This document shows, in pieces, positions 1-64,000 of a stretch of DNA of 64,000 nt. The number at the start of each line of letters is the position of its first letter. The first letter of the stretch is position 1. Both the position numbers and the translations under genes were made by a program. Location of the stretch: positions 59,096 through 123,095 of IMG/VR virus record IMGVR_UViG_3300029305_005988, one strand, 5' to 3'. The notes under the pieces were generated by a model. That model saw only the letters and a list, made by a program, of their open reading frames with translations. It was not told where the DNA came from and ran no database searches. This DNA comes from a virus. Its lineage: Duplodnaviria > Heunggongvirae > Uroviricota > Caudoviricetes.

Positions 1-72
1 TTATTTAATTCAATGGAAGAGCGTGATGCAGAATTTCGTAGAATATGGGATATTTTAAGCAAAGGCGCATAA
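1..72 (+). CDS. 3' end of upstream gene (partial, ...LSKGA*)
   Basis: open frame from window edge to TAA at 70-72, followed by terminator hairpins. Confidence 0.3.
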   Translation, partial: LFNSMEERDAEFRRIWDILSKGA

Positions 73-125
73 TGTGCGCCTTCTTTTTTCGGCCGGCCCG
101 CTTACCTACGCCGCGGGCCGTTTTA
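63..125 (+). terminator. tandem rho-independent terminators (two GC hairpins + T-runs)
   Basis: ggcgcataatgtgcgcc+ttctttttt then ggcccgc..gcgggccgtttta. Confidence 0.6.
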
Positions 126-181
126 TGCAATTTGCACAAATTAGCATCTTTTTTTCTTCAAAACTTTGTTACTTTTGCCTA

Positions 182-210
182 TTGACATTATCCCGCTTTT
201 ATGGTATAAT
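182..210 (+). promoter_or_regulatory. sigma70-like promoter TTGACA-17-TGGTATAAT (early class)
   Basis: ttgaca 182-187, tggtataat 202-210, RBS aaaggaaagggg before ATG 245. Confidence 0.6.
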
Positions 211-244
211 TAAGGTACAGTAAAGGAAAGGGGTACTACATACT

Positions 245-553
245 ATGATTAACATTCGTTCAATACTCAAACTCAAAAACAACGACGGCTTGACTCTCAA
301 GAAGGGCGCGCCCATCACCTACAAAAGCGGTTATCAGGTAGCGACCGAGGGTATAGAGTGCAAAACCGCAAGAGAGGCAATTAACGCGGTAAAGGCATAC
401 GGCGGTAACTGTGGAGTGTGGCTATCCGATGGCGTGTTTTATATCGATAAATCACATAGGGTCAACACAAAAAAGGAAGCGCTTGAAGTCGGTCGGGCGC
501 ATAATCAAATCTCCATTCTCCGTTGGCGCGATATGGGACTTGTCTATTGTTGA
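245..553 (+). CDS. hypothetical protein (102 aa)
   Basis: ORF with upstream consensus promoter and RBS. Confidence 0.55.
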   Translation: MINIRSILKLKNNDGLTLKKGAPITYKSGYQVATEGIECKTAREAINAVKAYGGNCGVWLSDGVFYIDKSHRVNTKKEALEVGRAHNQISILRWRDMGLVYC

Positions 554-618
554 CAAGTCCCGAGCCAAAACTTTGTGCAAAATGCCATATTGACAAAAGC
601 AAGGATATATGGTATAAT
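549..618 (+). promoter_or_regulatory. promoter with TTTGTGCAA box, TTGACA 590-595, TGGTATAAT 610-618 (second TTGACA at 549)
   Basis: motifs seen directly; drives 655-867. Confidence 0.55.
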
Positions 619-654
619 ATATATGTAAGATAAAGAAAGGAAAGGTACACACCT

Positions 655-867
655 ATGATTAAAATGGACATTCTCGATTTCGGTATTTATGAGGACGGCA
701 CGCATATCGCAGACTTTGACGATAAGGAAAGAGCCGTCAAATATGCAAGAGCCAACGCAACCACAAGAAAAAAGAATACCGTGGTCATTTGCAATTTCAC
801 GGGCGAGGTTATTGCTGAATATACCATCGTCACAAATACAGTAGTGAAAGAGTGGGTGGCGGACTAA
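655..867 (+). CDS. hypothetical protein (70 aa)
   Basis: ORF after promoter/RBS aaagaaaggaaagg. Confidence 0.5.
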
Positions 868-893
868 AATCCGCCCCTACAAGGGGGTACATA

Positions 894-1244
894 ATGAAAC
901 CATTAAATATTCGCAGAGGTCAAATTTACTACGCAGACTTATCACCTGTCATTGGAAGCGAACAAGGCGGTATGCGCCCAGTGCTTATCATTCAAAATGA
1001 TATAGGCAATAGTCATGCGCCCACGGTTATCGCGGCGGCTATCACCTCGCGCCTTTCAAAAGCAAGCCTTCCCACACATATCGAAATTCGCAAGTGCGGT
1101 TTGACGAAAGATAGCATTGTTCTTTTGGAACAGATTAGAACACTCGACAAGCGCAGACTTAAAGCGTATATGGGAGAACTTGACGAAAACACTATGGCAC
1201 AAATTGATAAGGCAATTATGATTAGCTTGGGGGTAGAGGTATGA
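894..1244 (+). CDS. mazF: MazF/PemK-family endoribonuclease toxin
   Basis: RGQIYYADL...[32 protein letters not shown] matches MazF/PemK core; ATG 894 with RBS. Confidence 0.8.
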
Positions 1245-1615
1245 AAATTTATATGGCAAGCGCAATGTTCACCGAAGAACAAAAGGAAAGAATAGATAAA
1301 CACGCAAGGCTCTTGAGGGCTATGGGGCATACAGTATATGTCCCCCACGAGTTCAAAGTTCCCGATGCAAAAGACCTAACCAATGAAGAATGGGCAAATG
1401 AGGTTTTCCTCGAAGATATTCATCAACTCGACGAGTGTGATGCTATCTATTATTTTTGCGAGGGGATGGAGGGTGACCTTGGCTCTGCTTGGGAATGTGG
1501 CTATGCCTATGCAAAAGGAAAACAGATATTCGTCGATGAATTATCATACAGCACTGAAATCTCTTTAATGGTGGCACAATGCTCCAGTAATGAAATTTCA
1601 AGTTATCAAAGTTAA
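1241..1615 (+). CDS. nucleoside 2-deoxyribosyltransferase / dNMP N-hydrolase (DNPH1/Rcl)-like
   Basis: [10 protein letters not shown]...[17 protein letters not shown] resembles NDT/Rcl fold signature. Confidence 0.55.
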
Positions 1616-1616
1616 G

Positions 1617-1680
1617 AGGGCGCCCGCCCTCTTTTCTTTTTTCCGACGGCTCGAAAACTAGGGTTCCGAGCCGTTTTATT
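1617..1680 (+). terminator. tandem terminators
   Basis: agggcgcccgccct+cttttc and cggctcg..cgagccgtttta. Confidence 0.55.
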
Positions 1681-1735
1681 CGTGGGCTAGCATTTTGCAC
1701 AAAAATCGGCGCAAAACTTTGGTGATTATTACCTA

Positions 1736-1764
1736 TTGACAAATCCCGATAAATGTGGTATAAT
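1736..1764 (+). promoter_or_regulatory. early promoter TTGACA/TGGTATAAT
   Basis: ttgaca 1736, tggtataat 1756. Confidence 0.5.
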
Positions 1765-1896
1765 AAGTATGTCAAGAGGAAGAGAGCACCCAAGCAACAG
1801 AACCACAGACCCCGACAGACACCAAGTCGACAAAGGTAAATGGATAGGGGCGAGAGGAACGGCACAGACCCTCTCACGAAAAAAAATGCATATTTT

Positions 1897-1935
1897 TTCA
1901 AAACCTCTTGACAAATACATAAAAGTATGGTATAA
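1897..1935 (+). promoter_or_regulatory. early promoter with UP-like ttttcaaaaacctc, TTGACA, TGGTATAAT
   Basis: cctcttgacaaatacataaaagtatggtataat. Confidence 0.6.
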
Positions 1936-1967
1936 TATATATACCAAAGGAAAGAGAGGAAATACTT

Positions 1968-2231
1968 ATGATTAAGAAATCTACTATCGAGGGCAAGAGC
2001 GCAAGTGCCTACTGTTTGATTGAGGATATTCTCTATCAAAACAAGGACTGCTATCTTACAAAAGAAGAAATCTATATGCGTATGCCTTGCGACGAAGATG
2101 GAGTTCCGCTTGTGACTATCGGCAGTTTGGAAAGTGCTTTGCGATGCTTGTGCCACACAAGAGAAATCGAGTGCGAGTATATCCGAGGCAGACGGCACTT
2201 TGCATATCGAGAAGCAAGAGAGCGAAGATAA
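1968..2231 (+). CDS. hypothetical protein (87 aa)
   Basis: ORF with promoter+RBS. Confidence 0.5.
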   Translation: MIKKSTIEGKSASAYCLIEDILYQNKDCYLTKEEIYMRMPCDEDGVPLVTIGSLESALRCLCHTREIECEYIRGRRHFAYREARERR

Positions 2232-2301
2232 TCGCTCTCATACATAAAAATAAAGGCGCGCACTAGAAAAAATTGGAAATGCGCGCAAAAGGAGAAGAAA
2301 T

Positions 2302-2625
2302 ATGGCAAAAATTATTCATCTTGAATACGACCTCATCGAGTTTGATGATGGCACTACAATCACCGCAGATCATTGTCAAGACTGTTGCGAGTGGAACTAT
2401 GCAGACTGTCAACAGCTTGATGATTTGGCAAGAGCCTACGATTTTGATACCAAACACTTGTTTTTTGAAGCGGTTGAAGAACAAGGATTTCGCTTTGGTG
2501 ACAATCCGTGGAGAATGTTTTTTGTTCCTTGTTATTCTTCACAGAATGGCTATTATTCAAGCGATATCGACATTTATCTCAACGGAGAAAAGAAACTCAA
2601 CTTTCTTTGCAAAGAAGATTTCTAA
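2302..2625 (+). CDS. hypothetical protein (107 aa, Cys-rich)
   Basis: ORF with RBS aaaaggagaagaaatatg. Confidence 0.5.
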   Translation: MAKIIHLEYDLIEFDDGTTITADHCQDCCEWNYADCQQLDDLARAYDFDTKHLFFEAVEEQGFRFGDNPWRMFFVPCYSSQNGYYSSDIDIYLNGEKKLNFLCKEDF

Positions 2626-2626
2626 A

Positions 2627-2662
2627 AGAGGGCGCAGAGTAATCTGCGCCTTTTGACTTTTA
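2627..2662 (+). terminator. rho-independent terminator
   Basis: gggcgcagagtaatctgcgcc+ttttgactttt. Confidence 0.6.
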
Positions 2663-2728
2663 TAAAATTTTATATTATAATATAAATGTAAAAAGAAAAT
2701 AAATAGAGATACAAGGAGGTCACGCGGT

Positions 2729-3031
2729 ATGAAGTATCACTTCATCCACGCTCTTGTCGTAACTCAATTTGAATCATCACTAACCCCTCTTGATTGGGAA
2801 ACCCTCTCGGCGCAAGACTATCCCCTTCACGCGCTTTATTGTGAAGAGTTGGGCGCCCTTCTTTTTCATTCTGACAATCAAAAAAATGATTGTTCGAATA
2901 TGATTTCATTCTTAAAGGAAATATTTAAAATTTTAAACATTCCTGCTGAATGGGAAAATAAAATTATAATTATGAGTGATGATGAAAATGAGTACAGCGC
3001 GCAAGACGTGTTGAAACACTTCAGCCATTAA
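2729..3031 (+). CDS. hypothetical protein (100 aa)
   Basis: ORF with RBS acaaggaggt. Confidence 0.5.
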   Translation: MKYHFIHALVVTQFESSLTPLDWETLSAQDYPLHALYCEELGALLFHSDNQKNDCSNMISFLKEIFKILNIPAEWENKIIIMSDDENEYSAQDVLKHFSH

Positions 3032-3159
3032 GCTGACGGACGAAAGCGGTCGCGCCTAGTCCGATTTTCCGCGACTTAGACCTCTTACACATTTGCCGCG
3101 AACTTTGTCGAATGTTCGAGGCTTTTTCTTTTTCCTGCAATTACCTATGCGCAATTTAA

Positions 3160-3205
3160 AGTGCCGGCCGGCGCCTTTGCGTTCGCGCGGCGCCGTTTTG
3201 TGCAT
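3160..3205 (+). terminator. terminator hairpin ggcgcc..ggcgcc + gtttt
   Basis: seen in sequence. Confidence 0.45.
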
Positions 3206-3254
3206 TTTGTATACTTCTCGCCATTTTTCGCGCGAAAGTTTGTGCAACATTACT

Positions 3255-3290
3255 ACTTGACATTTTCCCGATTGTATGGTATAATAATAA
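3255..3290 (+). promoter_or_regulatory. early promoter (TTTGTGCAAC box, TTGACA, TGGTATAAT)
   Basis: cttgacattttcccgattgtatggtataat. Confidence 0.5.
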
Positions 3291-3447
3291 TGTCAAGAGG
3301 GGAACCTCGTGCGGAGAAAACAGTGGCAAACATAGACTTGGAAAGCAGTAACCTTTGTGCGCACAAGGATAAACACAGAAACAAACGGTCTACACTACTA
3401 GGCGAGTATCGGAGATAAGAAAAATAGTTGCAAATATTTTTCGAAAA

Positions 3448-3482
3448 CCTCTTGACAAAACTACATACTTGTGGTATAATAT
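3448..3482 (+). promoter_or_regulatory. early promoter
   Basis: cctcttgacaaaactacatacttgtggtataat. Confidence 0.55.
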
Positions 3483-3595
3483 AAGTGTGAAAGAGAGGTA
3501 AACACTTATGATTATTGAAAATATCATTATGGCTACTTTATATATCATTTTAGGAATGGGAATTGAAGAAGTTATAAGGGAGATAATGGGAAAAA

Positions 3596-3778
3596 ATGAT
3601 TAAATGTCCAAATTGCGGTAGCACCGCACAACCCGAGCCTTTTGAGGTACAATATCATGAAGATGGTTGGACTATATATGTAGAGCGTTGGTATCGTTGT
3701 GGCTGTGGACACGGCTTTGTTACCTCTACAACCTACGAAAGTGATGGAGATGAGGAAATTATAGATGCGTGCATTTAG
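3596..3778 (+). CDS. zinc-ribbon protein (60 aa; CPNCG...CGCG); terminates at TAG (would extend 5 codons to TGA if TAG is sense)
   Basis: ORF, Cys pairs; stop is TAG, which is otherwise unused as stop in this window. Confidence 0.45.
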   Translation: MIKCPNCGSTAQPEPFEVQYHEDGWTIYVERWYRCGCGHGFVTSTTYESDGDEEIIDACI

Positions 3779-4019
3779 AACCTTTTTCAACCTTGACCGC
3801 CCTTATGAGTTCGATATCACAGACCTCACCGCCTTAATTTATACAATATGCGCCATAGGCGGTATGATGGGCGCAAACATGACAATACTATGGTGCATTG
3901 GCGCAACAATCGCAACCGCTTTCTGTTGGGAAGCGCGCAAAATCAACCTTGTAGTTCTCAATCTCGCCCTTTGGGTGATGAATATGTGGAACTTATTTCA
4001 AATGATAATCGGAGGTTAA
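3765..4019 (+). CDS. small membrane protein (84 aa)
   Basis: hydrophobic ORF overlapping previous stop. Confidence 0.45.
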   Translation: MRAFRTFFNLDRPYEFDITDLTALIYTICAIGGMMGANMTILWCIGATIATAFCWEARKINLVVLNLALWVMNMWNLFQMIIGG

Positions 4020-4177
4020 TATGTGGAAAATTAGAGTACACACAATAGATTGTCAAAGGGGATTTTATCTTACTCCAACTTTTAAAACAGAAGAAGAAGC
4101 AGTTGCCTATGCAGTAAAAACAGATGTTGCTTGGCGATTTAACGCCTACTGCACCTATGAGCAGAAAGGAGAATAAT
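4020..4177 (+). CDS. hypothetical small protein (52 aa)
   Basis: ATG directly after previous stop, RBS aggaggttaat. Confidence 0.35.
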
Positions 4178-4339
4178 ATGAAAGTCAAAACCTACATTTA
4201 TGAAGCCAATGGCTTTATTAAAGGTCGCATGGTAGCCAAAAACAAACGCGAGGTAAAAAAGCAAATTCTTAAAACCGTTGCACTGTTTTGTCCTACAAGA
4301 GGACTTGAATATATGAAGATTAAGAGGATAAAAGAATGA
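4178..4339 (+). CDS. hypothetical small protein (53 aa)
   Basis: ATG after RBS aaaggagaataat. Confidence 0.4.
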   Translation: MKVKTYIYEANGFIKGRMVAKNKREVKKQILKTVALFCPTRGLEYMKIKRIKE

Positions 4340-4554
4340 AAGCAAAATTCATACTTGAAAAAGACGAAAGTCACAAGATAAGACAAATGCTTGACGATAT
4401 TCCAATCGACCTTTGCAGATATGTAACTTGTCCCGACGAACTTGACGGTAACTGCGATGCCTGCCCCTTGCTTGCCATTTCAGACAGTTGGAGCAGAGGA
4501 TTGGAACTCCTTTGCGACCAGACAAGCGAAGCATTAAAAAAGATTGAGGGGTAA
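4336..4554 (+). CDS. hypothetical protein (72 aa)
   Basis: ORF, ATGA overlap. Confidence 0.45.
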   Translation: MKAKFILEKDESHKIRQMLDDIPIDLCRYVTCPDELDGNCDACPLLAISDSWSRGLELLCDQTSEALKKIEG

Positions 4555-4558
4555 AGAT

Positions 4559-4759
4559 ATGGAATATGTATATCTTATTTCCGACGAGGTTCACGGACTT
4601 TATTGTATTTGTGCAAACAAAGATAAGGCAACCGAAATTGTAGACGATATTAGTCATGGTTGTTATGGATTGCCAAAAGAAACCAAACCCGACTATGATA
4701 ATGAAAATTGTTATGGTTATGATGGTGCGGCTTCTTGGAAAAGAGTAGAGGTGGTTTAA
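4559..4759 (+). CDS. hypothetical protein (~66 aa)
   Basis: ORF after RBS gaggggtaaag. Confidence 0.4.
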   Translation: MEYVYLISDEVHGLYCICANKDKATEIVDDISHGCYGLPKETKPDYDNENCYGYDGAASWKRVEVV

Positions 4760-4800
4760 ACCACCTCTTTTCTTTGGTCGGCACGGCGGCGCCCGTCGCC
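4751..4800 (+). terminator. tandem terminators
   Basis: ggtggtttaaaccacc+tctttt and cggcacggcg..cgccctgccg+ttttt. Confidence 0.5.
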
Positions 4801-4885
4801 CTGCCGTTTTTGTGCAAATTGCACAATTCCACACCTTTTTTCGCCAAATGTTTGTGCAACTTGACGAAAAGAAATTTCCCAAAAC

Positions 4886-4946
4886 CGCTTGACATTCACC
4901 GCCTTTTGTGGTATAATATTATCGTAGTCAAGGGGCGAAAGGTTAA
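4886..4946 (+). promoter_or_regulatory. promoter + conserved leader (copy 1 of duplicated tggtataatattatcgtagtcaaggggcga)
   Basis: near-identical to 7222-7280. Confidence 0.5.
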
Positions 4947-4994
4947 CGGCAGAGAAAAACCGACCACCGCAACTCGAAAAAATTTTTCAAAAAC

Positions 4995-5035
4995 TTTTGA
5001 AAAACCCCTTGACAAATCATTCAAAGTATGATATA
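4995..5035 (+). promoter_or_regulatory. early promoter (cccttgacaaatc...tgatataat)
   Basis: seen. Confidence 0.5.
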
Positions 5036-5071
5036 ATATAAGAGCAGTAAGGAACAAGAGAGGAAAACCAA

Positions 5072-5509
5072 ATGACGATTTATTTTGATATGGACGGCAC
5101 TATTGCAGACCTCTATGGGGTACAAGGTTGGCTTGCTGACCTTGAAGCGCACAATCCTCGTCCGTATGAAGAAGCGCAAGTCATGCACAATATGTCCGCG
5201 CTTGCAAGAGCATTGAATACGGCACAGAGCAAGGGCGCACGCATAGGCATTATATCGTGGCTATCCAAGACCGCAACCGAGGACTATAACAAAGCGGTTG
5301 AAAAAGCCAAGCGCAAGTGGCTCAAAAAGCACCTTAAGTCCGTTCAGTTTGATGAAATCCATATCGTGCCGTATGGCACTCCAAAATCGTCCGTTGCCAA
5401 GAGCGTGGGCATACTGTTCGATGATGAGGAGCGCAACCGCGCCGAATGGAGTAAAGGACGCGCATATCCGCCCGAAAAAATCTTTGAAATTCTCAAAGAA
5501 ATTTCGTAA
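5072..5509 (+). CDS. HAD-superfamily 5'(3')-deoxyribonucleotidase (NT5C)-like
   Basis: N-terminal DMDGTIADL (DxDGT motif I) and ILFDDE motif. Confidence 0.55.
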   Translation: MTIYFDMDGTIADLYGVQGWLADLEAHNPRPYEEAQVMHNMSALARALNTAQSKGARIGIISWLSKTATEDYNKAVEKAKRKWLKKHLKSVQFDEIHIVPYGTPKSSVAKSVGILFDDEERNRAEWSKGRAYPPEKIFEILKEIS

Positions 5510-5608
5510 AACCTCTTGACAAATCCGTCAAGATGTGATATAATAATAATGTCGAGAGGGAGAGGAAGCAATCCCCTATGACAGAAAGAGAGGAAAAAGA
5601 AAAATCCA

Positions 5609-6346
5609 ATGAACATTCTTGTGTTTGACACCGAAACCGCTGGGTGCTGTACCCAAACTTTGTTAAATATCGGTTATTGCGTTGCCGATATTGACTTGAC
5701 CACATTCAAGTATCGCATACTCAAAGGTCGTGACTATCTTGTAGGCAAACACTACAAAAATCGTCTGTGGCTCTTGAACGATATGTTCGTCAAGGCAGAA
5801 AAACTTGCCAAGTTCGACTATAATGTTGAAAATGGCTCGGCAATTCTCCGCACCGAGAAGCAGATTTTCGAGCAAATGGCGCGCGATATTGACCGCTATG
5901 GTATTCAGTACGGCTTTGCGTATAACTGTCAATTTGACGAGGACAAATTCCGCAGAACCGCGACCGCGCTCAATCTCCTTAATCCGCTTGACAAAATCGA
6001 GGTTGTGGATATTTGGACGAACGCGCAACTTGCAATTTGCGCTACCGAGGACTATATCGCATTTTGCAACGAACACAATCTCCGTACCCCAAGTGGTAAG
6101 TATATCCCAACCTCTGTTGAGGGTGTAACCGCTTTCCTTAACAATGATAAAGAATTTGTTGAGGAACACACCGCGCTCTCCGATGTTCAATGGGAATTGC
6201 GTATCCTTTGCGAATTGGGTAAGAGAGGTTGTAATATCTTCCAAGTACCCACGCATAATGGCTGTCTCACTCCCGAAGGTGAATGGGTATTCCCATTCCA
6301 CAAGCGCAAGACCGAATTTGACGATGTAACCACGGGGAGAGAATAA
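5609..6346 (+). CDS. DEDDh (DnaQ-like) 3'-5' exonuclease
   Basis: Exo I VFDTETAG, Exo II YNCQFDEDKF, Exo III HTALSDV. Confidence 0.7.
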   Translation: MNILVFDTETAGCCTQTLLNIGYCVADIDLTTFKYRILKGRDYLVGKHYKNRLWLLNDMFVKAEKLAKFDYNVENGSAILRTEKQIFEQMARDIDRYGIQYGFAYNCQFDEDKFRRTATALNLLNPLDKIEVVDIWTNAQLAICATEDYIAFCNEHNLRTPSGKYIPTSVEGVTAFLNNDKEFVEEHTALSDVQWELRILCELGKRGCNIFQVPTHNGCLTPEGEWVFPFHKRKTEFDDVTTGRE

Positions 6347-6377
6347 TCTCTCCCCACAAAAAAAATAAAAAAATTTT

Positions 6378-6415
6378 CAAAAACCTATTGACAAATACCA
6401 AAAAGTATGGTATAA
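6378..6415 (+). promoter_or_regulatory. early promoter
   Basis: ttttcaaaaacctattgacaaataccaaaaagtatggtataat. Confidence 0.55.
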
Positions 6416-6491
6416 TATAAATGTAAACAAGAGGGAAACCTCAAAATAAAAATAATATGGGTTGCGACCTACCGCAAGAGAGGAAAAAATT

Positions 6492-6902
6492 ATGGCAGAA
6501 ATCAAGGAAATCAAGTACACGCAGAAGCAGATGTTCGAAGCAATCCTCGCAGAGACTGACCGCACCGACGAAATTGGCGGTATTCCGTCCGCAGTTTTCA
6601 AGGCGTTCGCAGAGAAGAAAATTGCGCAGTTGGAGAGTAAGTCGGGCAAGACGAGCGCAAAGCGCACCGAGGAACAGGACGCTTTCATGGAAATTATCCG
6701 CGATGTTCTCGCAGAGTATCCCGATGTCAAGGGTATGCAGTGCGGCGCGGTCGCCAAGGACGAGCGTATTGCTTCGTTCAAGTGGGCAGACGGCAAGGAA
6801 ACCTCGGCGCAGAGAGTGTCGGCTATGCTGAAGAAGTTGGCCGACTGCGGTGATGTGATTAAGACCACGGACAAGAAAGTCACCTACTTTCGCCTTGCAT
6901 GA
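6492..6902 (+). CDS. small-protein paralog family member (MAEIK...; family with 7475-7903 and 16508-16897)
   Basis: shared N-terminal MAE(I/K)K, central DILAEV..G.LTVG, C-terminal K.V.Y(F/Y).LA. Confidence 0.55.
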   Translation: MAEIKEIKYTQKQMFEAILAETDRTDEIGGIPSAVFKAFAEKKIAQLESKSGKTSAKRTEEQDAFMEIIRDVLAEYPDVKGMQCGAVAKDERIASFKWADGKETSAQRVSAMLKKLADCGDVIKTTDKKVTYFRLA

Positions 6903-6929
6903 GTGAGGGGCGCAAGCCCCTCTACATAT

Positions 6930-6999
6930 CGACGGGTAGTTTAGTGGTTAAAACAGTCCGTAGGAAGGACAGAGGTGAGTTCGAGGCTCACACCGTCGC
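6930..6999 (+). ncRNA. tRNA-like element (perfect T-arm gtgag/ttcgagg/ctcac, 6/7 acceptor; anticodon unclear, possibly AGG)
   Basis: cloverleaf-like fold seen by eye; no CCA. Confidence 0.3.
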
Positions 7000-7070
7000 A
7001 GAGCATTAAATCCAAAACCCCCTATGCGCAAGGAGCGGTGAGAAAGTGAGAATGCTCAACCCATGGGATA

Positions 7071-7138
7071 GACCTCTGCGACGGCAGAGGTCTTTTTTCT
7101 TTCGTCGGCTCAGTGGCGGTCGCCACTGAGCCGTTTTG
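7071..7138 (+). terminator. tandem terminators
   Basis: gacctctgcgacggcagaggtc+tttttt and cggctcagtggcggtcgccactgagccg+tttt. Confidence 0.65.
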
Positions 7139-7221
7139 TGTGTTTTTATGCAAATTGCACAATTTTTCCGCCAAAATCTGCCTAAATTTTGTGCAAATTA
7201 TTTTCCCATTTTCTATTGACA

Positions 7222-7280
7222 AATTTTCATTTTTGTGGTATAATATTATCGTAGTCAAGGGGCGAGGGTGAGTTAAAACC
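7222..7280 (+). promoter_or_regulatory. promoter + conserved leader (copy 2 of duplicated element)
   Basis: ttgacaaattttcatttttgtggtataatattatcgtagtcaaggggcgaggg. Confidence 0.5.
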
Positions 7281-7374
7281 TCGAAAAAAATCTCCTCATT
7301 CTTCAATGTGAAACAAATGCGATAAAGTAGCATTGAGAATAGTATCGCAAAAAATTTTTGAAAAACTTTTCAAA

Positions 7375-7412
7375 AACCCCTTGACAAAAGCCACGAAATG
7401 TGGTATAATATA
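7375..7412 (+). promoter_or_regulatory. early promoter
   Basis: ccccttgacaaaagccacgaaatgtggtataat. Confidence 0.55.
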
Positions 7413-7474
7413 AGTGTAGTAAGGGAGAGCCACTCCCCACTAACAAAAAATAAAAATAAAGAGAGGTAGAAAAA

Positions 7475-7903
7475 ATGGCAGAAAAGAAGATTACCAAGAG
7501 AGAGAAGAATGAACTCCTTATCGCCGTACTTAACGGCAGAGTTCCCACCGAGGACGAGAAGAATATGCTTATCGAGCATATCACCCACGAGAACGAACTC
7601 CTTGCTCGTAAGGGTAGCAAGTCCGCAACCGCAACCCCTGCACAGAAGGACGCGCTTGCCGTCAGCGAGATTATCAAGGATATTCTTGCCGAGGTCGAGG
7701 GTAAGGGTTTGACCGTAGGCGCAATCCTTAAGGACGAGCGCATCAAGTCCTATGTGCGCCACAATGGAGAGGGTGTGTCCTCGCAGATGGTCACCTCTAT
7801 CTTCTCCAAGAACCCCAAGGATTTCGTGCGTACCGTCGAGAAGAAGGTCGCATACTACGCCCTCGCTTATGGTGAGGTCGTAGACGAGGGTGAGGGGGAT
7901 TAA
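7475..7903 (+). CDS. small-protein paralog family member
   Basis: see 6492-6902. Confidence 0.55.
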   Translation: MAEKKITKREKNELLIAVLNGRVPTEDEKNMLIEHITHENELLARKGSKSATATPAQKDALAVSEIIKDILAEVEGKGLTVGAILKDERIKSYVRHNGEGVSSQMVTSIFSKNPKDFVRTVEKKVAYYALAYGEVVDEGEGD

Positions 7904-7944
7904 CCCCCCTCTCCCCACGGAGAAAAATTTTTTCAAAAAGTTTT

Positions 7945-7985
7945 ACCAAACCTCTTGACAAATAGCCAAAGGTATGGTATAATAT
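7945..7985 (+). promoter_or_regulatory. early promoter
   Basis: cctcttgacaaatagccaaaggtatggtataat. Confidence 0.55.
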
Positions 7986-8019
7986 ATATGTCAAGAGGAT
8001 AGAAAGAGAGGTAAACAGT

Positions 8020-8445
8020 ATGGCAAGTATGTATACCCCCTACACCTTAAAAGGTGGCAAGGTGGTCAATGTGCCGAATAAGGCGGTCGCCAATCTGCAA
8101 GCACAGTTGAAACTGTCAAGAGCCGAAGCGGTTGAGTTGTGGCTTTATGACGAGGGATATATCGAGTGTCCCGAAGCAGACGAGTTGACCGCCAAGGCAA
8201 AAGAGAATAAAGTATCTCATGGGGCGCGCGCCGAGAATAAGCAGAAAACGCAGAGAGAGCGCGTGGTGAAAGAGGACAAGGTCAAGGAAGCAATTATCCA
8301 AGCGGTAGCCGATATGCTCCCCAACCTCAATGCCGAGAATGTGATTATTGAGAAAAAGGGAAAACTTATCACCTTTACCGTGGGTGAGGATAAATTCAAG
8401 TTTGACCTTATCCGTCAGCGACCGCCCAAGGAAAGCAAGGGGTGA
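8020..8445 (+). CDS. hypothetical protein (141 aa, charged)
   Basis: ORF with RBS agagaggtaaacagtatg. Confidence 0.5.
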   Translation: MASMYTPYTLKGGKVVNVPNKAVANLQAQLKLSRAEAVELWLYDEGYIECPEADELTAKAKENKVSHGARAENKQKTQRERVVKEDKVKEAIIQAVADMLPNLNAENVIIEKKGKLITFTVGEDKFKFDLIRQRPPKESKG

Positions 8446-8485
8446 AAACCCCTTGCTACATAAAACGAAAGCGAGGAAGAAGAAA

Positions 8486-8695
8486 ATGGCTAAAACTATG
8501 GAATTTACTTGTCCCGAATGTGGCGAAGATATTTTCATTGACGAGGTTGATGCAACGGTTGAGGATATGGTTGCCTATATCAAAATGACTTGTTGCAGTT
8601 GTGGAGCAGAATGGACTGATACCTTTCGCTTGACCTATAACGGATACGCTATGGGCAGTGAAGTTTGGGATAAGAATGGAGAGAAAATCGTATGA
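8486..8695 (+). CDS. zinc-ribbon protein (69 aa)
   Basis: CPECG...CCSCG; RBS gaggaagaagaaaatg. Confidence 0.5.
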   Translation: MAKTMEFTCPECGEDIFIDEVDATVEDMVAYIKMTCCSCGAEWTDTFRLTYNGYAMGSEVWDKNGEKIV

Positions 8696-8928
8696 CGGCA
8701 TATGAAGAATTGAAAGCGTGGTGCGAGAAACACCTTGGAGATAAATATAGAATAGAGATAATACCTGAAACAACTGAATATTATACAACAATGTATATTC
8801 TCAAGGGTGAGGAAGAGATATTTTACGCCGCCTTTGATGCCGAAGAATATTTCATTGGAATGAGCAGTGCCACTTGGGACGAGTTCCAAGAACATATTGA
8901 ATTGGCAGAAAGAGAGGGAAAAATATAA
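8692..8928 (+). CDS. hypothetical protein (78 aa)
   Basis: ORF, ATGA overlap. Confidence 0.5.
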   Translation: MTAYEELKAWCEKHLGDKYRIEIIPETTEYYTTMYILKGEEEIFYAAFDAEEYFIGMSSATWDEFQEHIELAEREGKI

Positions 8929-8948
8929 GCGCCAAACGCACTAAAAGA

Positions 8949-8976
8949 AAACAGAGGGTAAAGCCCTCTGTTTTTT
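8949..8976 (+). terminator. rho-independent terminator
   Basis: cagagggtaaagccctctg+ttttttat. Confidence 0.65.
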
Positions 8977-8989
8977 ATCTGCACCAATC

Positions 8990-9210
8990 GCGTTCACATC
9001 TTGTTCACAATTCGACGGGTCGCTAGCCATCGGCTAGCCCCGACTTCCACATTCCACTACCATTCCATATATACGCGATCGAAAAATGGTTGTTTCAATT
9101 TCACTCTCATTTTCCCGCAAACCTAGACCCTTGCTCTATACCGGGCGCCTGAACTAGCGCGGGCCGCGGACAATCGCGAAAGCCCGTCTAAGGCCTAGAC
9201 TAGCACCTTC
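8990..9210. repeat. GC-rich palindrome/iteron-like non-coding block (gctagccatcggctagc, cgcgggccgcg, cctagac x2)
   Basis: local GC well above the flanks; palindromes seen directly. Confidence 0.4.
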
Positions 9211-9587
9211 CATACTTTATACGCCAACTTTTGCTGTTTGTTTCATTTAATTATTTTCCTATAATTAGCATTTTTATCAATTTTTTCGCATAATATGTGA
9301 ATATTTTATCAAAAATGCCATGTTTTAATGTATTTTCCTTGTTTTAGTTCTTTCAATAGTGCTAAAATTTAATCACAGAAACAAAAATATGACAATGCGC
9401 GCCTAGATTCAAGAGAAAAAGTTGATTTTTAGTGAAAATTATGGTATAATATAAGTAGAAAATGAATAGTGGCGCAATAGCAAAGAAGGAGGTTGCTGTT
9501 GGGTCAAGAGAAGAAAGTTTTTAGGGAAGCCGTGACTTGGGGGTAGTGTAGGTGCGCATTTCCAAAATTTGGTAAAAATGTAAAAAT

Positions 9588-9618
9588 ATGGAAAGGCGCT
9601 TAATTCGCGCCTTTCTTT
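9588..9618. terminator. bidirectional terminator hairpin aaaggcgcttaattcgcgccttt
   Basis: T/A runs on both sides; closes minus-strand module. Confidence 0.5.
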
Positions 9619-9701
9619 AGTCTCCAGTCTGACACTAATATTGGACAGTCTCCAAACTCTGACTTAAAGCGCAAACGCGCCGCAGCAAAGTATCCTTTTT
9701 C

Positions 9702-10274
9702 TTTAGAGATGTCTTCGCCCTGCTCTTGACGATAAAAAGCATTAGCTGCTTCAGACTCAGATATATGTTCTTCAAACATAATTTGGCGCCAACGTTCTAG
9801 AATCTATTGATCAAGAGGTTCGTATGTGCTATACCATACCCAGCGCCTAACGCCATTAGATTCTCCATATTCATCAAATACGGGACCAACATAGCGCTTA
9901 CTTACACCCTGTACATTATCATGCCCATACTTCTCTCTGCCAAAAGCGCATAACGCTTCACGAGTAGTTTTAGCTTTGCTATTAGGCTTAAACTCAGTAC
10001 CAAGCGCAGCAATAGTAAACATCTTGTAATCTTCTTGTTTTTGCGCCGTAGAAATTAAATTCTTGCGCGGTAAAGGTTGATAGGTGCCATAAATCTCATT
10101 AATTTTAATACGAATTGGGCGCCCATCCAATAATTCATAGTCATAGAAGTTGCTAATATGTTCTAACAACTCTTCTCTACGGGACTCCCATTGATTCTTT
10201 TTAATACCTGTCAATAGCCAGAATTCTTTTTTAAAGTCATAAATGTGTCCTACTTCAATTTGCATATTATTCAC
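9702..10274 (-). CDS. hypothetical protein; in-frame TAG at 9804-9806 (157 aa to TAG, ~190 aa if read through to TAA 9702)
   Basis: ORF 9804-10274 plus 34 open codons after TAG; RBS aaaggagtgaataat. Confidence 0.45.
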
Positions 10275-10459
10275 TCCTTTCTTAATTGATAAATAGCAAC
10301 TTCTCCTGAAAATTTGTCCTTATCTATAATATATATAGGGACAAAAATTAGGGTAGAAGTTTCTCAGGAAGACTTCTTCCTATTCATATTTATATTAAAA
10401 AAGCAATAGATAAATTAACTAATTTTGACCAAGCGCCGAACCTCGATTTATACTTCTTA

Positions 10460-10590
10460 AACCTGGACCCGCGCCAAAAAAGAGGTATGCGTTAGCATAC
10501 CCCTAGGGCGCCGATCTCTCCTTTATATCGACGCCCTCTCCTTTATCTCCTAGTCCATAGTATTATTAACCTGGACCGGCGCTTACATCA
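10460..10590. repeat. direct repeats aacctggacc(c/g)gcgc x2 and ctctcctttat x2
   Basis: seen in intergenic region of minus module. Confidence 0.4.
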
Positions 10591-10945
10591 ATCCTTTGAA
10601 GAAATCTTCATCATTAAACTTCTCTTGCATCTTCAATAGCTGAACATACATAGGGATCATCTTCTCCATCTTAATGATTGCGGTCTCCAGCTCCTTGATA
10701 TCTTCTTCAGTCCACTCTTCTCCATCTTCAAAGAGGTCAAATGCCTCAGTATATGCGAGAACTGCATTAATCAAATAGGCGCGGCCTTCTTGGAGAAGAT
10801 CTTCTTTACTCTTTTGATTTGCAGCAGCTTCTTGCTCTGCGCGCAATGCTTCTTCTTGTCTAGCTTTTTCTGCGCGGATGTCGGCTAGCGTCTTTTCAAT
10901 TTCCTCTTCAGAAGCTCCATTCCAGATCATTTCTTCAATATTCAT
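10583..10945 (-). CDS. hypothetical acidic coiled-coil protein (120 aa)
   Basis: ORF; AT-rich-class promoter on minus strand at ~10955-11010. Confidence 0.5.
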   Translation of the reverse strand: MNIEEMIWNGASEEEIEKTLADIRAEKARQEEALRAEQEAAANQKSKEDLLQEGRAYLINAVLAYTEAFDLFEDGEEWTEEDIKELETAIIKMEKMIPMYVQLLKMQEKFNDEDFFKGLM

Positions 10946-10954
10946 TAGTTTATA

Positions 10955-11010
10955 TCTCCTTTACTTTTCTATATATATTATATCATATTTTTTATATTAT
11001 TTCAATAAGG
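10955..11010 (-). promoter_or_regulatory. minus-strand promoter (ttgaaataatataaaaaatatgatataat)
   Basis: reverse complement matches second promoter class. Confidence 0.45.
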
Positions 11011-11111
11011 AAGACGAAGACGAGGGATGGGAGATGGTGGTTCTGGAGTCGGTTGCACCACACATCCACACTCTCTTATGCTCTCTTATATTTTTTTATA
11101 TTTTCTTATAA

Positions 11112-11372
11112 TTATAATACAATCTCCCACCACTTTGTATCTTCACTTAATATTCCTTCTTCTTGCAATCTTACTGTATACCAATATCTTGCATCAATTT
11201 CTTTTAACATCTCTTCTCTATCCACATTGTTTTCAATCATATCTTCTAATCTTTCTATCCATTTATTCTATTCTTCTACTATTACCACTCCTGCATGACT
11301 TAAACAATTAATCTAATCTTCATATTCCTTTTTTGCTTCTGGATATTTCTCCAACAACTCTTTTAACATCAT
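11112..11372 (-). CDS. hypothetical protein (86 aa) with 2 in-frame TAG
   Basis: RBS aaggagggttatagaatgatg; MMLKELLEKYPEAKKEYED*INCLSHAGVVIVEE*NKWIERLEDMI...; ends TAA. Confidence 0.45.
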
Positions 11373-11386
11373 TCTATAACCCTCCT

Positions 11387-12099
11387 TAAAAATTAAATCC
11401 AGCAATTTTCTTCTTTATCTCATCCTCATCTTGATCGTGGACGCAGTCCACGGGAGGGATAGACGAAGTCTTTCCCGACAAATTCTAATTATAATCATAA
11501 TTCTAATTATAATCATAATTCTAATAAGGAAACTTTGGAAACTTGGAAACATTTCCAGTTTCCTTAATTCCATCACAACTTTCCAAACTTTCTTGGAAAC
11601 TTTCAGAAACATTATCTACAATTTCCATATTTCCTAATGTTTCCAAACTTTCTTGGAAATTTCCAATGTTTCCAGAAATTTCTGGAAACTTTCCTAATGT
11701 TTCCTTATTTTCCAGTAAATGTGGAAACTCTGTGCGGATTTTTGTAAACATTTTTGATACTGCTGGCGGCTGAACTCCAAGCTCGCGGGCAATTGCCGCC
11801 TGTGTCATACCACTATTTTTCATTTCAATAATTCTACGATATTTCTCTTCAGAAGCAGCTATTTTAGCATCGTACCTATTCTTGCTTTGCGCAATTCTAT
11901 CTACATATCCTTCAAGAGCATCTTCAATATTCATATCATCACTACTAATATCTCCAGTAAGTATAGCTTCTAAAAAACTAATTGCATACTCTCCACCTTT
12001 AACAGGGTCTCTTTGATACCACTTCTTTGCCGTTTCAAACATCTTTCCATATACAATACCACTTTTTCTTACAGGATTGTTTTTAAACTCTTTAATCAT
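11387..12099 (-). CDS. HTH-containing protein (MTQAAIARELGV) with repetitive C-terminal tail; TAG at 11521-11523 (core 11521-12099 = 192 aa)
   Basis: ORF 11521-12099; if TAG is sense, extends through 18-bp tandem repeats (QNYDYN x2) to TAA abutting next RBS. Confidence 0.5.
11461..11520. repeat. 18-bp tandem repeat aattctaattataatcat x~3
   Basis: seen directly. Confidence 0.7.
11530..11700. repeat. repeat-rich block (ttccaaactttcttggaaa / tttccagaaatttctggaaa variants)
   Basis: multiple direct/inverted copies seen; encodes SFQESLE-type repeats. Confidence 0.6.
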
Positions 12100-12123
12100 T
12101 TCCGATACCTCCGATCCCTTATT

Positions 12124-12300
12124 TTAAACCTAAGACAATTTGCGCATAGCCTCTTGTAACTCAAGACTATCTTCAAATACATAATTATCAAAATAAGGCT
12201 TCTTCTCGTCAGGTACCACTCTAATAATCTTAAATCCCAACTTGCGCAATTCATACGCCATTTTTCGAGTGTAAATCACTCTTTCATTCATTTGATCCAT
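12124..12300 (-). CDS. hypothetical small protein (~58 aa); TAG-GTT-TAA at 3' end
   Basis: MDQMNERVIYTRKMAYELRKLGFKII...; starts overlapping previous TGA. Confidence 0.4.
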
Positions 12301-12484
12301 TTCCGTTTACGCGGCGCAAATAGTTCTCTAATTGCTACTTCACCCAAGCGGCAGGCGCATCCCTGTTGATAAACTTATAAAGCTAATCAGGATTATCTAA
12401 TTTTGCCTCTTGCGCAATCAACTTATAAGTATAACCTTTTACGCGCATCTCCTTTAACTAAAATATTATTTCTTCACGAGTCAT
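12288..12484 (-). CDS. small HTH protein (65 aa) with 3 in-frame TAG
   Basis: MTREEIIF*LKEMRVKGYTYKLIAQEAKLDNPD*LYKFINRDAPAAWVK*QLENYL...; RBS gaaaggagttagaaatg. Confidence 0.45.
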
Positions 12485-12509
12485 TTCTAACTCCTTTCAC
12501 TATTATATA

Positions 12510-12580
12510 AAAATTAAGGTAGTAATTGTATCTATTTTTGTCCAAATTTTTTACCATAATACTACCTTAATTTGCCAATT
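12510..12580. repeat. inverted repeat aaggtagta...tactacctt (9-bp arms)
   Basis: seen; possible operator/terminator between minus genes. Confidence 0.4.
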
Positions 12581-12745
12581 TTTCGACGATATGTTCTTTT
12601 CATGTTTTTTCTTATCTCGTCATCTTTAATTGATCTGCAACAATCTGTTGTTATTCCACCTTTTTTCAAAAGCAAATTCAATTAAAATCGTAACAAAATC
12701 GTGTTGGTTTGAAATGCGCCTAATCTTGCCCATTGGCGCCTTTTA

Positions 12746-13102
12746 TTAACAGCCATAAGTCTTCTTTATATCATGAGTAGCATATTCCAAATGGTCAGTC
12801 ATTGCGCGAATATTTGAAAGATCAAACTGTGTAACAACCTCATCTTCATTCTAATCTAATCGCCGCTCTAAAGCATTTACTCTATCCACTAACTTATCTA
12901 CATTAGCTTCAGCGCTAATTAATCTCCAAATCAAATCTCGTAAATCATAATCAGCATCTCCAATGTGAATGATAATAGTCTGCTCTCGAAGAATAGATCT
13001 TGGAAGACCACTTAACATCTCATAATCAATCACTTCTTGTTCACATGTAATATCAACAGGCTAAGACATAAAAATCTCTTTATCAAAACTATCTATCATC
13101 AT
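12746..13102 (-). CDS. hypothetical protein with 2 in-frame TAG (ORF 12851-13033 extended both ways)
   Basis: MMIDSFDKEIFMS*PVDITCEQEVIDYEMLSGL...RRLD*NEDEVVTQF...; ATGA overlap with upstream gene. Confidence 0.4.
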
Positions 13103-13515
13103 TCTACCTCTCTTTTATAGTGTAGTGTTTTAAGCGCCGATCGTAGCTCAGAGCATTCTTTTTTAGGCACAAAATTCTTCTTAAGGTCATTGATTTGCGC
13201 ATCTATCCTCTTAATTTCTGTAATAAGGCTATCAGTTATATTTTCAATAGCATAGTCATTAGCCTTAATAACTCCACTACAATACAAATTACCGCTATTC
13301 GCACTAGCTATTCCATAAGCGGTGTTGCTTCCTTCAGTTGCTAAATCAAAAGTACAATCAACCTCCGTCGCAGAGTCCGCGCTGAGACTTAAACTGCAAT
13401 CTTTAATATATCCCTTCATTACCTCATCACCGTTTGCACTATAACAAGCAACCGAGTAGGGTCTATTAAAACTATCTCCAAACCATGCTTCATTTGTTTT
13501 CTACCAAATAGCCAT
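13099..13515 (-). CDS. hypothetical protein (138 aa) with TAG at codon 5; C-terminal LKTLHYKREVE motif
   Basis: MAIW*KTNEAWF... joins ORF 13099-13419; C-terminus shared with 32256-32477. Confidence 0.5.
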
Positions 13516-13516
13516 T

Positions 13517-13994
13517 ATTTACCTCCACTCTTTTCGCTACAAATTCCAATATTTATCATATAATCCAATAACCCCAACTGTTTTATAATGGTGCGCTCGG
13601 CGCCTTCAGGCAGCTTGTGGTCAAAAAATAATTTAATTTCATAGTTATCTCTTTCAAATGGCGACAATGCTTCAACTTCTCCCTGCTCATAATCAATAAC
13701 TAAAAGCTAATCTCCATTATCGAAACAGGTAATCACTTTTCCATCTAATTGAAGCGCACTTTTTATTCCAATTTCAGCTTTAGCATGTGCCTCTATATCC
13801 ATTTGCGCAAGGTCTTGAATATATTTACTGCCTTTTGCGCCAATCATAATGTATTTAGTTGGAGTATATGGTGTAAAATCTATGCTTTCTTTCTCGCAAA
13901 GCCGCTATAGGCGCCGATTCTTCACTATTAGTCGCCCATAGTCAAACCCAATATATGTCAATATCAAAAATAAAAACAATCCCGTCCAGAACAT
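13517..13994 (-). CDS. membrane-anchored hypothetical protein (~159 aa) with 2 in-frame TAG
   Basis: MFWTGLFLFLILTYIGF... hydrophobic N-terminus; RBS aaaaggagaagcagatg. Confidence 0.4.
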
Positions 13995-14109
13995 CTGCTT
14001 CTCCTTTTATCTCTTTAATCTTTTATACACTTTAATTATACAATAAAATTAAAATAAAGTCAAGTGTTCCTTCCCATCAGCACCTTTTCAATTACCTTTT
14101 ATTTTCTAA

Positions 14110-14160
14110 TTGATTTTTTGAAAAAAATATGATAAAATATATGTGTAAATAAAAGAAAGA
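14110..14160 (+). promoter_or_regulatory. AT-rich-class promoter (ttgattttttgaaaaaaatatgataaaat)
   Basis: second promoter class consensus TTGATTTTTAATAAAAATTATGWTATAAT. Confidence 0.5.
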
Positions 14161-14174
14161 GAGGAAATGAATAA

Positions 14175-14486
14175 ATGAGTATTCGAGTAAATGCAATTCA
14201 TGTTATTAACATTGACGACATTTGTGACGAATTCAATACTTCTGGTAGAGATTATAAATTTTTAGAGGGCGCCGAAAATGGTAGTTATACATTTTTAAAC
14301 ACAGACGAAGATGCTCTTGAAGAAGCTCGTAATGAACTTGATGCTGCAATGGAAAGATGCGCTCAATCTGAAAGCAAAATATGGGAAAGTAAAAAGTTAT
14401 ATGAAGCAGAAGTAATGTATGACCTCATTAACTATTTACACTATGCTGGTTATAAAGACGGCGTTCTTGTTTACACAGCTTGGTAA
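14175..14486 (+). CDS. hypothetical protein (103 aa)
   Basis: ORF+RBS. Confidence 0.5.
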   Translation: MSIRVNAIHVINIDDICDEFNTSGRDYKFLEGAENGSYTFLNTDEDALEEARNELDAAMERCAQSESKIWESKKLYEAEVMYDLINYLHYAGYKDGVLVYTAW

Positions 14487-14528
14487 GCGCACTGGAAAAA
14501 TTTGGAAATTCGCAAAGGAGTAGTTAAT

Positions 14529-14771
14529 ATGAATACCATCAAAGTAACTGTTGGAAATCATTTTTATCATGGAGTTATTGAAGAATTTATCTGCTCAAAT
14601 GTAGATATCTCTGATCTTGAAGAAATGGAATATTGCGCAGAAGAATGCGTAGGTCAATATATGGAAATGCATGAGGATATCGCGCACGGCTATTGCCCCG
14701 ATGTCTCATATGAAGATCTCGTAGAAGCGTGTTATTATTCTATTGAGGAGGTTAATACAAATGAACTTTAA
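14529..14771 (+). CDS. hypothetical acidic protein (80 aa)
   Basis: RBS aaaggagtagttaatatg. Confidence 0.45.
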   Translation: MNTIKVTVGNHFYHGVIEEFICSNVDISDLEEMEYCAEECVGQYMEMHEDIAHGYCPDVSYEDLVEACYYSIEEVNTNEL

Positions 14772-14973
14772 TATCCTTAATATGGCAATAGCAGAGCATT
14801 ATGAAAAAGTTGAAAATGCTATCAATTATCTTGTAGATCTTTATTATGATGACTATGATATTACAAATCCTCTTATTTTTAACCAAGTAATGACACGCTA
14901 TGGTCTTGATGATGACGGCTTTGAATCAGAAAGAGAGCATATCATGCAAGAGGTGGAAAGGAGAATTAAATAA
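14761..14973 (+). CDS. hypothetical protein (70 aa)
   Basis: RBS gaggaggttaatacaaatg. Confidence 0.45.
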   Translation: MNFNILNMAIAEHYEKVENAINYLVDLYYDDYDITNPLIFNQVMTRYGLDDDGFESEREHIMQEVERRIK

Positions 14974-14974
14974 A

Positions 14975-15247
14975 ATGTGGACAATTTTTATATCTTGTTG
15001 TGCAGTTATATTTATTATAGTTTTAATCTGTCTTCTTGTGAGAGATGTTCGTGAAAAGAAAACAAATCCTCCTCAAGAGATTAAAGAAACACACACTCGA
15101 TTATTGAAAGCAACCTGTAATAGATGTAATCGTAAATTTTATGTTTCCGAAAAAGACGCTCTTGCTCAATATGATTATGGAACAAAGTTTCTTATAGCCT
15201 GCCCACATTGTGGAAAACTTATGAAAGTAAAAGTTAAGGAGGAATAA
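14975..15247 (+). CDS. TM + C-terminal zinc-ribbon protein (90 aa)
   Basis: hydrophobic N-term, CNRCN...CPHCG. Confidence 0.45.
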   Translation: MWTIFISCCAVIFIIVLICLLVRDVREKKTNPPQEIKETHTRLLKATCNRCNRKFYVSEKDALAQYDYGTKFLIACPHCGKLMKVKVKEE

Positions 15248-15249
15248 AA

Positions 15250-15414
15250 ATGGTTCAAGGTGTTTGTAGCAATTGCGGCGCTAGTTTCTATCTTAATCTA
15301 GAAACAATTAAAGAATATGCACAAGAGCATAATCAAAAATTAAATGAGGGTGTTGAAGTATGGTGTCCTCATTGCAATGCAGTGCATCTGCTTCGTTTAG
15401 AAGATAAATAGTGA
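15250..15414 (+). CDS. zinc-ribbon protein (54 aa); ends ...TAG TGA
   Basis: CSNCG...CPHCN; TAG immediately followed by TGA. Confidence 0.45.
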
Positions 15415-15416
15415 TT

Positions 15417-15450
15417 AAAAGAGGCGCATACGCGCCTCTTTTATTTTTGT
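15417..15450 (+). terminator. rho-independent terminator
   Basis: aaaagaggcgcatacgcgcctctttt+attttt. Confidence 0.65.
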
Positions 15451-15513
15451 TGATTTTTTATTTTTTTTATGTTATAATATACATATAAGAAAAAACAAAG
15501 AAAGAGAAATAAT

Positions 15514-16305
15514 ATGACTAAACAAGAAGTGTTTAAATATCTCTTAAAAGCAATTCCTTATTTTGACGAAAATTTTTGCGATGAAAATAGAGATGAATAT
15601 ATTGATATTCCTTTACAAAAAGCACACCTCCCTTTTGAATATTCAATAGAAAGTGGAATTACAAAAACAGTAATTCTTATCAAGGGCGCCAACTTTGTAA
15701 TCAAGATTCCTTTTACTTGTTGGTTTAATGAAGATCAATTTGATGAAGAACTAAATGACTGGCATTATCAAATGGAGGAACTTCAAGAAAAAGAGCGTGA
15801 GAACTTTATTATTGATAATCCTGAGCCTTGTTGTACCGATGAACGCTGGTTTTATGAATTCTTTGGAGCCTATCATGATGGATTAAATGAAGAGTTTTCA
15901 GGCTTTGACTATTGTCACCTTGAATCTGCAATTTACAGACAAGCGGTAGAAGAAGGTCTTGGCGCCTATTTTGCAGAAGAAGGCGCGCTTGGGGAAATAG
16001 ATGATACAACCATCTATTATCAAACGAGATGCACTCCTGTTAGCTCTCTTGAGATTGATTACAATAGTCAAGAGTATCAAAAGAAAAGTAAACTTTCAAA
16101 AGACCTCTGTAAGAAACTTGAAATTGATTGTTTTCATCCTATTTGGATTGCTGATTTTGTTGAACGCTATGGTGCGGCTGAGTTTAAACGCCTTTATTCT
16201 TTCTTGGAGTTTTATCAAATTGGCGATTTGCGATCTTGCAACATTGGCTATCTTGATGGCGCGCCAATCTTGTTTGATTATTCAGGATATAGAGAGTGGG
16301 ATTAA
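15514..16305 (+). CDS. hypothetical protein (263 aa)
   Basis: long ORF with promoter+RBS; no motif recognised. Confidence 0.55.
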   Translation: MTKQEVFKYLLKAIPYFDENFCDENRDEYIDIPLQKAHLPFEYSIESGITKTVILIKGANFVIKIPFTCWFNEDQFDEELNDWHYQMEELQEKERENFIIDNPEPCCTDERWFYEFFGAYHDGLNEEFSGFDYCHLESAIYRQAVEEGLGAYFAEEGALGEIDDTTIYYQTRCTPVSSLEIDYNSQEYQKKSKLSKDLCKKLEIDCFHPIWIADFVERYGAAEFKRLYSFLEFYQIGDLRSCNIGYLDGAPILFDYSGYREWD

Positions 16306-16507
16306 AAAGATAGATTAATGGTTCCGCCTTGAAAAACTTAAAATTTTTTGATATAATAATAATGTAAGATAAAGAAAGCGAAAGAATAAAGAGTTAATAA
16401 AAGTTGCTTCTGAGTTCAGATGCTTTCAGTTGAAAAAATAAAAAATTTTTGGTATAATAAAATCACCAAATAAAAATAATATTTAATTAAAAAAGGAGAA
16501 ACAAAAA

Positions 16508-16897
16508 ATGGCAGAGATTAAGAGAACCACAGCTATGAAGCTCAATGAATGGAAGGAGCTTTACGCAGACAACGCAGAGTTTGTTGAGTACGCAGAGAAT
16601 GAGCTTGCAAAGCTCGAGAAGAAGAACGCAAAGGCAAGAGAGCGTGCAGCAGAGAAGAGAGCTATCGGCGACGAGCTTCAGGCTTCTGTTCTTGCTACAA
16701 TTACCGCTGATCCTAAGACTCGTGACGACATTCTTGCAGAGGTTGTTGAGGCAACTGGCGATGAAGAGCTCACGGTTGGTAAGATTCAGTCTAAGCTCAA
16801 CAACATCGTTGAGGCTGGTCAGGCTTCTAAGTGCAAGGTTAAGACCGAAGATGGCAAGACCAAGACTGCTTATACGCTTCCCGTTGACGCAGAGTAA
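16508..16897 (+). CDS. small-protein paralog family member
   Basis: see 6492-6902; two upstream promoters. Confidence 0.55.
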   Translation: MAEIKRTTAMKLNEWKELYADNAEFVEYAENELAKLEKKNAKARERAAEKRAIGDELQASVLATITADPKTRDDILAEVVEATGDEELTVGKIQSKLNNIVEAGQASKCKVKTEDGKTKTAYTLPVDAE

Positions 16898-16915
16898 TTT
16901 GATTTAAGAAAAAAG

Positions 16916-16957
16916 TAAAAACAACAACTCCTTAAAAAGGAGTTGTTGTTTTTTATT
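16916..16957 (+). terminator. strong rho-independent terminator
   Basis: aaaaacaacaactcctt aaaa aggagttgttgtttttt. Confidence 0.75.
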
Positions 16958-17020
16958 TGATTTTTAATAAAAAGTATGTTATAATATATTATAAAATAAA
17001 TTAAAAGGAGAAATAAAAAG

Positions 17021-17329
17021 ATGGCACGCGGAGCTGAAGCAAAAGCAAAAATCCAGAAACAAATTCTTGAGGCTTTCCCTGGAAGCTTCACATACAATGA
17101 CGGTAAAGAAATTCGTATTCCCACTCCCGAGGGCGCTGAAGTGGTTCAGATTAAGGTTGTTCTTACTTGCGCCAAAGAGAATGTGGAAATGGGCGCTGAT
17201 AATGCAATGCCTGGCGACTTCCCTGCACCAAAGATGACTGCGCCGACCCCTGAGCGCACTGAACCTGTGAAGCCTTCAGAAACCGAGAAGCAAGCAGTTG
17301 CAGATCTCTTAAAGTCTTTAGGTCTTTGA
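17021..17329 (+). CDS. hypothetical protein (102 aa; MARGAEAKAKI..., Pro-rich C-half)
   Basis: ORF+RBS. Confidence 0.5.
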   Translation: MARGAEAKAKIQKQILEAFPGSFTYNDGKEIRIPTPEGAEVVQIKVVLTCAKENVEMGADNAMPGDFPAPKMTAPTPERTEPVKPSETEKQAVADLLKSLGL

Positions 17330-17355
17330 TTTCAAAAACAGAAAGGAGAGATATT

Positions 17356-17655
17356 ATGGTAAGACCCGCAAAATTACTGAAATATGTTGAATGGCAAGAT
17401 GCAGGTGGAAATTGGTTGTGTAATGACACCTCTGATCTATGCAGTCCACGCGCCTTATGGTGGGTGCCGGCGCGAATGCTTAATATCTCTCCCGAAGAGT
17501 ATGTTCAGCTATTGATTGAGCAATTTCATCCAGATCGTATTCAATATTTCCAAGATACCGATGTTCTTGTTTACTCTTGGAAGAATATTAACGACATGAG
17601 AAAGTATAAGAACTGGTTAAACGCACAAGCAAGAAAATATCAATATATCATTTAA
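17356..17655 (+). CDS. hypothetical protein (99 aa)
   Basis: RBS gaaaggagagatattatg. Confidence 0.5.
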   Translation: MVRPAKLLKYVEWQDAGGNWLCNDTSDLCSPRALWWVPARMLNISPEEYVQLLIEQFHPDRIQYFQDTDVLVYSWKNINDMRKYKNWLNAQARKYQYII

Positions 17656-17733
17656 TAATAGTAATCTTAATTGATTTTATTAAAAAAATTTGATATAATA
17701 TATATGTAATAATGAGAAAGGAAGAAAAAACAA

Positions 17734-18024
17734 ATGGAAAATAATGAACGAGTATTCTATCATTATCGAGTTAAGTGGTATTATGATAGTAAACCAACCT
17801 TTAGCGAGGGATTTCTTTTTGCATATGGAGTCTCTGAAGCGGCGGCAATCATTGATGAAAGTTTTGATTGTATTGACGAGGTTAAGCTTTCCGCAATTTG
17901 TGATGGAAGACTGCTTGATTTTGAAGACCTTCTTGATTATTTGCAAGGTGAATACAATATAAATAAGGCGCTTGGCCCTCAGGTTTACGAAGCAATTCAA
18001 AACGCGATAGAAGTAAAAGAATAA
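17734..18024 (+). CDS. hypothetical protein (96 aa)
   Basis: ORF+promoter. Confidence 0.5.
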   Translation: MENNERVFYHYRVKWYYDSKPTFSEGFLFAYGVSEAAAIIDESFDCIDEVKLSAICDGRLLDFEDLLDYLQGEYNINKALGPQVYEAIQNAIEVKE

Positions 18025-18070
18025 TAAAATCCGCGCGAGCGGATTACATAGAGTATAATGGAGGTAAAAA

Positions 18071-18835
18071 ATGACTGATGTAATGGCAAGAGTGCAAAAG
18101 CATTATGATAAAGCTGTAGAGCATTATGGTGAAGAGAATATCTTTGGTGTATTCTGTTATGGCTCTTGGAACTATGGCACCAACACTCCTGATTCTGATG
18201 TAGATACTAAATGTATTCTCATTCCTAACCTTTACCATTTAGCGCTTAAGCCTTATGAAGTAAAGCACTTGCATGTAGACGACGAAATTTGTGAGTGTAT
18301 GCCTATTATGCATATGGTTGAGAACTGGAAGAAGCAGAATATTAACTTCCTTGAAATCTTATTTACTCCTTATTGCATTTTGAATGAGGATTACGCCGAT
18401 CTTTGGTGCGGACATCGCGAGGCTGAATGGGAGCATCCTATGACTTTTGGTATGGCAGAAAAAGTTGCGCGCTATGATGTTAAGAAAGCGGTTATGTCTA
18501 TGAGCGGCCAGGCGCTGCATACTATCAGACAAGATCCGACGGATTTAAAGAAGATTATGAACGGTGCGCGCATTATGCGGTCATTGGCGATTTTGACCTC
18601 TAACCCTACAGCATCTTATATTGATGTTATTCGCGCAACTCCCAAGATTGCAGGTATGCGCACAGGAGAGACTAAAATTAAAGATGGTTTCATTGAGGAA
18701 ATGATTTCTTATTTTGATTATATGATGACGCATGCTGATGACTTTGCGCATCTTAGTAGTAACAAACACGAGGTAGACGAATTTCTTAATCAATTTGTAC
18801 TTCAAATGATTAGACAAAGAATTGCTCTTGATTGA
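18071..18835 (+). CDS. Pol-beta-superfamily nucleotidyltransferase (minimal NTase + helical domain)
   Basis: GSWNYGTNTPDSDVD (G[SG]x9-13DxD); sits at head of tRNA array. Confidence 0.5.
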   Translation: MTDVMARVQKHYDKAVEHYGEENIFGVFCYGSWNYGTNTPDSDVDTKCILIPNLYHLALKPYEVKHLHVDDEICECMPIMHMVENWKKQNINFLEILFTPYCILNEDYADLWCGHREAEWEHPMTFGMAEKVARYDVKKAVMSMSGQALHTIRQDPTDLKKIMNGARIMRSLAILTSNPTASYIDVIRATPKIAGMRTGETKIKDGFIEEMISYFDYMMTHADDFAHLSSNKHEVDEFLNQFVLQMIRQRIALD

Positions 18836-18850
18836 GCAATTCTTACATAT

Positions 18851-18925
18851 GCGGGATTAACTCAGCGGAAGAGTAATCGCCTTCTAAGCGATAAGCCAAA
18901 GGTTCGAATCCTTTATCCCGTGCCA
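18851..18925 (+). tRNA. tRNA-Arg(TCT)
   Basis: cloverleaf by eye: stem atcgc/gcgat, loop cttctaa; T-loop ggttcgaatcc; CCA encoded. Confidence 0.6.
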
Positions 18926-19024
18926 GCATCCCAGAACTAGCCTTAATATATTATGCGACTTGCGATAATAAAGTCTGACATAATATATGCTGTCAGAGGC
19001 GGCAGCGGTTCTGGGGTAACATCT

Positions 19025-19100
19025 GCGCCCCTAGCTCAGACGGAAGAGCGGCTGACTCTTAATCAGTAGGTCCAGGGTTCGAATCCCTGGGGGCGCACCA
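19025..19100 (+). tRNA. tRNA-Lys(CTT)
   Basis: loop ctcttaa; T-arm caggg/ttcgaat/ccctg; CCA. Confidence 0.6.
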
Positions 19101-19411
19101 GAGGGAGACCTCAAGGGAATGATTCCGATGCCCGCTTAGCAGCGAAAAAAGGCGTGTTACCGTACTCGATAACAAACGGGGTTTTGCAATGGGTATTTGC
19201 TCCTTATAAACAACCCATAGGGAAGTCGTGGTCCCTAAAGGCTAGCTGGCTAACCACAACTCAAGAAAGTTCCACGCTTGGCTTGGCGGCAAAAGGTGGC
19301 GGTATGTATGGTTACCGAAAAAGTATCATATAGGGCGATAGAGGGACTGAAGCCTCTATAGTGGAGTTCAAGCCTCACTGTACAAGGTTTAGCCAACCAG
19401 CTTGAATTTAT

Positions 19412-19485
19412 ACTGGATTAGTTTAGCGGAAGAACGGGGCGCTACGGACGCTCAGACAAGGGTTCAACTCCTTTATCCAGTGCCA
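19412..19485 (+). tRNA. tRNA-Arg(ACG)
   Basis: loop ctacgga; acceptor actggat/atccagt; CCA. Confidence 0.6.
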
Positions 19486-19558
19486 TACACAACCGACGGA
19501 CAAGGCTTTGGCGCATGAAACAAGGCGGTGGGATGCGAGTGGTTAGGTTGTGTAATTT

Positions 19559-19635
19559 GGGCCACTAGCTCAGTTGGTCAGAGCATCCGGCTCATAACCG
19601 GACGGTCCAAGGTTCAAGTCCTTGGTGGCCCACCA
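19559..19635 (+). tRNA. tRNA-Met(CAT) elongator-type (or Ile-lysidine)
   Basis: loop ctcataa; G1-C72; CCA. Confidence 0.6.
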
Positions 19636-19666
19636 ATACATATAAAAATCAAAAGGAGAGAAGATA

Positions 19667-19816
19667 ATGAAGCCACTTGAAATTAAAGAGTCTAAAGAGC
19701 GAAGAAAAGAGCGGGTCCGTAACTCGGCTTCTCTCCGCACAAGAGTCGTTGAAAGTAAGAAGAAATATAATCGCAAGCGTCAAAAGGCGCGCGACCGTCG
19801 CTCTATGGAGGATTGA
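19667..19816 (+). CDS. very basic 49-aa protein (bS21-like?)
   Basis: MKPLEIKESKERRKERVRNSASLRTRVVESKKKYNRKRQKARDRR; RBS aaaaggagagaagataatg. Confidence 0.35.
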   Translation: MKPLEIKESKERRKERVRNSASLRTRVVESKKKYNRKRQKARDRRSMED

Positions 19817-19817
19817 A

Positions 19818-20096
19818 ATGACTTATTATCACGGCACTTCTGATATATTTGAAATGGGTACTTATATACTACCCGCCTCTTGCACTCATGTTTTACGAGA
19901 AGATTGGCGTAAAAAAGATTTAGATATAGTATTTTCTACTATCTCTTATAAATCAGCTTATATGTATGCCAAGAAGGCAGTTGAAAAGTATGGAGGTGCG
20001 CCAGTGGTATATCGCATTATTCCTCTTGGTAATGTACATTATCGTGGCGGTATAGAATACGGTTCTAATATTGCAGTTATAGTTGCTAAAGAGTAA
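19818..20096 (+). CDS. Arr-like mono-ADP-ribosyltransferase mini-protein (92 aa)
   Basis: MTYYHGTSDIFEMGTY... and VVYRIIPLG resemble Arr YHGT / YIVEPTG motifs (from memory). Confidence 0.35.
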   Translation: MTYYHGTSDIFEMGTYILPASCTHVLREDWRKKDLDIVFSTISYKSAYMYAKKAVEKYGGAPVVYRIIPLGNVHYRGGIEYGSNIAVIVAKE

Positions 20097-20171
20097 AAAT
20101 TTTTTCATTTTTAATTAAATCATTAAAAGTAATTTTAATATAAAAATACCCCACTCAGAAAGGAGAAGCTT

Positions 20172-20417
20172 ATGGGATACAAAAGAAGTCAAGAACAAAG
20201 AAGGCGAGATGAGCGCACCTATTCTGAAACTAAAACTTGGTATGGTAAAGGGGTATGGTATGATAAAGAAAAAGGCATTTATCGTAGATATTCATTACCT
20301 GAGCGTACGCGTTTTGTAAAGCGTAAATGTAACCGCGCAGTTCGTCGATATAAAGGAGATTTAACTACTAAAGGAGCGTATCGTAAAGTTTCTGAGTATT
20401 GGTGGGAAATCTGGTAA
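20172..20417 (+). CDS. basic Arg/Lys-rich protein (81 aa)
   Basis: ORF+RBS aaaggagaagcttatg. Confidence 0.4.
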   Translation: MGYKRSQEQRRRDERTYSETKTWYGKGVWYDKEKGIYRRYSLPERTRFVKRKCNRAVRRYKGDLTTKGAYRKVSEYWWEIW

Positions 20418-20425
20418 TTCATATA

Positions 20426-20498
20426 GGGAATTAGTTTAACAGTAGAATGACTGTCTCCAAAACAGTAGGCTGCGGGGCAGCACCGTAATTCCCTGCCA
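20426..20498 (+). ncRNA. degenerate tRNA-like (Trp CCA-type anticodon arm, no canonical T-arm)
   Basis: acceptor gggaatt/aattccc 7/7, stem actgt/acagt, loop ctccaaa; T-region replaced by ctgcggggcag. Confidence 0.3.
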
Positions 20499-20603
20499 GT
20501 TCCTTTAAAGATCTTCATAGTGACCATCGGCGCATTTATTGATTTTATAAAAAAATTATGATATAATAAATTGTAAAATGAAAGAGGGAAAGAGAGGGAA
20601 AAA

Positions 20604-20822
20604 ATGAAAGCACAAATTCGACTTGATACCATGTCTGATGTACATCGCTTTGTTAATATTGCAACAAAGCAAAAGGGTAGTGTCTATATCACTGATGACA
20701 ATGGTTTAAAGGTTAGCGCCAAATCATTGCTCGGTGCGCTTTATGCTCTTGAGTTTGATGAACTCTGGTGTGAAGCAGAAAATGATATTTATACTGCTAT
20801 TGCTGATTTCGTTATTCTTTAA
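20604..20822 (+). CDS. HPr-like phosphocarrier domain protein (72 aa)
   Basis: DVHRF (His15-like) and NGLKVSAKSLLGALYALEF vs HPr GLHTRPA / NGKSASAKSLFKLQTLG. Confidence 0.55.
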   Translation: MKAQIRLDTMSDVHRFVNIATKQKGSVYITDDNGLKVSAKSLLGALYALEFDELWCEAENDIYTAIADFVIL

Positions 20823-20889
20823 TTGACTTTTCTAAAAAATTATGTTATAATAAAGTACAAAATAAAACAAACCGCAAAGGAGAAAAGTT

Positions 20890-21024
20890 ATGCAAGCTGT
20901 ATGGTATCTTGATGATGAAAATATGAAGCACGTGACTGTCGTGCGTGATCCTGCTGAGTTAATCTTTCTTAAAGAGCGATTTGATTTTGTCGGTACTCTT
21001 GAAGATTTTATGGTAAAAGCATAA
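20890..21024 (+). CDS. hypothetical small protein (44 aa)
   Basis: promoter + RBS aaaggagaaaagttatg. Confidence 0.3.
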   Translation: MQAVWYLDDENMKHVTVVRDPAELIFLKERFDFVGTLEDFMVKA

Positions 21025-21412
21025 AAACTTCATTGATTTTTAATAAAAATTATGATATAATATATGTGTAAGATAAAGGAAACGGGAGTTGTCAGTCCCC
21101 ATAAGCGCCTTTCTTTCGCGCAACTGACTTGGATATGCGGCTGATGGTTCATGAGCCTAAAGCTGTACTTCCTCAGTGAGAGGCGTTTTTTGAGAGTTTT
21201 AGCCGAGATTAAAATTCTACCTTGAGAGTTTTGGAGAAACTCTTCGTTTCAGACAAAAGAGGTATCAATCACTTAGAGTCTTTGTTCGTATAAGTTAAAA
21301 AACATGATAGATTGGTCGCGGCGAGAGTGGCGAGCCTTATGCGGTGTAACGAGCAGAAGCGCAAGAAGATCTTCGCGCCTTGGGAGGGCGGTTATAATAC
21401 TCCCTTTATGGG

Positions 21413-21486
21413 ACCTTAGCTCAGATGGTAGAGCACTTCTTTGATGGCGAAGGTGGCAACGGTTCGAGTCCGTTAAGTTCCTCATA
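21413..21486 (+). tRNA. tRNA-Ile(GAT)-like with imperfect stems (possible pseudo-tRNA)
   Basis: T-arm aacgg/ttcgagt/ccgtt; loop ttgatgg with 31:39 mismatch; acceptor 6/7. Confidence 0.3.
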
Positions 21487-21698
21487 TGTGTAGGTTCACG
21501 ATAACCCTTAATTAGTGAAAATCGTTTAAATGAAGTCGCGCCCGTTGATGGAGTGGCGGACGCGGTTATTAATGAGTATGATGACGCAGACGATTTACCC
21601 TTGGTAGTTGCGTGGAAGGTTGATAAAAGGGCGGTTAGGGAGTAATCCGAGTGAAAACACCACGCTACTTGATGGGCGTTGAATGCATCAAGGTCGAC

Positions 21699-21774
21699 GG
21701 GGGTATAGTTTAAATGGTCAGAACGGGAGCCCTTCAAGCTTCAGATGTGGGTCCGATTCCCGCTATCCCTACCA
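21699..21774 (+). tRNA. tRNA-Glu(TTC)
   Basis: loop ccttcaa; T-arm gtggg/tccgatt/cccgc; CCA. Confidence 0.5.
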
Positions 21775-21861
21775 TAGCGCTTAGGTAAGGCGCTATATAA
21801 ATCTTCTACATTGTCCGTGAGTGACGGGGGTTGGTTTGTCAGCAATATAATCATTTATTAT

Positions 21862-21936
21862 GGAGCTTTAGTTAAGTGGTCAAAACGGGGCGTTCTCAGC
21901 GCTCAGGCGAGGGTTCAATTCCCCCAAGCTTCACCA
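21862..21936 (+). tRNA. tRNA-Glu(CTC)
   Basis: loop ttctcag; acceptor ggagctt/aagcttc; CCA. Confidence 0.5.
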
Positions 21937-22745
21937 TGTTAATGCCGCCCATCAACTAATAAGAGCGCCGATGGGGAAGAGTTAATCTTTTAAGGTTGCG
22001 CCACTCCTGTCCGAGTGGGAGTATAAATAAAAATCTGGCGCACAGTGCCAACTTGGCTGTGCTTAATGGGAAGTTGGGATAAGGTTTCGAGGGTACCGTA
22101 AACCCTCACTTACATAAACTTGTCGACATTCTGCAAAATGTTCGAGTACAAGGGTAGCGTAAATTCCGTCGAGATTTGTTGCAGCATTGCAAAACGGGTC
22201 GGCGCCCAAGGGTAAGTAGCAAGTTGTCTTACCCCATATGATATGGCGGATGGGCATAGTGTTCACCAGAGCCTCATAAGCTCAGGTTGCTCGGGGCAGT
22301 ACCGAGATCCGCATCCACTATACCTAAAATAAAAAAGAGGTTCCTTGGGGAAGAAGCAGGGACCCAGTATCTCCACCTCGAGAATCTGATAAGGGCAGGC
22401 ATCTCAGTTGCGAGACTGAGCGGTAGATAATTACCGTCTTGAGCAGAAAAAATTATACTCTGTTATTGGAGAAAATTGCAATAACTATGCACCTGAATTG
22501 GAATGCCCCATTACAGCTCATGGGTGACTTGGTAGCGCGGAGGCGATGACGCAAAGTCTTCGAAAGAACAAGGGAAAGCTCAACCCAATGCGCCATATGC
22601 CAGAAGGGTCGGCGCCCATCGACGCCTCATACGCGTTGAGCGCTTGGATCGACACCAAGTTTTGGCACCATAAATCCGAGAGGGGCGGCGATGGAAGTTC
22701 TGTCGGCTCGGCTTGTCTGCGCGCACAGGCGCCCCCATTATATAC

Positions 22746-22833
22746 GCAGATCTGGCGAAGAGGTAAACGCACTCGTTATAGGGACGGGTTATATACTCCA
22801 TTATCGTGGGTTCGAATCCCACGATCTGCTCCA
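22746..22833 (+). tRNA. class II tRNA, anticodon TAG (Leu), A33 in loop tataggg
   Basis: acceptor gcagatc/gatctgc, stem ctcgt/acggg, 17-nt variable arm, T-arm gtggg/ttcgaat/cccac, CCA. Confidence 0.45.
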
Positions 22834-22897
22834 CCTCCGAGAGCAAATGTGGGAGGTTAAATGGATATGCAGTTGACTGACTTAAAGTCGCTTTTAT

Positions 22898-22983
22898 CGG
22901 CGGGTGAGCGGAATTGGTAACGCAGCGGACTGTAACTCCGTGGCTCTAGGGCATTGTTGGTTCAAGTCCAACCTCGCCGACCA
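22898..22983 (+). tRNA. tRNA-Tyr(GTA), class II
   Basis: loop ctgtaac; 14-nt variable; T-arm gttgg/ttcaagt/ccaac; CCA. Confidence 0.55.
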
Positions 22984-23075
22984 TTTATCAATCACTATGA
23001 AACTTCTTTGATTTTTACAAAAAATTATGATATAATAAATATGTAAAATGAAAGAGAGGAAAAAAAGAAAAATAT

Positions 23076-23201
23076 GGAGTGGTAGCCCAACAGGCAGAGG
23101 CAATGGACTTGTCTGATGTTCGGTAACCTAGACTGGGTCAGCACCAGTATCAGGCACCAAAAATCCATCAAGTGAGGGTTCGAATCCCTCTCACTCTACC
23201 A
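23076..23201 (+). ncRNA. 126-nt tRNA-like gene with 55-nt insertion in anticodon loop
   Basis: acceptor ggagtgg/tcactct, D-arm gccc..ggc, anticodon stem atgga/tccat enclosing 55 nt, T-arm gaggg/ttcgaat/ccctc, CCA; own upstream promoter. Confidence 0.4.
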
Positions 23202-23356
23202 ATTACATATTAAGGTACGGGAATAAAGCGGCCCCGCTAAGTAAGAGCAGCTTAGAGCGAATGCCTTGATGAAAAGAATATTCTTTATATTAGGTGCCTA
23301 CTCGGGGAATACAGGTGGTAGGATAAATGTGACGACCCAGCCAGCCTAATATTTAT

Positions 23357-23449
23357 AGTGGGGTAAGCCTAATTGGTAAGGCAGTAGGTTGCTAACCTAC
23401 TAGTAATCGAGTAATCGGTGTGTGAGTTCAAGTCTCACCCTCGCTGCCA
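23357..23449 (+). tRNA. tRNA-Ser(GCT), class II
   Basis: stem gtagg/cctac loop ttgctaa; long variable arm; acceptor agtgggg/cctcgct; G73; CCA. Confidence 0.55.
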
Positions 23450-23621
23450 GCTGTCGTTGATACGGCGACATAAAAGGTGAAACTCCCTTTAGGCAGAAGC
23501 GTATTGGTGGACTATCCACAATCGGAGGTAGCGTTCGTGCACAGCGAATAGTGCAATCGTAGCGGTCTTTAAAGGCGCCATATGGGACTGCGTCTGGTAC
23601 GAAAACCCAGACCTTTGAAAT

Positions 23622-23713
23622 GGGAGATTAACCCTAAAGGCAAGGGACTAGTCCTGAAAACTAGTAGTAGCGAGTCAAATCGTGTGTGGTTTCGAGATCC
23701 ACATCTCCCTCCA
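23622..23713 (+). tRNA. tRNA-Ser(TGA), class II
   Basis: acceptor gggagat/atctccc; stem ctagt/actag loop cctgaaa; long variable arm; CCA. Confidence 0.5.
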
Positions 23714-23864
23714 CTTACCCGTGAGTAGTGGGGCTCTCGGCATCGCCAGTAAATAGCTACTCAAACTCCCAACGGTAGAGCAAATGACCAGAACTAGGAG
23801 TTAAAATAAACGAGACTAAGGATGTGCGGCTGACAACCTACTGTCATTACATATGCGAGTTTAG

Positions 23865-23939
23865 TTCAGAAGTAGAATACCGCTCTGATAAAGCGGGGGT
23901 GCTTGGGGCAGTACCAAGAATTCGCACCAAAACTCAAGA
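23865..23939 (+). tRNA. tRNA-Ile(GAT) with non-canonical T-loop ggcagta
   Basis: stem ccgct/agcgg loop ctgataa; acceptor gcgagtt/aattcgc; CCA. Confidence 0.55.
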
Positions 23940-24324
23940 GATAAAAGGAAGATGTAGGTTCGAGCCCTGCCCGCGCCGTCTTTAATTTGCGCGGTAGTGT
24001 GAAGTGGTTTAACACATCCGAAGCGCACCTTTTGAGTTTGTTGTAAGGAGTCATGACCTTACCGTGACATTGGTTAGCTACCGTCGATTAGCCATGAGCG
24101 CGAAAATGCTCTAAAAAAGTAGCAAACGGTAACTCATTACCGTGAATATTTGATAACCTTTAGGAACTGTAGGTTTAACTCAGTGCTAAAGACGAAGCGC
24201 AGTGCACGGCGCAAATGAGAGGATTGTCAGTTGTCTTATCTAACTACCTAAACTGAATAGTCAAGGGATACGAAGATCCCTCCCCGTAGCTGTTCGCGGG
24301 AGTGAGATTGTGAGCAGCATCTAT

Positions 24325-24402
24325 GGGGGACTAGCTCCAATTGGCTAGAGCACGACACCTGCAATGTCGGGGTTATGGGTTCGAATCCCATGTCCTCCAC
24401 CA
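24325..24402 (+). tRNA. tRNA-Ala(TGC)
   Basis: G3:U70 present; loop cctgcaa; T-arm atggg/ttcgaat/cccat; CCA. Confidence 0.65.
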
Positions 24403-24500
24403 GCTGGCTCAAGATAGATAGGCGTAATTAACCTATTGACAAGAACAGCTCCTTCTTCTTGAGTCTAAAATTTTGAGGAGCTATAAAGGAGTTTATAAAA

Positions 24501-25265
24501 ATGACATCAGGAATTTATATGTATTAGAACAAGGTTAATGGACAGTGCTATATTGGATAGGCAATAGACCTTGCACGGAGAAAAAAAGACCATAAAACAA
24601 GAGCCTTTAATGAATTTGAGGGTAATAATGAGTATAATTCAGTAATACATTAGGCTTTTAGAAAATATGGTTATGATAATTTTGAATATTCAGTATTAGA
24701 AGAATGTGAAATATCTTTGCTTAATGAAAGAGAACGATATTGGATTGCTTATTATAATTCTTATAAAGTTGGATATAATTGTGATGAAGGTGGCAATACT
24801 GCAAGACATTTTTGTAAATTTAATGCAGATATATTATAGGCATTAAAAAATGATTTACAAGAAACAAAAGATACCTATGAAATATTAGCAGCTCGATATG
24901 GAGTGTCCATTGGATATGTAAGCGATATTAATAATGGAAAAATATGGCATCAAGATGGTGTAATTTATCCATTACGGAAAAAGCAGTCTAAAAGTATTCA
25001 ATATTGTTCTTTATGTGGAGTTGAGATTTCTGGAGAAGGACAGACGGGCTTATGTGTTGCCTGTGCAAATGCAAGATATAGAAAAGTAGAACGTCCAACT
25101 CGAGAAGAACTAAAATATCTTATTAGAAATTTTACTTTTGTAGAAATTGGTAAGCAATTTGGAGTTGCAGATAACACTATTAAAAAATGGTGTAAAGCAA
25201 TGAATTTACCTTCTCGTAAAAAAGATATTAATTTATATTCAAACATAGAGTGGGAAGCTCTTTAA
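24501..25265 (+). CDS. GIY-YIG homing endonuclease with C-terminal HTH/Zn module; 4 in-frame TAG (24525, 24558, 24651, 24837)
   Basis: MTSGIYMY*NKVNGQCYIG*AIDLARR...; paralog 45405 has Q where this has TAG (FHQAIRKYG vs IH*AFRKYG); ORF 24903-25265 is its tail. Confidence 0.7.
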
Positions 25266-25280
25266 CTTTCCACCAAGATA

Positions 25281-25358
25281 TGGAGTCGTTAGTTCAGTAG
25301 GTTAGAACGCCAGATTGTGAGTCTGGATGTCGTCAGTTCGAGTCTGACACCTCTCCCC
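25281..25358 (+). tRNA. tRNA-His(GTG) (extra 5' G; 2 acceptor mismatches)
   Basis: stem ccaga/tctgg loop ttgtgag; T-arm gtcag/ttcgagt/ctgac; CCA. Confidence 0.45.
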
Positions 25359-25529
25359 ATAAAAACTGAGTCCATCTGATGCGGCACCAGCGCTCAGGAA
25401 AGTAGGATGGATAAAAAGCATTAGCCCAGACATCTGCGGGAAAGCGCTCCTGACAAGTACCGACCGAAAGCGAAATGCGGGATAAGTGAACAGCACCTTA
25501 TCATTTACATAATAACAAAGGAGCAATAT

Positions 25530-25703
25530 ATGAAAAAATCAATCGGTCTTGAATGCCCTCATTGTGGTTATCAGTGGACAACTAAATATTGGATTTGGAT
25601 TTTGAAGGCGCCGATGCACTGGTTTAAATTTCGTGATTGGCGTGATTACAGATATACTAAGTGCCCGAGCTGTGGAAAACGAGGCTGGGTTAAATATTCT
25701 TAA
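25530..25703 (+). CDS. zinc-ribbon small protein (57 aa)
   Basis: CPHCG...CPSCG; RBS aaaggagcaatatatg. Confidence 0.4.
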   Translation: MKKSIGLECPHCGYQWTTKYWIWILKAPMHWFKFRDWRDYRYTKCPSCGKRGWVKYS

Positions 25704-25705
25704 TT

Positions 25706-25770
25706 GATTTTTAATAAAAATTTTGTTATAATATATATACAAAATGAGAAATGAAAAAAGAAAACATTTG
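25706..25770 (+). promoter_or_regulatory. AT-rich-class promoter driving tRNA-Asp leader
   Basis: ttgatttttaataaaaattttgttataat. Confidence 0.5.
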
Positions 25771-25895
25771 GTGACTGGATTTAGCGGTAAGACCTGTTCA
25801 GATAAACGCGTATCAACAGGCGCAAGTTAATCAGTCTTAAATCAGGAAACTTTCCTTTGGGCGCGAATTGCCCATCTGAGCCAGTCCTTTGCTAC

Positions 25896-25970
25896 GGCGG
25901 TATAGTTCAGCGGTGGAGCGCCTGACTGTCTATCAGGATGTCGAGGGTTCGAATCCCTCTACCGTCGCCA
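25896..25970 (+). tRNA. tRNA-Asp(GTC)
   Basis: stem cctga/tcagg loop ctgtcta; T-arm gaggg/ttcgaat/ccctc; CCA. Confidence 0.6.
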
Positions 25971-26199
25971 AAGTCTAATTTGTTAGTTATCCGAGACTTT
26001 AAACCTAAACTGACAAAAGGCGATTATCAACGCCGCACGCGAGCCTTTGAAAGATAAGTAGTGAAAAGCTGGAGTACTACAGTCTGATACGAATCGTATG
26101 TCATCGTGAGCCAACGGCATACTGCGGGACCTTGCCCGTATAAAACCAAGGAGGGTCAGAAGTGGAGTGAGCTACCGAGTATAAACGCTCACGATTTAT

Positions 26200-26275
26200 G
26201 CTGTGATAATTCAATTGGGAGAAGAGCCGGCGTCAAGCAGGCTAGTTGTGGGTTCGAGTCCCACTCACAGGTCCA
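26200..26275 (+). tRNA. tRNA with UCA-centred anticodon loop (cgTCAag, G33) - opal-reading/Sec-like candidate or mis-parse
   Basis: acceptor 6/7 (G1-G72 mismatch); T-arm gtggg/ttcgagt/cccac; CCA; anticodon stem gccgg/caggc with one mismatch. Confidence 0.3.
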
Positions 26276-27009
26276 GAGGTGCCAATGCCTAATCATTGGT
26301 CAGGAGTCTAACCTGTGCGGTATTACGCAGAGCGACCGGGGTCCCGCATCCGTGAGCAACGGGAAAAATAATAGGTGCCACGAAGCCAATAACTAGGGAG
26401 TGAATATTACTTGATGTAATTAGCCCATTCGATAAAATCCTAGGTACGAATGAGATACAGCTCTGTGAGGCGATAAAATGCAGTGGTAAATGGAGTTTGA
26501 TGAACAGCCTATTCCACCCCGCTCTAAGGGTGAGTACTCGAGGTCTGGAGCAACGAGTAAATAAATAAATAAAGTCCCCAGAGTCGTTTTGCGGTGTCGG
26601 AGAAAACCGCCATAGAGCGCAAGTGTTGTGGGTCGAGCGGGCTTAGAGCAATGGCCCAATTAGGTAAGGACAAGGTTCATGGAAATGCGCGGAAGTGACA
26701 AAAACCCTCAGTTTTCCTTGTTTTCACAAAACAAGGTGGGCTCAAGTTGGGCATCTACTGTGACCTCTGGGAGGAGTCCCCTTCGATCCTCCACCTATTC
26801 AACAGAGTGAGTAGAGAGCGAAGTCGCAAACGCTATATAAAAAGACGAGTAATAGTGTTGAGTCTTAAGACACAGGCAGCGGTGGGCCAAATATCCGCTG
26901 GAGTTTCGCCTCCAAGATGAAGTGCGAGATTTATGATGTAAGTCGTGATTAGCTCTGAAGTGGACGCTTATTTAAGCAGCTTCGGTCTACGGCGCGGGTC
27001 CAGCTTTCC

Positions 27010-27085
27010 GCATCCAAGAGCTGGAATTTCGGGGTGTAGCCTAGTTGGTTAGGCGCTTGCTTTGGGAGCAAGATCACGCGGGTTC
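27010..27085 (+). tRNA. tRNA-Pro(TGG)
   Basis: stem cttgc/gcaag loop tttggga; D-stem gcct/aggc; CCA. Confidence 0.6.
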
Positions 27086-27260
27086 GAGTCCTGTCACTCC
27101 GTCCAATATTTACACCCTAAAGATTCTTAGGGCAACAATCGGCGCCAATCCATCTCCCAGCAGTTGGATAATACGCGCAAGAACTTTATGGAGTTCGGAG
27201 AGTCTTTCTCTTGCTGGGTATAAAAACTCTCCTCCTCTTTTTCCATTAAGAGATACATAT

Positions 27261-27347
27261 GCGTTTGTGGTGTAATTGGCAGCCACGCAGCGTTGAGGTC
27301 GCTGTGCTCGAAAGAGCGTGTAGGTTCGACTCCTATCAGACGCACCA
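27261..27347 (+). tRNA. tRNA-Leu(GAG), class II
   Basis: stem cagcg/cgctg loop ttgaggt; variable arm gctcgaaagagc; A73; CCA. Confidence 0.6.
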
Positions 27348-27389
27348 TTGTTTGCAGCGTAGCAAAGAAAAACCTGCTGCAGAGAGCTA

Positions 27390-27440
27390 TCATCTAACCA
27401 CCATTAGATGATAGTAGCCTCCAAGTTTTTAATTGATTTT
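27390..27440 (+). terminator. long hairpin terminator (gctatcatctaa..ttagatgatagc + gttttt)
   Basis: seen. Confidence 0.55.
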
Positions 27441-27582
27441 ATTAAAAATTTATGATATAATAATATTGTAATAATGAGAAAGGAAATAAAAATAAAAAGA
27501 AATGAGAAATGTAAAGCGAAAATTTAGAGCCTTGGAGAATTAATCCATCTAAGGTATTTAAAACATAGATGGGTTTTAATAT

Positions 27583-27656
27583 GAGCCCGTCATATAATGG
27601 TAGTATTTGCGACTTTTAATCGCACCGTCGGAGTTCGACTCTCCGCGGGCTCACCA
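27583..27656 (+). tRNA. tRNA-Lys(TTT)
   Basis: acceptor gagcccg/cgggctc; loop cttttaa; T-arm cggag/ttcgact/ctccg; CCA; own promoter. Confidence 0.65.
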
Positions 27657-27812
27657 TAAAGAATTTAATTGATTTCTTAAAAAATTTATGATATAATAAA
27701 TATGTAAGATAAAGGCGATGCAATATAAGTAGCGAGAAACAAAGACACTCGCCGCTTCCATCAACAAATTCTCGATTCAAAATTGCTCGAAAGAGGTCGC
27801 TAATCGTAATAT

Positions 27813-27888
27813 TGGGTCTTCGCCTAAACGGTTAGGGCACAGGACTTTGACTCCTGCAGTCTAGGTTCGAATCCTAGAGACCCAGCCA
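27813..27888 (+). tRNA. tRNA-Gln(TTG)
   Basis: U1:A72, G73, tc-gcc D-arm (Gln-like); stem cagga/tcctg loop ctttgac; CCA. Confidence 0.6.
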
Positions 27889-27923
27889 AATATTGGAGGT
27901 TAGCCTAGTGGTCAGGCAGTCGG

Positions 27924-28392
27924 CTGTTTTAACTGACTTTAATCTTTAATGAAAAAAGATAGTGAACAGTAAGCAAATTGGCAATATTACCGAAGTATCT
28001 GTTATGCTTGAGTTTTTAAAATTAGGATATAATATTTTAACTCCTTATGGAGATTGCGAACGATATGATTTTGTTGCAGATATTAATCATAAATTTTATA
28101 AAATTCAAGTAAAAACAGCAAAAAAAGATAATGGTAAAATCGAATTTAATACAGCATCCACTCATTATGTAGATGGAAAATGTATTCATGACTCTTATAC
28201 AAAAGATGAAATTGATTACATTGCAACTTATTTTAATAATAAGTGTTATTTAATTCCAATTGAGGAATGTGGAAAGCGCTCTGCTTCAATTCGTTTTGAA
28301 GCTCCTAAAAATGGACAAACCAGAGGAGTTCGAATGGCAGAAGATTATGAGTTGGAGGAAGTAATTAAAAGATTAAACTGATGTTAAAGCAA
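27924..28392 (+). mobile_element. intervening element in tRNA anticodon loop (group I intron-like or novel) encoding PD-(D/E)XK-like nuclease
   Basis: only ~40 nt 5' and ~11 nt 3' of non-ORF sequence, too little for a canonical group I core. Confidence 0.4.
27962..28381 (+). CDS. putative PD-(D/E)XK-fold homing endonuclease (139 aa), paralog of 30291-30905
   Basis: GDCERYDFVADIN...KIQVK motif block conserved with paralog (GEDCRYDMIVDIN...RVQVK); lies inside split tRNA. Confidence 0.45.
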   Translation: MNSKQIGNITEVSVMLEFLKLGYNILTPYGDCERYDFVADINHKFYKIQVKTAKKDNGKIEFNTASTHYVDGKCIHDSYTKDEIDYIATYFNNKCYLIPIEECGKRSASIRFEAPKNGQTRGVRMAEDYELEEVIKRLN

Positions 28393-28653
28393 CCGACCTA
28401 CGGGAGTTCAATCCTCTCACTTCCAGCCAGTCGATTATCGACAAAAACCGTTATCATGAATTTGGCAGTTAAACTACCACCGACTCTAACAATTAGCACC
28501 CAGTATGCGGTCAAGTATTGAATATGAGGTATGTGGCTTAGTGGGAAACGGTATATCAAAGACGCAAAGTAAACTGCCGCTTGGATGATTTTTTCATGGT
28601 TTTCCTCCCTTCAACGGGTTTGGGCATTACCGTTAAAACAATGCCTTTAGAAT

Positions 28654-28730
28654 GTCAGTCTAGCCCAATTGGCAGAGGCACTAGTCTTAGGAACTAGTTA
28701 GTGTGGGTTCGACTCCCTCGATTGACACCA
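28654..28730 (+). tRNA. class I (short variable arm) tRNA with anticodon TAG (Leu codon CUA) - atypical
   Basis: stem ctagt/actag loop cttagga; acceptor gtcagtc/gattgac; T-arm ~gtggg/ttcgact/ccctc; CCA. Confidence 0.45.
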
Positions 28731-29419
28731 TGGATGCTACTTCCAAGCCGTAAGGTGAATGTAGCGGTTTTTACGATGAGGTTTTGACGGTTTTTCCAAG
28801 AGTCGTAATCCCCATAATATAATTATTAAAATAAATCGGCAACTCTTGGGTGTTGATGTACAAGTAGCACCATCAACCTCTCCTATGCGTTCCGTATATA
28901 AAGACTCGGAAGAGGTAACAGAGCGTAGGTGACTATACGGTATCAAGAGGCGGAATCCGTACGCGCGACGAGGCATGATGCGAAAAATCAAAAAGGTGGC
29001 AGCCTGCTCGAGAATATATGGTATTATAAATTTAATCGGTATCAATGTGGAAAGACACTGCCAAAGGTTGACAACCATTATGAGTTGTTGAAACAGAGAT
29101 ACTCGATATAAGTAAATAATCTTGATTACATTAAGTAGTTTGAGGCGATTACTACTGTGAAATGCAGAGTAGGCTTGAGAGAGCGCTCACGAACAAGAAT
29201 TGAAATCAAATGCTGAGAAGATCGTGGATTTCGTCCATCCGAAGCACAGAGTAGGATGCGATTAGCGACGAGGATGTGGTGAGGTTCTGGTAGACCAACC
29301 AATGGTGTCTAAGTCAGATGTAGATTGAAAGATGTAACGGTTATTTACTCGAATTGTGGAAGGTAGCAAATACCCGATGCCCAAAAGAAGAAGATATGCG
29401 GTTAGCTGACCTAAAGCTT

Positions 29420-29460
29420 CACCTCTTTATTGACAAAATAAAAAATTTTTGTTATAATAA
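29420..29460 (+). promoter_or_regulatory. promoter of GIY-YIG HEG (ttgacaaaataaaaaatttttgttataat)
   Basis: seen. Confidence 0.5.
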
Positions 29461-29539
29461 ATAAGTAATCGAAAGTTCATTGATAATTGCATAAGAAAAT
29501 ATATAAGACATCTATAAAAGAAGGAGTTGAATTTATTAT

Positions 29540-30176
29540 GGGTTTTATTTATAAAGTTACAAATAAAGTCAATGGTAAAGTTTATATTGGAAAAACTTTA
29601 GACTCTTCTATAGAGGAGCGCTTTAAAGAACATATTAAAGAAGCTAAAGTAAAACAATATAATCGACCTTTTCATCTGGCTTTAAATAAGTATGGAGCAG
29701 AAAATTTCATAATTGAAGAAATTGAGCAAATTCCTGCAAATGAATTAAGCAAAAGAGAAATATATTGGATTTCTTTTTATCATTCTTATATTCACGATCC
29801 AGTTTCAAACGGATATAATGCCACTAAAGGTGGCGAAGGATCGCTAGAATATGACTATGATAAAGTTATTGTAGAGTATCATAAAACACAAAGTATTACT
29901 CAAACAGCCAATAATTTAAAATGTTCTATATCTACAGTACAGAGAGCTATTCGAGAATATAATGTTCCCGTATATAAACAGCGCGCCTGTGGAGTTAAAA
30001 TTATTGGCTATAATGATATGGAAGAATTAACTTTTGATTCTATCCGACAAGCTGCTGAATTTTTATCAAAACGATTAAATAAAGATATGCAGACAATACG
30101 AAAGCGAATTACTTCTATTATTAATCATAAACCTAATCAAAAAGGGTATGGTTATTACTGGAAAGAACAAGAATAA
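29540..30176 (+). CDS. GIY-YIG homing endonuclease (no in-frame TAG)
   Basis: MGFIYKVTNKVNGKVYIGKT...ERFKEH...YWISFYHS...GYNATKGG; ORF track 29487-30176. Confidence 0.7.
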
Positions 30177-30228
30177 CTATATTTTCTTATGCAATTAAGT
30201 TGAACTTTTTAATATGCACCTGTCGCAT

Positions 30229-30919
30229 AGTGGCCGATTGCACTCGCCTTGTTCGTAAATTTAAGACTTCCTATAAAGGAGGTTGATATAATGAATGAGA
30301 CAAAGATTAAAGGTTTAACCACTGAGCTTCAATGTCAATTATTCTTTACTCAATTGGGTTATAATGTTAGTATCCCGTTAGGAGAAGATTGTAGATATGA
30401 TATGATAGTAGATATTAATGGCATACTCTTGCGAGTTCAAGTAAAACACGCAACTGTTGCAGAAAATGGTATTACTATTTCTACTCGTTCTACTCAATCT
30501 AACACTTCAGGATCAAAAAGTTTAACCTATAATAAGGAACAAATTGATTATTTTGCAACTTTTTATAATAACCAGTGTTATTTAATTAAAGTTGAAGAAT
30601 GTTCAACTCAAAAAACTTTAGCTTTTACTAAAATTCAACAAATGCAGAACTTCATTGATGATTTTTTGGCTGAAAAAGAAATTCAAAGAATCTTAAATGG
30701 GGAAGATGCTATAGAAGATACTGTAATAGCAAATGTATATCAATATGATTTGCGTGGCAACTTAATAGGAGCCTATTCAAGTGCCGTTGCAGCAGCTGAA
30801 AGTTTAGGAGATCGCTCTAAAAATTCTCATATTACCAAATGCCTTAATGGGCATAGGCAAACAGCATATGGGTATAAATGGAGCAGGACACTATTGAAGT
30901 CTTAAACATTATGATCAAA
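30229..30919 (+). mobile_element. intervening element in tRNA anticodon loop encoding nuclease ORF
   Basis: no G at predicted 3' splice position, so a group I assignment is doubtful. Confidence 0.35.
30291..30905 (+). CDS. putative PD-(D/E)XK-fold homing endonuclease with C-terminal DNA-binding tail (GYKW), paralog of 27962-28381
   Basis: conserved block with paralog; RBS ataaaggaggttgatataatg. Confidence 0.45.
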   Translation: MNETKIKGLTTELQCQLFFTQLGYNVSIPLGEDCRYDMIVDINGILLRVQVKHATVAENGITISTRSTQSNTSGSKSLTYNKEQIDYFATFYNNQCYLIKVEECSTQKTLAFTKIQQMQNFIDDFLAEKEIQRILNGEDAIEDTVIANVYQYDLRGNLIGAYSSAVAAAESLGDRSKNSHITKCLNGHRQTAYGYKWSRTLLKS

Positions 30920-31505
30920 GCGAGAGACCTTGTCCGCGTTGGTTCGAATCCAACTAGGTGCTCCATGGCGTCAAGAAGAAAACCTGCGCGTGGTGACGCT
31001 GCACGCTCTTACCCAGTGGCTAATTTCTTCATGCATCACCTCCTTTCGATGCAAAAAGGCGGCGCACGCCTGTAAGTCCCCAAGCTATCTTGGCTAAAGT
31101 GTTGCGGGGAGCATACCCTGACAAACCTCTGTGGCTGGGTTATAAGCTCGGAAAATAGACACTTCTCCATTTAGTGAGAAACCGTTAGTGTCACTAAGCG
31201 AGGGTGGCGGGAAAAACCTTCGCTTCTTCCCATTTAAACTTGATATACGACAGGTGAAGTCGATAAAACTGCCTTGGTAGGGTAGCGCCCTACGGAAGAG
31301 ACGATAGAGCGCAAGAGGGCGTCCCAAGATTATCAAGTACAATTTATATTAGCTTAAGAGAGCCTTTGTCCCAAACACAGCGCTCCGTCAAAAGAAACCG
31401 TTTAGCACGGACTCGCAAGAGATAGTACTCGGTAGGGTTGGGAAAAGCGTGGATACAATTAGCTACTCCACGGGAAATTTCAATTGACAATCTTAAGCGC
31501 CTTCT

Positions 31506-31580
31506 GCAGGTGTCGTATAATGGCTATTACCTCTGCCTTCCAAGCAGATGATGGGAGTTCGATTCTCCCTACTTGCTCCA
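31506..31580 (+). tRNA. tRNA-Gly(TCC)
   Basis: stem tctgc/gcaga loop cttccaa; T-arm gggag/ttcgatt/ctccc; CCA. Confidence 0.6.
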
Positions 31581-31657
31581 GCCCTTTGGGCGACATTTTT
31601 CTACCCTTCCTTTCTGCTTTACCGCGCGCTGTTCGTTGGCGCGCGGTAATTGAACAT
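31581..31657 (+). promoter_or_regulatory. perfect 10-bp hairpin taccgcgcgc..gcgcgcggta between tRNAs (processing site?)
   Basis: seen. Confidence 0.35.
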
Positions 31658-31734
31658 GGTGATGTACCCGAGTGGACTAAGGGCGCGCTCTGCAAAAGCG
31701 TTGTGCGTTGATTCGAATTCAACCATCACCTCCA
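31658..31734 (+). tRNA. tRNA-Cys(GCA)
   Basis: acceptor ggtgatg/catcacc; stem gcgct/agcgt loop ctgcaaa; CCA. Confidence 0.6.
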
Positions 31735-31736
31735 TA

Positions 31737-31765
31737 TAGTCACTCTTAAGAGTGGCTTTTTTCTT
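31737..31765 (+). terminator. rho-independent terminator ending tRNA array
   Basis: cactcttaagagtg+gcttttttc. Confidence 0.65.
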
Positions 31766-31888
31766 TTTATTCTGTGCGGAGCGCCAAGGCTCGTATTTTG
31801 AAATAAAAAGGTGGTTTTAGATATTTTGTATTGAAATTTTCAAAATTATATGTTATAATTTATTAAAGAATAATAAGAGGTAATTGAT

Positions 31889-32266
31889 ATGATAAGTTAT
31901 GATAAAGTCTGTACAATAGCAAAAGACTATGAAGCAGATATTCGTGAATTTAGATTAGATGGCGACCTTGGGCGCCTAATGGATTTCTTAGAGGCAGTGG
32001 TGGGCGCTGATCGGTTAATTTTAGTAGAAGATTTTTATAAAGCTCTAACAGATAATGAGAAAAAAGCATTTATAGCAATTAGAGAAACAATTGGCTTCTC
32101 TGGTAATATTTCAATTGTTAAAATGATACAAAAAACAAACCTTTCGCGCCCTGTTTGGACTTCACTGTTGGCGAAAATGGAAAAATTTGGAATTGCGCAA
32201 GTTAAAAGTCAAGGAGTAAAAGGAACTTATATTGAAATATCAAAGGAGATTAACAATGCCTTCTAA
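31889..32266 (+). CDS. winged-helix DNA-binding protein (125 aa)
   Basis: KTNLSRPVWTSLLAKMEKFGI HTH-like; promoter+RBS. Confidence 0.45.
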   Translation: MISYDKVCTIAKDYEADIREFRLDGDLGRLMDFLEAVVGADRLILVEDFYKALTDNEKKAFIAIRETIGFSGNISIVKMIQKTNLSRPVWTSLLAKMEKFGIAQVKSQGVKGTYIEISKEINNAF

Positions 32267-32477
32267 AGAAGAAACTTTAAAACAAGCTCAAGACGACATG
32301 ATAGAAGCAATGAGAAAAATTCAAAGGGCAGTTAGCTCTTATGGAATATCAATGCAAGAAGCTATGGGCGCCTTGGCGCAACTTTCAAAAACAGCAGAAG
32401 AAACCACTTTACTTCCAGGTGATGCTGAGCGTCGCGCCAAATATAAAACACTTAATTATAAACACGAAGTGGAATAA
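32256..32477 (+). CDS. small helical protein (73 aa) ending YKTLNYKHEVE
   Basis: RBS caaaggagattaacaatg; C-terminal 11 aa near-identical to 13099-13515 protein; directly upstream of MVP-like gene. Confidence 0.45.
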   Translation: MPSKEETLKQAQDDMIEAMRKIQRAVSSYGISMQEAMGALAQLSKTAEETTLLPGDAERRAKYKTLNYKHEVE

Positions 32478-32560
32478 AGGTAGAATATAAATTCTGCCTT
32501 TATTTTTTATAAAATTTATGATATAATAAATTATAAAATGAAAGAAAGGAAATAAAAAGA

Positions 32561-42220: not shown

Positions 42221-42319
42221 TGGGGGGTCGCTTAATGGTCATAGCAGCGGTCTCTAAAACCGCCAGAGCCTACGGGTCTGCTCCGTAGTATGTGGGTTCG
42301 AGTCCCACCCCCCCAGCCA
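42221..42319 (+). tRNA. amber-suppressor tRNA(CUA), Gln-type identity, with 28-nt extra (variable) arm
   Basis: stem gcggt/accgc loop ctCTAaa; U1:A72, G73, tc-gct D-arm as in tRNA-Gln; variable arm ctacgg-gtctgct-ccgtag hairpin; T-arm gtggg/ttcgagt/cccac; CCA. Confidence 0.6.
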
Positions 42320-42321
42320 AT

Positions 42322-42357
42322 TGTGCCTCCTTCGTGAGCTTTGAAGGAGGCTTTTAA
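42322..42357 (+). terminator. rho-independent terminator
   Basis: gcctccttcgtgagctttgaaggaggc+tttt. Confidence 0.65.
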
Positions 42358-42378
42358 TCTATCAATAAGGAGTAACTA

Positions 42379-42876
42379 ATGAACAATAAAAAATTAGATA
42401 CTTATCTTCGCAAAGAATTACGGAAGATGGGTCATGATTATAAGCGCGAAAAGGCAAGATGCGCACGCCTTTATCCCGACTGGCGCGACGATGAATTCAA
42501 TATGCTAGACAATCTCTTTATATGGGGATATAATACAAATCCAAATACAACGCCTTCATTTTGTTCTTGGGATGATGCTTATATTTACTTTAATCGTCAA
42601 ACTAAGAAATATTATATGACTATAGATACAGGTTTCTATGGACTGAATTATGATGCGGATTTGGCTCGGACGGAGAGCGACCGACTTTCTCAAATCGACG
42701 AAGCTTTTAGAAATTTTTTAATCGAAAAAGGGTTACCAATGCGCGCGGATATTTTTCCATTTGAGGACCCGGCGCTCGAAGCAGATACTTTAAATGAGTT
42801 GTATGTTAAGTTCCGCATAATGATTGAAGGATATAAAATTTATAATTTAAATAAAGAAAATAAACCACAGAGTTAA
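42379..42876 (+). CDS. hypothetical protein (165 aa)
   Basis: ORF+RBS, terminator follows. Confidence 0.5.
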   Translation: MNNKKLDTYLRKELRKMGHDYKREKARCARLYPDWRDDEFNMLDNLFIWGYNTNPNTTPSFCSWDDAYIYFNRQTKKYYMTIDTGFYGLNYDADLARTESDRLSQIDEAFRNFLIEKGLPMRADIFPFEDPALEADTLNELYVKFRIMIEGYKIYNLNKENKPQS

Positions 42877-42895
42877 TCTGTGGTTTATTTTGTTG
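42860..42895 (+). terminator. rho-independent terminator
   Basis: aaaccacagagttaatctgtggttt+attttgttg. Confidence 0.65.
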
Positions 42896-43049
42896 AAATT
42901 TTTGAAAAAATATGTTATAATATAGTATAAGTAAATAAAAATGAATAAAAAATAAGATTGGTGATATTATCCTATCCTTGGGCAAAGTTATATAAATTAT
43001 TACAAGTAATTTTTATATATAATAACAAGATAAAAGGAGATGAATAAAA

Positions 43050-43901
43050 ATGACTTATACTCTAAAAAATGGTGAGACTATTGAATCTATACCAATTGGA
43101 CGTTCCTCTGTGATTATAGGAGAAAAAAGTCCAAGTGGAATGCTAACAGTTTGTGATCGAGGCCCTGCTCCTATTAGCGGGAGAGGCGCCACCGTAATCT
43201 GTCAATGCTAGTGCGGAAAATATACTCTTATTAAATTAAATGAGTTGCGAACAGGTAATACTAAATCTTGTGGTTGTTATGCACAAGAAAAAGCAAAAGA
43301 AAATGGTAAATATGTAGGCTCTTTACCTAAAAAAGCAAAAGATTATACACTTATAGATAATCCTTTTTATACTTTTATTCAAAGAACAGATAAAAAAGAT
43401 ATTTCAAATAGTTTCTTTTGGATAGTACAGTGTAAAAGATGCGGCAAACAATATGAAGAAGTGCCTTCTCAAATTATTTCTACCACTCGAGCACGAGGCA
43501 ATAATCCTTGTAGTTGTTGGAAACATTTAAGTAAAGGAGAGCAAAAGATCATAAATCTGCTTTTAAATAACAATATTTCCTTTTCACAACAAGTGACTTT
43601 TAAAGATTGCCTTTCTCCACTAGGGAACCCTTTAAAATTTGATTTTTTTATTGAACAAAAGTATTTAATTGAATTTGATGGTGAGTAGCATTTTTTACCT
43701 CAACAATTTGGAAATAACGAATCTGGAGAAGAAAAATTAAAGCTTACTCAAGAATACGATGCAATTAAAAACCAATGGTGTAAAAATAATGGAATTCCGC
43801 TAATAAGAATTCCTTATACTCATTACAGTCAATTAAATATTAAAGATTTATTATTAGAAACAAGTAATTTTATATTAAAGGAGAAAATAAATGCCGAATA
43901 A
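43050..43901 (+). CDS. Zn-finger + Vsr/DUF559-like (PD-(D/E)XK) endonuclease, HEG-like; 2 in-frame TAG (43209, 43686)
   Basis: RBS aaaaggagatgaataaaaatg; ...VICQC*CGKY...KFDFFIEQKYLIEFDGE*HFLPQQFGN...; ORF 43245-43688 is the middle segment. Confidence 0.5.
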
Positions 43902-45171
43902 AATTTATAATGAAGATAGTACGCAACATATATCTCCTCGAGAGTTTACACGAAAAAGACCTGGTACCTATTGTGGTTCAACCGAGTATAGCACACAGCT
44001 TATTCGAGAGCTATTCGCCAATGCTTTAGATGAACACAATATAGGCCATGGTAATGTAATTTCAATCGAGGCTGATACAAAAAAGAACTTGTATACGGTT
44101 ACAGACTTAGGACAAGGCTTTATCCCTGGCGCGCCAAGAGAAAATGGGGAAACAATGTTTTCAGAATGTTTCTCGGTTATTAATACTTCAGGCAAGTATG
44201 ATGATGCTGATGATTCGATCTATGGTGGAAGTGCTCTAGGACTCAATGGTATAGGCATGAAGTTAGTCTGTTACCTTTCAAGCTGGTCTCAAGCTACAAC
44301 AACCAATGGCAGCGGCAAGAGAGAAACAATTACCTATAAAGATGGTTTGTTTGAATCGCGTCAAATTACCGACGAAAAGAAAGATATTCACGGTACAACA
44401 ATTAGTTATCAACCAGATCCTCAATTCTTCCAGCATCAAGAAGCAAACTTTGACGAGTTGAGAAAGATGTTTACCGACATCGCCGCACTTTGCCCCATGC
44501 TTACTATTGAACTTACTGTTGACGGAAAAAAAGAAATATTCCACTCTTCAAGAGGTTTAAATGACTTGATTGATGCAAAAGTTGGTGATAATGAAATTCT
44601 TTCAAATCGTTTTATTGCGCGTAGAGAGTCGGGCGCAGATCTCTTTGATATTTGCTTAACTTATACTTCTAATTATTCAGAAGATGTAACGGGTTATGTT
44701 AATTTTGGTTTAACTGAAAGCGGCGTTCATATGACGGCTTTGAGAACTAATTTAACAAGACTAATTAATAAATTTGCGAATGATAAAAAGATGTTTAAAG
44801 CAGGAGAGTCAAATCTTACTGGACAGGAGCTCTCTGAAGGACTTGTAATTATTTTCAATCTTAAAGCAAAAAAGGTTGCTTATGATAGCCAGTCAAAAGT
44901 AAGAGTTGTTGACATTGATAAGACATTGATTAATCAGACTCTAAGTGAAGACTTTGCTCAATGGCTTGAGTCTAATCAAAAGGATGTTAAAATTATTATT
45001 GACAAAGCGCTAAGTGCTCGTAGAGCAAGAGAGGCTGCTAAAAAGGCGCGCGACGCGGCTCGAGGCGACAAAAAGAAAAAGGAAAAGGCGCTTAAGTTTG
45101 ACTCTAAACTAGCAGATTGTTATTCAAAGGTTCGCGCCAACTGTGAGATCTATGTAACTGAGGGTAAGTGA
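43891..45171 (+). CDS. gyrB: DNA gyrase/topo II subunit B, exon 1 (GHKL ATPase + transducer), ends inside TOPRIM motif
   Basis: GHKL ATPase motifs; ...CEIYVTEG then K-stop from intron. Confidence 0.8.
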   Translation: MPNKIYNEDSTQHISPREFTRKRPGTYCGSTEYSTQLIRELFANALDEHNIGHGNVISIEADTKKNLYTVTDLGQGFIPGAPRENGETMFSECFSVINTSGKYDDADDSIYGGSALGLNGIGMKLVCYLSSWSQATTTNGSGKRETITYKDGLFESRQITDEKKDIHGTTISYQPDPQFFQHQEANFDELRKMFTDIAALCPMLTIELTVDGKKEIFHSSRGLNDLIDAKVGDNEILSNRFIARRESGADLFDICLTYTSNYSEDVTGYVNFGLTESGVHMTALRTNLTRLINKFANDKKMFKAGESNLTGQELSEGLVIIFNLKAKKVAYDSQSKVRVVDIDKTLINQTLSEDFAQWLESNQKDVKIIIDKALSARRAREAAKKARDAARGDKKKKEKALKFDSKLADCYSKVRANCEIYVTEGK

Positions 45172-46273
45172 AAACTATTGCCCGAATCCTTTTTACCATT
45201 AATCAGTGGGGTCACAATTATTGTGGCTAACGGGGAAAGCTGACCATTACACAGATATGTCAAAATCTGTTTAGGTGAAGTCAATCCCGTGGCAAAATTT
45301 TAAAATTTTTAGGTCAAATCTTGATAAATTTCTTACTCTCACTTTCATATATAAATAGAAGGAGACAGAGTACTTCTAATATATTTGAAATAAGGAGAAT
45401 AATAATGATTGGAATTTACAAGTACACAAACAAAATTAATGGGAAACACTATATTGGATAGAGCATTAATTTAGAAATGCGCAAATATGCACATAAATCT
45501 TCTGCTTTTAATGAAAATGCTAAAGATTATAATGCTCAATTTCATCAAGCAATTCGTAAATACGGTTGGGATAATTTTGATTATGAAGTAATCGCAGAGT
45601 TAACCCCAGAAGAATATACGAAAGAAGGACTTGATGCCTTAGAAAGATATTTTATTAAATATTACGACTCTTTTCATAATGGCTATAATGCCACCGAAGG
45701 CGGAGATGATAATCCACTTAGGGCGCAAAAAGGCTCTGCCAATGGGCGTGCGCTTTTAACAGAAGAGGATGTTATTTATATTAGAGAATGTTATAATGCA
45801 CATATTCCTTTTAGAGAGGTTTATGCAGAGTATCAAGATAAAATATCTAAAAGAGGGCTTCAAAAAGTATGGTGGTTTGATACATGGAAAGATATCTATC
45901 CAGAGTATCATACAGAAGAAAATAAAAAATGGCATGCTACAAAAGCAAAAGCTAATGCTTCAGAGGTTGCCGCAAATAATAAACGCAGTTTTACCGAAGA
46001 AGAAGTTAAAAAAATGAGAGAAGAGTACGACAATGGAATGTCACCAAAGCAAATTTGGCTAAGATATGCACCAGAGAAAGCTTGGTCGACAGTTTATAAT
46101 GTTGTAACAAGACAGACCTATAAAGATATTTAAAATAAGCTGTATCGACTATCCCGAGTGAGATCGGGAGTAGAAATGTTATTGATACGCATTTCGAAAT
46201 AGAGGACACGATGATGACCTGACAAGTCGGAGTGAAGAGATAGTCAGTGCCTATAGAAATATAGGAGCACATG
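45166..46273 (+). mobile_element. group I-like intron in gyrB carrying GIY-YIG HEG
   Basis: 5' exon ends ggT, intron ends atG; splice restores YVTEG|DSASGN = TOPRIM EGDSA motif; candidate P1 pairing gggu/gccc. Confidence 0.55.
45405..46133 (+). CDS. intron-encoded GIY-YIG homing endonuclease with in-frame TAG at 45459
   Basis: MIGIYKYTNKINGKHYIG*SINLEMRKYAH...GYNATEGG; ORF 45477-46133 is its body. Confidence 0.7.
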
Positions 46274-46912
46274 GATAGTGCGTCTGGAAACCTTAAGTCA
46301 GCTCGAAACAATGAGTTCCAGGCTGTAATGCCAGTTCGAGGTAAAATCCTTAATTGTCAAAAGAATACGCTGGATAAGATCCAAAAGAACGCAGAGATTA
46401 TGACTATGATTGAGGCATTTGGTCTTAAAGCAGACCCTAAGACGATGAAACTTACCTATGACAAAGACTCACTGCGTTATGGCAAGATTATTATAGCTGC
46501 TGATGGAGATGCTGATGGTAGCCATATTCGAAACCTGTTTTATACTTTTATCTGGAACTTCTGTCCGCAACTTATTCAAGAGGGATATGTGTATGCTCTT
46601 GTAGCGCCGCTCTATAAGATTACGATGGGTAAAGATACTTATCTATATTTAAGAGACGATAAAGAATTGGCTGAGTTCCAAGAGAAAAATAGAGGAAAAA
46701 AGTATCAGGTCAATAGATTTAAGGGATTAGGTGAAATGTCAGAGGACGAGACTGAAATTCTTGTAGACCCAGGCTTAAGAGTGCTAAATCAGGTTGCGGT
46801 TGAAGAAGCAAAGAAAGCAGATGTCTTATTTGATCAATTGATGGGCGTTGGGGTTGCAGCGAGAAAGAAGTTTATTCAGGATCATAGCAAGGAGGCTAAA
46901 TATGGAGTATAA
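46271..46912 (+). CDS. gyrB: DNA gyrase/topo II subunit B, exon 2 (TOPRIM + tail)
   Basis: DSASGN...PVRGKILNCQKNT...IIIAADGDADGSHIRNL ~ GyrB EGDSAGGS...PLKGKILNVEKAR...IMTDADVDGSHI. Confidence 0.75.
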   Translation: MDSASGNLKSARNNEFQAVMPVRGKILNCQKNTLDKIQKNAEIMTMIEAFGLKADPKTMKLTYDKDSLRYGKIIIAADGDADGSHIRNLFYTFIWNFCPQLIQEGYVYALVAPLYKITMGKDTYLYLRDDKELAEFQEKNRGKKYQVNRFKGLGEMSEDETEILVDPGLRVLNQVAVEEAKKADVLFDQLMGVGVAARKKFIQDHSKEAKYGV

Positions 46913-47138
46913 TTTTATTACTGTTGCCGTTCCTGCTAATTCTGATTTACAAGAAAAGACACATGAGTTTTTGTATAACAATTGTGGGGATTGTTATGTA
47001 GGAGTATTATGTGAAGATATTCATAACGAACAAGAATTAAAAAATGTTTTACAAGCATATGCTGAAGCTGTTCAAAGAATTATTATACAGGAGGTTAAAA
47101 CAAGACAATGTCCATGGAATATAACAGAGTTGAATTAA
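46902..47138 (+). CDS. hypothetical small protein (78 aa)
   Basis: ATG overlapping gyrB stop. Confidence 0.4.
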   Translation: MEYNFITVAVPANSDLQEKTHEFLYNNCGDCYVGVLCEDIHNEQELKNVLQAYAEAVQRIIIQEVKTRQCPWNITELN

Positions 47139-49450
47139 CACAAGAGTTATCAAATAACTGTATTGAATATGCAGCCGCCGTTAATGAAGACCGTGCTATC
47201 CCAGACGCTACAAGCGGTTTGAAACCAGTTGCAAGAAGAATTATCTATGGCGCATATGATTCAGGTAGAAGCTCCAATAAGCCTCATGTTAAGTGCGCAA
47301 ATATCGTCGGTGATGTAATGGCTAGATTTCATCCCCATGGAGATAGCTCTATTTATGGTGCGCTTGTTCGCCTTGCGCAGCCTTGGGAGATGAGATATCC
47401 GCTAATTGATTTCCACGGAAACATGGGTAATGTGGGCGGCGATGGCCCGGCGCATTATCGTTATACCGAAGCGCGCCTTGCTAAATTTACTGAAGATGGA
47501 TTATTGCAAGGATTAAAGAAGCGCAATGTGCGTTTTATGCGCAACTATGATGAAACAACAGAAGAGCCTATGACTCTTCCTGCATTGTTCCCTAACTTAC
47601 TTTGCAACCCGAATATGGGTATTGGCTGGGCTATTGCATGTAACTGGGCGCCGCATAACTTAGGTGAAGTTGCAGATGCAATCTTCGCATATATGGATGG
47701 CGCCGAGCCTATGTTGCCTGGACCTGACTTCCCAACAGGTGGTGTTGTAATAAATAAAAACGACATCCCTGCAATTATGAAAACTGGCCGCGGAACAGTA
47801 AAGGTTCGCGGTAGATATAATATTGAAAAGCAAAATATCGTCTTTTATGAGATACCTTATGGAGTTCAAACAGAAGCACTTCTTGCAGAAATTGGCAAAC
47901 TCTGTGATACAAAAGAACTTGAAGGTATTGAGAATCTAAGAGACGAAAGTAATAAGAAGGGTATGAGAATTGTTATCGAGTGCGAGAGAGGCGCGAATCC
48001 CGATGCGATCGTAAAGCAATTGTTCGCAAAGACCGATCTCCAGTCCTCATTCTCATACAACCAGGTCGCGCTTGTTGATAAAACTCCTACGGAGCTTAAT
48101 TTGAAGCAGAGTTGCGAAATTTATGTAGACCATAACTTACTTTGTATTCAAAATGAAGCGCAGTTTGATTTAGAAAAAGCTCAAGATAGACTTCATATTG
48201 TTGAAGGACTTCTTCGTGCATTAGAAGATATCGACAATATTATTGCGCTCATTAAGAAATCTGCAAGTGCGGCGGCCGCTAAGGATGCGTTAATCGCCAC
48301 CTATAAGTTCTCTGAAGCACAGGCAAAAGCTATCGTAGATATGAAGCTTGGTAAATTAGCTGGACTTGAAAAGGTTGAGCTGAATCAAGAGGCAGAGGAA
48401 TTGCGTAAAGAGGTTGCAGAACTAAATACTCTCTTCCTTAATGAAACTAAGCAGCGTGAAGTATTGCGCGAGCGCCTTGCGGCATTTGTCAAAAAATATG
48501 GCGATAAGCGTAGAACTGGTCTTGAGCAGATCGAACTTCCTAAGGCGGAAAAGGAGATTGAGACGGTAGTGCCTGAAGACTGTGTAGTAATAGCTACTCA
48601 AAATGGTGACATTAAGAGAGTGCCTGCCGCATCCTTTAAGACGCAACGGCGCAACGGAAAAGGGGTAAAGACAACAGATGATGCAATCCTTGACATGATT
48701 TCTACTAATACTGTTGATACTCTAATGTTCTTTACAAATAAGGGTAAGATGTATCGTTTATTGGTAGATAAAGTTCCTACTGGTACTAATGCTTCTAAGG
48801 GTGGACGCATTGGTGCATTGATTAACCTTGAGGCAGATGAAAAAGTCGTAGCTATGACTTCGCTTTATCGCAAAAGTCAAGCAGATTATGTTATTTTCAT
48901 CACAAAGCAAGGTCTATTTAAGAAGACTAAACTGGAAGAATATCTTCAAACTAAGCGCGCAACAGGTATTGCCGCAATCAAATTCAAGGAGGGTGACTCT
49001 CTTGCTACTGTTACTTTTGCTAATGAAGAAGATTTTATCGTGGTTACGAAGCAGGGTATGAGTATCCATTTTGAGACAAAAGAAATTGCTCCTATTGGGC
49101 GCGTGACCTCTGGTGTAAAGAGCATTAAGTTAAACGAAGGTGACGAGGTATTAACTGGATTGCCCATTAAACACAAGACGGATACCCTTGCAACGTTTAG
49201 CGCGAATGGTATGGGGCGCAAGACCTTGCTTGAAGAATTCCCTGTCCAGGGTAGAGGTGGTAAAGGTCTAAAGATAGGCTACGGAGACCTGGCCGGCGCA
49301 GCATTAATTAGTGATGAAGATAACCTCCTAATTGTTGGCTCACCAAATAGTATCTGTATATCAGCCACTGAAATTCCGCAGTTGGCGCGTACGGCGCAAG
49401 GTAATATAATGATTAAGAATAGCACTATTAAAGGAGTTATTAAGCTATGA
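47108..49450 (+). CDS. gyrA: DNA gyrase subunit A (with C-terminal beta-pinwheel domain)
   Basis: AAAVNEDRAIPDATSGLKPVARRIIYG...RFHPHGDSSIYGALVRLAQ; active-site Tyr region; CTD repeats. Confidence 0.85.
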   Translation: MSMEYNRVELTQELSNNCIEYAAAVNEDRAIPDATSGLKPVARRIIYGAYDSGRSSNKPHVKCANIVGDVMARFHPHGDSSIYGALVRLAQPWEMRYPLIDFHGNMGNVGGDGPAHYRYTEARLAKFTEDGLLQGLKKRNVRFMRNYDETTEEPMTLPALFPNLLCNPNMGIGWAIACNWAPHNLGEVADAIFAYMDGAEPMLPGPDFPTGGVVINKNDIPAIMKTGRGTVKVRGRYNIEKQNIVFYEIPYGVQTEALLAEIGKLCDTKELEGIENLRDESNKKGMRIVIECERGANPDAIVKQLFAKTDLQSSFSYNQVALVDKTPTELNLKQSCEIYVDHNLLCIQNEAQFDLEKAQDRLHIVEGLLRALEDIDNIIALIKKSASAAAAKDALIATYKFSEAQAKAIVDMKLGKLAGLEKVELNQEAEELRKEVAELNTLFLNETKQREVLRERLAAFVKKYGDKRRTGLEQIELPKAEKEIETVVPEDCVVIATQNGDIKRVPAASFKTQRRNGKGVKTTDDAILDMISTNTVDTLMFFTNKGKMYRLLVDKVPTGTNASKGGRIGALINLEADEKVVAMTSLYRKSQADYVIFITKQGLFKKTKLEEYLQTKRATGIAAIKFKEGDSLATVTFANEEDFIVVTKQGMSIHFETKEIAPIGRVTSGVKSIKLNEGDEVLTGLPIKHKTDTLATFSANGMGRKTLLEEFPVQGRGGKGLKIGYGDLAGAALISDEDNLLIVGSPNSICISATEIPQLARTAQGNIMIKNSTIKGVIKL

Positions 49451-49875
49451 ATAAATGGCTAAGTCGAATATGGGAAGCGCCTCAAAAGGCGCTTGCCCAT
49501 ATCATAGCAAAAGTAACAAAAGCAGAAACGCTTGATTTAGTAAGCATGAATAGAGAAACTGTTCATTTTTACTTTTGGAATAAAAGTAGAGGAATGTCTT
49601 TAAGTAATCATATCTTTTTACCAAGAAAGTATTTCGATAAGCCAATAGAAGAAGTAATGGCATCTAAATGGCACCGAGAATATATAGCACATGAATATGG
49701 ACACACAATTCAATCTCACAAGCTCGGTCCGCTATATTTATTAGTAATCGGTCTTCCTTCTGTTGTCTGGGCTGGATGCTTTGAGAACTATCGTAAAAAG
49801 CATAATATTAGTTATTATTCATTTTATACTGAACAATCCGCAGATAAGCTAGGCAGGGTTAAAAGAGAGGATTAA
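49447..49875 (+). CDS. putative HExxH metallopeptidase-like protein
   Basis: AHEYGHTIQS. Confidence 0.4.
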   Translation: MNKWLSRIWEAPQKALAHIIAKVTKAETLDLVSMNRETVHFYFWNKSRGMSLSNHIFLPRKYFDKPIEEVMASKWHREYIAHEYGHTIQSHKLGPLYLLVIGLPSVVWAGCFENYRKKHNISYYSFYTEQSADKLGRVKRED

Positions 49876-49895
49876 ATATCCTCTCTTCTTTTGAT
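49860..49895 (+). terminator. rho-independent terminator
   Basis: aaaagagaggattaaatatcctctcttctttt. Confidence 0.65.
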
Positions 49896-49951
49896 TTTTT
49901 ATTAAAAATATGTTATAATATATTATAAGAATAAAAAAGGAGAAGATAATA

Positions 49952-50164
49952 ATGACCGATAAAGAAAAAGAGTTAATTGATATTATTCTCACTCAACGCA
50001 AACACATTGTTTATCTTGCTCTTGAGTATAAAGGGGAGCGAATGCAGTTAAATGCCGAAGGATTTTCTGCTCTTCAATTTTGGCGAGATATTTATAATAT
50101 TGAAGCCGTTGATAACTACTTAAAACAAGTAAACGATTATTTGGAGGAAAATTATGATATTTGA
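49952..50164 (+). CDS. hypothetical protein (70 aa)
   Basis: promoter+RBS. Confidence 0.4.
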   Translation: MTDKEKELIDIILTQRKHIVYLALEYKGERMQLNAEGFSALQFWRDIYNIEAVDNYLKQVNDYLEENYDI

Positions 50165-52103
50165 AGAAAAATCAAGAATGATAGAGCTTATTGAATTTCT
50201 AAACTATCATCAAGACTTGTATGATAGAGGAACTCCTCAAATCAGCGATAGTAAATGGGACGCCGCCTATCTTGAGTTAAAAGAGCTTGAAACTCTTGGA
50301 GGTTATAGTCTACCCAACTCGCCTACTCAAAAGATAAGATATGAAGTTGTAAATGAACTTAAGAAAGTAAAACACGAATATCAACCTATGCTTTCTCTTG
50401 ATAAAACAAAAGATATTGAGGAAATAAAGTCTTTCATCGGTAATAAAAACTGGATTGCAATGTTAAAGCTGGACGGTCTAACTTGTCGTTTGACCTATGA
50501 AGAAGGTAGACTAGTTCGCGCCGAGACAAGAGGTAATGGTATTGAAGGAGAAGATATTACTCATAACGCGCGAGTGCTTCCCTCTATTCCGCAGATTATC
50601 CCATATAAAGATACACTTGTAGTAGATGGAGAAGTTATTTGTGACCTTAATACTTTTGAGCGGTTTAAAAATGAATACGCAAATGCGCGAAACTTTGCAG
50701 CAGGTAGTATTAGGCTACTTGATAGTAATGAGTGTGCTAAAAGAGGATTAACTTTTGTAGCTTGGGATGTAATTACTGGCTACGAAGATTATGATACTTC
50801 TTTAAATAAAAAATTAACCACTCTTATTGATTATCATTTTACTATTGTTCCCTTTTCAATGTTATATCTTGAAACAGTGGTTGATGATTTACAAGATAAT
50901 AATAAAAAATATTGCAATTACCCTATTGATGGTATTGTCTTTAAGTATAATAAAAATGACGACTATTATACAGCAGGCAAAACCGAGCATCATTTCCGCG
51001 GCGGTCTTGCTTATAAATTCTATGACGAAGAATATGAAACTGAGCTCTTAGATATTGAATGGTCTATGGGTAGAACCGGTGTCTTAACTCCAGTTGCAGT
51101 TTATAAAGATATAGAAATTGACGGAGCAATCTGCAACCGCGCAAATCTTCATAATGTCTCTATAATGCAAGAGTTGCTTGGTCAAACTCCTTTTATCGGA
51201 GAAACTTTATGGATTTATAAAGCGAATCAGATTATTCCTCAGGTATCTAGAGCTGGACATATGTATATCGAAGGCGGCAATACCTTTATTCCAGATGCCT
51301 GTCCTATTTGCGAAGGCTTAACAGAAATACGAGAAAGCGATTCTGGCACAGTTGAACTCTATTGCACAAACCCTCAGTGTCCAGGCAAACTCGTTAATAA
51401 GCTAGACCACTTCTGTGGCAAGAAAGGCCTAGATATTAAAGGCTTGTCCAAAGCTACTTTGGAGAAACTTATTGACTGGGGTTGGGTCACTTCAATAAAC
51501 GATATTTGCGCACTCGGTGAAGTAGCTGATCTTTGGGCTAGCAAGCCTGGTTTTGGGCCTAAGAGTGTAAATAAACTTATTGACTCTATATGGGAGGCGC
51601 GCAATACTACCCTGGCGCAGTATTTAAGTGCAATTAGTATTCCGCTTATTGGTAAGACTTACGCGCAGAAACTTGCAAATACTTTTGAAACCTATGAAGA
51701 GTTTAGAAATGCTGTTACAGATGGCTTTGATTTTGAGTCACTTGATGGTATTGGACCAGAAAAAGCAGATGCAATTTTAAGTTTTGACTATACAGAAGCA
51801 GATAATCTCGTAGAAAAAGGTATTATCACATTTAAAGCAAAAGAAAGCGCACTGGAAAATTCTGGAAATTCGCTCGAAGGCAAGACTTTCTGCGTAACCG
51901 GACGAGTCCATATCTGGAAAAACCGAGACGAACTTTCAGCAGCAGTAACTGCCGCAGGAGGCAAGGTAACATCGTCAGTCTCATCAAAAACCGATTATCT
52001 CGTAAACAATGATGTTACAAGCACAACTGCAAAAAATCTTAAAGCAAAAGAACTCGGTATCCCGATCATCACTGAAGAACAACTACTGGAGATGATGAAA
52101 TGA
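50154..52103 (+). CDS. ligA: NAD-dependent DNA ligase LigA (with HhH and BRCT)
   Basis: KLDG adenylation motif, Zn-finger CPIC...C..C, C-terminal BRCT GKTFCVTG. Confidence 0.85.
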   Translation: MIFEEKSRMIELIEFLNYHQDLYDRGTPQISDSKWDAAYLELKELETLGGYSLPNSPTQKIRYEVVNELKKVKHEYQPMLSLDKTKDIEEIKSFIGNKNWIAMLKLDGLTCRLTYEEGRLVRAETRGNGIEGEDITHNARVLPSIPQIIPYKDTLVVDGEVICDLNTFERFKNEYANARNFAAGSIRLLDSNECAKRGLTFVAWDVITGYEDYDTSLNKKLTTLIDYHFTIVPFSMLYLETVVDDLQDNNKKYCNYPIDGIVFKYNKNDDYYTAGKTEHHFRGGLAYKFYDEEYETELLDIEWSMGRTGVLTPVAVYKDIEIDGAICNRANLHNVSIMQELLGQTPFIGETLWIYKANQIIPQVSRAGHMYIEGGNTFIPDACPICEGLTEIRESDSGTVELYCTNPQCPGKLVNKLDHFCGKKGLDIKGLSKATLEKLIDWGWVTSINDICALGEVADLWASKPGFGPKSVNKLIDSIWEARNTTLAQYLSAISIPLIGKTYAQKLANTFETYEEFRNAVTDGFDFESLDGIGPEKADAILSFDYTEADNLVEKGIITFKAKESALENSGNSLEGKTFCVTGRVHIWKNRDELSAAVTAAGGKVTSSVSSKTDYLVNNDVTSTTAKNLKAKELGIPIITEEQLLEMMK

Positions 52104-52351
52104 AAGCTAACTATAACTTAACACCAGATGCTCCCGCGTCTCCAATGAATAGAGATCAGCGCAGAGCAATGCATGAGCGCCTTATGCCTAAAATCAAGCG
52201 CATTGTAGAACTTGAAAAGCAAATTAAAGCAGGTATCGACAAAGATGCTGCTGAAACAGAAATGAGCCAAATTGTAGAAAGCTGCACAATGGTGGAAATG
52301 TTCGCTATCGAAGATTATATCTATAATAAGAATCTACTTGACAATAAGTAA
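52100..52351 (+). CDS. hypothetical protein (83 aa)
   Basis: ATGA overlap. Confidence 0.45.
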   Translation: MKANYNLTPDAPASPMNRDQRRAMHERLMPKIKRIVELEKQIKAGIDKDAAETEMSQIVESCTMVEMFAIEDYIYNKNLLDNK

Positions 52352-52429
52352 ATTTTATTATATAATTATAATATCACAATAGCAGAATAAATCTGCAAAT
52401 ATTAAGATATAAAAGGAGATTTAAGGCAA

Positions 52430-52680
52430 TGGCACTTAAAGAAAATTCACTCGTAATTTTTAATTATGTAAAAGATCACAAGGATGAAGATATCACAGCA
52501 GCTGATATTGCATAGGCAACAAACATCCCTGTAAAATCAGTAAACGGTTCTATCACAGCAATGGCTAGACACCATGAGCTTATGTATCGTGAAGAGGTTC
52601 CTGTAACTGGCGGTAAGGTGAAATATATTCGCCTCACTGATAAGGGACTTGATTACGATCCTACGGCAGATGCAGAGTAA
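52430..52680 (+). CDS. winged-helix DNA-binding protein (83 aa) with in-frame TAG at 52513
   Basis: MALKENSLVIFNYVKDHKDEDITAADIA*ATNIPVKSVNGSITAMARHHEL...; RBS aaaaggagatttaaggcaatg; missed by ORF track. Confidence 0.45.
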
Positions 52681-52734
52681 TTAAAAAAGGAAATAAGGGG
52701 TAATTGAATAAATTACCCCTTAAATTGTAAAAAT

Positions 52735-53926
52735 GATAGCATTATGTGTAATATCAATTCTTCTTGGCGCAGGCGGTCTTGCTTATGGAGTATGGACTAA
52801 AGCCACATCTGGAAAGGTTAACCGCTATACAATAGAAGAAAATTAGAAACTAGAAGAACTCAATTAGTCATTACATGCAACTCGCAAAAGTCTAGAAGCT
52901 CAAAATGACTTATTGATAAAATCTAACAATGAAATTTCTCAAAGGTATGAAGAGAACTGTAAAAAAACAAAAAATTCTTACGACGAATTAAATCAATTAA
53001 CTCAATAGAAATTAAAGTTAATAGATGAAATTCAAATTAAACAAATTGAAAAAGCGGGAGTGGAAGCGCAAATCACTGCTTTAAGTAGCTCTGTAGAAAC
53101 AATGTCAGGCGACTTAAAGGTAGCTGCTCGCGCATCATTCGAACAATATTGTGATGCTCTTGATTATGAGTATAAGAAAAAAGAACAAGAGTTCGATACA
53201 GAAATAGATACTCTTGATCAACTATACTTTAATAGATTACAAGAGCTTGATGCAAGAGAAAAAGGATTAATTGAAGAGCGTAGACAAGATATTGAGATAC
53301 TTGCAAAACTATTCTATGATAAGCAACAATCAATGTCTAAAGAGTTGCAAGAAGAAGAAGCGGCAATGCGCGCCGATCTAGATTCAATTCGTAAAGAGCT
53401 AGAAAAAATTCGTGCAACTAAGGCCGCCGCGATGGAGGCACAGTTACGCGAAGAAGAAATTAAAAACAAAGCAACATTTTATACCCTTCAGCTTAATGAT
53501 GCAGATAAGCGCGATGTTGCATATCTTCAAAGCATTGAATATAACTTGCGCGAACCAAGACCTTTACGCATGCTTATATGGTCTACATTCTATCGAGATA
53601 AAGTCAATGACCTTGCGGCGCGCGTAGGCGCGTTGGGCGCAAGTGGAATATATAAGCTAACCCATATTGACTCTGGTATATCGTATATCGGTCAAGCTAA
53701 GGACATTAAAGAGCGTTGGGTAACACATGTTAAATGCAGCTTGGGTATCGACACCCCTGTAACAAGTCAACTCTATGCATTTACAAGAGAAAAGGGTATT
53801 GACAACTTTACTTTTGAAGTATTAGAGAAATGCAGTATAAATGAATTAAATGAAAAGGAGAAGTTTTATATCGACCTTTATCAAACATATGATTTTGGAT
53901 TGAATAAAACTCGCGGAAATGGATGA
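52735..53926 (+). CDS. TM-anchored coiled-coil protein with C-terminal GIY-YIG nuclease domain; 3 in-frame TAG
   Basis: MIALCVISILLGAGGLAYGV... then 3 TAG, joins ORF 53060-53926 (GIYKLTHIDSGISYIGQAKDIKERW). Confidence 0.5.
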
Positions 53927-54078
53927 AAGTAACAAGAATTGAAATCTCTCTTGAATGGGAGGATAGTGGCGAATTTGAGCATGAGACTTACGAAGACTCT
54001 TTTGACGATGCAATTCGCTACTTAAAGAAAATGAAAAAGAAATATCAAGAAAAAAATATGGAGGACGAGTGGGAATAA
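53923..54078 (+). CDS. hypothetical small protein (51 aa)
   Basis: ATGA overlap. Confidence 0.3.
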   Translation: MKVTRIEISLEWEDSGEFEHETYEDSFDDAIRYLKKMKKKYQEKNMEDEWE

Positions 54079-54275
54079 TGTTAGCTATGTGCCCAAAATG
54101 CCACTATGCAGCTCGTCCTATTCAGGTTGGAGACGAAGGCGGCCGCCGCCCTTATTGGGTAGTACAATGTTCTCATTGTTATTATGTGGCGGCTGACTAC
54201 GATGAAGCAAAGGTAGATTGTAGAGATGCAATAGAATTATGGAATAGAAAGGTAAATAAAGAAAATGGAATTTAA
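54078..54275 (+). CDS. Lar-family restriction-alleviation-like zinc-ribbon protein
   Basis: CPKCHY...YWVVQCSHCYY...AIELWNRK ~ Lar CPFCGG...WYVECTNCGA...AIAAWNRR (from memory). Confidence 0.5.
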   Translation: MLAMCPKCHYAARPIQVGDEGGRRPYWVVQCSHCYYVAADYDEAKVDCRDAIELWNRKVNKENGI

Positions 54276-54972
54276 GAATACTGAGGTTTTTAATTTTGAG
54301 GGGGCTTTACGGGGAATGAGAAATCCCCTTGAAAGCTGGGCTAAAAGCGATAGTCATTGGGGTTCAGTAATTGACGAAGAAGCAACTGCTCATGCAAATG
54401 CACAAGGATGTGATATCATATGTCGTAAACAACAATATATAGTAGGACCTAATGATATGGACTTATGTCGTAGATTAATTAATGGTGGTCCAGAACATCG
54501 TAAATTCCTTAGACAAATCTTTGTAAGCGTAGATATTACAGCTCCTTTATACTGGTTTAAGGAGTTTGATACCTACCGTATTGGAGTAACCGAGAATTCA
54601 ACTAGCACGATGCATAAGTTGGCAAGCACCCCAATTACACTTGATTGTTTTGAAACTGATGATTTATTGGATATGGGATTAGAACTTCCTATGAAAGGAA
54701 TTACTCCAACTCTACAAGAGTGGACAAATGCAGTAGTTGATGGCTGTGAAGCTCTTCGTCAAAAGTATCTTGAAACAAAAGACAAGTGTTATTGGAAAGA
54801 GCTTATTCGTTGGCTCCCTAATGGCTGGCTCCAAACGCGCACGATAACAATGAACTACGAGAATCTTCGTAGCATGGCTCATCAGCGCGCTGGGCATAAA
54901 CTCTCTGAGTGGAGAAGTTTTCTCGAATGGGCGCAGACTCTTCCTTATGCAAAAGAGCTAATCTTTGATTAA
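54265..54972 (+). CDS. ThyX-like (flavin-dependent thymidylate synthase fold) protein with degenerate RHR motif
   Basis: [25 protein letters not shown] ~ ThyX [33 protein letters not shown] ~ NLRADSHAQ. Confidence 0.4.
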   Translation: [235 protein letters not shown]

Positions 54973-55053
54973 TTTATTGACTTTTTATACAAAATTAATT
55001 ATAATATTTATATAAAATGAACAAATAAATAGAAATGGAGATAAATTAATTAA

Positions 55054-55458
55054 ATGACAAACAAAAAACAATTTATTCAAGAGATTGAAGAATTATTGGC
55101 TGATCGTTGCAAGACTTTTGGAGAAGATGGACTTTCAGAGGGCGCCCGCGCCTACTTTGAGCAGCTTAAAGCAACGCCTGAAAAGGAGAAGGCTCCTTTT
55201 ACAGAAAATGGCGCAAATGTTCTTATCTGGATGCAGGAGAATTATGAATCTTATAATAATATTCTCAAAGCAAAAGAAATTGGAGATGGGCTGTTTTGTT
55301 CTTCGCGCACAGTTTCTGGCGCAATGAGAAAGCTTGTTACGGATGGCTATGTGAGCAAAATAGAAGGAACTCCTACTTGTTATTCGCTTACCGAGCTTGG
55401 TATGAATGTGACAGTAGTTATTCCAGAAAAGAAGTCGAAAGAAGAAGAACTTGACTAA
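55054..55458 (+). CDS. winged-helix (MarR-like) DNA-binding protein
   Basis: SSRTVSGAMRKLVTDGYVSK. Confidence 0.5.
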   Translation: MTNKKQFIQEIEELLADRCKTFGEDGLSEGARAYFEQLKATPEKEKAPFTENGANVLIWMQENYESYNNILKAKEIGDGLFCSSRTVSGAMRKLVTDGYVSKIEGTPTCYSLTELGMNVTVVIPEKKSKEEELD

Positions 55459-55541
55459 ATAAAAAATTTTTGTTATAATAATATAGATATTGGACAAAAA
55501 TATTAAATAAGTAAAATAATTAAATTTAAAAGGAGAAAAAA

Positions 55542-56507
55542 ATGAAGTACACAAAAAATTCAATCACAATTCAAGGAAGAGTTTACAGTTTTGGTGAAGC
55601 AAACGGAAGAAATATGCTTGAGGTTAAGACCGTAAAGAATGAGCAGTCTGATAACTTCGGTAAAGAGTATATCTCTGGAACCGTTCAGGTTGCAGTAGAT
55701 GAAGCAGGTCTTAATGTAATTCCTGTTCACTATACTTGGGTAACTCCTACAACTAAGGCTGGCGGAACAAATAATACCTTCGTTGCTCTTAAGTCACTTA
55801 TCGATGGTGGTAAGACTTGGGTTAAGGACGGCAAGGACGCCGCGCCCATGGTTAAGCTTGAGCCTTCTTTCGCGCTTAATGATTTCTATATCAATGAGAA
55901 TGGCGAAGACAAGCTCGTGTCACAGGTAGTGCATGAGGGTGGTTTTGCGACTATTGTAAACACGCTTCCTGAAAACGAGGCTGATAGAAGCCACTTCCGT
56001 TGCGATATGGTTATTACAAATGTAACTCATGTTGACGCAGATGAAGAGAAGAATATTGACGAGCATGTTGCTCTTCGTGGTGCAGTGTTCAATTTCCGTA
56101 AAGAGCTTCTTCCTCTGACTTTCACAGTTAAGAACCCCAACGGTATGAACTACTTCGAGGGACTCGGTGTTTCTGGCAGTGAGCCTGTTTACACTTGGGT
56201 TGAGGGTGTTATTAATTGCAACACCGTGAAGAACGAAATTAAGGAAGAAACTGCCTTTGGTGGTGATTCTGTAAGAACCTTTGAAAAGAAAACTAAGGAA
56301 TGGCTCGTGGTCAGAGCTTCTCAGAATCCCTATGACTTCGGTGAAGAGGGTATTCTTACTGGAGAAGAGCTTACAAAGGCTATGCAGGATAGACAGGTTA
56401 AGCTCGCTGAGGAAAAGAAGAGAAGTGAAGAGTACAAGGCGCAGAAGAACAATCCTGTAGCAGCGCCCGCCGCTCCTAAGGCAAAAGCTGGTGGCTTTAA
56501 CTTCTGA
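55542..56507 (+). CDS. putative ssDNA-binding protein (tandem OB-like halves)
   Basis: position upstream of RecA-like/Sak4-like gene; no firm motif. Confidence 0.3.
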   Translation: MKYTKNSITIQGRVYSFGEANGRNMLEVKTVKNEQSDNFGKEYISGTVQVAVDEAGLNVIPVHYTWVTPTTKAGGTNNTFVALKSLIDGGKTWVKDGKDAAPMVKLEPSFALNDFYINENGEDKLVSQVVHEGGFATIVNTLPENEADRSHFRCDMVITNVTHVDADEEKNIDEHVALRGAVFNFRKELLPLTFTVKNPNGMNYFEGLGVSGSEPVYTWVEGVINCNTVKNEIKEETAFGGDSVRTFEKKTKEWLVVRASQNPYDFGEEGILTGEELTKAMQDRQVKLAEEKKRSEEYKAQKNNPVAAPAAPKAKAGGFNF

Positions 56508-56526
56508 TAAAACGAGGTAAGTAAAA

Positions 56527-57561
56527 ATGGCAGATTTTAACTTACTTGATATTCAACCTCACTAGGTTTCACGAGATATGCGCGGTTATTGCGTCTTCTT
56601 CTATGGAGACGCAAAGACCGGCAAAACCACTACCGCGACTAAATTCCCTAATCACCTTTTGGCAGCTTTTGAAAAAGGATATAATGCAATTCCTGGCGCC
56701 ATGGCACAGCCTATCAATAGCTGGTCTGAGTTTAAGAAATTCCTGCGCCAGTTAAAGAATGAACAGGTTAAGGCTAAATTCGAAACAATTATCGTAGACA
56801 CTGCAGATATTGCCTATGACTATTGTGAGAAATATATTTGCGCCAATGTTCAGCGCCCAGACGGTTCTATTGGAGTAGACAATATCGCAGATATTGGTTA
56901 TGGAAAAGGCTTTAAAATGGCGGCAAAAGAGTTTGATGATGCGCTCCGTTCAATCCTTCAAATGGGTTACGGTTTAGTAATTATCTCTCACGCGCAAGAT
57001 AAGACCTTTAAAGATCAGAATGGTAATGAATACAATCAAATTGTTCCAACTCTTGATAACAAGCCTCGTAATATTGTAAATCGTATGGCAGATATTATTG
57101 GTTATGCAAGAAATGTTGAAACTGAAAATGGTGAAAAAGATGTTAAACTCTTTATGCGCGGAACTCCTCGTTTCGTAGCAGGAAGCAGATTTAAATATAC
57201 ACCCGACTATATTGACTTCAACTATAATGCACTTGTTAACGCAATAGGCGATGCTATTGATAAACAGGCGGCTGAAGATGGAACTCAATACTTCACAGAT
57301 ACGGGATCTAATTTGCACACATTTGTTTCAAAGGAACTCGACTTTGACGAACTTATGATGCAGTTTAACTCAATGATTCAAGACCTTTCAATCAATAGTG
57401 ATGAAGAAACATTCAAAACCTATTGGCAACCTCGTATTAGCCAGTGTATAGAGAAGTATCTCGGCAAGGGGCAAAAAGTTTCTCAATGTTCTCGTGAACA
57501 GACAGAAGCACTTGATCTTATAGTTACGGAACTTAGAGATTTGATAAATACAGCTCAATAA
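56527..57561 (+). CDS. RecA-superfamily recombination ATPase (Sak4-like); in-frame TAG at 56563
   Basis: good RBS gaggtaagtaaaaatg at 56527; MADFNLLDIQPH*VSRDMRGYCVFFYGDAKTGKTT (Walker A); ORF track starts at internal ATG 56578. Confidence 0.55.
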
Positions 57562-57567
57562 TGATTA

Positions 57568-57601
57568 AGTCAATAGAGGGTAATATCCTCTATTGACTTT
57601 T
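57568..57601 (+). terminator. terminator whose 3' arm doubles as -35 (ttgact) of next promoter
   Basis: agtcaatagagggtaatatcctctattgact+tttt. Confidence 0.6.
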
Positions 57602-57653
57602 TATTTAATTTATGTTATAATATACATATAAAAGTATAAAAAGAGGTAAAAAT

Positions 57654-58154
57654 ATGTCAGTAGTTGCAGTAAAAATTTATGCAGATAAAATTACAATAGC
57701 CGCAGATTCTATCATGTGTTCTGGTTATACCAATATTAATCATGCAAAAAAGTTTTCTAAACTCGTTGAAATAAATGATATGATTATGGGAACGGTGGGA
57801 ACTGCTAATGAAGGCAGTCTTATGTGGCTTTATATGAATACACATAAACCAAATGGAGCAACCGAAAAAGATATTCTTGAATTCGTTGCAGAATTTTCTT
57901 CTTGGAAAACAAAATATAATGACAACAATCAAATCAATAATTCTTATATTTTAATTTATCAAAATAAGGTATTCAGCATTAGCGGACTATTTGTTACTGA
58001 AATTGAGTCTTATTTAGCCATTGGCGCCGGTGAGGATTATGCGCTTGCGGCTTTATATTTAGGACATTCTCCGAAAGAGGCTGTTAAAGTGGCATGCGAT
58101 CTTTGCTGCTATGTTGCTGAACCCATTATTGAAATAGAGAAAAAGAGAGGCTAA
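57654..58154 (+). CDS. HslV/proteasome-beta-like Ntn peptidase
   Basis: MSVVAVK...ITIAADS ~ HslV TTIVSVRR..VVIAGDGQ; GAGEDYALAALYLG ~ GSGGNYALAAARAL. Confidence 0.45.
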   Translation: MSVVAVKIYADKITIAADSIMCSGYTNINHAKKFSKLVEINDMIMGTVGTANEGSLMWLYMNTHKPNGATEKDILEFVAEFSSWKTKYNDNNQINNSYILIYQNKVFSISGLFVTEIESYLAIGAGEDYALAALYLGHSPKEAVKVACDLCCYVAEPIIEIEKKRG

Positions 58155-58156
58155 TT

Positions 58157-58678
58157 ATGGCAGCAAAAGCAATGGTTAAATGCCTTTATTGTGGTCAGCT
58201 TTTTGATCGTAACTCTGAGCCTTGCGCCAAGCCAAAAGGTAATCGTTATGCACATCAGAAATGCTATGAAACACATATGGCATCGATGTCTCAAGAAGAG
58301 CGAGACTATAATGAATTAATCGAATATATAAAATACCTCTTAGGAGAGGATTTAAATCCGCGAGTGTGGAAACAGCTCAAAGAGTATAAAGAAGTGTATA
58401 AATATTCTTATAGCGGAATATTAAAAACACTTAAATGGTGGTATGAATTAAAAGGAAACGATGTAGAAAAGGCGAACGGCGCAATAGGTATTGTGCCCTA
58501 TGTTTATAAGGATGCTTGTGCCTATTACTATGCGTTATACCTCGCGGCGGTTGCTAATGAAGACAAAGATGTAGAACATTTTCAAGTTAAAGTTAGAGAA
58601 TTCTCTATTGAACCACCTATGAGAATCGTAAAACCGCCGCGTTTATTTAACTTAGATGATTTGGAGGAAGAGGAATGA
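58157..58678 (+). CDS. zinc-finger hypothetical protein (173 aa)
   Basis: CLYCGQ...C...C. Confidence 0.5.
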   Translation: MAAKAMVKCLYCGQLFDRNSEPCAKPKGNRYAHQKCYETHMASMSQEERDYNELIEYIKYLLGEDLNPRVWKQLKEYKEVYKYSYSGILKTLKWWYELKGNDVEKANGAIGIVPYVYKDACAYYYALYLAAVANEDKDVEHFQVKVREFSIEPPMRIVKPPRLFNLDDLEEEE

Positions 58679-60219
58679 GCAAAAGTAAATATGTAGATAC
58701 CGCCGCAATAATGCAAGTAATCGGCGCTATCTATATTCAACCTTCACTTTTAGATAACGAAAATTATCACTTCCATGAAGAGGATTTTTGTGAAGACTTT
58801 CATGTGACTCTTTTTGGAACTATATATAATCTTCATGCGCTCGGCGCCAAGGAGATAACTCTCAACGCAATAGAAGACTATCTTGCACAGCGCCCCAAGC
58901 GCCAAGCAATATATAAAGCGAATAAGGGCGCAGAATATCTTGAGCAGCTTAAAGAAGCTACACAATTAAGCGCTTTTCAGTATTACTATGATAGAGTTAA
59001 AAAGATGACGCTCTTGCGCATGTATAATGAACGCTGTGGAATGGATTTATCGTGGCTCTATGATATGGATAATATCTTCGATGCAAAGAAAAAACAAGCG
59101 CAAGAGGACTGGTTAGATAGCACACCTCTTGTAGAAATCGCAGATTTAATTGATAAAAAGATAGATGATGTTAAGTCAATTTATGTAGATAATTGCGAAG
59201 CAGATATTGTTCAGGCTGGCGCCGGTGTAGAATTGCTTCTTGAGCAATTAAAACAGAATCCTGAACTCGGTTACCCATTATATGGCAAATATATCAATAC
59301 TATTTTCCGCGGCGCGCGCTTGAAAAAATTTTACTTACGCTCAGCCGCAACGGGTGTTGGTAAAACGCGTTCAATGGTAGCAGATGCGTGTTATATTGGA
59401 TGTGGCTCTATGTATAGTATTGAAGAGCGCACTTGGATAAACACGGGTGAACCTCAAGCGACTCTTTATATTGCAACAGAGCAAGAGTTATCAGAAGTTC
59501 AAACTATGATGATAGCATTTTTGTCTGGTGTTAATGAGGAACATATTGTGACGGGTGAATATCTTGAAGGTGAATGGGAGCGCGCGCTCCATGCTGCGCA
59601 ACTCCTAAAGACTGGAAAGATCTATTTTGAAGCACTTCCAGATTTCTCGTTGCAAGACATTGAGAATGTTATTAAGAAAGGCATTAGAGAGAATGATATC
59701 AAGTATGTCTTCCACGACTATATCCACACTAGTATGAAGATTCTCGAAGAGATTACTCGAAGAAGCGGCGGTGTGCGCCTTAGAGAAGATAATATCCTCT
59801 TTATGATTTCCGTAAGACTTAAAGACTTGTGCAACCAGTATGGAATATTCATAATGTCTGCGACTCAGTTGAGCAATGATTATCACGAAGCAGAGGTTTA
59901 TGACCAAGGACTTCTTCGTGGCGCAAAATCTATAGCAGATAAAATAGATGCTGGATCTATTTTACTTGAAGCGACGGATAAAGATAAAGAAGCGCTGGCG
60001 CCTTTGGTTAAGCGTCTTGGGTGTGAGATGCCAGATATTAAGATGTCGATTTATAAGAATAGACGAGGTCGCTGGAAAAATGTTCTAGTTTGGATTAAAT
60101 CAGATCGTGGTATTTGTAGATTGGATCCGATATTTGTGACTAAATATAGCTATGAATTAGTTGATATAGAGGACTTTAAAATAAATGTAAAAAAGAGCGT
60201 TGATTTATCAGCGTTTTAA
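58675..60219 (+). CDS. dnaB: DnaB-like replicative DNA helicase
   Basis: N-terminal DnaB-like domain; Walker A SAATGVGKT; RecA-fold motifs. Confidence 0.7.
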   Translation: MSKSKYVDTAAIMQVIGAIYIQPSLLDNENYHFHEEDFCEDFHVTLFGTIYNLHALGAKEITLNAIEDYLAQRPKRQAIYKANKGAEYLEQLKEATQLSAFQYYYDRVKKMTLLRMYNERCGMDLSWLYDMDNIFDAKKKQAQEDWLDSTPLVEIADLIDKKIDDVKSIYVDNCEADIVQAGAGVELLLEQLKQNPELGYPLYGKYINTIFRGARLKKFYLRSAATGVGKTRSMVADACYIGCGSMYSIEERTWINTGEPQATLYIATEQELSEVQTMMIAFLSGVNEEHIVTGEYLEGEWERALHAAQLLKTGKIYFEALPDFSLQDIENVIKKGIRENDIKYVFHDYIHTSMKILEEITRRSGGVRLREDNILFMISVRLKDLCNQYGIFIMSATQLSNDYHEAEVYDQGLLRGAKSIADKIDAGSILLEATDKDKEALAPLVKRLGCEMPDIKMSIYKNRRGRWKNVLVWIKSDRGICRLDPIFVTKYSYELVDIEDFKINVKKSVDLSAF

Positions 60220-60229
60220 GGAGTAGAAA

Positions 60230-60457
60230 ATGAATAACTTTGGAATAAAAAACCCAGAACGAGTCACTCAATGTAGTGCAACTCAATGTTTATATAATAA
60301 AGATGAATACTGCACCGCTTCACTTATTCTTCATGATGAACGAGGTATCTGTAAGATATTCATGCCAAGAGATAAGTTTGAGAAGATGATGGAAGATTTA
60401 AAGCGATTAAATGAAAGGGAGGATAAAACAAATGGATCAAAAGAACACAATAGTTAA
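60230..60457 (+). CDS. Cys-rich small protein (75 aa)
   Basis: ORF+RBS. Confidence 0.4.
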   Translation: MNNFGIKNPERVTQCSATQCLYNKDEYCTASLILHDERGICKIFMPRDKFEKMMEDLKRLNEREDKTNGSKEHNS

Positions 60458-61064
60458 ATGTAAGGCGCATCCTGATTGCCTATTTAATCATAATGGAGTA
60501 TGTGATAACTATGTGATTAATATTGGCGAAGATGGGAAGTGCGAGTGTTATGTTGAAACTTGTCCAGAAGGTATTAATGTTACTGAAGAAGAAGTCATTT
60601 ATGAAAACGCTCAAAGGATGCTTGAAAAAACTGGTGTAACTTTGATAGAACCAAAAGGCGAGGTTAAAAGAGGTCAACGAGCAAAAGGCAATTTTATTGA
60701 CGATATGAGGGATATTGATGATAAACATTTGAGAGAAACTGTGACAATTAAAATGAAGATTGCAGAACTTAATAAACCCAATAAGAATAAATCTATCATA
60801 AGTGACTGGGATTATGCAGCTACTCCAGACATCTGCAAGACTTGTAAAAAAATAGTTTATGGACAGCCTTGTAAATATAAAGATGTATCAAATGGAGTTT
60901 GGGCTTGCTATGAAATGGACGAGTCTATTAAAAAAGCAGGTACTTTAAATGAGTGCTGGTGGTGTGATTTCTTTAATTCAGAAAAAAGAGGATGTAAACA
61001 TAAGAATCCAGATATTGATAAACTTGGTTGTCACTCTTTACAATCTACAGGAGGCAATAGATGA
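60432..61064 (+). CDS. Cys-rich protein (210 aa)
   Basis: RBS gaaagggaggataaaacaaatg. Confidence 0.45.
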   Translation: MDQKNTIVKCKAHPDCLFNHNGVCDNYVINIGEDGKCECYVETCPEGINVTEEEVIYENAQRMLEKTGVTLIEPKGEVKRGQRAKGNFIDDMRDIDDKHLRETVTIKMKIAELNKPNKNKSIISDWDYAATPDICKTCKKIVYGQPCKYKDVSNGVWACYEMDESIKKAGTLNECWWCDFFNSEKRGCKHKNPDIDKLGCHSLQSTGGNR

Positions 61065-62176
61065 AGTATGATTCAGATCAAATCAAACAACAACTTACCT
61101 TCCAACAAGTCTTTGATTATGTGGCTGAACTCGGAGGAAATCCAAAACTTGACCCAACTGGTGGAGAAGTATTTGTATCGCATACCATCTGTCACAACCC
61201 TGCCTGTTCCGGATCTCACAAGCTCTACTTCTATAATAATACTAGACTCTTTAGATGTTATACCGAGTGCGCAGGAGACGCATTTGACATCTACGACTTA
61301 ACACGGCGCGCAATGAAGATCCAGCGCGGCGAAGAGTGGTCACTATCACGCGCCGTAGGGTATGTTGCCCGTTATTTCGGTATAGCTTCATCTGAAGAAG
61401 AAAATTTTGGAGACGCACAACAAAAACTTCGTGATTGGGATATTTTAAAGAATTATCAACAAAATAGTTCCATCAGTAATGATAAAAAAATAATTGAGTT
61501 CAAAGAATTTGATGAAAATATCCTTCAACACTTGCCGCGCCCGCGCATCATACCATGGCTTAATGAAGGAATAACTCAAGAGATAATGGATTCTCAAGGT
61601 ATTTGCTATGACCCCGTAAATCAAGGCATTGTGATACCTCACTATGATGAAAATGGGGCGCTAATAGGTATCCGTGAGCGCACGCTTATCAAAGAAGAAG
61701 AGGCATACGGCAAGTATCGACCAGCGATTCTTAATGGTGTGCAATACAATCATCCACTGGGTTTCGCTTTATATAATTTAAACAATAGTAAAGAGCATAT
61801 CAAACAGATGGGTATCGCCATCGTATTTGAAGGTGAAAAGAGCTGCCTTAAATACGCCTCAATGTTTGGCGCCGACAATGACATCTCTGTTGCCACTTGT
61901 GGCAGTAACTTAATTCAGCATCAGGTCGACCTTTTGCGCCAATATGGAGCAAGAGAAATAGCGATCGCGTTTGATCGCCAATTTAAGGAAGTAAACGACA
62001 ATGAATATAAGCAGTGGACGAAGAAACTCACAGCACTGCATAATAAATATAGTAAATTAGTGAATATCTCTTTTATTTTTGATAAAAAAGGAGATATGTT
62101 AGGATATAAAGATGCGCCCGTCGACGCGGGTGCAGAAGTATTTATGAAATTATTTAAGGAAAGGGTGAGATTGTGA
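61061..62176 (+). CDS. dnaG: DnaG-type DNA primase (CHC2 Zn finger + TOPRIM)
   Basis: CHNPACSGSHKLYFY...FRCYTEC; TOPRIM VFEGEKS...D..D. Confidence 0.7.
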   Translation: MKYDSDQIKQQLTFQQVFDYVAELGGNPKLDPTGGEVFVSHTICHNPACSGSHKLYFYNNTRLFRCYTECAGDAFDIYDLTRRAMKIQRGEEWSLSRAVGYVARYFGIASSEEENFGDAQQKLRDWDILKNYQQNSSISNDKKIIEFKEFDENILQHLPRPRIIPWLNEGITQEIMDSQGICYDPVNQGIVIPHYDENGALIGIRERTLIKEEEAYGKYRPAILNGVQYNHPLGFALYNLNNSKEHIKQMGIAIVFEGEKSCLKYASMFGADNDISVATCGSNLIQHQVDLLRQYGAREIAIAFDRQFKEVNDNEYKQWTKKLTALHNKYSKLVNISFIFDKKGDMLGYKDAPVDAGAEVFMKLFKERVRL

Positions 62177-62177
62177 A

Positions 62178-64000: not shown

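Follow-up and report, generated by a model that had tools for sequence, protein, structure and literature searches.

A repeated tandem-promoter cassette with a helically phased palindromic box in the putative early gene block of an uncultivated gut phage

The recurrence of nearly the same intergenic DNA along the first kilobases of a 64,000-nucleotide stretch of phage DNA (the window) raises the question of how this DNA is built and what it might do. The source phage, about 130 kb in size, is uncultivated and lytic, and its host is probably a member of the gut Clostridia, to judge from MAG bin labels. Positions 1-8950, together with at least 2.5 kb on their left, appear to form a one-directional, presumably early ("host-takeover"-type) gene block, ended by a bidirectional-looking terminator at 8948-8974, beyond which coding strand and G+C shift. 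The initial annotation had described here a stereotyped cassette of paired terminators, palindromic boxes, UP-like tract, consensus promoter and leader. All these elements were found far above chance, but their order was wrong, as two promoters had been merged into one.

The claim of consensus promoters was borne out, as the perfect sequence TTGACA-N17-TATAAT occurs 15 times in the window against 0.08 expected. Thirteen of the 15 lie at 182-7983, each on the plus strand and with the TG of an extended -10. In this longer form, TTGACA-N17-TGnTATAAT, the 13 perfect sites fall within 8 kb, where chance would give about 0.1 in the entire window. They fall into two classes, six operon-head promoters (class 1, P1) and seven UP-element promoters (class 2, P2), and each tandem cassette comprises one of each class, with P2 lying 120-195 bp downstream of P1 in four of the six P1 cases. 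Class 1 promoters come after a double terminator, bear TTGTGCAA boxes, have the core TTGACAtt...TGGTATAAT and are devoid of an A-tract UP element. The box-free class 2 promoters have one: their core, TTGACAAAT...TATAAT, is preceded by the UP-like tract TTTTCAAAAACCYC, of the general form A(5-7)TTTTSAAAAAC at about -56 to -40, with A/T tracts phased at 11 bp and an invariant CCYC between tract and -35. The order is thus boxes, P1, leader ATAATGTCAAGAGG, a variable spacer of 60-150 nt, TTTTCAAAAACCYC and P2, followed 3' by a purine-rich leader and then the gene; the initial annotation had rightly picked out the UP-like tract and the conserved leader but had not attached them to the right promoter. 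With transcription start sites predicted from these cores, P1 would match the extended -10 sigma-A promoter perfectly and start at G, and P2 would combine the same core hexamers with a near-consensus UP element and CCYC, serving as second tandem promoter and also as internal booster. Since P2 carries no box, we propose that it is constitutive.

Paired hairpin and T-run terminators were found on the plus strand in cassettes A, C, E and F, with fold z-scores of -3.7 to -7.7. They comprise hairpin 1 with its T-run at 62-82 and hairpin 2 at 94-120 with TTTT at 121-124 in A (z = -4.3), the pairs 1614-1633 and 1645-1675, then TTTT, in C (z = -3.7), 4747-4768 and 4779-4806 in E (z = -5.3) and 7070-7093 and 7106-7133 in F (z = -7.7). 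The paired stem-loops of the initial annotation therefore hold for these four, while the pair of cassette D (about 3100-3194, hairpin 2 at 3170-3194) is weak, with z about 0. The second hairpin had been said to be always cggctc...gagccg; such a stem is present only in C and F, and the features common to hairpin 2 are a GC-rich stem ending in GCCG and then TTTT. In the relatives L214 and L216 the stem of A hairpin 2 is wholly different in sequence, with a GC-rich hairpin and TTT retained; the C stem covaries (CTCG/CGAG versus CACG/CGTG in L216), and the E stem sequences also covary among relatives. With an efficiency predicted from these features, an intrinsic terminator would end each operon, and the second GC-rich hairpin with its T-run would be a backup forming part of the following cassette, which it insulates.

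Downstream of its terminators, cassette A carries the palindrome TTATGCAA-T-TTGCACAA (123-139; dyad centre about -86 relative to P1) and a degenerate proximal site, TTTGTTACTTTTGCCTA (166-181, plus strand), which adjoins the -35 and compares with the clade consensus TTTGTGCAAwwTGcCTA-TTGACA. Its promoter P1-A (TTGACA-17-TGGTATAAT, 182-210, plus strand) directly serves g245 (245-553). A proximal TTGTGCAA box at 573-580, separated by 9 bp from the class 1 promoter at 590-618 (plus strand), heads a unit with g655, a MazF-like gene and a deoxyribosyltransferase gene. Cassette C has a reverse box TTGCACAA at 1695-1702 and a degenerate proximal site at 1718-1735, invariant in L214 and L216, before P1-C (1736-1764), and the UP-like tract TTTTTTCAAAACCTC with P2-C (1908-1936; together 1885-1936, 94% identical in L214), which serves g1968. 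In cassette D, an imperfect palindrome (3198-3214) and a proximal TTGTGCAA box (3240-3247, 9-bp gap) precede P1-D (3257-3285), and TTTTCGAAAACCTC stands just before P2-D (3452-3480). Cassette E contains the perfect palindrome TTGTGCAAATTGCACAA (4810-4826) and a forward box (4852-4859, 29-bp gap to the -35), a block near-invariant in L214 and L216, then P1-E (4889-4917) and, at 4976-5037, the phased A/T tracts TTTTCAAAAAC and TTTTGAAAAAC, CCCC and P2-E (5009-5037), serving an NT5C-like gene. In cassette F the palindrome TTATGCAAATTGCACAA (7146-7162) and a forward box (7189-7196, 19-bp gap) are followed by P1-F (7216-7244) and by P2-F (7381-7409), which serves g7475, a winged-helix candidate. 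P1-C, P1-D, P1-E and P1-F are perfect matches, and all these promoters are on the plus strand, as are three internal class 2 promoters: 5516-5544, with neither terminator nor box, serving the gene at 5609-6346; 6388-6416, with a full UP-like tract, serving g6492 and a tRNA-Pro; and 7955-7983, serving g8020 and the genes downstream.

The box TTGTGCAA occurs 12 times in the window against 3.1 expected, with ten copies within 132-7196. The intergenic DNA of 1-8950, 2,609 nt in all, holds nine copies, against 0.13 expected and a maximum of two among 500 dinucleotide shuffles, so that the enrichment over shuffled intergenic sequence on which the initial annotation had staked the motif was found. 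It is also the top intergenic 8-mer of this region once the promoter hexamers are set aside. The proposed TGCAA-T-TTGCA palindrome was confirmed as TGCAAWTTGCA at 126, 4813 and 7149 (three versus 0.16 expected); the 17-bp form TTGTGCAAATTGCACAA is perfect only in cassette E, with one mismatch each at 123-139 and 7146-7162. Exact boxes were found at all six class 1 promoters, in one to three copies as half-site or 17-bp palindrome, and at none of the seven class 2 promoters. An operator acting on every early unit, as originally suggested, is not what these six of 13 promoters show, and a factor at these sites could neither turn off nor drive the early region as a whole.

Boxes always lie upstream of the -35 and never cover the core promoter or the DNA downstream of it, a geometry that is activator- or modulator-like and not that of a classical repressor. 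Across the clade, in loci picked without any box pattern, dyad centres fall near -43.5, -53.5, -64, -76.5 ... -106.5, that is, on one helical face. Forward boxes show gaps to the -35 of 8-9, 18-19 and 29 bp and reverse boxes of 32-33, 42-43, 52-53 and 62-63 bp, with vector strengths at a 10-bp period of 0.52 and 0.82 respectively; such quantised distances speak for a dimeric protein that recognises a specific sequence and interacts with RNA polymerase. The 8-mer is still exact where the proteins that phages share are down to 30-40% identity and the flanks no longer align, and the box block is near-invariant between relatives with genes about 75% identical. The composite TTTGTGCAAnnTGnCTATTGACA, expected about once, matched 59 sites, every one of them in a gut MAG contig or a phage-like contig; a scan of 596 Gb of bacterial genomes placed it only in phage- or mobile-looking MAG contigs and in one Christensenella promoter lineage, the latter about the single match expected by chance.

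A further relation links the two promoters of a cassette. At the P2 -35 stands CCYCUUGAC, to which the leader GUCAAGRGG is exactly complementary, and in all four tandem units the closing helix has a pair probability of 0.95-1.0, with 80-155 nt enclosed. The arms are GUCAAGAGG (1771-1779) with CCUCUUGAC (1904-1912) in C, where pair probability reaches 0.99-1.0 and the leader body is not conserved, 3292-3300 with 3448-3456 in D, GUCAAGGGG (4927-4935) with CCCCUUGAC (5005-5013) in E, which is in the G:C state, and 7254-7262 with 7377-7385 in F, all on the plus strand. The initial annotation had overlooked this complementarity. At the variable pair a first count returned 24 A:T, 30 G:C and 10 other combinations (permutation p < 0.0002), and a formal count over 60 units 27 GC, 23 AU, three GU and seven other, a value reached by none of 500 shuffles; the covariation concerns essentially this one base pair, since six core pairs are fixed by the selection filter. 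Both states occur inside nine loci, and 11 units have their nearest neighbour in the opposite state. The leader motif and a downstream CYCTTGACA are coupled (71% versus 4%, odds ratio 57); the same leader also stands at two or three class 2 promoters lacking a downstream partner (5516, 7955 and perhaps 6388).

The P1-P2 slot holds either a small gene or a non-conserved spacer: in L216 the slot of the D leader contains a real gene, and P1 has there an ordinary SD leader. With nothing in the slot, the P1 RNA would pair through its initial 9-11 nt with the P2 -35 and the adjoining flank. This pairing would leave 0-3 nt unpaired at the 5' terminus, and its 5' arm is SD-like (AAGAGG). The helix thus probably closes an untranslated P1 leader and shields its 5' end; by base-pairing the terminus of a long 5' UTR it would probably block 5'-end-dependent decay (RppH, RNase J), given that 5'-terminal base pairing stabilises bacterial mRNA (PMC3997798).

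The clade across which the box positions were compared is a large one of gut phages of about 130 kb, defined by shared early proteins, with contigs fetched by motif alone. In relatives the cassettes stay in place while the genes that they flank are replaced, and homology breaks off at the promoters. Box block, P1, P2 and some 20 nt at the start of the leader are near-invariant, while leader body and genes diverge. Being repeated and conserved, the cassettes may, we propose, double as sites of recombination through which related phages trade early genes.

Symmetry, enrichment, intergenic confinement, invariance and phasing agree with the box being an operator for a dimeric DNA-binding protein, as first suggested. 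Such a protein would bind its sites cooperatively and touch RNA polymerase, and most likely it would replace the UP element, tuning or boosting P1 rather than acting as an on/off repressor, even if the need for an activator at P1 is not obvious, since these promoters are already consensus. As candidate for this protein the early winged-helix family of g6492/g7475 comes first; it occurs in 23 of 26 box-rich loci and in six of 22 box-free ones, an association confounded by relatedness. It failed a proximity test for autoregulation, boxes being no commoner upstream of winged-helix genes than of other early genes. The box might instead be the operator of a phage-encoded early repressor, for example a member of this family, that builds up and shuts the operon-head promoters at the early-to-middle switch by cooperative binding or looping from distal palindromes to the -35-proximal site, as phi29 p4 does at early promoters. 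Promoters that need no activation, a proximal site overlapping the first base of the -35, distal-proximal spacing in whole helical turns like that of looping operators, and the presence of the two winged-helix paralogues in the very units that begin with the best palindromes speak for this reading, together with the distribution of the family and the g7475 model, a winged-helix for which the dimeric repressors BlaI/MecI and ArsR/SmtB came out as the top structural matches. These matches are weak (E about 0.05), however; the seven box-free promoters, including the P2 behind four of six P1, would fire on and make the shut-off ineffective; the nearest sites in E and F are centred at -64 or -54, too distant for occlusion; and neither the missing boxes over and downstream of the core nor the proximity test fits, so that we hold this explanation to be rather unlikely.

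Improbable, in our judgement, is a recombination module of the PeSL type, in which box, leader and CCYC would be kept through duplication and gene conversion and not for binding or pairing. Cassettes E and F are evident paralogues, the gene exchange just described would follow from it, and PeSLs share the make-up of stem-loop plus consensus early promoter and this behaviour (PMC4122927). It does not account for an exact 8-mer amid unalignable flanks, for helically quantised distances, for the lack of boxes at the equally repeated class 2 promoters, or for leader and flank bases that switch together repeatedly inside single genomes. Still less credible is a variant UP element read directly by the alpha C-terminal domain or sigma of host RNA polymerase. 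The proximal copy does occupy -38 to -52, the position of UP elements, and the mutual exclusion of A-tract and box suggests alternatives, but the box is a G+C-containing palindrome reaching as far upstream as -106, and the composite motif is largely restricted to phage- or mobile-like contigs. Moreover, the box is missing in the clade members L220, L229 and L230, which have equally many consensus promoters (21-28 per strand per 20 kb); RNA polymerase alone has therefore no need for it. For the box as a putative activator or modulator site speak also L231 and L221, in which it adjoins degraded -35 hexamers (CTAGACA). The joint reading that we consider probable is that of an early block divided by a modular regulatory cassette into short operons, with factor-bound P1, constitutive P2, a pairing leader and points of gene exchange. 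Most of the cassette is ordinary phage early-gene wiring; for the TTGTGCAA box and the RNA helix between P1 5' end and P2 promoter no earlier description was found in the literature.

Several known systems resemble its parts. Estrem et al. reportedly described in 1998 UP elements with the consensus AAAWWTWTTTTnnAAAA (E. coli rrnB P1), and McAllister and Achberger are said to have reported in 1988-89 upstream A-tract curved DNA at the Alu156 promoter of phage SP82. The class 2 tract is within 1 nt of the UP consensus and differs by the invariant CCYC before the -35. Class I/II activators (CRP at -41.5, -61.5, -72.5 ...; lambda cI at PRM) likewise use dyad sites on one helical face upstream, the closest overlapping the -35 edge; in this window, by contrast, the targets are consensus and not weak, and the box motif is unrelated. 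The host-takeover module of phage SPO1 has TF1 sites and, to our knowledge, no TTGTGCAA-type box. It resembles this block in that some 10-12 kb at one end of a large phage genome of the Firmicute type are given to small early genes in short operons, whose sigma-A promoters and ribosome-binding sites are of unusual strength and whose products include potentially toxic proteins, here a MazF/PemK-like one (Stewart et al. 1998, as summarised in PMC6873191); no protein homology to SPO1 gp37-60 was detected in the early block. The promoter-early stem-loops (PeSLs) of T4-type phages (Arbiol et al. 2010, PMC2839356; Comeau et al. 2014, PMC4122927) are likewise composite motifs of terminator and promoter, in which a stem-loop immediately precedes an early promoter close to perfect TTGACA-N17-TATAAT and an SD comes next; they repeat between small ORFan genes of a plastic region and lie at insertion, deletion and replacement breakpoints of close relatives. 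The present cassettes belong to another phage clade with a host probably of another phylum, and have double terminators, two tandem promoter classes, the phased palindromic box and the helix between the P1 5' end and the P2 -35. This helix finally recalls the 5'-terminal stem-loop and STAB-SD stabilisers of ompA, aprE and cryIIIA (review PMC3997798) in its predicted base-paired 5' terminus and SD-like 5' arm, but it is long-range, its 3' arm is the -35 region of the next promoter, and by prediction the SD-like sequence is tied up in the pairing, out of reach of 30S subunits.

The window belongs to a large phage, with at least 24 tRNA genes within 64 kb. Its replication module comprises topoisomerase II subunits, an NAD-dependent DNA ligase, an RNA ligase, a DnaB-like helicase, a primase and RecJ, with generic PHROG matches for topoisomerase II, DnaB, primase, NAD ligase and RecJ, and no structural genes were found in the window. 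A megablast search with positions 1-8200 against GenBank phages returned no nucleotide match; a protein identical to one early gene product was found on a 128.9-kb metagenomic contig. The early block (1-8950) contains about 21 small ORFs of 31-245 aa, on the plus strand throughout and most of them without a family match. Assignments were obtained for a MazF/PemK-like toxin gene (894-1244, plus strand; Pfam E = 1e-34), a nucleoside 2-deoxyribosyltransferase gene (1241-1615, plus strand) and an NT5C-like nucleotidase gene (5072-5509, plus strand), and Pfam, PHROG and PDB sequence searches with the products of g245, g1968, g6492, g7475 and g8020, early genes named by their start positions, gave nothing informative. 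A 70-aa ORF (655-867) directly before the MazF/PemK-like gene in the early operon could encode the antitoxin of this toxin; the segment 655-1244 is missing from the related contig L214.

As judged from contig L284 of the same phage, the early block reaches at least 2.5 kb beyond the left edge of the window, and the 135-kb contig of L214 begins within it. It is closed by a terminator at 8948-8974, beyond which coding strand and G+C content switch. The 650 non-coding bp at 8950-9600, between the early block and the minus-strand genes, are about 77% conserved in L214 (10199-10860) and could be a boundary element, e.g., a terminal-repeat edge or an origin. Just past it, the minus-strand ORF 9603-10274 shows a single in-frame TAG (9804-9806) with the frame open for 66 more codons, which could reflect stop-codon readthrough or recoding, or a pseudogene. 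The sole suppressor-like tRNA seen (26200-26275, anticodon TCA, called 'SeC'), possibly an opal suppressor, reads TGA and not this TAG. It lies within a tRNA array (18851-31734 and 42221-42319) for which ARAGORN returned 24 genes, with extra Rfam matches at 20425-20495, 23076-23198 and 23855-23926; the tRNA at 42221-42319 is odd, with a 4-base anticodon call or an intron. Two further features were observed. Tandem repeats at 11481-11525 and 11629-11704 (an 18-mer, AATTCTAATTATAATCAT, and a 30-mer with TTTCC/GGAAA units, 2.5 copies each) look like iterons; they adjoin a minus-strand ORF (11521-12099) with an HTH-like segment, and the independent contig L284 ends there. An 829-aa ORF (32561-35050) resembles the shoulder domain of Major Vault Protein (PF11978, E = 2e-24) and, weakly, a vault repeat, which is unusual in a phage.

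Perfect TTGACA-N17-TATAAT promoters occurred 15 times in the window against 0.08 expected, and 13 of them fell within 182-7983, each with a TG extending the -10. An alignment of all promoters anchored at the -35 separated two classes, both on the plus strand. Class 1 promoters (P1; -35 at 182, 590, 1736, 3257, 4889 and 7216) are preceded by TTGTGCAA boxes, while class 2 promoters (P2; -35 at 1908, 3452, 5009, 5516, 6388, 7381 and 7955) are preceded by TTTTCAAAAACCYC abutting TTGACAAA. In four of the repeated intergenic cassettes the two classes stand in tandem, the class 2 promoter lying 120-195 bp downstream of the class 1 promoter. In 11 of the 13 promoters a G occupies the seventh position past the -10, with an A/T-rich hexamer before it. 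The class 2 tract is exemplified by the 6388 promoter (A7-TTTT-C-A5 at -56 to -40) and is conserved in relatives; in cassettes E and F it consists of TTTTSAAAAAC repeated in tandem every 11 bp. It is within one base of the E. coli UP-element consensus, AAAWWTWTTTTnnAAAA (-59 to -38 region); UP elements are sites at which the RNA polymerase alpha C-terminal domain binds and stimulates transcription.

Every element listed in the initial annotation was present and non-random, and its arrangement had to be revised. One promoter per cassette had been described, followed by a leader 'ataWatgtcaagagg' placed after the UP-like tract; the alignment revealed two promoters, and this leader is the start of the P1 transcript, upstream of the tract. 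Paired hairpin and T-run terminators, proposed for each cassette, had good folding scores in A, C, E and F (z = -3.7 to -7.7), where hairpin 2 lies 55-110 bp upstream of P1, but a poor one in cassette D. The stem cggctc...gagccg, said always to form hairpin 2, was restricted to C and F, the common feature being a GC-rich stem ending in GCCG and then TTTT.

Early units are delimited by terminators and their Shine-Dalgarno (SD) sequences are of the AGAGAGG type. No strong terminator was found ahead of the class 2-only promoters at 5516, 6388 and 7955. Since the boxes are confined to class 1 and no strong terminator precedes these promoters, the early block is organized as terminator-delimited operons, each headed by a box-bearing P1, with P2-type promoters serving as second or internal promoters. 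A third promoter type was observed in the tRNA/replication region (16329-57621), with TTGACT or TTGAAA, a very A/T-rich 17-nt spacer (..aaaaaatttt..) and TGTTATAAT; examples are found at 16329, 20823, 29430, 31831, 36663, 42893, 54977, 55451 and 57593. These promoters have neither boxes nor the UP/CCYC tract and may be middle promoters or just weaker sigma-A promoters.

The TTGTGCAA box occurred 12 times in the window against 3.1 expected, with 10 of the 12 copies in 132-7196, and was the most over-represented intergenic 8-mer, promoter hexamers aside. Within the 2,609 nt of early intergenic DNA it was found 9 times against 0.13 expected, with a maximum of 2 in 500 dinucleotide shuffles, so that the enrichment over shuffled intergenic sequence on which the initial annotation had staked its motif was borne out. 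The TGCAAWTTGCA palindrome occurred 3 times against 0.16 expected. The box has dyad symmetry, TTGTGCAA-W-TTGCACAA, with half-site centres 9 bp apart, and is perfect at 4810-4826. Boxes were present at all six class 1 promoters and at none of the seven class 2 promoters, hence they do not act on every early unit as originally supposed. No -10-like hexamer was seen by inspection at the right spacing in either orientation, and a box-associated antisense promoter was discarded.

Box positions were evaluated on loci retrieved without any box pattern. The gaps between forward boxes and the -35 were quantised at 8-9 (n=25), 18-19 (n=10) and 29 bp (n=9), and those of reverse boxes at 32-33 (n=9), 42-43 (n=14), 52-53 (n=5) and 62-63 bp (n=5), giving vector strengths at a 10-bp period of 0.52 and 0.82, respectively. 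The window boxes obey the same spacing (gaps of 9, 9, 19 and 29, and of 33, 42, 53 and 62). If transcription is taken to start seven bases past the -10, the dyad centres map close to -43.5, -53.5, -64, -76.5, -86.5, -96.5 and -106.5, i.e., on one helix face. The composite derived from the clade, AAAAnTTTGTGCAAwwTGcCTA-TTGACA, can be read as TTGTGCAA-w-wTGCcTAt, an imperfect version of the palindrome in which the half nearer the promoter is in contact with the -35.

The nature of the factor reading the box was then considered. The box is patchy in the clade: it is abundant in L231 (12 against 0.6 expected), L227/L228 (7) and L221 (6), and absent from L220, L229 and L230, each of which has 21-28 consensus promoters on the plus strand. 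Host RNA polymerase therefore does not require the box, and its distribution argues against the UP-type interpretation and points instead to a lineage-specific factor. Degraded -35 hexamers (CTAGACA) adjoin the box in L231 and L221, as at activator-dependent promoters. A master repressor is less likely, as the seven box-free consensus promoters would fire whatever binds the box and the box never overlaps a core promoter. Because the site is dyad-symmetric, strictly upstream, phase-locked and never over the core promoter, we favour a dimeric protein that touches RNA polymerase or its own bound copies and tunes the operon-head promoters, replacing the UP element missing from class 1; the direction of its effect is inferred. 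A dimeric regulator, as initially proposed, fits the dyad symmetry and the quantised positions, although not in its scope over every unit.

A candidate for the dimeric protein came from a crude phylogenetic profile of 26 box-rich loci against 22 box-free, promoter-rich loci. The g6492/g7475 family was singled out (23/26 against 6/22, p ~2e-5, a contrast confounded by relatedness), and the profile also picked the protein used for locus retrieval. None of the 349 members of this family is annotated. The AlphaFold model of g7475 (pLDDT 84) combines a helical N-terminal portion with a C-terminal helix-helix-helix-beta-hairpin domain; its best PDB matches were the winged-helix dimeric repressors BlaI (including a DNA complex), MecI, ArsR/SmtB, NolR, PagR and HlyU, all weak (E ~0.05, probability 0.99, about 75 aligned residues). 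On the basis of the profile and this model, g6492/g7475 may be regarded as a candidate box binder with a predicted winged-helix fold; a host protein is a possible binder as well. A test for autoregulation by this family was negative, boxes occurring within 450 nt upstream in 25% of cases compared with 24% for the g5609 family and 27% for NT5C-like genes.

When 596 Gb of bacterial genomes were scanned for TTTGTGCAANNTGNCTATTGACA (box plus -35), 59 sites were found against ~1 expected, and the scan gave no sign of a host regulon for the box. Apart from one promoter lineage in Christensenella-type genomes, which amounts to about the single chance occurrence expected, the sites lie on gut or rumen MAG contigs resembling phage or mobile DNA, and many of these contigs combine an implausible bin taxonomy with a promoter density like that of phages. 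The bin labels, mostly Clostridia, point only weakly to a host. In MAGs of Christensenella and other Clostridia (L235, L246, L248, L264, L265 and L271) a chromosomal-looking promoter, TTTGTGCAAAATGACTATTGACA, precedes an ORF that begins MQRIYLD; its number equals the ~1 chance match expected, yet the promoter could represent a true host target of the putative box-binding factor. In several other contigs (L238, L244, L266, L275, L278 and others) the box-promoter composite is accompanied by a GC-rich hairpin right after the -10 and a divergent promoter upstream, an arrangement suggestive of another recurrent regulatory unit built on this box. Upstream of the window in the same phage, L284 carries a TTGTGCAA-type box at 1343-1398 and, at 420-620 and 1770-2020, two further double-hairpin cassettes with another box family (TTGTGAACA-N2-TTGTAAA, ATGAACA / TGTTCAT). 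A second operator specificity may exist besides TTGTGCAA, with two winged-helix paralogues encoded in the window. A literature search with the strings TTGTGCAA and TTGCACAA returned primer and eukaryotic matches only. Among motifs of host factors, neither the Spo0A box TGTCGAA, nor Rex TTGTGAA-N4-TTCACAA, nor the CRP/FNR, CodY and LexA motifs appear to match the box in sequence or spacing.

A second unusual feature emerged from the k-mer table, in which the start of the P1 transcript, GTCAAGAGG, is the reverse complement of CCTCTTGAC, namely the CCTC flank and the first five bases of the P2 -35. The two strands would form a helix closing the segment between the promoters, with GUCAAGAGG as 5' arm and CCUCUUGAC as 3' arm, the CCUC part of which lies outside the -35 hexamer. 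Folding produced the helix in all four predicted P1 transcripts, at pair probabilities of 0.95-1.0 and with an unpaired 5' overhang of 0 nt (cassettes C and D) or 3 nt (E and F) when the start is inferred as the seventh nt after the -10. Beyond the core, the pairing is GAGG/CCTC in C and D and GGGG/CCCC in E and F. The leader is also found at 5516 and 7955, with no downstream partner.

Covariation of the two arms was examined in 64 tandem units across the clade, selected by the invariant core GTCAAG...CTTGAC. The first variable pair was A:T in 24, G:C in 30, A/C in 5, G/T in 3 and A/A in 2, and the helix extended further with cognate than with non-cognate pairs (permutation p < 0.0002). In 60 distinct units pair 10:27 was GC in 27, AU in 23, GU in 3 and other in 7, a number of double changes reached by 0 of 500 shuffles; paired cells amounted to 93.7% in register and to at most 56% when the partner strand was slid. 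Both pair states were present within nine single loci, and for 11 units the nearest neighbour by unpaired context had the opposite pair state. Rarer extensions (GAGGG/CCCTC, GGGGA/TCCCC, GAGGTT/AACCTC and AAGAAG/CTTCTT) were also recorded. A CYCTTGACA within 260 nt downstream was found for 71% of promoters with a GTCARGRG leader and for 4% of the others (odds ratio 57, p ~3e-61). These sequence comparisons provide good evidence that the pairing is under selection, carried by one informative base pair only, and an RNA helix is the likeliest form of the selected pairing.

Where the slot between P1 and P2 is empty, the helix probably closes the long untranslated leader and base-pairs the 5' terminus, a configuration that guards bacterial mRNA against 5'-end-dependent decay (PMC3997798). 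The predicted accessibility of the downstream ribosome-binding site was slightly higher with the helix (0.55-0.80) than without it (0.50-0.67). Alternatively, the helix might neutralise the anti-SD-like CCUCUU or mark a processing site. A STAB-SD reading of the leader was downgraded, as folding predicts full pairing of the SD-like arm in tandem units. Conserved sRNAs encoded between the promoters were rejected, since these segments are not conserved in relatives, and in an Rfam search of the leaders only tRNAs reached the gathering score, the best permissive matches in 1-9600 (E = 0.4-0.5) being far from the threshold. A gene-calling program proposed a 68-aa ORF (1769-1975) with the ATG of ATGTCAAGAGG as its start; it was dismissed for three reasons: an ATG is lacking at this place in cassettes E and F, the length of the ORF is not maintained, and relatives show free divergence of the segment.

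Exact-pattern scans of IMG/VR recovered more than 119 contigs with the 17-bp palindrome and 97 with the class 2 signature; lengths of 120-170 kb were common, and IMG/VR contains more than 100 contigs of the clade in this size range. Selection of these contigs relied on DNA motifs alone, yet dozens of them encode early proteins found in the window: the counts are 71 for the NT5C-like protein, 68 for the g5609 product (245 aa), 31 for g8020 and 28 for g245. The contigs therefore represent one large phage clade. The close relatives L214, L215 and L216, at about 75% nucleotide identity, show synteny together with mosaicism: they retain cassettes and promoters, the intervening genes are replaced, inserted or deleted, and homology breaks at promoters or start codons. 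Near-invariant in orthologous cassettes are the T-run, the two boxes with the DNA that separates them, the core of either promoter, roughly 20 nt at the beginning of the P1 transcript and the UP-like tract, whereas the body of the P1-P2 spacer cannot be aligned. The hairpin 2 stems vary in sequence and keep a GC-rich helix, a structural conservation by covariation. The P1-P2 slot is filled by a small ORF in cassette C of L214 and in cassette D of L216, and in filled slots P1 has an ordinary purine-rich SD leader in place of GTCAAGAGG.

Taken together, the repeated early unit is real, mostly ordinary in kind as a set of phage early promoter/terminator cassettes, and was partly mis-parsed at the outset. 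Two of its components, the phase-locked TTGTGCAA array confined to operon-head promoters and the covarying pairing of the P1 5' end with the P2 -35, appear to be undescribed. A more ambitious interpretation, which we consider rather unlikely to hold as a whole, is that a self-contained 'gene-slot' system with an RNA clamp in the -35 flank and a TTGTGCAA-reading factor constitutes an undescribed two-tier, recombination-tolerant control grammar of a large gut-phage clade. The -35 flank of the promoter bounding the slot (CCYCUUGAC) would double as the 3' arm clamping the transcript of the preceding promoter; an emptied slot would close into a protected 5' domain, while a filled slot would use its ordinary SD leader. 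A putative factor reading the phased TTGTGCAA array would set the output of operon heads apart from that of the constitutive UP-driven promoters, and, were this true, a new transcription-factor/operator pair would await discovery.

The early 'host-takeover' regions of uncultivated gut phages consist nearly entirely of ORFans. The order of double terminator, phased TTGTGCAA box, P1, closing leader and UP element with P2, present in hundreds of contigs, offers a machine-readable grammar for delimiting early operons, predicting transcription starts and finding early genes in metagenomic phages. It also puts very strong, compact and insulated promoter/terminator parts on offer for Clostridia-type hosts. 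The phased box would lead to a specific protein-DNA interaction, with a winged-helix family as candidate, and the leader/-35 pairing would make one sequence both a DNA promoter element and a structural element of the upstream transcript. Current understanding is not overturned, terminator/promoter cassettes and consensus early promoters being already well known.

Among described elements, the PeSL of T4-type phages comes closest: in it a stem-loop directly precedes a near-perfect sigma-70 early promoter and an SD sequence (PMC4122927). PeSLs are repeated between ORFans in hyperplastic regions and are implicated in modular gene exchange (PMC4122927). A further attribute of PeSLs is the excision or integration of mini-circles between tandem copies. 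Composition, genomic setting and mosaic behaviour are matched here, with a stem-loop ahead of its own promoter, near-consensus promoters (13 perfect matches in 8 kb), breakpoints at promoters in comparison with L214 and L216, and genes present or absent in the P1-P2 slots. In contrast to PeSLs, the cassettes belong to another phage clade and bear double terminators, two-class tandem promoters, a phased box and an RNA clamp. The SPO1 host-takeover module (PMC6873191) is a functional analogue of the whole early block, with small early genes, strong sigma-A promoters, strong ribosome-binding sites and short operons. The SPO1 module lies in the terminal redundancy of its genome. Homology to SPO1 gp37-gp60 was not detected, with no shared Pfam or PHROG family. 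Finally, the geometry of the box resembles that of class I/II activator sites, and the leader helix, beginning 0-3 nt from the inferred 5' end, resembles the 5'-terminal stems that stabilise mRNAs.

Follow-up and report, generated by a model that had tools for sequence, protein, structure and literature searches.

A predicted histidine-less HPr-superfamily protein encoded in the tRNA array of a large gut/rumen phage

The 64,000-nucleotide stretch of DNA analyzed here (the window) is part of a large uncultivated gut/rumen phage, and it encodes a 72-aa protein, here called mini-HPr, that is very probably a His-less member of the HPr superfamily acting in a capacity other than phosphocarrier. In Firmicutes, carbon catabolite control centers on HPr and Crh. 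The open reading frame of mini-HPr is a genuine, widely conserved gene, and we describe below its setting in the phage genome, the profile and structural evidence that ties it to HPr, the residues that it has lost and kept, and the roles that it may play in an infected cell.

The gene and its transcriptional setting

The mini-HPr gene begins with ATG, and its sequence is as quoted in the first-pass annotation, which had placed it in a tRNA region. This placement was borne out, given that genes for tRNA-Met, tRNA-Trp(CCA), and tRNA-Ile flank the open reading frame (Table 1). The tRNA-Trp gene lies immediately upstream, which places the mini-HPr gene within the phage tRNA array. This tRNA was recognized via Rfam RF00005, for which the gathering score is 29; ARAGORN made no call for it, and its T-arm is unusual. 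The ARAGORN calls and the Rfam tRNA-Trp together bring the window to 25 tRNAs. At 26200-26275 (+) and 42221-42319 (+), ARAGORN called a "tRNA-SeC" whose anticodon is UCA (opal-suppressor type) and a tRNA whose anticodon has four bases (UAAA). The UCA and UAAA tRNAs could allow late genes to use stop-codon recoding or frameshift suppression; when TGA, TAG, or TAA was reassigned in a crude comparison of ORF lengths in this window, no clear gain resulted.

Table 1. Coordinates of the mini-HPr gene, its signals and key codons, and neighboring or related features in the window
Feature	Position	Strand	Basis or remark
Mini-HPr CDS, 72 aa + stop; His-less mini-HPr-fold protein	20604..20822	+	ORF read from the sequence
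RBS GAGAGGG, 5 nt before the mini-HPr ATG	20592..20598	+	Read directly from the sequence
Promoter TTGATT-17-TATAAT with TG-extended -10, sigma70/sigmaA type	20539..20567	+	Promoter scan; perfect copy of the 29-nt phage cassette
Next cassette copy, TTGACT-17-TATAAT	20823..20851	+	Starts at base 1 after the mini-HPr stop; serves the 44-aa ORF at 20890-21024
Codon of Thr9, the residue just before helix alpha1	20628..20630	+	96% conserved
Codon of His14, the candidate phospho-His of the first-pass annotation	20643..20645	+	Not conserved; pairs with HPr residue 20
Codons K40-S41-L42-L43-G44, counterpart of HPr K45-S46-I47-M48-G49	20721..20735	+	Alignments and conservation
tRNA-Trp (anticodon CCA), directly upstream of the mini-HPr gene	20425..20495	+	Rfam RF00005, 44.8 bits, E = 6e-8
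tRNA-Met	19559-19635		ARAGORN
tRNA-Ile	21410-21483		ARAGORN
Sigma70-family factor, full length (regions 1.2, 2, 3, and 4)	36738-37619	+	Perfect cassette copy at 36663

The promoter of the mini-HPr gene, which is close to the sigma70/sigmaA consensus, belongs to a repeated 29-nt cassette, TTGAYTTTnnnAAAAAnTTATGnTATAAT, which consists of a -35 element, an A-rich spacer, and an extended -10 element. The cassette is present in 19 copies in the window, all on the + strand and at sites spanning 2653-57621, against an expectation of 0 from shuffled sequences. It precedes many small ORFs, a sigma-factor gene, and replication genes, and perfect copies stand before the mini-HPr gene, the next small ORF, and the sigma-factor gene at 36738. 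A cassette copy directly follows the mini-HPr stop codon, which gives the mini-HPr gene the look of a small, separate transcription unit; no terminator-like site was found on the + strand between the mini-HPr promoter and that next copy. Given that the cassette is strong and of host type, and that the phage carries its own sigma factor for other genes, mini-HPr is probably made early in infection by the host RNA polymerase. The encoded protein is small (~8 kDa) and acidic (pI 4.65), and HPr and Crh are likewise acidic.

The window also encodes topoisomerase II subunits, an NAD-ligase, a DnaB-like helicase, a primase, RecJ, and Sak4. An apparent RNA/tRNA repair module at 37636-39942 (+) consists of consecutive genes for an RNA ligase (phrog_968), an AAA_33 kinase, and a calcineurin-like phosphoesterase, and the tRNA array opens with a weak nucleotidyltransferase/RlaP-like protein (18071-18835, +). 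Homing-endonuclease-type genes are located in or beside the tRNA region at 29487-30176, 30249-30905, and 35083-35787 (all +), with GIY-YIG plus NUMOD1, PD-(D/E)XK plus NUMOD1, and HNH domains. An 829-aa protein (32561-35050, +) matches PF11978, the shoulder domain of the Major Vault Protein, at E = 2e-24, has a weak vault repeat, and lacks a PHROG match; such a shoulder domain is unusual in a phage.

Homology to HPr and the residues lost and kept

The first-pass annotation had described a likeness to HPr along the full length of the protein, to be checked by a PF00381 search and a fold prediction. With the single query sequence, this likeness did not emerge: Pfam returned no match even at E ≤ 10, NCBIfam returned no match, PHROGs and PDB gave only chance-level matches (E 0.1-1.5), none of them to HPr, and a tblastn search of 50,697 GenBank phage records found no match. 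At the level of profiles and folds, however, the likeness went beyond chance, and the negative single-sequence PF00381 result was overturned by the profile-profile and fold evidence. Relatives of the query at E ≤ 0.01 comprised 128 clusters, nearly all of 70-76 aa and none annotated; an exhaustive HMMER search raised the family to 520 clusters at 50% identity, and a profile of divergent members raised it to ~1,053 clusters at 90% identity. When a family profile (A1) was compared to all PDB sequences, five B. subtilis Crh entries came out on top, followed by HPr chains (E = 1e-4). A more diverse profile (A2) reached E = 1.4e-5, with HPr or Crh accounting for 23 of the 24 matches and Crh being the best. 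Alignment of A2 via hhalign to six HPr/Crh sequences, of which the Crh one was confirmed over residues 4-50 by the PDB alignment, gave a probability of 94.2% and E = 1.2e-7 over 70 aligned columns, end to end. Weak matches to PF00381 were observed in 17 of 45 family members (best E = 4.7e-4), and no other family recurred in more than 6 members. The whole family is annotated as "hypothetical" because every member scores below the PF00381 gathering threshold of 23 bits (examples, 12.4-12.5 bits). Scans of whole family alignments against PHROGs and PADLOC yielded no family and no known defence-system match, and NCBIfam returned nothing relevant for the bacterial subgroup.

The fold prediction also arrived at HPr. 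AlphaFold2 modeled A1 with a pLDDT of 90.8 and a pTM of 0.79, and in a Foldseek search of PDB with this model, the first 38 matches were all HPr, Crh, or NPr. The predicted elements are b1(2-5), a1(10-22), b2(27-31), b3(36-38), a2(39-48), and b4(54-58), which amounts to the open-faced beta-sandwich of HPr with a beta-alpha-beta-beta-alpha-beta topology, compared to beta-alpha-beta-beta-alpha-beta-alpha in canonical HPr. A second model, of a bacterial homolog, had the same secondary structure as the phage protein. The long helix alpha3 is absent from both models, and residues 61-72 contain a single 3-residue helical turn. Given the profile matches to HPr and Crh and the agreeing fold, homology of mini-HPr to the HPr superfamily is well supported. 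We also considered that the open reading frame might not be a real gene and that its likeness to HPr might have arisen by chance, as the empty single-sequence searches would allow. This explanation is already refuted, and its probability is practically nil: the homologs fill more than 1,000 clusters and are conserved in length, the predicted fold is confident, the ORF has its own promoter and RBS, and the profile and structure matches agree on one family.

Residue conservation was counted over 258 family members with identities to the query below 60%. S41 ranks first (99%), followed by T9 (96%), G44 (93%), L7 and F16 (91% each), and V37 and K40 (90% each). The segment NGLKVSAKSLLGAL had been assigned to the Ser46 region of HPr, and this assignment held up, given that HMMER, MAFFT, and hhalign all set K40-S41 opposite K45-S46. 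The Lys45-Ser46-[IL]-[ML]-Gly49 motif at the start of alpha2 is thus found as K40-S41-L-L-G44, and the hydrophobic face of alpha2 is retained as well, with L42, L43, and [ML]46 in the places of I47, M48, and M51, along with Lys45.

The first-pass annotation had read "DVHRF" as the loop of the phospho-acceptor His15 and had proposed that a phage HPr might rewire either PTS sugar uptake or catabolite control through CcpA/HPr-Ser-P. All three aligners instead placed H14 opposite HPr residue 20, inside helix alpha1, and F16 opposite residue 22. Position 14 is variable in the family (N 41%, Q 9%, K 9%, and A 7%), with His outside the four commonest residues. The G-[IL]-H-[AT]-R-P loop of HPr meets a 3-residue gap in each of the HMMER, MAFFT, and hhalign alignments, and in hhalign the gap corresponds exactly to His15-Ala16-Arg17. 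What is left of the loop has the consensus L-D-T-x-x-D, which lacks His, and positions 9-13 contain no conserved Arg or Lys. D12, conserved at 80%, stands in the Arg17/Pro18 neighborhood where HPr has Pro18. The sequence aligners place T9 opposite Ser/Thr12. Judging from the +6 register that runs through helix alpha1 (D12/P18 and F16/L22) and from the position of T9 just before this helix, T9 would occupy the structural slot of HPr His15.

Given that no His is conserved, that the His15/Arg17 loop is deleted, and that H14 varies, phosphotransfer from Enzyme I and a role as a PTS carrier are excluded on the grounds of sequence, and both PEP/Enzyme I-dependent phosphorylation and transfer to EIIA are predicted to be negative. 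A functional phage HPr with His14 in the role of phospho-His15 is favored only by the occurrence of a His close to the expected position in the query itself. Most relatives replace that residue with N, Q, K, A, or others, three independent alignments set it within helix alpha1, and the loop that should hold the phospho-acceptor is three residues shorter and has no conserved His. We regard such a phosphocarrier as exceedingly improbable and already refuted on conservation grounds.

Distribution in phages and in Clostridia

The identical protein was found on contigs of up to 129 kb and also in JGI/ENA metagenome contigs, where it has the same small-gene neighbors. Searches for related loci, performed with alignments A1 and A3, located family members at no fewer than 53 loci in IMG/VR, on viral contigs of 4-233 kb. 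No neighbor gene was conserved across the phage clades represented by these 53 viral loci, which we counted in favor of a stand-alone action on the host. Viral members of 86-90 aa had been candidates for canonical HPr with His15 and were rejected as such, given that they are from the same His-less family and have an insertion of ~14 residues after alpha2. This insertion subfamily (loci L039, L040, L041, L045, L057, and L059-L062; match at 5001-~5270) has the consensus ...SLILSQRAQExREHTAHDVDW... immediately behind the Ser-motif helix. At its G44 position, Cys frequently replaces Gly, and it too lacks His15. On one 224-kb contig (locus L009, 8993-9262), the small genes near the mini-HPr copy encode a Tad8-family protein, a cREC_REC domain protein, and thymidine kinase, and this block likely consists of small early or counter-defence genes.

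Family members are also encoded on bacterial chromosomes. A 79-aa bacterial member that is 55% identical to the query is preceded by nusA-ylxR-L7Ae-infB and a NUDIX gene. When one genome per species was scanned with patterns tuned to this NUDIX-linked bacterial clade, 64 loci emerged, and every one belonged to a MAG of human or ruminant gut origin classified as Oscillospiraceae, Ruminococcus, Eubacteriales, or Clostridia. The NUDIX gene precedes the mini-HPr homolog by ~220 bp on the same strand in 56 of 63 bacterial loci, and infB is found further upstream of it in 55 of 63. The gene order in the bacterial loci (L063-L119; L005, 1-5240) is nusA, ylxR, L7Ae, infB, NUDIX, and mini-HPr, with a variable downstream side. 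A 79-aa ORF between infB and the NUDIX gene in L005 was considered as a family member and rejected as unrelated. In a rough neighbor-joining tree from an alignment of only 74 columns, the 56 NUDIX-linked copies clustered tightly as a single clade (mean distance, 0.18) within a far more diverse viral radiation (mean distance, 0.58). Mini-HPr is present in Oscillospiraceae as a vertically conserved chromosomal gene, with many uncultured carriers.

The NUDIX neighbor of the chromosomal copies is closest to Ap4A/Ap6A hydrolases. In B. subtilis, the Nudix gene yvcI/nahA lies in the crh operon. YvcI is a NuDiX hydrolase (PMC7584652). We considered a parallel between these two arrangements, which is weak because of the Ap4A/Ap6A affinity of the clostridial protein, and we did not rely on it. 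The possibility that the phage carries a partner of this bacterial NUDIX type was rejected as well, given that tblastn at E ≤ 1 found no NUDIX gene in the window or in the 53 viral loci.

These distributions bear on the host. A Firmicute had been supposed in the first-pass annotation, and this is plausible: the cellular homologs were found only in Oscillospiraceae, Ruminococcus, and Clostridia MAGs, and the phage promoters are sigma-A-like with an extended -10. Taken together, the phage and chromosomal distribution supports a Firmicute host of the class Clostridia, plausibly an Oscillospiraceae-like one.

Possible roles and comparison with known systems

We hypothesize, tentatively and at slightly less than an even chance for the reading as a whole, that mini-HPr has a Crh-like regulatory function. 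Mini-HPr is a reduced form of HPr that keeps the partner-binding face (helix alpha1/alpha2), and according to this hypothesis it would, like Crh, regulate by binding on its own, with the Ser41 face as its key element. Ser41 could be phosphorylated by the host HprK/P, and its face would engage, or else titrate away, one of the host proteins that HPr/Crh bind, such as HprK/P, CcpA, or another HPr-binding protein. The outcome would be a shift in carbon and energy regulation in the Clostridia (Oscillospiraceae-like) host during infection. We infer the early timing, the phosphorylation of Ser41, the identity of the partner, and the physiological effect, and caution is in order, given that the function is deduced from the fold and two conserved residues alone.

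Several features of the protein weigh on this Crh-like hypothesis. HPr Arg17 and His15 are reportedly implicated in CcpA signaling, going by the title of a 2007 study by Horstmann et al. cited in PMC4591507, and the apparent loss of the Arg17 position weakens the reading through HPr-Ser-P and CcpA. The presence of D12 where HPr has Pro18 means that the electrostatics of the binding face differ from those of HPr and Crh. The chromosomal copies adjoin an Ap4A-hydrolase-like NUDIX gene and not PTS genes, which counts against a Crh-like function, as do the sub-threshold PF00381 scores of all members and the lack of linkage to a PTS, hprK, or ccpA gene among the copies seen. The conservation of Ser41 may also be purely structural, this being the N-terminal residue of a helix. 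In V. cholerae HPr, Ser46 is conserved even though HprK/P is absent (PMC10287919), so conservation alone is no proof of phosphorylation.

The same observations could be accommodated by an HPr-fold scaffold with a function apart from the PTS and carbon catabolite control, in which Ser41 and Thr9 would be conserved only as the N-termini of two helices. Such a scaffold would bind another target, for example, in nucleotide or dinucleoside-polyphosphate signaling or in host defence or takeover. The linkage of chromosomal copies to a gene of the Ap4A/Ap6A-hydrolase type downstream of infB is in line with this possibility, as are the V. cholerae precedent, the loss of the His15/Arg17 loop and helix alpha3, and the occurrence of copies in other phages among small early genes that include Tad8-family and nucleotide-metabolism genes. 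No PTS gene, ptsI and EII genes included, was seen beside any copy. We nevertheless consider a scaffold unrelated to the PTS rather unlikely. A Ser conserved at 99% within K-S-[LI]-L-G, in the register of HPr, exceeds the usual demand of helix capping, and Thr, Asp, and Asn, which cap equally well, almost never occur at position 41. The best sequence relative is specifically Crh, which is a regulatory paralog, the NUDIX gene is absent from the window and the 53 viral loci, and known defence-system families gave no match.

The retained binding face would also suit a dominant-negative decoy that fills the HPr site of Enzyme I or HprK/P without passing on a signal and that, during infection, would block either PTS uptake or the phosphorylation of HPr-Ser. 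For such binding, L42, L43, and [ML]46 of the hydrophobic alpha2 face are in place, as is Lys45, any complex with Enzyme I would be a dead end for lack of a phospho-acceptor His, and a small, acidic, promoter-proximal gene is typical of a phage inhibitor. However, a vertically conserved chromosomal gene in Oscillospiraceae is hard to square with a purely inhibitory role, and the loss of Arg17 along with the altered loop would weaken binding to EI-type surfaces. We therefore view a decoy as quite improbable.

Returning to the Crh-like hypothesis, its boldest extension would make mini-HPr a third class of HPr paralogs, after HPr/NPr/FPr and Crh, that has been stripped to the Ser46 face. Members of this class would reside mainly in large gut and rumen phages, would have been domesticated (or donated) once in Oscillospiraceae, and would act as phospho-Ser (perhaps phospho-Thr9) mimics that take over control of the HprK/P-CcpA type in Clostridia. 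We think this unlikely; if it were true, the hijacking of catabolite repression would be a common strategy of gut phages. If the Crh-like hypothesis itself is true, the hundreds of clusters in gut and rumen phages and the chromosomal copies in Oscillospiraceae would offer a direct, testable handle on how phages reprogram the carbon metabolism of their hosts in the gut and would fill a gap in the set of PTS-related regulators of Clostridia. For annotation, the gain is that more than 1,000 clusters of "hypothetical protein" without Pfam, PHROG, or NCBIfam assignments can be described as HPr-superfamily non-phosphocarriers.

A description of a phage or His-less mini-HPr family was not found in the literature searched. 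Phage HPr-like genes have been labeled automatically before and not studied. Two "Siphoviridae sp." proteins from the gut virome in BFVD, A0A8S5PSI8 (81 aa) and A0A8S5S213 (84 aa), have the same predicted fold as mini-HPr (Foldseek TM, 0.81 and 0.79; probability, 1.0). Their names, "Catabolite control protein A" and "PTS HPr component phosphorylation site," respectively, are automatic transfers. The two share only 19-23% identity with the query and exceed its length by 9-12 residues. The 3H domain of NiaR, which is a ligand-binding domain inside a larger repressor, had a lower structural score, an identity of 8-10%, and no sequence-profile signal.

Relative to canonical HPr (ptsH, PF00381), mini-HPr lacks His15, scores below the family threshold, and is shorter at both the active-site loop and the C-terminus. 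The closest known system is Crh of B. subtilis, which, like mini-HPr, is an HPr paralog that has no phosphotransfer His and has Lys45-Ser46 together with the hydrophobic alpha2 face; an HPr homolog without His15 and with Ser46 retained is of the Crh type, and mini-HPr has both features. Crh, which is small and acidic, stands alone and acts solely through protein-protein interaction; once HPrK/P has phosphorylated it at Ser46, it occupies the HPr site of CcpA (PMC4591507). The two differ in how the His was lost, which was by deletion in mini-HPr and by substitution with Gln15 in Crh. Crh has 85 aa, a full loop with Arg17 and Pro18 present, and helix alpha3, whereas mini-HPr has 72 aa, a loop shorter by 3 residues, and Asp at the position of Pro18. 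Phosphorylation and CcpA binding have been shown for Crh, while mini-HPr is known here from its sequence and predicted fold. Finally, Crh is known from Bacilli and the mini-HPr family from gut and rumen phages and Oscillospiraceae. Within the HPr superfamily, the most fitting description of mini-HPr is thus that of a new, reduced variant, neither a canonical HPr nor a strict Crh.

Follow-up and report, generated by a model that had tools for sequence, protein, structure and literature searches.

Organisation of the Locus

The stretch of DNA analysed here over its full length of 64,000 nt (the window) belongs to a large phage genome and encodes gyrase A and B, an NAD-dependent ligase, DnaB, RecJ and a sigma factor, and it contains a tRNA array extending from 18.8 to 31.7 kb. 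The region from 1 to 18 kb is poor in open reading frames. Free-standing homing endonuclease genes, at 27962, 29487, 30249 and 35083, lie among the tRNA array. ARAGORN run in its default mode on the whole window called 24 tRNA genes and missed a further one at 23076-23201. Since 22 of the 24 called genes encode CCA, the system must mature 3′ ends in which CCA is encoded. The features of the locus are collected in Table 1.

The missed gene (126 nt) is a full-length tRNA gene with a large insert in the anticodon loop. The Rfam tRNA family RF00005 matched positions 23076-23198 from end to end (model positions 1-71 of 71) and scored 43.7 bits, above its gathering score of 29, with E = 5.5e-6 when the whole window was searched, the anticodon-loop insertion appearing as 52 unaligned nt. 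The outer acceptor stem GGAGUGG/UCACUCU has 7 bp, with the wobble pairs G1-U72 and G7-U66 at its two ends, and is followed by an A and the encoded CCA. The D stem has 3 bp, the anticodon stem is AUGGA/UCCAU (23103-23107/23164-23168), and the T arm (GAGGG-UUCGAAU-CCCUC) is perfect. All four arms had been placed at these positions in an earlier note made on this DNA from its letters, and the boundaries of the gene are also those given there, no normal tRNA with different boundaries having been found; the loop enclosed by the anticodon stem was put at 55 nt in that note and is 56 nt long (23108-23163). The folding energy of the whole gene (z = −0.99) is uninformative when taken alone.

The insert is preceded by CUU and followed by AAAA, and therefore its removal restores a 7-nt loop, CUUAAAA, with U33, a purine at position 37 and the anticodon UAA. 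In agreement with this, ARAGORN in intron mode reported 23076-23201 as a tRNA(UAA) with a 49-nt intron, and when 23111-23159 were deleted in silico the program returned a 77-nt tRNA(UAA) in no-intron mode. The insertion point is thus between U34 and A35, within the anticodon triplet, and the splice junction is unambiguous because the intron begins with G and ends with A. This gene is the only one in the window with the UAA anticodon according to the ARAGORN calls. It has a type I body with a variable loop of 5 nt (CAAGU); despite the Leu anticodon, the long variable arm that is a trait of bacterial type II tRNA-Leu is absent.

About 40 nt upstream of the gene there is a promoter-like site with 10 of 12 matches and the extended −10 TG, the earlier note having assigned the gene an upstream promoter of its own; such sites are, however, no commoner in the region than in shuffled sequences. 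The sequence between this site and the tRNA recurs almost unchanged in front of a related gene of another phage (L008/L009).

Table 1. Coordinates of the nested tRNA gene and of associated features in the window.
Feature	Position	Strand	Composition	Evidence or remark
Promoter-like site, sigma-70-type	23008..23036	+	TTGATT, 17-nt spacer, TG-n-TATAAT	
Exon 1, tRNA positions 1-34	23076..23110	+	Acceptor 5′ strand, D arm, AUGGA, C32 U33 U34	RF00005, ARAGORN, covariation with related genes L007 and L031
tRNA-mimic intron, 49 nt	23111..23159	+		Sequence, ARAGORN intron mode, structural script, covariation
Intron acceptor, 5′ strand	23111-23117	+	GUCUGAU	
Intron linker, 14 nt	23118-23131	+	Possible 3-bp mini D hairpin	
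Intron T-like stem	23132-23136 / 23144-23148	+	ACUGG/CCAGU, loop GUCAGCA	
Intron acceptor, 3′ strand	23149-23155	+	AUCAGGC	
Intron A73	23156	+	A	
Intron CCA	23157-23159	+	CCA	
Exon 2	23160..23201	+	A35 A36 A37 A38, UCCAU, variable loop, T arm, acceptor 3′ strand, A73, CCA	RF00005, ARAGORN, alignment with intronless LR745206.1 tRNA(UAA)
ATP-dependent RNA ligase, Rnl5-like, candidate exon sealer	37636..38814	+		PF09414 and PF21189
P-loop polynucleotide-kinase-like protein (AAA_33)	38916..39383	+		Adjoins ligase
Calcineurin-like metallophosphoesterase, candidate 3′-end healing enzyme	39376..39942	+		

Structure of the Intron

The insert is itself tRNA-like, as its inner helix precedes A-CCA and abuts a 5-bp hairpin. 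The 7-bp intron acceptor is directly stacked on this T-like hairpin and is followed by a single-stranded ACCA tail, while the linker takes the place of the D and anticodon arms. The inner helix CTGAT/ATCAG and the 31 nt that it encloses, both recorded in the earlier note, are present, but the helix is only part of the 7-bp stem GUCUGAU/AUCAGGC. The tRNA-mimic nature of the insert and its position inside the anticodon triplet had escaped that reading.

The boundaries of the intron coincide exactly with those of a mature tRNA, from +1 to CCA76. Bacterial RNase P has as its classical minimal substrate an acceptor stem stacked on a T hairpin and followed by NCCA, and the window intron has this geometry (7-bp acceptor on a 5-bp T stem, N73-CCA) together with a favoured RNase P cleavage-site context, with U34 at −1 and a G+1-C72 pair. 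The hairpin loop GUCAGCA is not a canonical T-loop, and the minimum-free-energy fold of the intron departs from the comparative structure inside the acceptor stem. The 3-bp mini D hairpin shows one compensatory change, which is not significant and gives it weak support. No Rfam family matched the insert alone at E ≤ 10.

Selection on the structure was assessed in an alignment of the window gene with two related genes (L007 and L031), in which the pairs of the proposed structure were counted. All 96 pair cells were standard (100% pairing) and nine pairs had changed on both sides, three of them in the outer acceptor stem, one in the outer T stem, four in the inner acceptor stem and one in the inner hairpin, whereas slid controls gave 38-50% pairing and 0-1 two-sided changes. 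The occurrence of compensatory changes in both domains therefore indicates that the outer tRNA and the inner mimic are both maintained.

Related Genes and Position of the Junction

First relatives were retrieved through a neighbouring protein of the window locus. Two of them (L004 and L002) have the same design at the syntenic place, in type II tRNA-Leu(UAA) genes in which tRNA-like inserts of 77 and 103 nt, respectively, are found between GGACUU and AAAAUCC; type II Leu(UAA) genes with this kind of intron are present in L002, L004 and L005. An intronless type II Leu(UAA) allele was found in L001 (GACTTAAAATC), with CTTAAAA uninterrupted. In addition, a Lys(UUU) gene of L002 contains a 78-nt insert that is itself scored as a tRNA by Rfam (31.4 bits).

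The closest homologues of the window gene, obtained by pattern scans, have type I bodies and minihelix introns of 49-50 nt; two come from viral contigs (L007 and L010) and one from a contig binned as a Bacilli metagenome-assembled genome, MAG (L031). The 635-kb uncultured phage LR745206.1 carries an intronless type I tRNA(UAA) that aligns with the spliced window tRNA and reads CTTAAAA in the junction region. The junction between U34 and A35 is fixed by this intronless homologue together with the Leu(UAA) genes of related phages. The canonical 77-nt tRNA left after removal of the insert and the existence of homologues with and without it bear out a tRNA with a novel intervening sequence, one of the readings offered before. 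For some copies ARAGORN prefers a Thr(UGU) reading, CUUGU plus AA; it was rejected because the intronless alleles have CTTAAAA and the 7-bp inner stem begins at the G after CUU.

An exact-sequence search for the window gene in viral contigs gave no match, and the window stretch itself was absent from the viral, metagenome and genome collections scanned. The scan of metagenomes and genomes with the pattern TGGACTTG..CACCAAAAATCCA returned 29 loci, of which only L019 and L031 were real, the others being chance matches in coding DNA. When the window gene and two other nested tRNAs were compared with GenBank phages by BLAST, no nested homologue was found; the single useful match was the intronless tRNA(UAA) of LR745206.1.

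A Recurrent Class of Nested tRNAs

Viral contigs were scanned for pairs of T-loops with ...ACCA and a further 17-40 nt between them. Candidates were evaluated by a structural script that demanded, for the inner part, a 5-bp T stem, a 7-bp acceptor stem and NCCA and, for the outer part, a 5-bp anticodon stem and a residual loop of 7 nt; an ARAGORN tRNA call on the spliced product and a junction inside the anticodon were also required. At least 21 distinct nested tRNAs were found in uncultivated phage contigs, in genes for Leu(UAA), Lys(UUU), Gln(UUG), Thr(UGU), Ile(UAU), Ile(GAU) and Asn(GUU). Among the matches listed, the inserts are 44-135 nt long and lie after the first anticodon nucleotide (34/35) in 13 of 21 genes and after the second (35/36) in the other eight. 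Also among the matches listed, the −1 nucleotide is U in 19/21, the +1 nucleotide is a G paired with C72 in 16/21 and N73 is A in 19/21, and every insert ends in NCCA and leaves a residual loop of 7 nt (21/21).

These class statistics are partly ascertainment-biased, because most loci were collected with patterns containing ACCA; seven cases found independently of such patterns likewise end in NCCA. When the CCA requirement was dropped, validated cases were obtained only with a 4-nt tail, which was NCCA in 19 of 19, and none with tails of 0-3 nt; apart from alternative registers, this CCA-free search gave no residual loop other than 7 nt. The structural script returned 94 candidates in real sequence and 2 in reversed sequence. 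The nested design, recurring as it does with compensatory changes and at 94 against 2 candidates, is beyond chance, and the genes make up a recurrent and essentially undescribed class of tRNA-mimic introns inside the anticodons of phage tRNAs.

The D and anticodon arms are dispensable in the introns of this class, the shortest of which (44-50 nt) retain the acceptor stem, the T hairpin and NCCA alone. For two of these (L057 and L081), minimum-free-energy folding gives precisely this acceptor/T minihelix, and the ACCA tail is unpaired. The inner sequences vary beyond the helices, G1-C72 and ACCA. An identical D-arm, TAGCATAAGTAATGC, is nevertheless found in a Lys(UUU) intron at 34/35 (L041) and in a Gln(UUG) intron at 35/36 (L005), and GUUUGAG/YUCAAGC acceptor stems are common to Leu(UAA) and Lys(UUU) introns. 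Such sharing of sequence between introns of different tRNAs suggests that the introns move between tRNA genes. The homing endonuclease genes interspersed in the array are one possible means of this movement; insertion at the RNA level, of a mature tRNA into a tRNA cut in its anticodon, is a speculative alternative.

Candidate RNA Repair Genes in the Window

A ligase, a kinase and a phosphoesterase, which together form a heal-and-seal trio, are encoded at 37.6-39.9 kb, 14 kb downstream of the nested tRNA (Table 1). The ligase has an N-terminal OB domain and a nucleotidyltransferase domain, a layout of the Rnl5 type, and its best solved relative is the Naegleria gruberi RNA ligase 5cot (E = 3e-26). 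Counted as raw occurrences, homologues of the kinase are encoded a few kb away from nested tRNAs in L031, L011/L019 and L058, the one in L011 matching the kinase domains of Pnkp RNA-repair enzymes. In L057 a homologue of the phosphoesterase and a nested Ile(UAU) tRNA are separated by about 6.5 kb. Retrieval based on the ligase, which reaches close relatives only, yielded 10 contigs, none with a known nested tRNA. Comparison of 50 window ORFs with Pfam revealed no EndA/Sen domain in this part of the genome, and the domain scans identified no candidate endonuclease for intron excision in the window. The host of the phage may be a member of the Bacillota, since the contig of L031 was binned with a Bacilli MAG.

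Proposed Splicing Route and Alternative Explanations

The best explanation of these genes, to which we give an even chance, is splicing by processing enzymes, namely RNase P, an endonuclease acting at the CCA end and an RNA ligase, a scheme in which we infer every enzymatic step. An acceptor/T stack, G1-C72, U at −1 and A73-CCA are recognition elements of RNase P and of the enzymes that process tRNA 3′ ends. In the folded precursor, a small tRNA-like domain would project from the anticodon loop of the outer tRNA. RNase P would recognise the inner acceptor/T minihelix by U at −1, G+1-C72 and A73-CCA and cut the 5′ junction, producing an exon 1 with a 3′-OH on U34. At the 3′ junction a tRNA 3′-end endonuclease would cut directly after the encoded CCA and leave a 5′-phosphate on A35; the cutter may be an RNase Z, as for some of these enzymes, or sometimes RNase E. 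Pairing in the outer acceptor and anticodon stems would keep the two halves in contact, and an ATP-dependent RNA ligase, plausibly the Rnl5-like enzyme of the window, would seal the nick to give the 77-nt tRNA with the loop CUUAAAA. The minihelix set free by the cuts would probably be a mere by-product.

Several points weigh against this scheme, among them the non-canonical T-loop and the deviating fold of the window intron and the lack of a long variable arm in a tRNA with a Leu anticodon. Bacillus RNase Z is inhibited by CCA and, to our knowledge, bacteria of the Bacillus type have no RNase E, so that the 3′ cut is left with no obvious enzyme in a Bacillota host. Endonucleases that cut right after an encoded CCA are nevertheless on record, in the RNase Z of T. 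maritima and, in some cases, in RNase E (PMC7479834). The candidate sealer is a further point. Rnl5 enzymes prefer nicks in duplex RNA over nicks in loops, which counts against the window ligase sealing a nick in an anticodon loop. Lastly, a kinase and a phosphoesterase would be superfluous for 3′-OH and 5′-phosphate ends, and their presence hints either at cuts that leave a 2′,3′-cyclic phosphate and a 5′-OH or at the repair of anticodon-nuclease damage.

Because of these weak points, namely the missing after-CCA enzyme, the duplex preference and the superfluous kinase and phosphatase, the main alternative is a dedicated endonuclease of phage or host that would recognise the tRNA-like intron and leave a 2′,3′-cyclic phosphate and a 5′-OH, which the trio would heal and seal. 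Such a system would be the counterpart, in viruses of bacteria, of the enzymatic tRNA splicing of eukaryotes and archaea or of T4 Pnkp/Rnl1 repair. A dedicated endonuclease would account for the complete trio in the window, for the recurrence of Pnkp-like kinases near nested tRNAs and for the lack of an obvious after-CCA enzyme in Bacillota, and its cuts would coincide with those of several anticodon nucleases (colicin E5, zymocin gamma-toxin and RloC), whose sites we take to be 34/35 and 35/36. We nevertheless regard it as unlikely: no candidate for it was identified among the window genes, repair trios are common in tRNA-rich phages for counter-defence, and such an enzyme leaves unexplained why the features used by RNase P and in 3′ processing (U−1, G1-C72, A73, CCA and the acceptor/T stack) are kept.

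Two further explanations dispense with splicing. In one, the purpose would be the released CCA-ended minihelix, which would compete for tRNA-binding enzymes or tRNA-targeting defences or serve them as a decoy, or the tRNA halves themselves, the outer tRNA never being rejoined. The inner element is indeed kept with compensatory changes, and phage tRNAs are known to act against tRNA-targeting defences (PMC10264068 is an example). However, apart from its helices, G1-C72 and ACCA the inner element is unconserved in sequence, and its length ranges between 44 and 135 nt, whereas the outer tRNAs retain perfect cloverleaves with compensatory changes of their own; an exact 7-nt loop and a sensible anticodon in seven tRNA species would be needless if the halves stayed unjoined. 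We consider this explanation improbable, and nothing in the analysis supports the decoy or the tRNA-derived regulatory RNA that had been listed as options in the earlier note. In the other, a selfish tRNA-derived insertion would have turned the outer gene into a pseudogene and would persist by drift or by protecting a homing endonuclease site. The homing endonuclease genes within the array, the apparent mobility of the introns between tRNA genes and the G-U pairs at both ends of the window outer acceptor could be read in this way. Such decay is very improbable, given that compensatory changes preserve the helices of both domains in phages that have diverged, that the residual loop is 7 nt in all cases found apart from alternative registers, and that the gene is the only one in the window with a UAA anticodon.

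Catalysis by the RNA itself has the least in its favour. Small ribozymes are frequent in phage genomes, and the CUGAUG of the insert superficially resembles part of a hammerhead core, but this motif falls within the acceptor stem, which covaries, and L007 and L031 do not share it. Searches for ribozyme and intron families gave no match at E ≤ 1 in 23000-23300 or at E ≤ 10 in the insert alone, and the features conserved throughout the class are tRNA-like helices and NCCA only, so a small self-cleaving or self-splicing ribozyme lodged in the anticodon loop is hardly to be expected. On the basis of these negative family searches and of geometry, the ribozyme, group I and bulge-helix-bulge (BHB) readings were rejected.

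Removal by processing enzymes is thus the explanation that we prefer. There is a substantial chance that the architecture observed here is handled by a mechanistically new splicing pathway. The current view assigns self-splicing group I introns to the tRNAs of the bacterial world and protein-catalysed tRNA splicing to archaea and eukaryotes. The widespread tRNA-shaped introns point to a splicing route that would be built from RNase P, 3′-end processing and an RNA ligase. In its most general form, with mimic introns removed by the universal end-maturation enzymes, exons rejoined by a phage ligase and introns that are mobile, this would be a third route of tRNA splicing, a proposal that we put somewhat below an even chance. 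The mimic introns may have originated when a mature tRNA was ligated into a tRNA cut by an anticodon nuclease, and they could delay the production of key phage tRNAs (UAA, UUU, UUG and others) until expression of the phage ligase. Since default tRNA finders miss nested genes, as ARAGORN did here, phage tRNA repertoires and analyses of codon supply are incomplete.

Comparison with Known Systems

The closest precedent is the description by Devoto et al. 2019 (Nat Microbiol, PMC6784885) of "enigmatic introns" in the tRNAs of Lak megaphages, with the remark that one of them, in tRNA-Thr(UGU), would "itself encode a possible tRNA"; full-text literature searches gave no other description of tRNA-like or nested tRNA introns. 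As in the class reported here, the Lak introns interrupt the anticodon loop of a phage tRNA and have a tRNA-like domain abutting the 3′ junction. In our own reading of Table S6 of that work (PMC6784885), this domain, an acceptor with a T arm, is placed last in the intron and runs practically up to the 3′ junction. By the same reading the Lak introns are inserted at about 36/37 to 37/38, compared with 34/35 in the window, and have no clean CCA end; they open with a hairpin of about 30-45 nt and a spacer, whereas the window intron opens at the tRNA-like +1 and its class consists of the mimic alone, from +1 to CCA76. In the Lak Thr(UGU) gene, the corrected 3′ junction falls immediately after the inner discriminator, that is, at the RNase Z site of a CCA-less precursor, which in this one example is consistent with 3′-end processing defining the 3′ junction in both systems. 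The class reported here offers a concrete and testable hypothesis for the enigmatic introns of 2019.

The group I intron of bacterial and plastid tRNA-Leu(UAA) resides in the same tRNA species as the window intron and likewise between U34 and A35. Group I introns are self-splicing, have about 200 nt or more and a P1-P9 core, and end in G. The window insert is tRNA-shaped, ends in ...ACCA and, with 49 nt and no match to Intron_gpI, is too short for a group I intron, as had been pointed out before. The exclusion of BHB splicing in the earlier note also stands, as the geometry does not fit. BHB introns have two 3-nt bulges containing the splice sites, separated by a 4-bp helix, and lie at 37/38; a 7-bp helix lies between the window junctions, at 34/35, and the single-stranded segments next to it measure 3 nt (5′ side) and 8 nt (3′ side; ACCA and AAAA). 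BHB splicing shares with our scheme the folding of the mature domain round the intron, excision that is probably due to a protein or ribonucleoprotein, and the subsequent action of an RNA ligase, but the nucleases proposed here are tRNA end-processing enzymes, unlike the BHB endonuclease, and an EndA-like gene was not seen among the window ORFs scanned.

A tRNA-shaped module that recruits RNase P and RNase Z, so that both of its ends are cut, is known from mitochondrial tRNA punctuation and from the mascRNA of MALAT1. The flanking RNAs are released unjoined in those systems, whereas in the window the flanks are two tRNA halves and need ligation. For this last step the nearest parallel is T4, whose kinase/phosphatase Pnkp and RNA ligase Rnl1 mend a host tRNA nicked by the host nuclease PrrC. 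In T4, healing and sealing enzymes of the phage act on a nick in an anticodon loop, and the window trio is analogous, although its ligase is Rnl5-like and not an Rnl1 as in T4. The break in T4 is damage; in the window it would be a programmed maturation step of the phage's own tRNA and, if this is true, phage RNA ligase/Pnkp systems gain a housekeeping role beyond the repair of damage inflicted by defences.

tRNA Genes of Unusual Structure

The hairpin loop of the 49-nt tRNA-like intron in the tRNA(UAA) gene of the window (GUCAGCA) and the T-loops of two further tRNAs of the window, with anticodons CCA and GAU, showed a common variant, GNCAGYA. Since the loop of the hairpin is of this same variant, the intron may have descended from the tRNA type with the odd T-loop. 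In L002, a related phage locus, the tRNA-like intron of a Leu(UAA) gene was found to contain an insert of about 39 nt in its own anticodon region, possibly representing a second level of nesting.

Leu-anticodon tRNAs with short type I bodies (anticodons UAG, UAA and CAA) occurred in the window and in the 635-kb uncultured phage L171, in both cases in arrays shared with normal long-arm Leu tRNAs. The long variable arms of tRNAs from the related phage loci L001 and L004 were unusual for their isoacceptors, Lys(UUU), Thr(UGU) and Ile(UAU).

The joint presence of tRNAs with anticodons CUA and UCA gives a hint that part of the genome may recode stop codons. Under the standard code, ORFs of at least 120 aa covered 52% of window positions 1–18000 as compared with 85% of the 32–64 kb region, and the GC content was elevated (42–46%) at 1–10 kb. 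None of the stop reassignments tried one at a time for positions 1–18000 clearly restored the ORF coverage.

Coordinates of unusual tRNA and protein-coding features in the window and in other phage loci
Feature	Location	Remarks
Type II tRNA, anticodon CUA	Window 42221–42319	Loop CUCUAAA; amber-suppressor-like
tRNA(UCA)	Window 26200–26275	Opal-suppressor-like; ARAGORN label "SeC"
tRNA, anticodon CCA	Window 20425–20498	Non-canonical T-loop GGCAGCA; Rfam only, 44.8 bits
tRNA, anticodon GAU	Window 23855–23929	Non-canonical T-loop GGCAGUA; Rfam only, 44.7 bits
tRNA-like intron of Leu(UAA) gene	L002 14146–14248	103 nt; scores as tRNA, 34.8 bits
Leu-anticodon tRNA, short type I body	Window 28654–28730	
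Leu-anticodon tRNAs, short type I bodies	L171 (LR745206.1) 2965–3040, 3232–3307, 3816–3889	
tRNAs with long variable arms	L001 17521–17607, 18873–18957, 13431–13520; L004 19467–19553	85–90 nt
Homing-endonuclease-type genes (five)	Window 27962–28381, 29487–30176, 30249–30905, 35083–35787, 53060–53926	Free-standing
Vault-repeat protein	Window 32561–35050	829 aa; major-vault-protein shoulder domain (PF11978, E = 2e-24)
Conserved ~660-aa protein	L011 1287–3293; L058 6006–7991	

Homing-Endonuclease-Type and Other Protein-Coding Genes

The homing-endonuclease-type genes, three of which lie within the tRNA array, were of the PD-(D/E)XK, GIY-YIG and HNH types, some with NUMOD1. Gyrase B was encoded in two ORFs, N-terminal and Toprim/C-terminal, separated by a 218-aa ORF without a Pfam match (the set occupying 43891–45171, 45477–46133 and 46271–46912), an arrangement which may reflect insertion of an intron or a mobile element.

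The ~660-aa protein of L011 and L058, phage loci bearing nested tRNAs, had no match in Pfam or PDB. Its two copies were 64% identical, and its gene adjoins that of a 310-aa Pnkp-like kinase fusion, with the nested tRNAs a few kb away.

Follow-up and report, generated by a model that had tools for sequence, protein, structure and literature searches.

The 64-kb stretch of phage DNA analysed here (the window) supports a reading in genetic code 15, with TAG decoded as glutamine and TAA and TGA as the only terminators. Four independent lines of sequence evidence point to glutamine, namely homology with Q columns across the TAGs, codon swaps between orthologs, purifying selection on a TAG-bearing frame and a phage-encoded tRNA with the anticodon CUA. 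In total, 29 in-frame TAGs were found in 16 otherwise intact genes starting with ATG. The original prediction, made from the letters of the window, had proposed that its in-frame TAGs are recoded, and these TAGs, together with the homology across them, the ortholog swaps and the CUA tRNA, bear it out.

The window has 39% GC, its genes lie almost all on the plus strand and about 27 of them code for tRNAs. The replication or early-type genes include a sigma-70-like factor, an RNA ligase, gyrase A, a split gyrase B and a NAD-dependent DNA ligase, and there are also genes for RNase H, a DnaB-like helicase, RecJ, a Sak4/AAA_24 protein, nucleotide metabolism and several homing endonucleases. This content corresponds to early, replication and tRNA regions, and no structural or lysis genes were found in the window. 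Megablast of 20 kb of the window against deposited phages gave no match and an exact-sequence look-up of an 829-aa protein returned no record. Judging from one protein, the nearest cultured relatives were Enterococcus phages (50% identity), followed by SPbeta-like Bacillus phages, and uncultured relatives with contigs of 130-190 kb are common in IMG/VR. We consider it very likely that the window covers early and replication genes of a large, uncultured phage that uses code 15 by way of the tRNA(CUA) mechanism proposed below. This phage probably infects a bacterium of the Bacillota.

One of the TAG-bearing genes codes for a GIY-YIG homing endonuclease and is found on the plus strand at 24501-25265, with tRNA-Ala (24325-24402) and tRNA-His (25283-25359) as neighbours. 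It runs for 254 codons from ATG to TAA with four in-frame TAGs, at codons 9, 20, 51 and 113 (nt 24525, 24558, 24651 and 24837), and with no internal TAA or TGA; the chance of 254 codons without TAA or TGA at the local composition is about 3e-6. The Pfam GIY-YIG match (28.9 bits, cut-off 22.6) covers residues 4-90 and thus crosses three of the four TAGs. There are 65 full-length homologs of about 250 aa, one of them named 'group I intron endonuclease' in its source, and in the column of codon 20 (YIG-Q-A) Q is present in 64 of the 65. Orthologs with 84-87% nucleotide identity were found in two other metagenome contigs (L001 and L002), where the gene has 255 codons, ends in TAA and contains six TAGs, at positions partly unlike those of the window copy. 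At codons 15 and 20 TAG and CAG or CAA are exchanged in both directions between the window and these contigs. The dN/dS values against the orthologs were 0.14-0.16, indicating that purifying selection acts on the product of this TAG-containing gene.

In addition, a Vsr/DUF2726-like endonuclease gene (43050-43901, plus strand) has TAG at codons 54 and 213. Its product has full-length homologs of 283-284 aa with up to 73% identity (about 50 full-length ones within the 120 aligned) and at codon 213, in a DGE-Q-H motif, 115 of the 120 have Q. A similar situation was found in the gene of a Sak4-like/AAA_24 recombination protein (56527-57561, plus strand; Pfam AAA_24, E = 2e-39), which has TAG at codon 13, in a column (PH-Q-VSRD) where Q is found in 114 of the 120 full-length homologs aligned across it. 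The start at 56527 is real, since residue 18 is L and not M in most homologs. The other plus-strand genes with TAGs code for a second GIY-YIG endonuclease located between two gyrB halves (45405-46133, TAG at codon 19, the YIG-x position), a small HTH-like protein (52429-52680, codon 29) and a transmembrane/coiled-coil protein with a C-terminal GIY-YIG domain matched by Pfam (52733-53926, codons 38, 45 and 92). Every plus-strand gene of the original prediction was recovered with the number of TAGs given there; only the starts of the last two had to be moved, from 52430 to 52429 and from 52735 to 52733.

An ENA contig of 23.5 kb (L099) is syntenic with the window from 47 to 64 kb, and its 28 called genes use TAA or TGA as their only stops. 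Its version of the 52733-53926 gene is full length and 76% identical; the TAG at 52844 corresponds to CAG, those at 52865 and 53006 are kept, and the CAA at 53882 of the window corresponds to a TAG. The Sak4-like gene shows a reciprocal swap between both sequences (CAA in the window and TAG in L099 at codon 10, TAG and CAA at codon 13), and the L099 ortholog of the HTH-like gene has GAG at the position of its TAG. With Gln at TAG, the predicted peptides spanning TAGs include ...CYIGQAIDLAR, ...EFDGEQHFLPQQ... and ...LLDIQPHQVSR.

More than half of the in-frame TAGs belong to a minus-strand module (9600-13994) of nine genes, with 35% GC and an inverted GC skew. Eight of the nine contain TAGs (9600-10265, 11112-11372, 11386-12099, 12124-12300, 12284-12484, 12746-13102, 13099-13515 and 13515-13994), as had been predicted, and the total is 15 rather than the estimate of about 13. 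For the gene at 9600-10265 there are 67 homologs of full length whose alignment spans the TAG, E being the commonest residue in that column; a search for related loci seeded with this gene found none, and Pfam and PHROGs gave almost no matches for the proteins of the module. The sequence 'TAG GTT TAA' at 12124-12132 (minus strand) is present as described before. The same is true of the 'TAG TGA' (15409-15414) at the end of a small zinc-ribbon-like ORF (15250-15414, plus strand) and of the TAG that ends ORF 3596-3778, the one TAG-terminated case named in the original prediction, with a TGA five codons further on in the same small plus-strand ORF (3596-3796).

As a terminator TAG is avoided. Under code 11, TAG closes 10 of the 87 ORFs that show coding signal; seven are pieces of longer read-through genes, and the remaining three reach TAA or TGA within 0-5 codons. 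When TAG is read through, 53 of the 82 curated genes end in TAA and 29 in TGA, while TAG represents 17.8% of the stop trinucleotides; the probability of finding three or fewer TAG stops among 82 is 1e-4. No gene needs TAG as terminator, and for three short ORFs it could still be the stop. We also looked for in-frame coding signal over at least 30 codons past stops that were preceded by 30 coding-like codons, and found it after 9 of 23 TAGs, compared with 1 of 77 TAAs and 0 of 34 TGAs. A crude comparison of ORF lengths under each code was uninformative, because dropping any stop lengthens ORFs, and was replaced by tests of coding score. The summed coding score of gene calling was 5809 with TAG as sense codon, 5559 with code 11, 5151 with TAA as sense codon and 5125 with TGA as sense codon. 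Furthermore, changing from code 11 to code 15 raised coverage from 53% to 79% in the minus-strand module and from 40% to 85% in the endonuclease region, so the re-calling with code 15 that had been named beforehand as a check came out in favour of recoding on both total score and coverage. Recoding of TGA was considered as well because ARAGORN reported a 'SeC(tca)' tRNA at 26200-26275, and was discarded, as none of the 34 TGAs continues in frame; the reported tRNA has a 3-bp anticodon stem and an 11-nt loop.

Regarding the residue inserted, homology runs across the TAGs in four genes (the GIY-YIG gene at 24501, the Vsr/DUF2726-like gene, the Sak4-like gene and 9600-10265). In the variable TAG columns E, K, D, T or R are as frequent as Q, and for this reason the assignment to Gln rests on the three invariant columns described above and on the ortholog swaps. 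The log-odds over seven TAG columns were +13.8 bits for Q, with E next at -3.1, in a tally that left out the three closest homologs, themselves translated with code 15. Database pipelines already translate relatives of this phage with TAG as Q, and the homology evidence is partly circular where such homologs are included, whereas the swaps seen in DNA are independent of that. Among true orthologs TAG to CAA or CAG was the commonest swap, and exchanges with GAG or GAA were found at four sites; these figures come from curated orthologs, used instead of a first cross-locus tally of the residues opposite TAG that was contaminated by shadow ORFs. TAG behaves here as a sense codon equivalent to the Gln codons, and Gln, the residue suggested as most likely in the original prediction, agrees with the invariant columns, the log-odds and the swaps alike. 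The doubt expressed there between Q and L arose from distant paralogs and disappears with the true orthologs, which settle on Q.

The window contains a gene for an amber suppressor tRNA at 42221-42319 (plus strand), with the anticodon loop CUCUAAA, the anticodon CUA and an encoded CCA. This gene was absent from the original prediction and was found in the follow-up. ARAGORN labelled it '???(taaa)', an impossible four-base anticodon, and the Rfam tRNA model matched it with 56.3 bits and, together with a minimum-energy fold, gave a normal cloverleaf. The acceptor and T stems have the standard 7/5 lengths, and the molecule carries U1-A72, G2-C71, G3-C70, G73, G10 and U35. The acceptor set U1-A72, G2-C71, G3-C70 and G73 marks tRNA-Gln. 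Actually, among the tRNAs of the window its start and end (UGGG...CCCAGCCA) are matched only by tRNA-Gln(UUG). It is also characteristic of Ser, Leu and Tyr tRNAs to have a long extra arm such as the one found here, so the suppressor tRNA may be subject to some mischarging.

The gene stands apart from the main tRNA cluster, at a distance of 10 kb, and is flanked by the RNase H gene and a small gene. Upstream there is a promoter-like site (TTGATT-17-TATAAT, 42166-42194, plus strand), which is a consensus match only, in a region where the number of such sites is not above that of shuffled sequences, and directly downstream a strong, GC-rich terminator-like hairpin with a T-run behind it (42325-42351, plus strand). 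A search for an HDV-like theta ribozyme after the tRNA gave nothing at the Rfam threshold, the position being occupied by this plain terminator-like hairpin. In three relatives (L054, L081 and L091) a tRNA(CUA) is found at the matching relative position, and the identical anticodon stem-loop is present in the tRNA(CUA) of 51 other viral contigs.

The extra (variable) arm of this tRNA, of about 25 nt, has 7 bp and UCUGC at its tip. The sequence UCUG was found in the extra-arm region of 12 of 17 unique tRNA(CUA), against 3 of 58 other long tRNAs, in a comparison set of tRNAs of at least 82 nt from the retrieved loci. Viral contigs were then scanned with the pattern CTCTAAA...CTCT[N]AA...GGTTCGA, which fixes most of the arm loop by design. 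The scan gave 50 unique sequences; N was G in 41, all of which look like tRNA(CUA) genes, and A or T in six that are not tRNAs. In at least 38 unique phage tRNA(CUA) the extra-arm loop is CUCUGAA, with G at the free base in every one, and both pairs closing this loop are Watson-Crick in 38 of 38, the second being C-G in 22, G-C in 15 and A-U in 1. As most of the loop is fixed by the scan, the independent evidence consists of the G, the covariation of the stem and the contrast with other tRNAs. The arm is thus a small hairpin, and its 7-nt loop differs from the true anticodon loop of the molecule (CUCUAAA) only in having G in place of A36, which makes it the loop of tRNA-Gln(CUG). The window tRNA carries a variant of this CUCUGAA arm, with the UCUGC tip. 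In the tRNAs with the CUCUGAA arm the 1:72 pair is weak or mismatched and position 73 is mostly G. Extra arms are also present on further class I tRNAs from these phages, without copies of their own anticodons.

A functional role of the extra arm as a second 'anticodon' arm, rather than as a neutral insertion, seems to us unlikely on the present comparisons, albeit worth considering. If it had one, the arm could be a decoy identity element that lets the Gln-charging machinery recognise a tRNA lacking G36, or alternatively the molecule could switch between two conformers, being charged as a CUG tRNA and decoding as a CUA tRNA. Another hypothesis is that the arm is a relic of a duplication of the anticodon arm. 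We found no description of a CUG-displaying arm in the searchable literature, which does not prove it undescribed, and the observation may be new.

The usage of TAG is uneven. Of TAG, CAA and CAG taken together, it accounts for 28.8% in the minus-strand module, against 11.4% in the seven genes of homing-endonuclease type and 1.0% in the remaining 66. The concentration of TAG in the homing endonucleases and the inverted module that had been noticed before is thus confirmed (Fisher p = 1e-5 and 2.5e-12, respectively), and in 45 related loci, too, endonuclease genes carry TAGs and core genes are free of them. With its TAG at codon 13, the replication-type Sak4-like gene shows that the codon also occurs outside dispensable and late genes. 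In a published model early genes written in the standard code yield the machinery of the code change and recoded genes follow (bioRxiv 10.1101/2021.08.26.457843), and the distribution observed here, in an early region, fits it, as it does the recoded intron endonuclease noted there.

In the mechanism that we propose, the phage would make its own tRNA with the anticodon CUA from 42221-42319, and the tRNA-Gln-type features (the weak U1-A72, G2-C71, G3-C70, G73, G10 and U35) would allow its recognition by the host. Charging with glutamine would presumably be carried out by a host enzyme, either GlnRS or a non-discriminating GluRS followed by GatCAB; no gene for a release factor or an aminoacyl-tRNA synthetase was seen among the scanned proteins of the window. 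The charged tRNA would then win over release factor 1 at UAG. The full-length products of the TAG-bearing genes, mostly homing endonucleases and the small genes of the minus-strand module, would require this tRNA, and nearly all the replication genes could be read in the standard code. We infer from the uneven usage of TAG that the expression of the former is probably delayed or limited, which would amount to a TAG-dependent timing of expression.

Other explanations of the in-frame TAGs were weighed. TAG could act mainly as a stop, with the tRNA providing low-level read-through and the TAGs serving as attenuators that keep the proteins of the endonuclease genes and of the module scarce, without full reassignment of the codon. 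The rarity of TAG in core genes (1% of the Gln-type codons) and the three ORFs in which it is closely followed by TAA or TGA are compatible with this, and amber suppressors derived from tRNA-Gln, such as E. coli supE, are often inefficient. However, genes with three or four TAGs would then give almost no product, yet strong purifying selection extends over their whole length; TAG is avoided as a terminator, a conserved recombination gene has one at codon 13, and in related published systems TAG is translated as Q (PMC9523058). We therefore give the attenuator reading only a small probability. It is less probable still, to the point of being very unlikely, that TAG is a sense codon for another residue, such as Glu, pyrrolysine or, by way of the long arm, Ser, Leu or Tyr. 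The class II-like variable arm, the label 'Pyl' that ARAGORN gives to CUA tRNAs, the four sites with GAG or GAA and the predominance of E in the column of the 9600-10265 gene speak for it. Against this, the three invariant columns are Q and not S, L, Y, E or K, the log-odds favour Q by about 17 bits and exchanges with CAA and CAG predominate in true orthologs, S being outside the six best-scoring residues. In addition, the acceptor end is of Gln type with G73, where Leu and Tyr tRNAs use A73, and the 7/5 acceptor and T stems are not those of a Pyl tRNA or an allo-tRNA. For pyrrolysine in particular, no pyl genes (pylS or pylBCD) were seen among the scanned proteins and the tRNA is a normal cloverleaf with a long arm.

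If the TAG-bearing genes were decaying pseudogenes and the TAGs ordinary nonsense mutations, their clustering in homing endonucleases and in small genes without an assigned function, classes prone to degenerate, would be understandable. But the interruptions are all TAG and never TAA or TGA, there are no frameshifts, and the full 255-codon endonuclease frame is maintained in the orthologs of three assemblies with 4-6 TAGs each and a dN/dS of about 0.15; besides, the conserved Sak4-like gene also contains a TAG and a dedicated tRNA(CUA) is present. This explanation is extremely improbable, and errors of sequencing or assembly are even more so, with a probability close to nil: independent assemblies from other samples (L001, L002 and L099) show TAGs again at these positions and at nearby ones, and all 29 interruptions are one and the same codon. 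Taken together, the orthologs from independent contigs, the swaps and the dN/dS values exclude pseudogenes and errors of assembly, and they fix Gln as the residue.

Some features of the phage tRNA have counterparts in known suppressors. E. coli supE (glnV) has a tRNA-Gln body with the anticodon CUA and U1-A72, G2-C71, G3-C70 and G73, and inserts Gln at UAG. The phage tRNA shares with it the anticodon and the Gln-type acceptor features, but it is a dedicated phage gene instead of a mutant allele, it has the extra arm of about 25 nt, and it operates where TAG is no longer a terminator. Class II tRNAs and allo-tRNAs have a long base-paired variable arm, G73 and Ser identity. The phage tRNA resembles them in the long paired arm and in G73, and differs in its 7/5 stems, the Gln-type 1:72 pair, the UCUG tip of the arm and the Q found at TAG positions.

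The recoding of TAG to Gln with a phage tRNA(CUA) is established in crAss-like, Lak, Garnet, Amethyst, Topaz and phAss-1-type phages (bioRxiv 10.1101/2021.08.26.457843; PMC7886860; PMC10607447), and mass spectrometry has proved that TAG is Q in other phages (PMC9523058). The NCBI taxonomy includes a 'Caudoviricetes code 15 clade', and a recoded intron endonuclease within an early gene has been noted in a preprint (bioRxiv 10.1101/2021.08.26.457843). The recoding described here is consequently correct but of a known kind. Like those phages, the one studied here has TAG at Gln positions, avoids it as a stop, encodes a tRNA(CUA) and keeps its early and replication genes mostly readable in the standard code. 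It differs from the code-15 clades in belonging to another lineage, with relatives of 130-190 kb, SPbeta/Herelle-like replication genes and no DNA match in the phage collection. It also differs in having a terminator-like hairpin after the tRNA, without theta ribozyme, and in that the early region is the part visible in the window.

The phage phAss-1, of the proposed Phassvirus (OQ749652; PMC10607447), belongs to the 'Caudoviricetes code 15 clade' and with 136 kb to a similar size class. Both have a large set of tRNAs with tRNA-Sup-CTA, TAG read as Gln, a probable host among the Clostridia/Bacillota and no dedicated synthetase. We considered phAss-1 as a close relative and discarded it, as there was no megablast match and it was absent from the listed protein matches. 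Its annotated Sup tRNA has 74 nt and lacks the long arm, and no tRNA with a CUG arm was found in the 86-136 kb part of its genome. By these comparisons the lineage of the window is close neither to phAss-1 nor to any deposited phage.

If this phage is annotated with the standard code, at least 16 genes come out truncated or split, among them several for homing endonucleases and one for a conserved recombination protein, and table 15 should be used instead. The window adds a lineage of large phages, probably infecting Bacillota, to those that read TAG as Gln. It provides a view of the early region in which a suppressor tRNA, predicted to be transcribed separately, is found amid nearly TAG-free replication genes, and in which mobile endonucleases and one inverted module would depend on that tRNA. 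If the CUG arm were functional, it would bear on how phages have their suppressor tRNAs charged by host enzymes and would be of interest for tRNA engineering, and either the decoy or the conformer switch, if true, would represent a previously undescribed way to build a natural suppressor tRNA.

The suppressor tRNA (anticodon CUA) that probably reads TAG as glutamine in the window (42221-42319, plus strand) displays the motif UCUG at the tip of its extra (variable) arm. Among phage tRNA(CUA) from elsewhere, 38 unique sequences have an extra arm that forms a hairpin of 2-3 bp with the loop CUCUGAA; they were retrieved with the scan pattern CUCUNAA, so that most of the loop was fixed by the design of the scan. 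The loop is identical to the own anticodon loop of the tRNA(CUA) with A36 changed to G, that is, to the loop of a Gln CUG tRNA, and the pairs closing it covary among these 38 tRNAs. Besides the window gene, the suppressor tRNAs tied to this observation come from other contigs, namely L091 (20489-20585), L006, L033, L042 and the loci L101-L157. No description of a CUG-displaying extra arm in a phage tRNA(CUA) was found in the literature searched.

Other tRNAs of the window are also unusual. One gene of 123 nt (23076-23198), detected only by Rfam, resembles a tRNA-Thr(UGU) whose anticodon loop, or the sequence beside it, carries about 50 inserted nt, and over-long tRNA-Thr genes, of 85-86 nt, are also present in relatives. 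Two more tRNAs found by Rfam only, with apparent anticodons CCA (20425-20495) and GAT (23855-23926), have unusual T-loops (GGGGCAGC/UACC) without the usual UUCGA. In related phages, several tRNAs of the normally short class I reach 85-95 nt and have base-paired extra arms; these lengthened tRNAs include Lys, Ile, Thr, Trp, His, Arg and Asn (e.g. L054:548-634, L081:1081-1170, L004:4719-4807 and several in L137). Furthermore, ARAGORN called a tRNA-like gene at 26200-26275 as SeC(tca). Its score with the Rfam tRNA model is 33.9 bits, its anticodon stem is just 3 bp long with a loop of 11 nt, and the amber suppressor tRNA has the same T-arm. Since TGA genuinely terminates genes in the window, a role for this gene as a functional opal suppressor is improbable.

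TAG density peaks at 9600-13994, the sole minus-strand block in the window, which has a lower GC content (35%) and an inverted GC skew. Its proteins gave almost no family matches, the exception being HTH-type matches to one of them. Possibly the block is a cassette that was acquired or is regulated separately. At 11485-11523 (minus strand), a short tandem repeat in frame encodes (TAG)-N-Y-D-Y-N three times, and thus the recoded codon belongs to the repeat unit.

The Sak4-like genes of the window (5' part, 56527-56580) and of L099, a syntenic 23.5-kb ENA contig, both carry a TAG within the first 13 codons. In the comparison with the homologs P0377-P0405, residue 18 was Met in these two and Leu in most of the others, with further Met-18 homologs among the rest. 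Initiation at a downstream start might yield a shorter form of the protein at a stage when the suppressor tRNA is still lacking.

The 829-aa protein encoded at 32561-35050 matches the Pfam "shoulder" domain of the major vault protein (E = 2e-24), and its conservation extends to 45 related viral loci as well as to the huge phages LR756500-3. In addition, a GIY-YIG endonuclease gene (45405-46133) splits the window gyrB into N-terminal (43891-45171) and C-terminal (46271-46912) genes. In the relative L099, an HNH gene splits the DNA ligase and a GIY-YIG gene the DnaB-like gene (2895-5356 and 11939-14612), both intact in the window, indicating that endonuclease insertions into essential genes vary within the family.

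Follow-up and report, generated by a model that had tools for sequence, protein, structure and literature searches.

This locus raises the question of why nuclease genes of several families are found in and around the tRNA array and gyrB of a single phage. The window, the whole 64,000-nt stretch analysed here, comes from a phage of ~129 kb. A sequence-only reading had placed eight nuclease genes in it, in tRNA genes, beside tRNA genes, or inside gyrB. All eight lie within 2 nt of the positions given there; two are inside tRNA genes, two beside tRNA genes, and one inside gyrB, and profile and fold searches recover the nuclease motifs in every gene (Table 1). They comprise four GIY-YIG genes (A, C, G, and H), two PD-(D/E)XK genes of the I-Ssp6803I family (PF11645; B and D), one HNH gene (E), and one Vsr/EDxHD-like gene (F). 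Pfam matches to GIY-YIG, PDDEXK_5, and HNH_3 were counted above the curated cut-off, and all four GIY-YIG genes exceed it (29.7 bits against 22.6 for gene A). Taken together, it is probable that the phage uses TAG for glutamine, that four families of homing-endonuclease genes would have colonised it independently, from other phages, that the tRNA inserts arose via cleavage and repair, and that gene H is not a homing gene.

Table 1. Positions of the nuclease genes and associated features in the window.
Feature	Position	Strand	Remarks
Gene A, free-standing GIY-YIG homing-endonuclease gene	24501..25265	+	between tRNA-Ala and tRNA-His; 4 in-frame TAG
tRNA-Asn(GUU), split at 36/37	27894..28429	+	exon 1 27894-27928; insert 27929-28390 (462 nt); exon 2 28391-28429
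Gene B, PD-(D/E)XK (PF11645, I-Ssp6803I family) endonuclease	27962..28381	+	fills the tRNA-Asn insert
Gene C, GIY-YIG cassette	29432..30204	+	own promoter 29430-29458; ORF 29538-30176
tRNA(UGU), 85 nt, split at 36/37	30216..30965	+	exon 1 30216-30252; insert 30253-30917 (665 nt); exon 2 30918-30965
Gene D, PD-(D/E)XK (PF11645) and NUMOD1 endonuclease	30291..30905	+	within the tRNA(UGU) insert
Gene E, free-standing HNH (HNH_3) endonuclease	35161..35787	+	between vault-like protein gene and denV-like gene
RNA ligase, P-loop kinase, metallophosphoesterase	37636..39942	+	37636-38814; 38916-39383; 39376-39942
Predicted amber suppressor tRNA(CUA), Gln type	42221..42319	+	extra 24-nt variable-arm hairpin
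Gene F, free-standing Vsr/EDxHD-like endonuclease	43050..43901	+	CxCxCG...SCGC zinc modules; 2 in-frame TAG
gyrB exon 1	43891..45165	+	ATPase and transducer domains, ending ...YVTEG; Pfam DNA_gyraseB
Predicted group I intron in gyrB, 1108 nt	45166..46273	+	
Gene G, intron-encoded GIY-YIG endonuclease	45405..46133	+	Pfam GIY-YIG; 1 in-frame TAG (codon 19)
gyrB exon 2	46274..46912	+	Toprim and C-terminal domain, starting DSASG...; Pfam Toprim, DNA_gyraseB_C
Gene H	52733..53926	+	membrane anchor, coiled coil, C-terminal GIY-YIG (residues 304-385); 3 in-frame TAG

Seven homing-type genes are present in ~22 kb of the genome. The high density and diversity claimed for them holds, although large phages commonly reach such a density. 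Comparable densities are reported for T4 and Jug phages (PMC2988022, PMC12880540), and the mobile homing-gene load of this phage is ordinary for large phages. Gene H had been counted among the homing-endonuclease-like genes, but neither its domain arrangement nor the conservation of its position speaks for homing; both point the other way. The translated N-terminus contains a hydrophobic segment. At the position of H, the related phage L018 has a gene with a weak precomputed GIY-YIG match, whose DNA matches the window at the 3' end only. The product of gene H is probably a conserved protein, anchored in the membrane and fitted with a GIY-YIG domain, and the gene is probably no homing element.

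The insertion sites of the other seven genes were compared across related phages, which share 76–93% identity in the neighbouring 829-aa protein. Each gene is missing or placed differently among them. Because seven of the eight genes are present or absent among relatives, they are mobile, as had been suggested. Exact presence or absence is seen for A, C, D, E, and F. Gene A is missing from the corresponding site in L021 and L022, and the segment of the gene C cassette is exactly missing in L021, L022, and L023. Gene E is found in L022 and is absent from L020 and L021, and the ligase gene of L018 is split by an F-like ORF. Such a pattern could also come from deletion. Families, positions, distributions, the code, and the RNA helices are direct observations; that these nucleases actually cleave and home is what we infer from comparison.

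The proposed mobility had been called intragenomic, and this part is not supported, since the paralogues are old, only 36–51% identical. Genes A and G share 51% identity in the catalytic domain only, and B and D are 36% identical to each other. Among all the GIY-YIG genes of the window, catalytic-domain identity is only 30–51%. Such a pattern fits genes that were each acquired separately from other phages better than genes copied inside this genome.

Four of the genes are free-standing intergenic cassettes: A and C, both GIY-YIG, in the tRNA array, one HNH gene (E), and one Vsr/EDxHD-like gene (F). Gene C combines Pfam GIY-YIG with NUMOD1/HTH, its promoter is a perfect match to TTGACA-N14-TGNTATAAT, and its cassette stops 11 nt short of the tRNA(UGU) gene. 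Gene E matches HNH_3 (E 3e-10) and phrog_59 (E 8e-27). Gene F sits between the gyrB promoter and gyrB. Similar to T4 SegB, the F-Tfl nucleases of the phage T5 tRNA region are free-standing homing endonucleases in a phage tRNA cluster. Like SegB (PMC2330249), genes A and C are self-contained between tRNA genes; further likenesses are the own promoter of C and the presence or absence of both among related phages. In contrast to SegB, gene A bears four TAG(Gln) codons. Gene F resembles the EDxHD family of Vsr-like phage homing endonucleases, represented by I-Bth0305I (PMC3384342; PDB 3R3P), but in this window it is free-standing, not intron-encoded, and has repeated Cys modules at its N-terminus. 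At the sequence level, it gives no match to PDB 3R3P.

The insert in gyrB is, judged by its core and junctions, a group I intron. It matches Rfam Intron_gpI at 23 bits (E 0.002; AAGAUAUAGUC core), under the gathering score of 50. U is the final nucleotide of the 5' exon and G that of the intron, and intron removal rejoins the Toprim motif E-G-D-S-A. The close relative L020 has an intact intron-less gyrB allele of 632 aa, which agrees with the junction read from the sequence. Gene G would ride in this self-splicing intron, which interrupts gyrB within the Toprim EGDSA motif. The arrangement is of the T4 td/I-TevI type: 5' exon U, terminal G, P7-region core match, looped-out ORF, and intron-less allele. 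Differences are the host gene gyrB with its Toprim motif, the TAG(Gln) codon in the ORF, and the Rfam score under the gathering threshold. Identity to L018 is 86–99% through exon 1 and the intron, and 74–80% from the 3' splice site on. The comparison shows a mosaic boundary that coincides exactly with the intron's 3' end.

Four of the nuclease genes had been noted to contain TAG codons, which is the case (A, F, G, and H), although their meaning had been left uninterpreted. Here they are read as glutamine codons of a recoded genome. One alternative is that they are nonsense mutations and the four genes decaying pseudogenes. Homing-endonuclease genes degenerate once fixed, and some homologues have TAG at conserved non-Gln positions, such as Y29 in L005. 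However, all ten interruptions are TAG, with no in-frame TAA or TGA and no frameshifts, and the 21 in-frame stops in the 79 viral PF11645 genes are likewise all TAG. No gene uses TAG as its stop (TAA 34, TGA 20, TAG 0 in 54 genes). TAG also falls at invariant or typical Gln positions. In gene A, it encodes the Q of YIGQ and the Q of FHQA. In gene G, the position is YIGQS in nine of the ten homologues read, some of which may derive from code-15 gene calls; one bears the source name 'group I intron endonuclease'. One TAG coincides with Q213, invariant in 25 homologues, and a TAG in L018 is aligned to CAG in the window. In the rightward block, TAG is confined to the nuclease genes (4/8 against 0/46 of the other genes, p = 2e-4); it is present in other window genes too, the leftward genes at 9.6–14 kb. 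The window has its own tRNA(CUA), with 75–78-nt tRNA(cta) orthologues at the corresponding site in L020, L021, and L022. Its anticodon loop is CUCUAAA, and U1-A72, G2-C71, G3-C70, and G73 agree with the tRNA-Gln of the window. Decay is hardly credible against these facts, and by codon comparison TAG is glutamine in this phage and in-frame TAG no defect. The 24-nt extra arm of the putative suppressor tRNA is unusual.

Since half of the nuclease genes contain TAG, production of these nucleases would require an active suppressor tRNA, and this dependence would plausibly delay their synthesis. In stop-codon recoding phages, TAG read as Gln, a suppressor tRNA, and recoding concentrated in a homing endonuclease within an early gene are likewise described (Borges et al., bioRxiv 10.1101/2021.08.26.457843). 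The endonuclease example there is TGA-to-Trp in Agate phages, whereas here it is TAG-to-Gln in four nuclease genes of two families. Code 15 has been confirmed by proteomics (PMC9523058).

The remaining genes, B and D, interrupt tRNA genes. Both split tRNAs were found by ARAGORN, in the Asn case with introns allowed. Gene B matches PDDEXK_5 (E 1.7e-35) and PDB 2OST, I-Ssp6803I (E 1e-6); gene D matches PDDEXK_5 (E 8e-20) and NUMOD1 (E 2.5e-6). The insertion is exact, between nucleotides 36 and 37 of both tRNA genes. In L021, L022, and L023, an uninterrupted tRNA-Asn(GTT) occupies the syntenic place, flanked by Gln(ttg) and Leu(tag), and the tRNA(UGU) exons match an uninterrupted gene of L022, placing the insert between its nucleotides 6559 and 6560. 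Among 79 viral homologue loci, 58 share the tRNA-insert arrangement, and 52 inserts are 442–488 nt. The insert ends form covarying helices and pair with the anticodon. Helix cells pair in 93%, against 72.5% when shuffled (reached in 0/500 shuffles) and 44–52% when slid. Double changes are seen in 17/22 helix pairs, and one G-U pair is invariant. In 34/46 cases (GTT, TGT, TAC, TGC, CAT, and GAT), the last three nucleotides of the insert form the complement of the anticodon, against 10% in the mismatched-locus control. The best explanation of these inserts would be that the endonuclease cut anticodon-loop DNA in an empty gene and that a filled copy served for the repair.

How the inserted tRNAs are dealt with as RNA is less clear-cut. 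It is very unlikely that the inserts are self-splicing group I introns with a ribozyme core overlapping the ORF or too divergent for the models, even though the only known homes of PF11645 genes are the group I introns of tRNA-fMet and tRNA-Arg, group I introns do occur at 36/37, and divergent tRNA group I introns can evade RF00028 (PMC13011429). Non-coding sequence amounts to only ~42 nt in the insert with B and ~50 nt in that with D, against 184 nt for the shortest reported bacterial tRNA group I intron (PMC13011429). At E <= 10, neither insert matches a ribozyme or any other Rfam model, whereas the gyrB intron was detected in the same way. The inserts, with junctions fixed by empty alleles, end in C or A, not G, and the 5' exon end pairs with the 3' end of the insert, not with a 5' internal guide sequence. 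Tentatively, and a little short of an even chance, the long hairpin of insert ends and anticodon may instead mark the insert for removal by protein enzymes, after which the halves would be rejoined by an RNA ligase, for instance the one that the phage encodes. The ligase, kinase, and phosphoesterase genes of the window (Pfam PHA02142 OB plus RNA_ligase, AAA_33, and Metallophos_2) could form an RNA heal-and-seal set able to join tRNA halves, and may act in splicing. In bacterial 23S rRNA, intervening sequences that are likewise looped out by a long end-to-end stem are excised by RNase III. The cut fragments there stay unligated and functional, whereas a tRNA cut in the anticodon loop needs ligation; the two cuts that these inserts require would lie 3 bp apart in the helix, not the canonical 2 of RNase III. 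We know of no nuclease that cuts at both positions.

Almost as likely is that the inserts are never spliced. The cassette would destroy a dispensable phage tRNA, and the tRNA body and hairpin would serve the selfish gene: RNase P and 3'-end processing would cut the unit from the tRNA-array transcript, and the tRNA scaffold would stabilise the endonuclease mRNA. Phage tRNAs are usually dispensable one by one, the inserts have neither ribozyme nor terminal G, and 21/79 homologues lie outside a recognisable tRNA. The tRNA(UGU) exons are almost identical to the empty L022 allele, so the insertion is recent and exon integrity is uninformative on function. Near-identical Asn-type inserts occur in diverged tRNA-Asn genes with different, compensated stems; therefore, intact exons can reflect repeated fresh invasion. 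Intact exons are explicable by recent invasion of intact genes. On the other side, the last three bases of the insert change with the anticodon in six or more tRNA types, which is expected for splice-site definition and needless for mRNA stability. The window has no second tRNA-Asn, whereas each of the three relatives has retained one here, and no intact copy of the interrupted anticodon is found nearby in eight loci with 3 kb flank. To our knowledge, a homing gene within another gene otherwise nearly always comes together with a splicing element.

I-Ssp6803I, from a group I intron of Synechocystis tRNA-fMet (PDB 2OST), belongs to the same family and likewise has its home in a tRNA anticodon loop. 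Its position is 33/34, whereas it is 36/37 here, in phage tRNA-Asn, Thr, Ala, Val, Met, and Ile genes, and the insert here is essentially an ORF and a ~45-nt hairpin. The 'enigmatic' tRNA introns of Lak megaphages (PMC6784885) appear to be similar anticodon-loop inserts of no known intron class in TAG-recoded phages. Endonuclease genes are unmentioned in the available part of that account, whereas the inserts here have a PF11645 gene and a defined hairpin. Nested tRNA-like inserts occur in relatives of this phage too, as in the Lak comparison.

The nuclease motifs that a sequence-only reading of this DNA had picked out hold up in profile searches, which give four GIY-YIG, two PDDEXK_5 (PF11645) and one HNH_3 match, all above the curated Pfam cut-offs. 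The GIY-YIG catalytic domain (PF01541) is N-terminal in genes A, C and G and C-terminal in gene H (letters as in the table). Downstream of it, C has sub-threshold NUMOD1 plus HTH, A has a weak HTH, and G has no such match. Gene E, with an HNH motif domain, reaches 39.8 bits for HNH_3 (cut-off 24.8) and E = 8e-27 for phrog_59. The two PF11645 genes, B and D (E = 1.7e-35 and 8e-20), contain the catalytic D...(D/E/Q)xK, and E11, D36, Q49 and K51 are invariant across 13 homologues. The 139-aa protein of B matches the solved I-Ssp6803I structure 2OST (E = 1e-6). Gene F matches DUF2726 weakly and PHROG homing-endonuclease families at E = 2e-35; its E208, D210, Q213, H214, D238 and K241 are invariant across 25 homologues. 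With a Vsr-like fold and the conserved E, D, H and D, it groups with the Vsr-like EDxHD endonucleases (PMC3384342).

The four families proposed earlier are therefore sustained, but the count of eight homing-like genes is not, since H has a different architecture. It consists of an N-terminal hydrophobic segment, a coiled coil of ~270 residues and the GIY-YIG domain, without a DNA-binding module. It has three early TAG codons, and L018, a related phage DNA, has at the same position a gene with a weak GIY-YIG match. Judged by its domain order, H looks unlike a homing gene and is not counted as one. Homing endonucleases are known to be numerous in large phages, so the nuclease density is ordinary, and the cluster as a whole is another instance of the known phage endonuclease load. 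The free-standing GIY-YIG genes in the tRNA cluster are like T4 SegB (PMC2330249), and Jug phages have dense, mixed endonuclease loads including PDDEXK_5 (PMC12880540).

Features of the window and their positions
Feature	Position	Strand	Remarks
Promoter-rich region	180-9450	+	short ORFs only
Small leftward genes	9600-14006	-	1-3 TAG codons each
Leftward gene with peptide repeat	11386-12123	-	tandem NYDYN-TAG repeat
tRNA array	18.8-31.7 kb
tRNA with short insert	23076-23201		49-nt insert in the anticodon loop, no ORF
Gene A	24501-25265		GIY-YIG
tRNA-like gene called 'SeC(tca)'	26200-26275		33.9 bits
ORF-free stretches of the array	26276-27029, 28731-29431, 30966-31505		0.5-0.8 kb each
Split tRNA-Asn(GUU)	27894-28429		462-nt insert
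Gene B	27962-28381		PF11645, in tRNA-Asn(GUU)
Segment with gene C	29432-30204		773 nt
Gene C	29538-30176		GIY-YIG
Split tRNA(UGU)	30216-30965		665-nt insert
Gene D	30291-30905		PF11645 and NUMOD1, in tRNA(UGU)
Vault-like protein gene	32561-35050		829 aa
Gene E	35161-35787		HNH
tRNA(CUA)	42221-42319		ARAGORN '???'
gyrB promoter-like site	42893
Segment with gene F	42956-43877
Gene F	43050-43901		Vsr/EDxHD-like
gyrB intron	45166-46273		exon 1 ends at 45165, exon 2 starts at 46274
Gene G	45405-46133		GIY-YIG, in the gyrB intron
Gene H	52733-53926		membrane anchor, C-terminal GIY-YIG
Rightward replication/repair block, 3' of the tRNA array		+	sigma factor, RNA ligase, kinase, phosphoesterase, RNase H, gyrB, gyrA, NAD-ligase, ThyX-like, DnaB, RecJ

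As had been read from the sequence, nuclease genes are found inside tRNA genes and inside gyrB: two within split tRNAs and one within the gyrB intron. With introns allowed, ARAGORN finds both split tRNAs, and each insert encloses a PF11645 ORF; a run at low stringency gave 124 calls, mostly spurious, which were set aside. Standard tRNA finders miss or mislabel such genes, with Asn called Asp, UGU called 'SeC', and a putative suppressor tRNA called '???'. Similarity to intact tRNAs was uninformative about the identity of the split tRNAs, which was decided by synteny instead. In relatives, tRNA-Asn(GTT) is intact and flanked by Gln(ttg) and Leu(tag), and the 85-nt tRNA that precedes Gly(tcc), with the loop CTTGTAA, is intact as well. 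Based on these anticodon loops, 36/37 is the only consistent junction in both split tRNAs. The inserts thus end in C (Asn type) and A (UGU), not G.

The insert in gyrB is probably a group I intron of the standard phage type, carrying a GIY-YIG gene; its core match is below the Rfam gathering score. Exon 1 ends with TAT GTA ACT GAG GGT, followed by the codons AAG TGA, and exon 2 starts with GAT AGT GCG directly after CACATG. At the junctions, GAGGGU/AAGUG and CACAUG/GAUAGU, U is the final nucleotide of the 5' exon and G that of the intron, and a GCCC guide is seen 15 nt into the intron. Joining the exons restores the frame and generates YVTEG/DSASG, the Toprim EGDSA motif; around the junction, the amino-acid sequence after splicing is the same as in L020, whose 632-aa gyrB is uninterrupted. 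RF00028 matches in the 3' part, including AAGAGAUAGUC, at 23.3 bits (gathering 50, E = 0.002), and strongly only at J8/7-P7-P9. Gene G has abundant homologues, one of which carries the source name 'group I intron endonuclease'.

Rfam searches of the tRNA array and both tRNA inserts, at gathering and permissive thresholds, revealed no group I or group II intron and no self-cleaving ribozyme. At E <= 10, neither insert matches any intron or ribozyme family, including RF00028. Outside the ORF, about 42 nt (Asn) and 50 nt (UGU) are left, versus a group I core of at least ~180 nt. The ends in C or A, the little non-coding sequence and the lack of Rfam matches together indicate that these are not recognizable group I introns. 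Elsewhere, PF11645 genes are known from group I introns in tRNA-fMet and tRNA-Arg, and 184 nt is the minimum length for tRNA introns of this kind (PMC13011429); this makes the ribozyme-less inserts of B and D notable. Neither gene resides in a recognizable self-splicing group I intron, and on the sequence evidence the pair differs from the known PF11645 settings. The searched literature contains no description of PF11645 genes in ribozyme-less tRNA inserts. A hammerhead reading of the conserved CUGAUG motif, made by eye, was rejected: stem II and GAAA are missing, and its TGA is the stop codon of the ORF.

In a widespread arrangement, a gene of the I-Ssp6803I type is placed precisely at 36/37 in tRNAs of many kinds. 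The insert lacks a ribozyme and forms a covarying hairpin, which pairs with the anticodon. All 79 viral PF11645 loci adjoin tRNAs, 58 of them are inside a split tRNA, and in 52 of these 58 the insert is 442-488 nt long. The 5' end of each insert pairs with its 3' end, so that the anticodon stem is lengthened into a hairpin with the ORF in the loop. In 15 distinct Asn-type examples, 93% of the helix cells pair, against 72.5% in shuffled sequences (none of 500 reaches the observed value) and 44-52% with a slid partner; 17 of the 22 helix pairs show double changes. G-U pairs, one of them invariant, are numerous and speak for pairing of the sense-strand RNA, not for a DNA inverted repeat. With the junction set at 36/37, the insert ends in a triplet complementary to the anticodon in 34 of 46 cases, compared with 10% with mismatched-anticodon loci, and this 3-nt end varies with the anticodon (GTT, TGT, TAC, TGC, CAT, and GAT). 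The helix is near-continuous; it has a loop (1x1 or 2x2) at 32/38 and, after another 8-10 bp, a small internal loop. An archaeal or eukaryal bulge-helix-bulge intron was rejected for this reason, as it would have two 3-nt bulges with a 4-bp helix between them and would come with a splicing endonuclease. Pairing between anticodon and intron is common to bulge-helix-bulge introns and the phage inserts. No tRNA_int_endo (EndA) match is present in the 28 window ORFs scanned, a set without small ORFs.

Splicing of the split tRNAs by proteins is supported by the anticodon-tracking pairing and the fixed architecture. In this reading, the hairpin would guide cleavage at the two junctions, and the anticodon loop would then be closed again by an RNA ligase. 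Genes for an RNA ligase, a kinase and a phosphoesterase are present in the window, although RNA repair genes go with tRNA arrays in general, which confounds any co-occurrence of ligase and split tRNAs. The window has no intact tRNA-Asn, and no intact duplicate of the interrupted tRNA is found near the eight split genes examined. Such splicing comes close to being probable, but we know of no nuclease that fits the 3-bp stagger of the required cuts. Protein-based tRNA splicing is not known from outside archaea and eukaryotes. It is also quite possible that no splicing occurs and the tRNA is lost, in which case the tRNA body and the hairpin would serve the processing and stability of the endonuclease mRNA. 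The insertions being recent and the 21 of 79 loci without a recognizable tRNA speak for this loss, as does the fact that phage tRNAs are dispensable. A cryptic ribozyme in the inserts is very unlikely, given ends in C or A rather than G, only ~42-50 nt outside the ORF, and no Rfam match at E <= 10.

It can be speculated, tentatively, that the PF11645 inserts at 36/37 are a new class of ribozyme-less introns, in which the long hairpin of the two insert ends and the anticodon would set the splice sites, proteins would cut, and a ligase would rejoin. The ligase could be part of the phage's own heal-and-seal set. The PF11645 family is a distant relative of tRNA-splicing nucleases, in the same fold superfamily. 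If such a class exists, tRNA splicing in bacteria or phages can be protein-dependent, and this would probably also account for the 'enigmatic' tRNA introns of Lak phages. If the split tRNAs are restored, bacteria or their phages possess a protein-based route of tRNA splicing; if they are not, a tRNA-scaffolded selfish gene routinely kills phage tRNAs.

A further tRNA of the array has a short anticodon-loop insert without an ORF (23076-23201). In relatives, the Leu-like tRNA in this slot, between Tyr and Ser(gct), has a 108-nt insert, and a second tRNA has a 78-nt insert (loci L021 1478-1669, L023 2563-2754 and 4320-4473). The 108-nt and 78-nt inserts fold like tRNAs and end in CCA, corresponding to a tRNA nested in a tRNA. 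The Lak phage report (PMC6784885) likewise describes a tRNA nested in a tRNA, together with tRNA 'introns' of unknown type.

The window was compared with the relatives L018-L023 for presence and absence. Genes A, C, D, E and F vary in presence across these insertion sites. A is missing in L021 and L022. The segment with C, which has a perfect promoter match at its start, is missing in three relatives. The insert with D is an exact addition of 665 nt between positions 6559 and 6560 of L022. E is present in L022 and absent from L020 and L021, and the segment with F is absent from L018, L019 and L020. Empty alleles for GIY-YIG genes were identified in gyrB of L020 and in the tRNA array of L021 and L022. 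F is placed between the gyrB promoter-like site and gyrB and shares 11 nt with the gyrB start. L018 instead has an F-like ORF inside the NAD-ligase gene, which is split by it: at 14333-17247, NAD-dependent DNA ligase parts of 377 aa and 276 aa are separated by a 323-aa ORF, the 3' end of which is homologous to F. Near-identical inserts are seen in tRNA-Asn genes that differ by compensated stem changes, which indicates recent movement between genomes. The nuclease paralogues of the window are only 36-51% identical to one another, which indicates separate acquisition of each copy rather than a recent spread inside this genome. The mobility suggested earlier is supported as exchange between genomes, and as intragenomic spread it is not.

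The gyrB locus is a mosaic around the intron. Exon 1 and the intron are 86-99% identical to the intron-bearing L018; right at the 3' splice site the identity drops to 74-80%, and in gyrA it is ~70%. To L020, the identity is only ~50% over most of exon 1, and 87-92% over the final 145 nt of that exon and over exon 2. This pattern fits endonuclease-driven exchange. A simple single conversion tract is not claimed, since the block divergent from L020 stops 145 nt short of the intron.

Recoding of stop codons with suppressor tRNAs is established. The 54 rightward genes terminate with TAA (34) or TGA (20) and never with TAG. The in-frame stops of this block are 10 TAG codons, all in four nuclease genes, which agrees with the number of TAG-containing nuclease genes noted before and is explained by the genetic code. 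These codons occupy the Q of YIGQ in two GIY-YIG genes, the Q of FHQA, for which the paralogue uses CAA or CAG, and, in the Vsr-like family, the invariant Q213; HYIGQSINLEMR is an example of a peptide spanning a TAG position. In the gyrB-intron endonuclease of L018, a TAG at codon 237 is aligned to CAG of the window. The tRNA at 42221-42319 has the anticodon loop CUCUAAA (anticodon CUA) and shares U1-A72, G2-C71, G3-C70 and G73 with the tRNA-Gln of the window. This candidate amber suppressor is orthologous by position to tRNA(cta) genes of 75-78 nt in relatives, and has an extra 24-nt hairpin in the variable region, absent from the orthologues in three relatives. The lack of TAG terminators, TAG at Gln sites and the encoded Gln-type tRNA(CUA) together indicate that TAG is a glutamine codon, and by its sequence the phage fits genetic code 15.

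In the rightward block, TAG is seen in 4/8 nuclease genes versus 0/46 others (Fisher p = 2e-4), and among the 79 viral PF11645 homologues all 21 in-frame stops are TAG. TAG is thus concentrated in selfish nucleases, and the replication block is otherwise compatible with the standard code. The leftward genes at 9.6-14 kb contain TAG too. These are small, and one has a tandem peptide repeat that includes TAG. Borges et al. (bioRxiv 10.1101/2021.08.26.457843) reported a TGA-recoded intron endonuclease with the same logic and proposed that recoding delays endonuclease production. The present case extends this idea to TAG-to-Gln recoding and several nuclease families.

The DNA is that of a phage. 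No close relative was found among GenBank phages, where the best gyrA matches are 39% identical, and metagenome collections contain many relatives with protein identities of 65-95%. Two JGI samples contain identical 6-7-kb pieces of the window; the phage is represented in JGI 3300029705 and 3300032167. TTGACA-N14-TGNTATAAT promoters are matched 39 times in the whole window, against 1.15 expected. At least 14 near-perfect copies, spaced at 0.2-1.5 kb, are in the promoter-rich region at the start, which looks like an early 'host-takeover' region. Reading TAG, TGA or TAA as sense yielded no long ORFs in the ORF-poor first 10 kb; this region is instead a series of strong promoters with short genes. 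A second promoter variant with an AT-rich spacer is repeated through the tRNA array and the replication genes.

Three stretches of the tRNA array are free of ORFs and have no tRNA or Rfam match. Their G+C content is 48% in two and 39% in one, and they are mostly conserved, at 72-82% in relatives; they may be structured RNAs of a new kind. In the tRNA-like gene called 'SeC(tca)', position 33 is G and the anticodon stem is mismatched. As 20 genes stop at TGA, an active opal suppressor would be odd here, and the gene may be a pseudo-tRNA or mis-assigned. In the 829-aa protein, a vault repeat accompanies a shoulder domain of the major vault protein (E 2e-24). A 128,912-bp contig has a protein 100% identical to it, and thousands of metagenomic homologues, 65-95% conserved, are located beside phage tRNA arrays.
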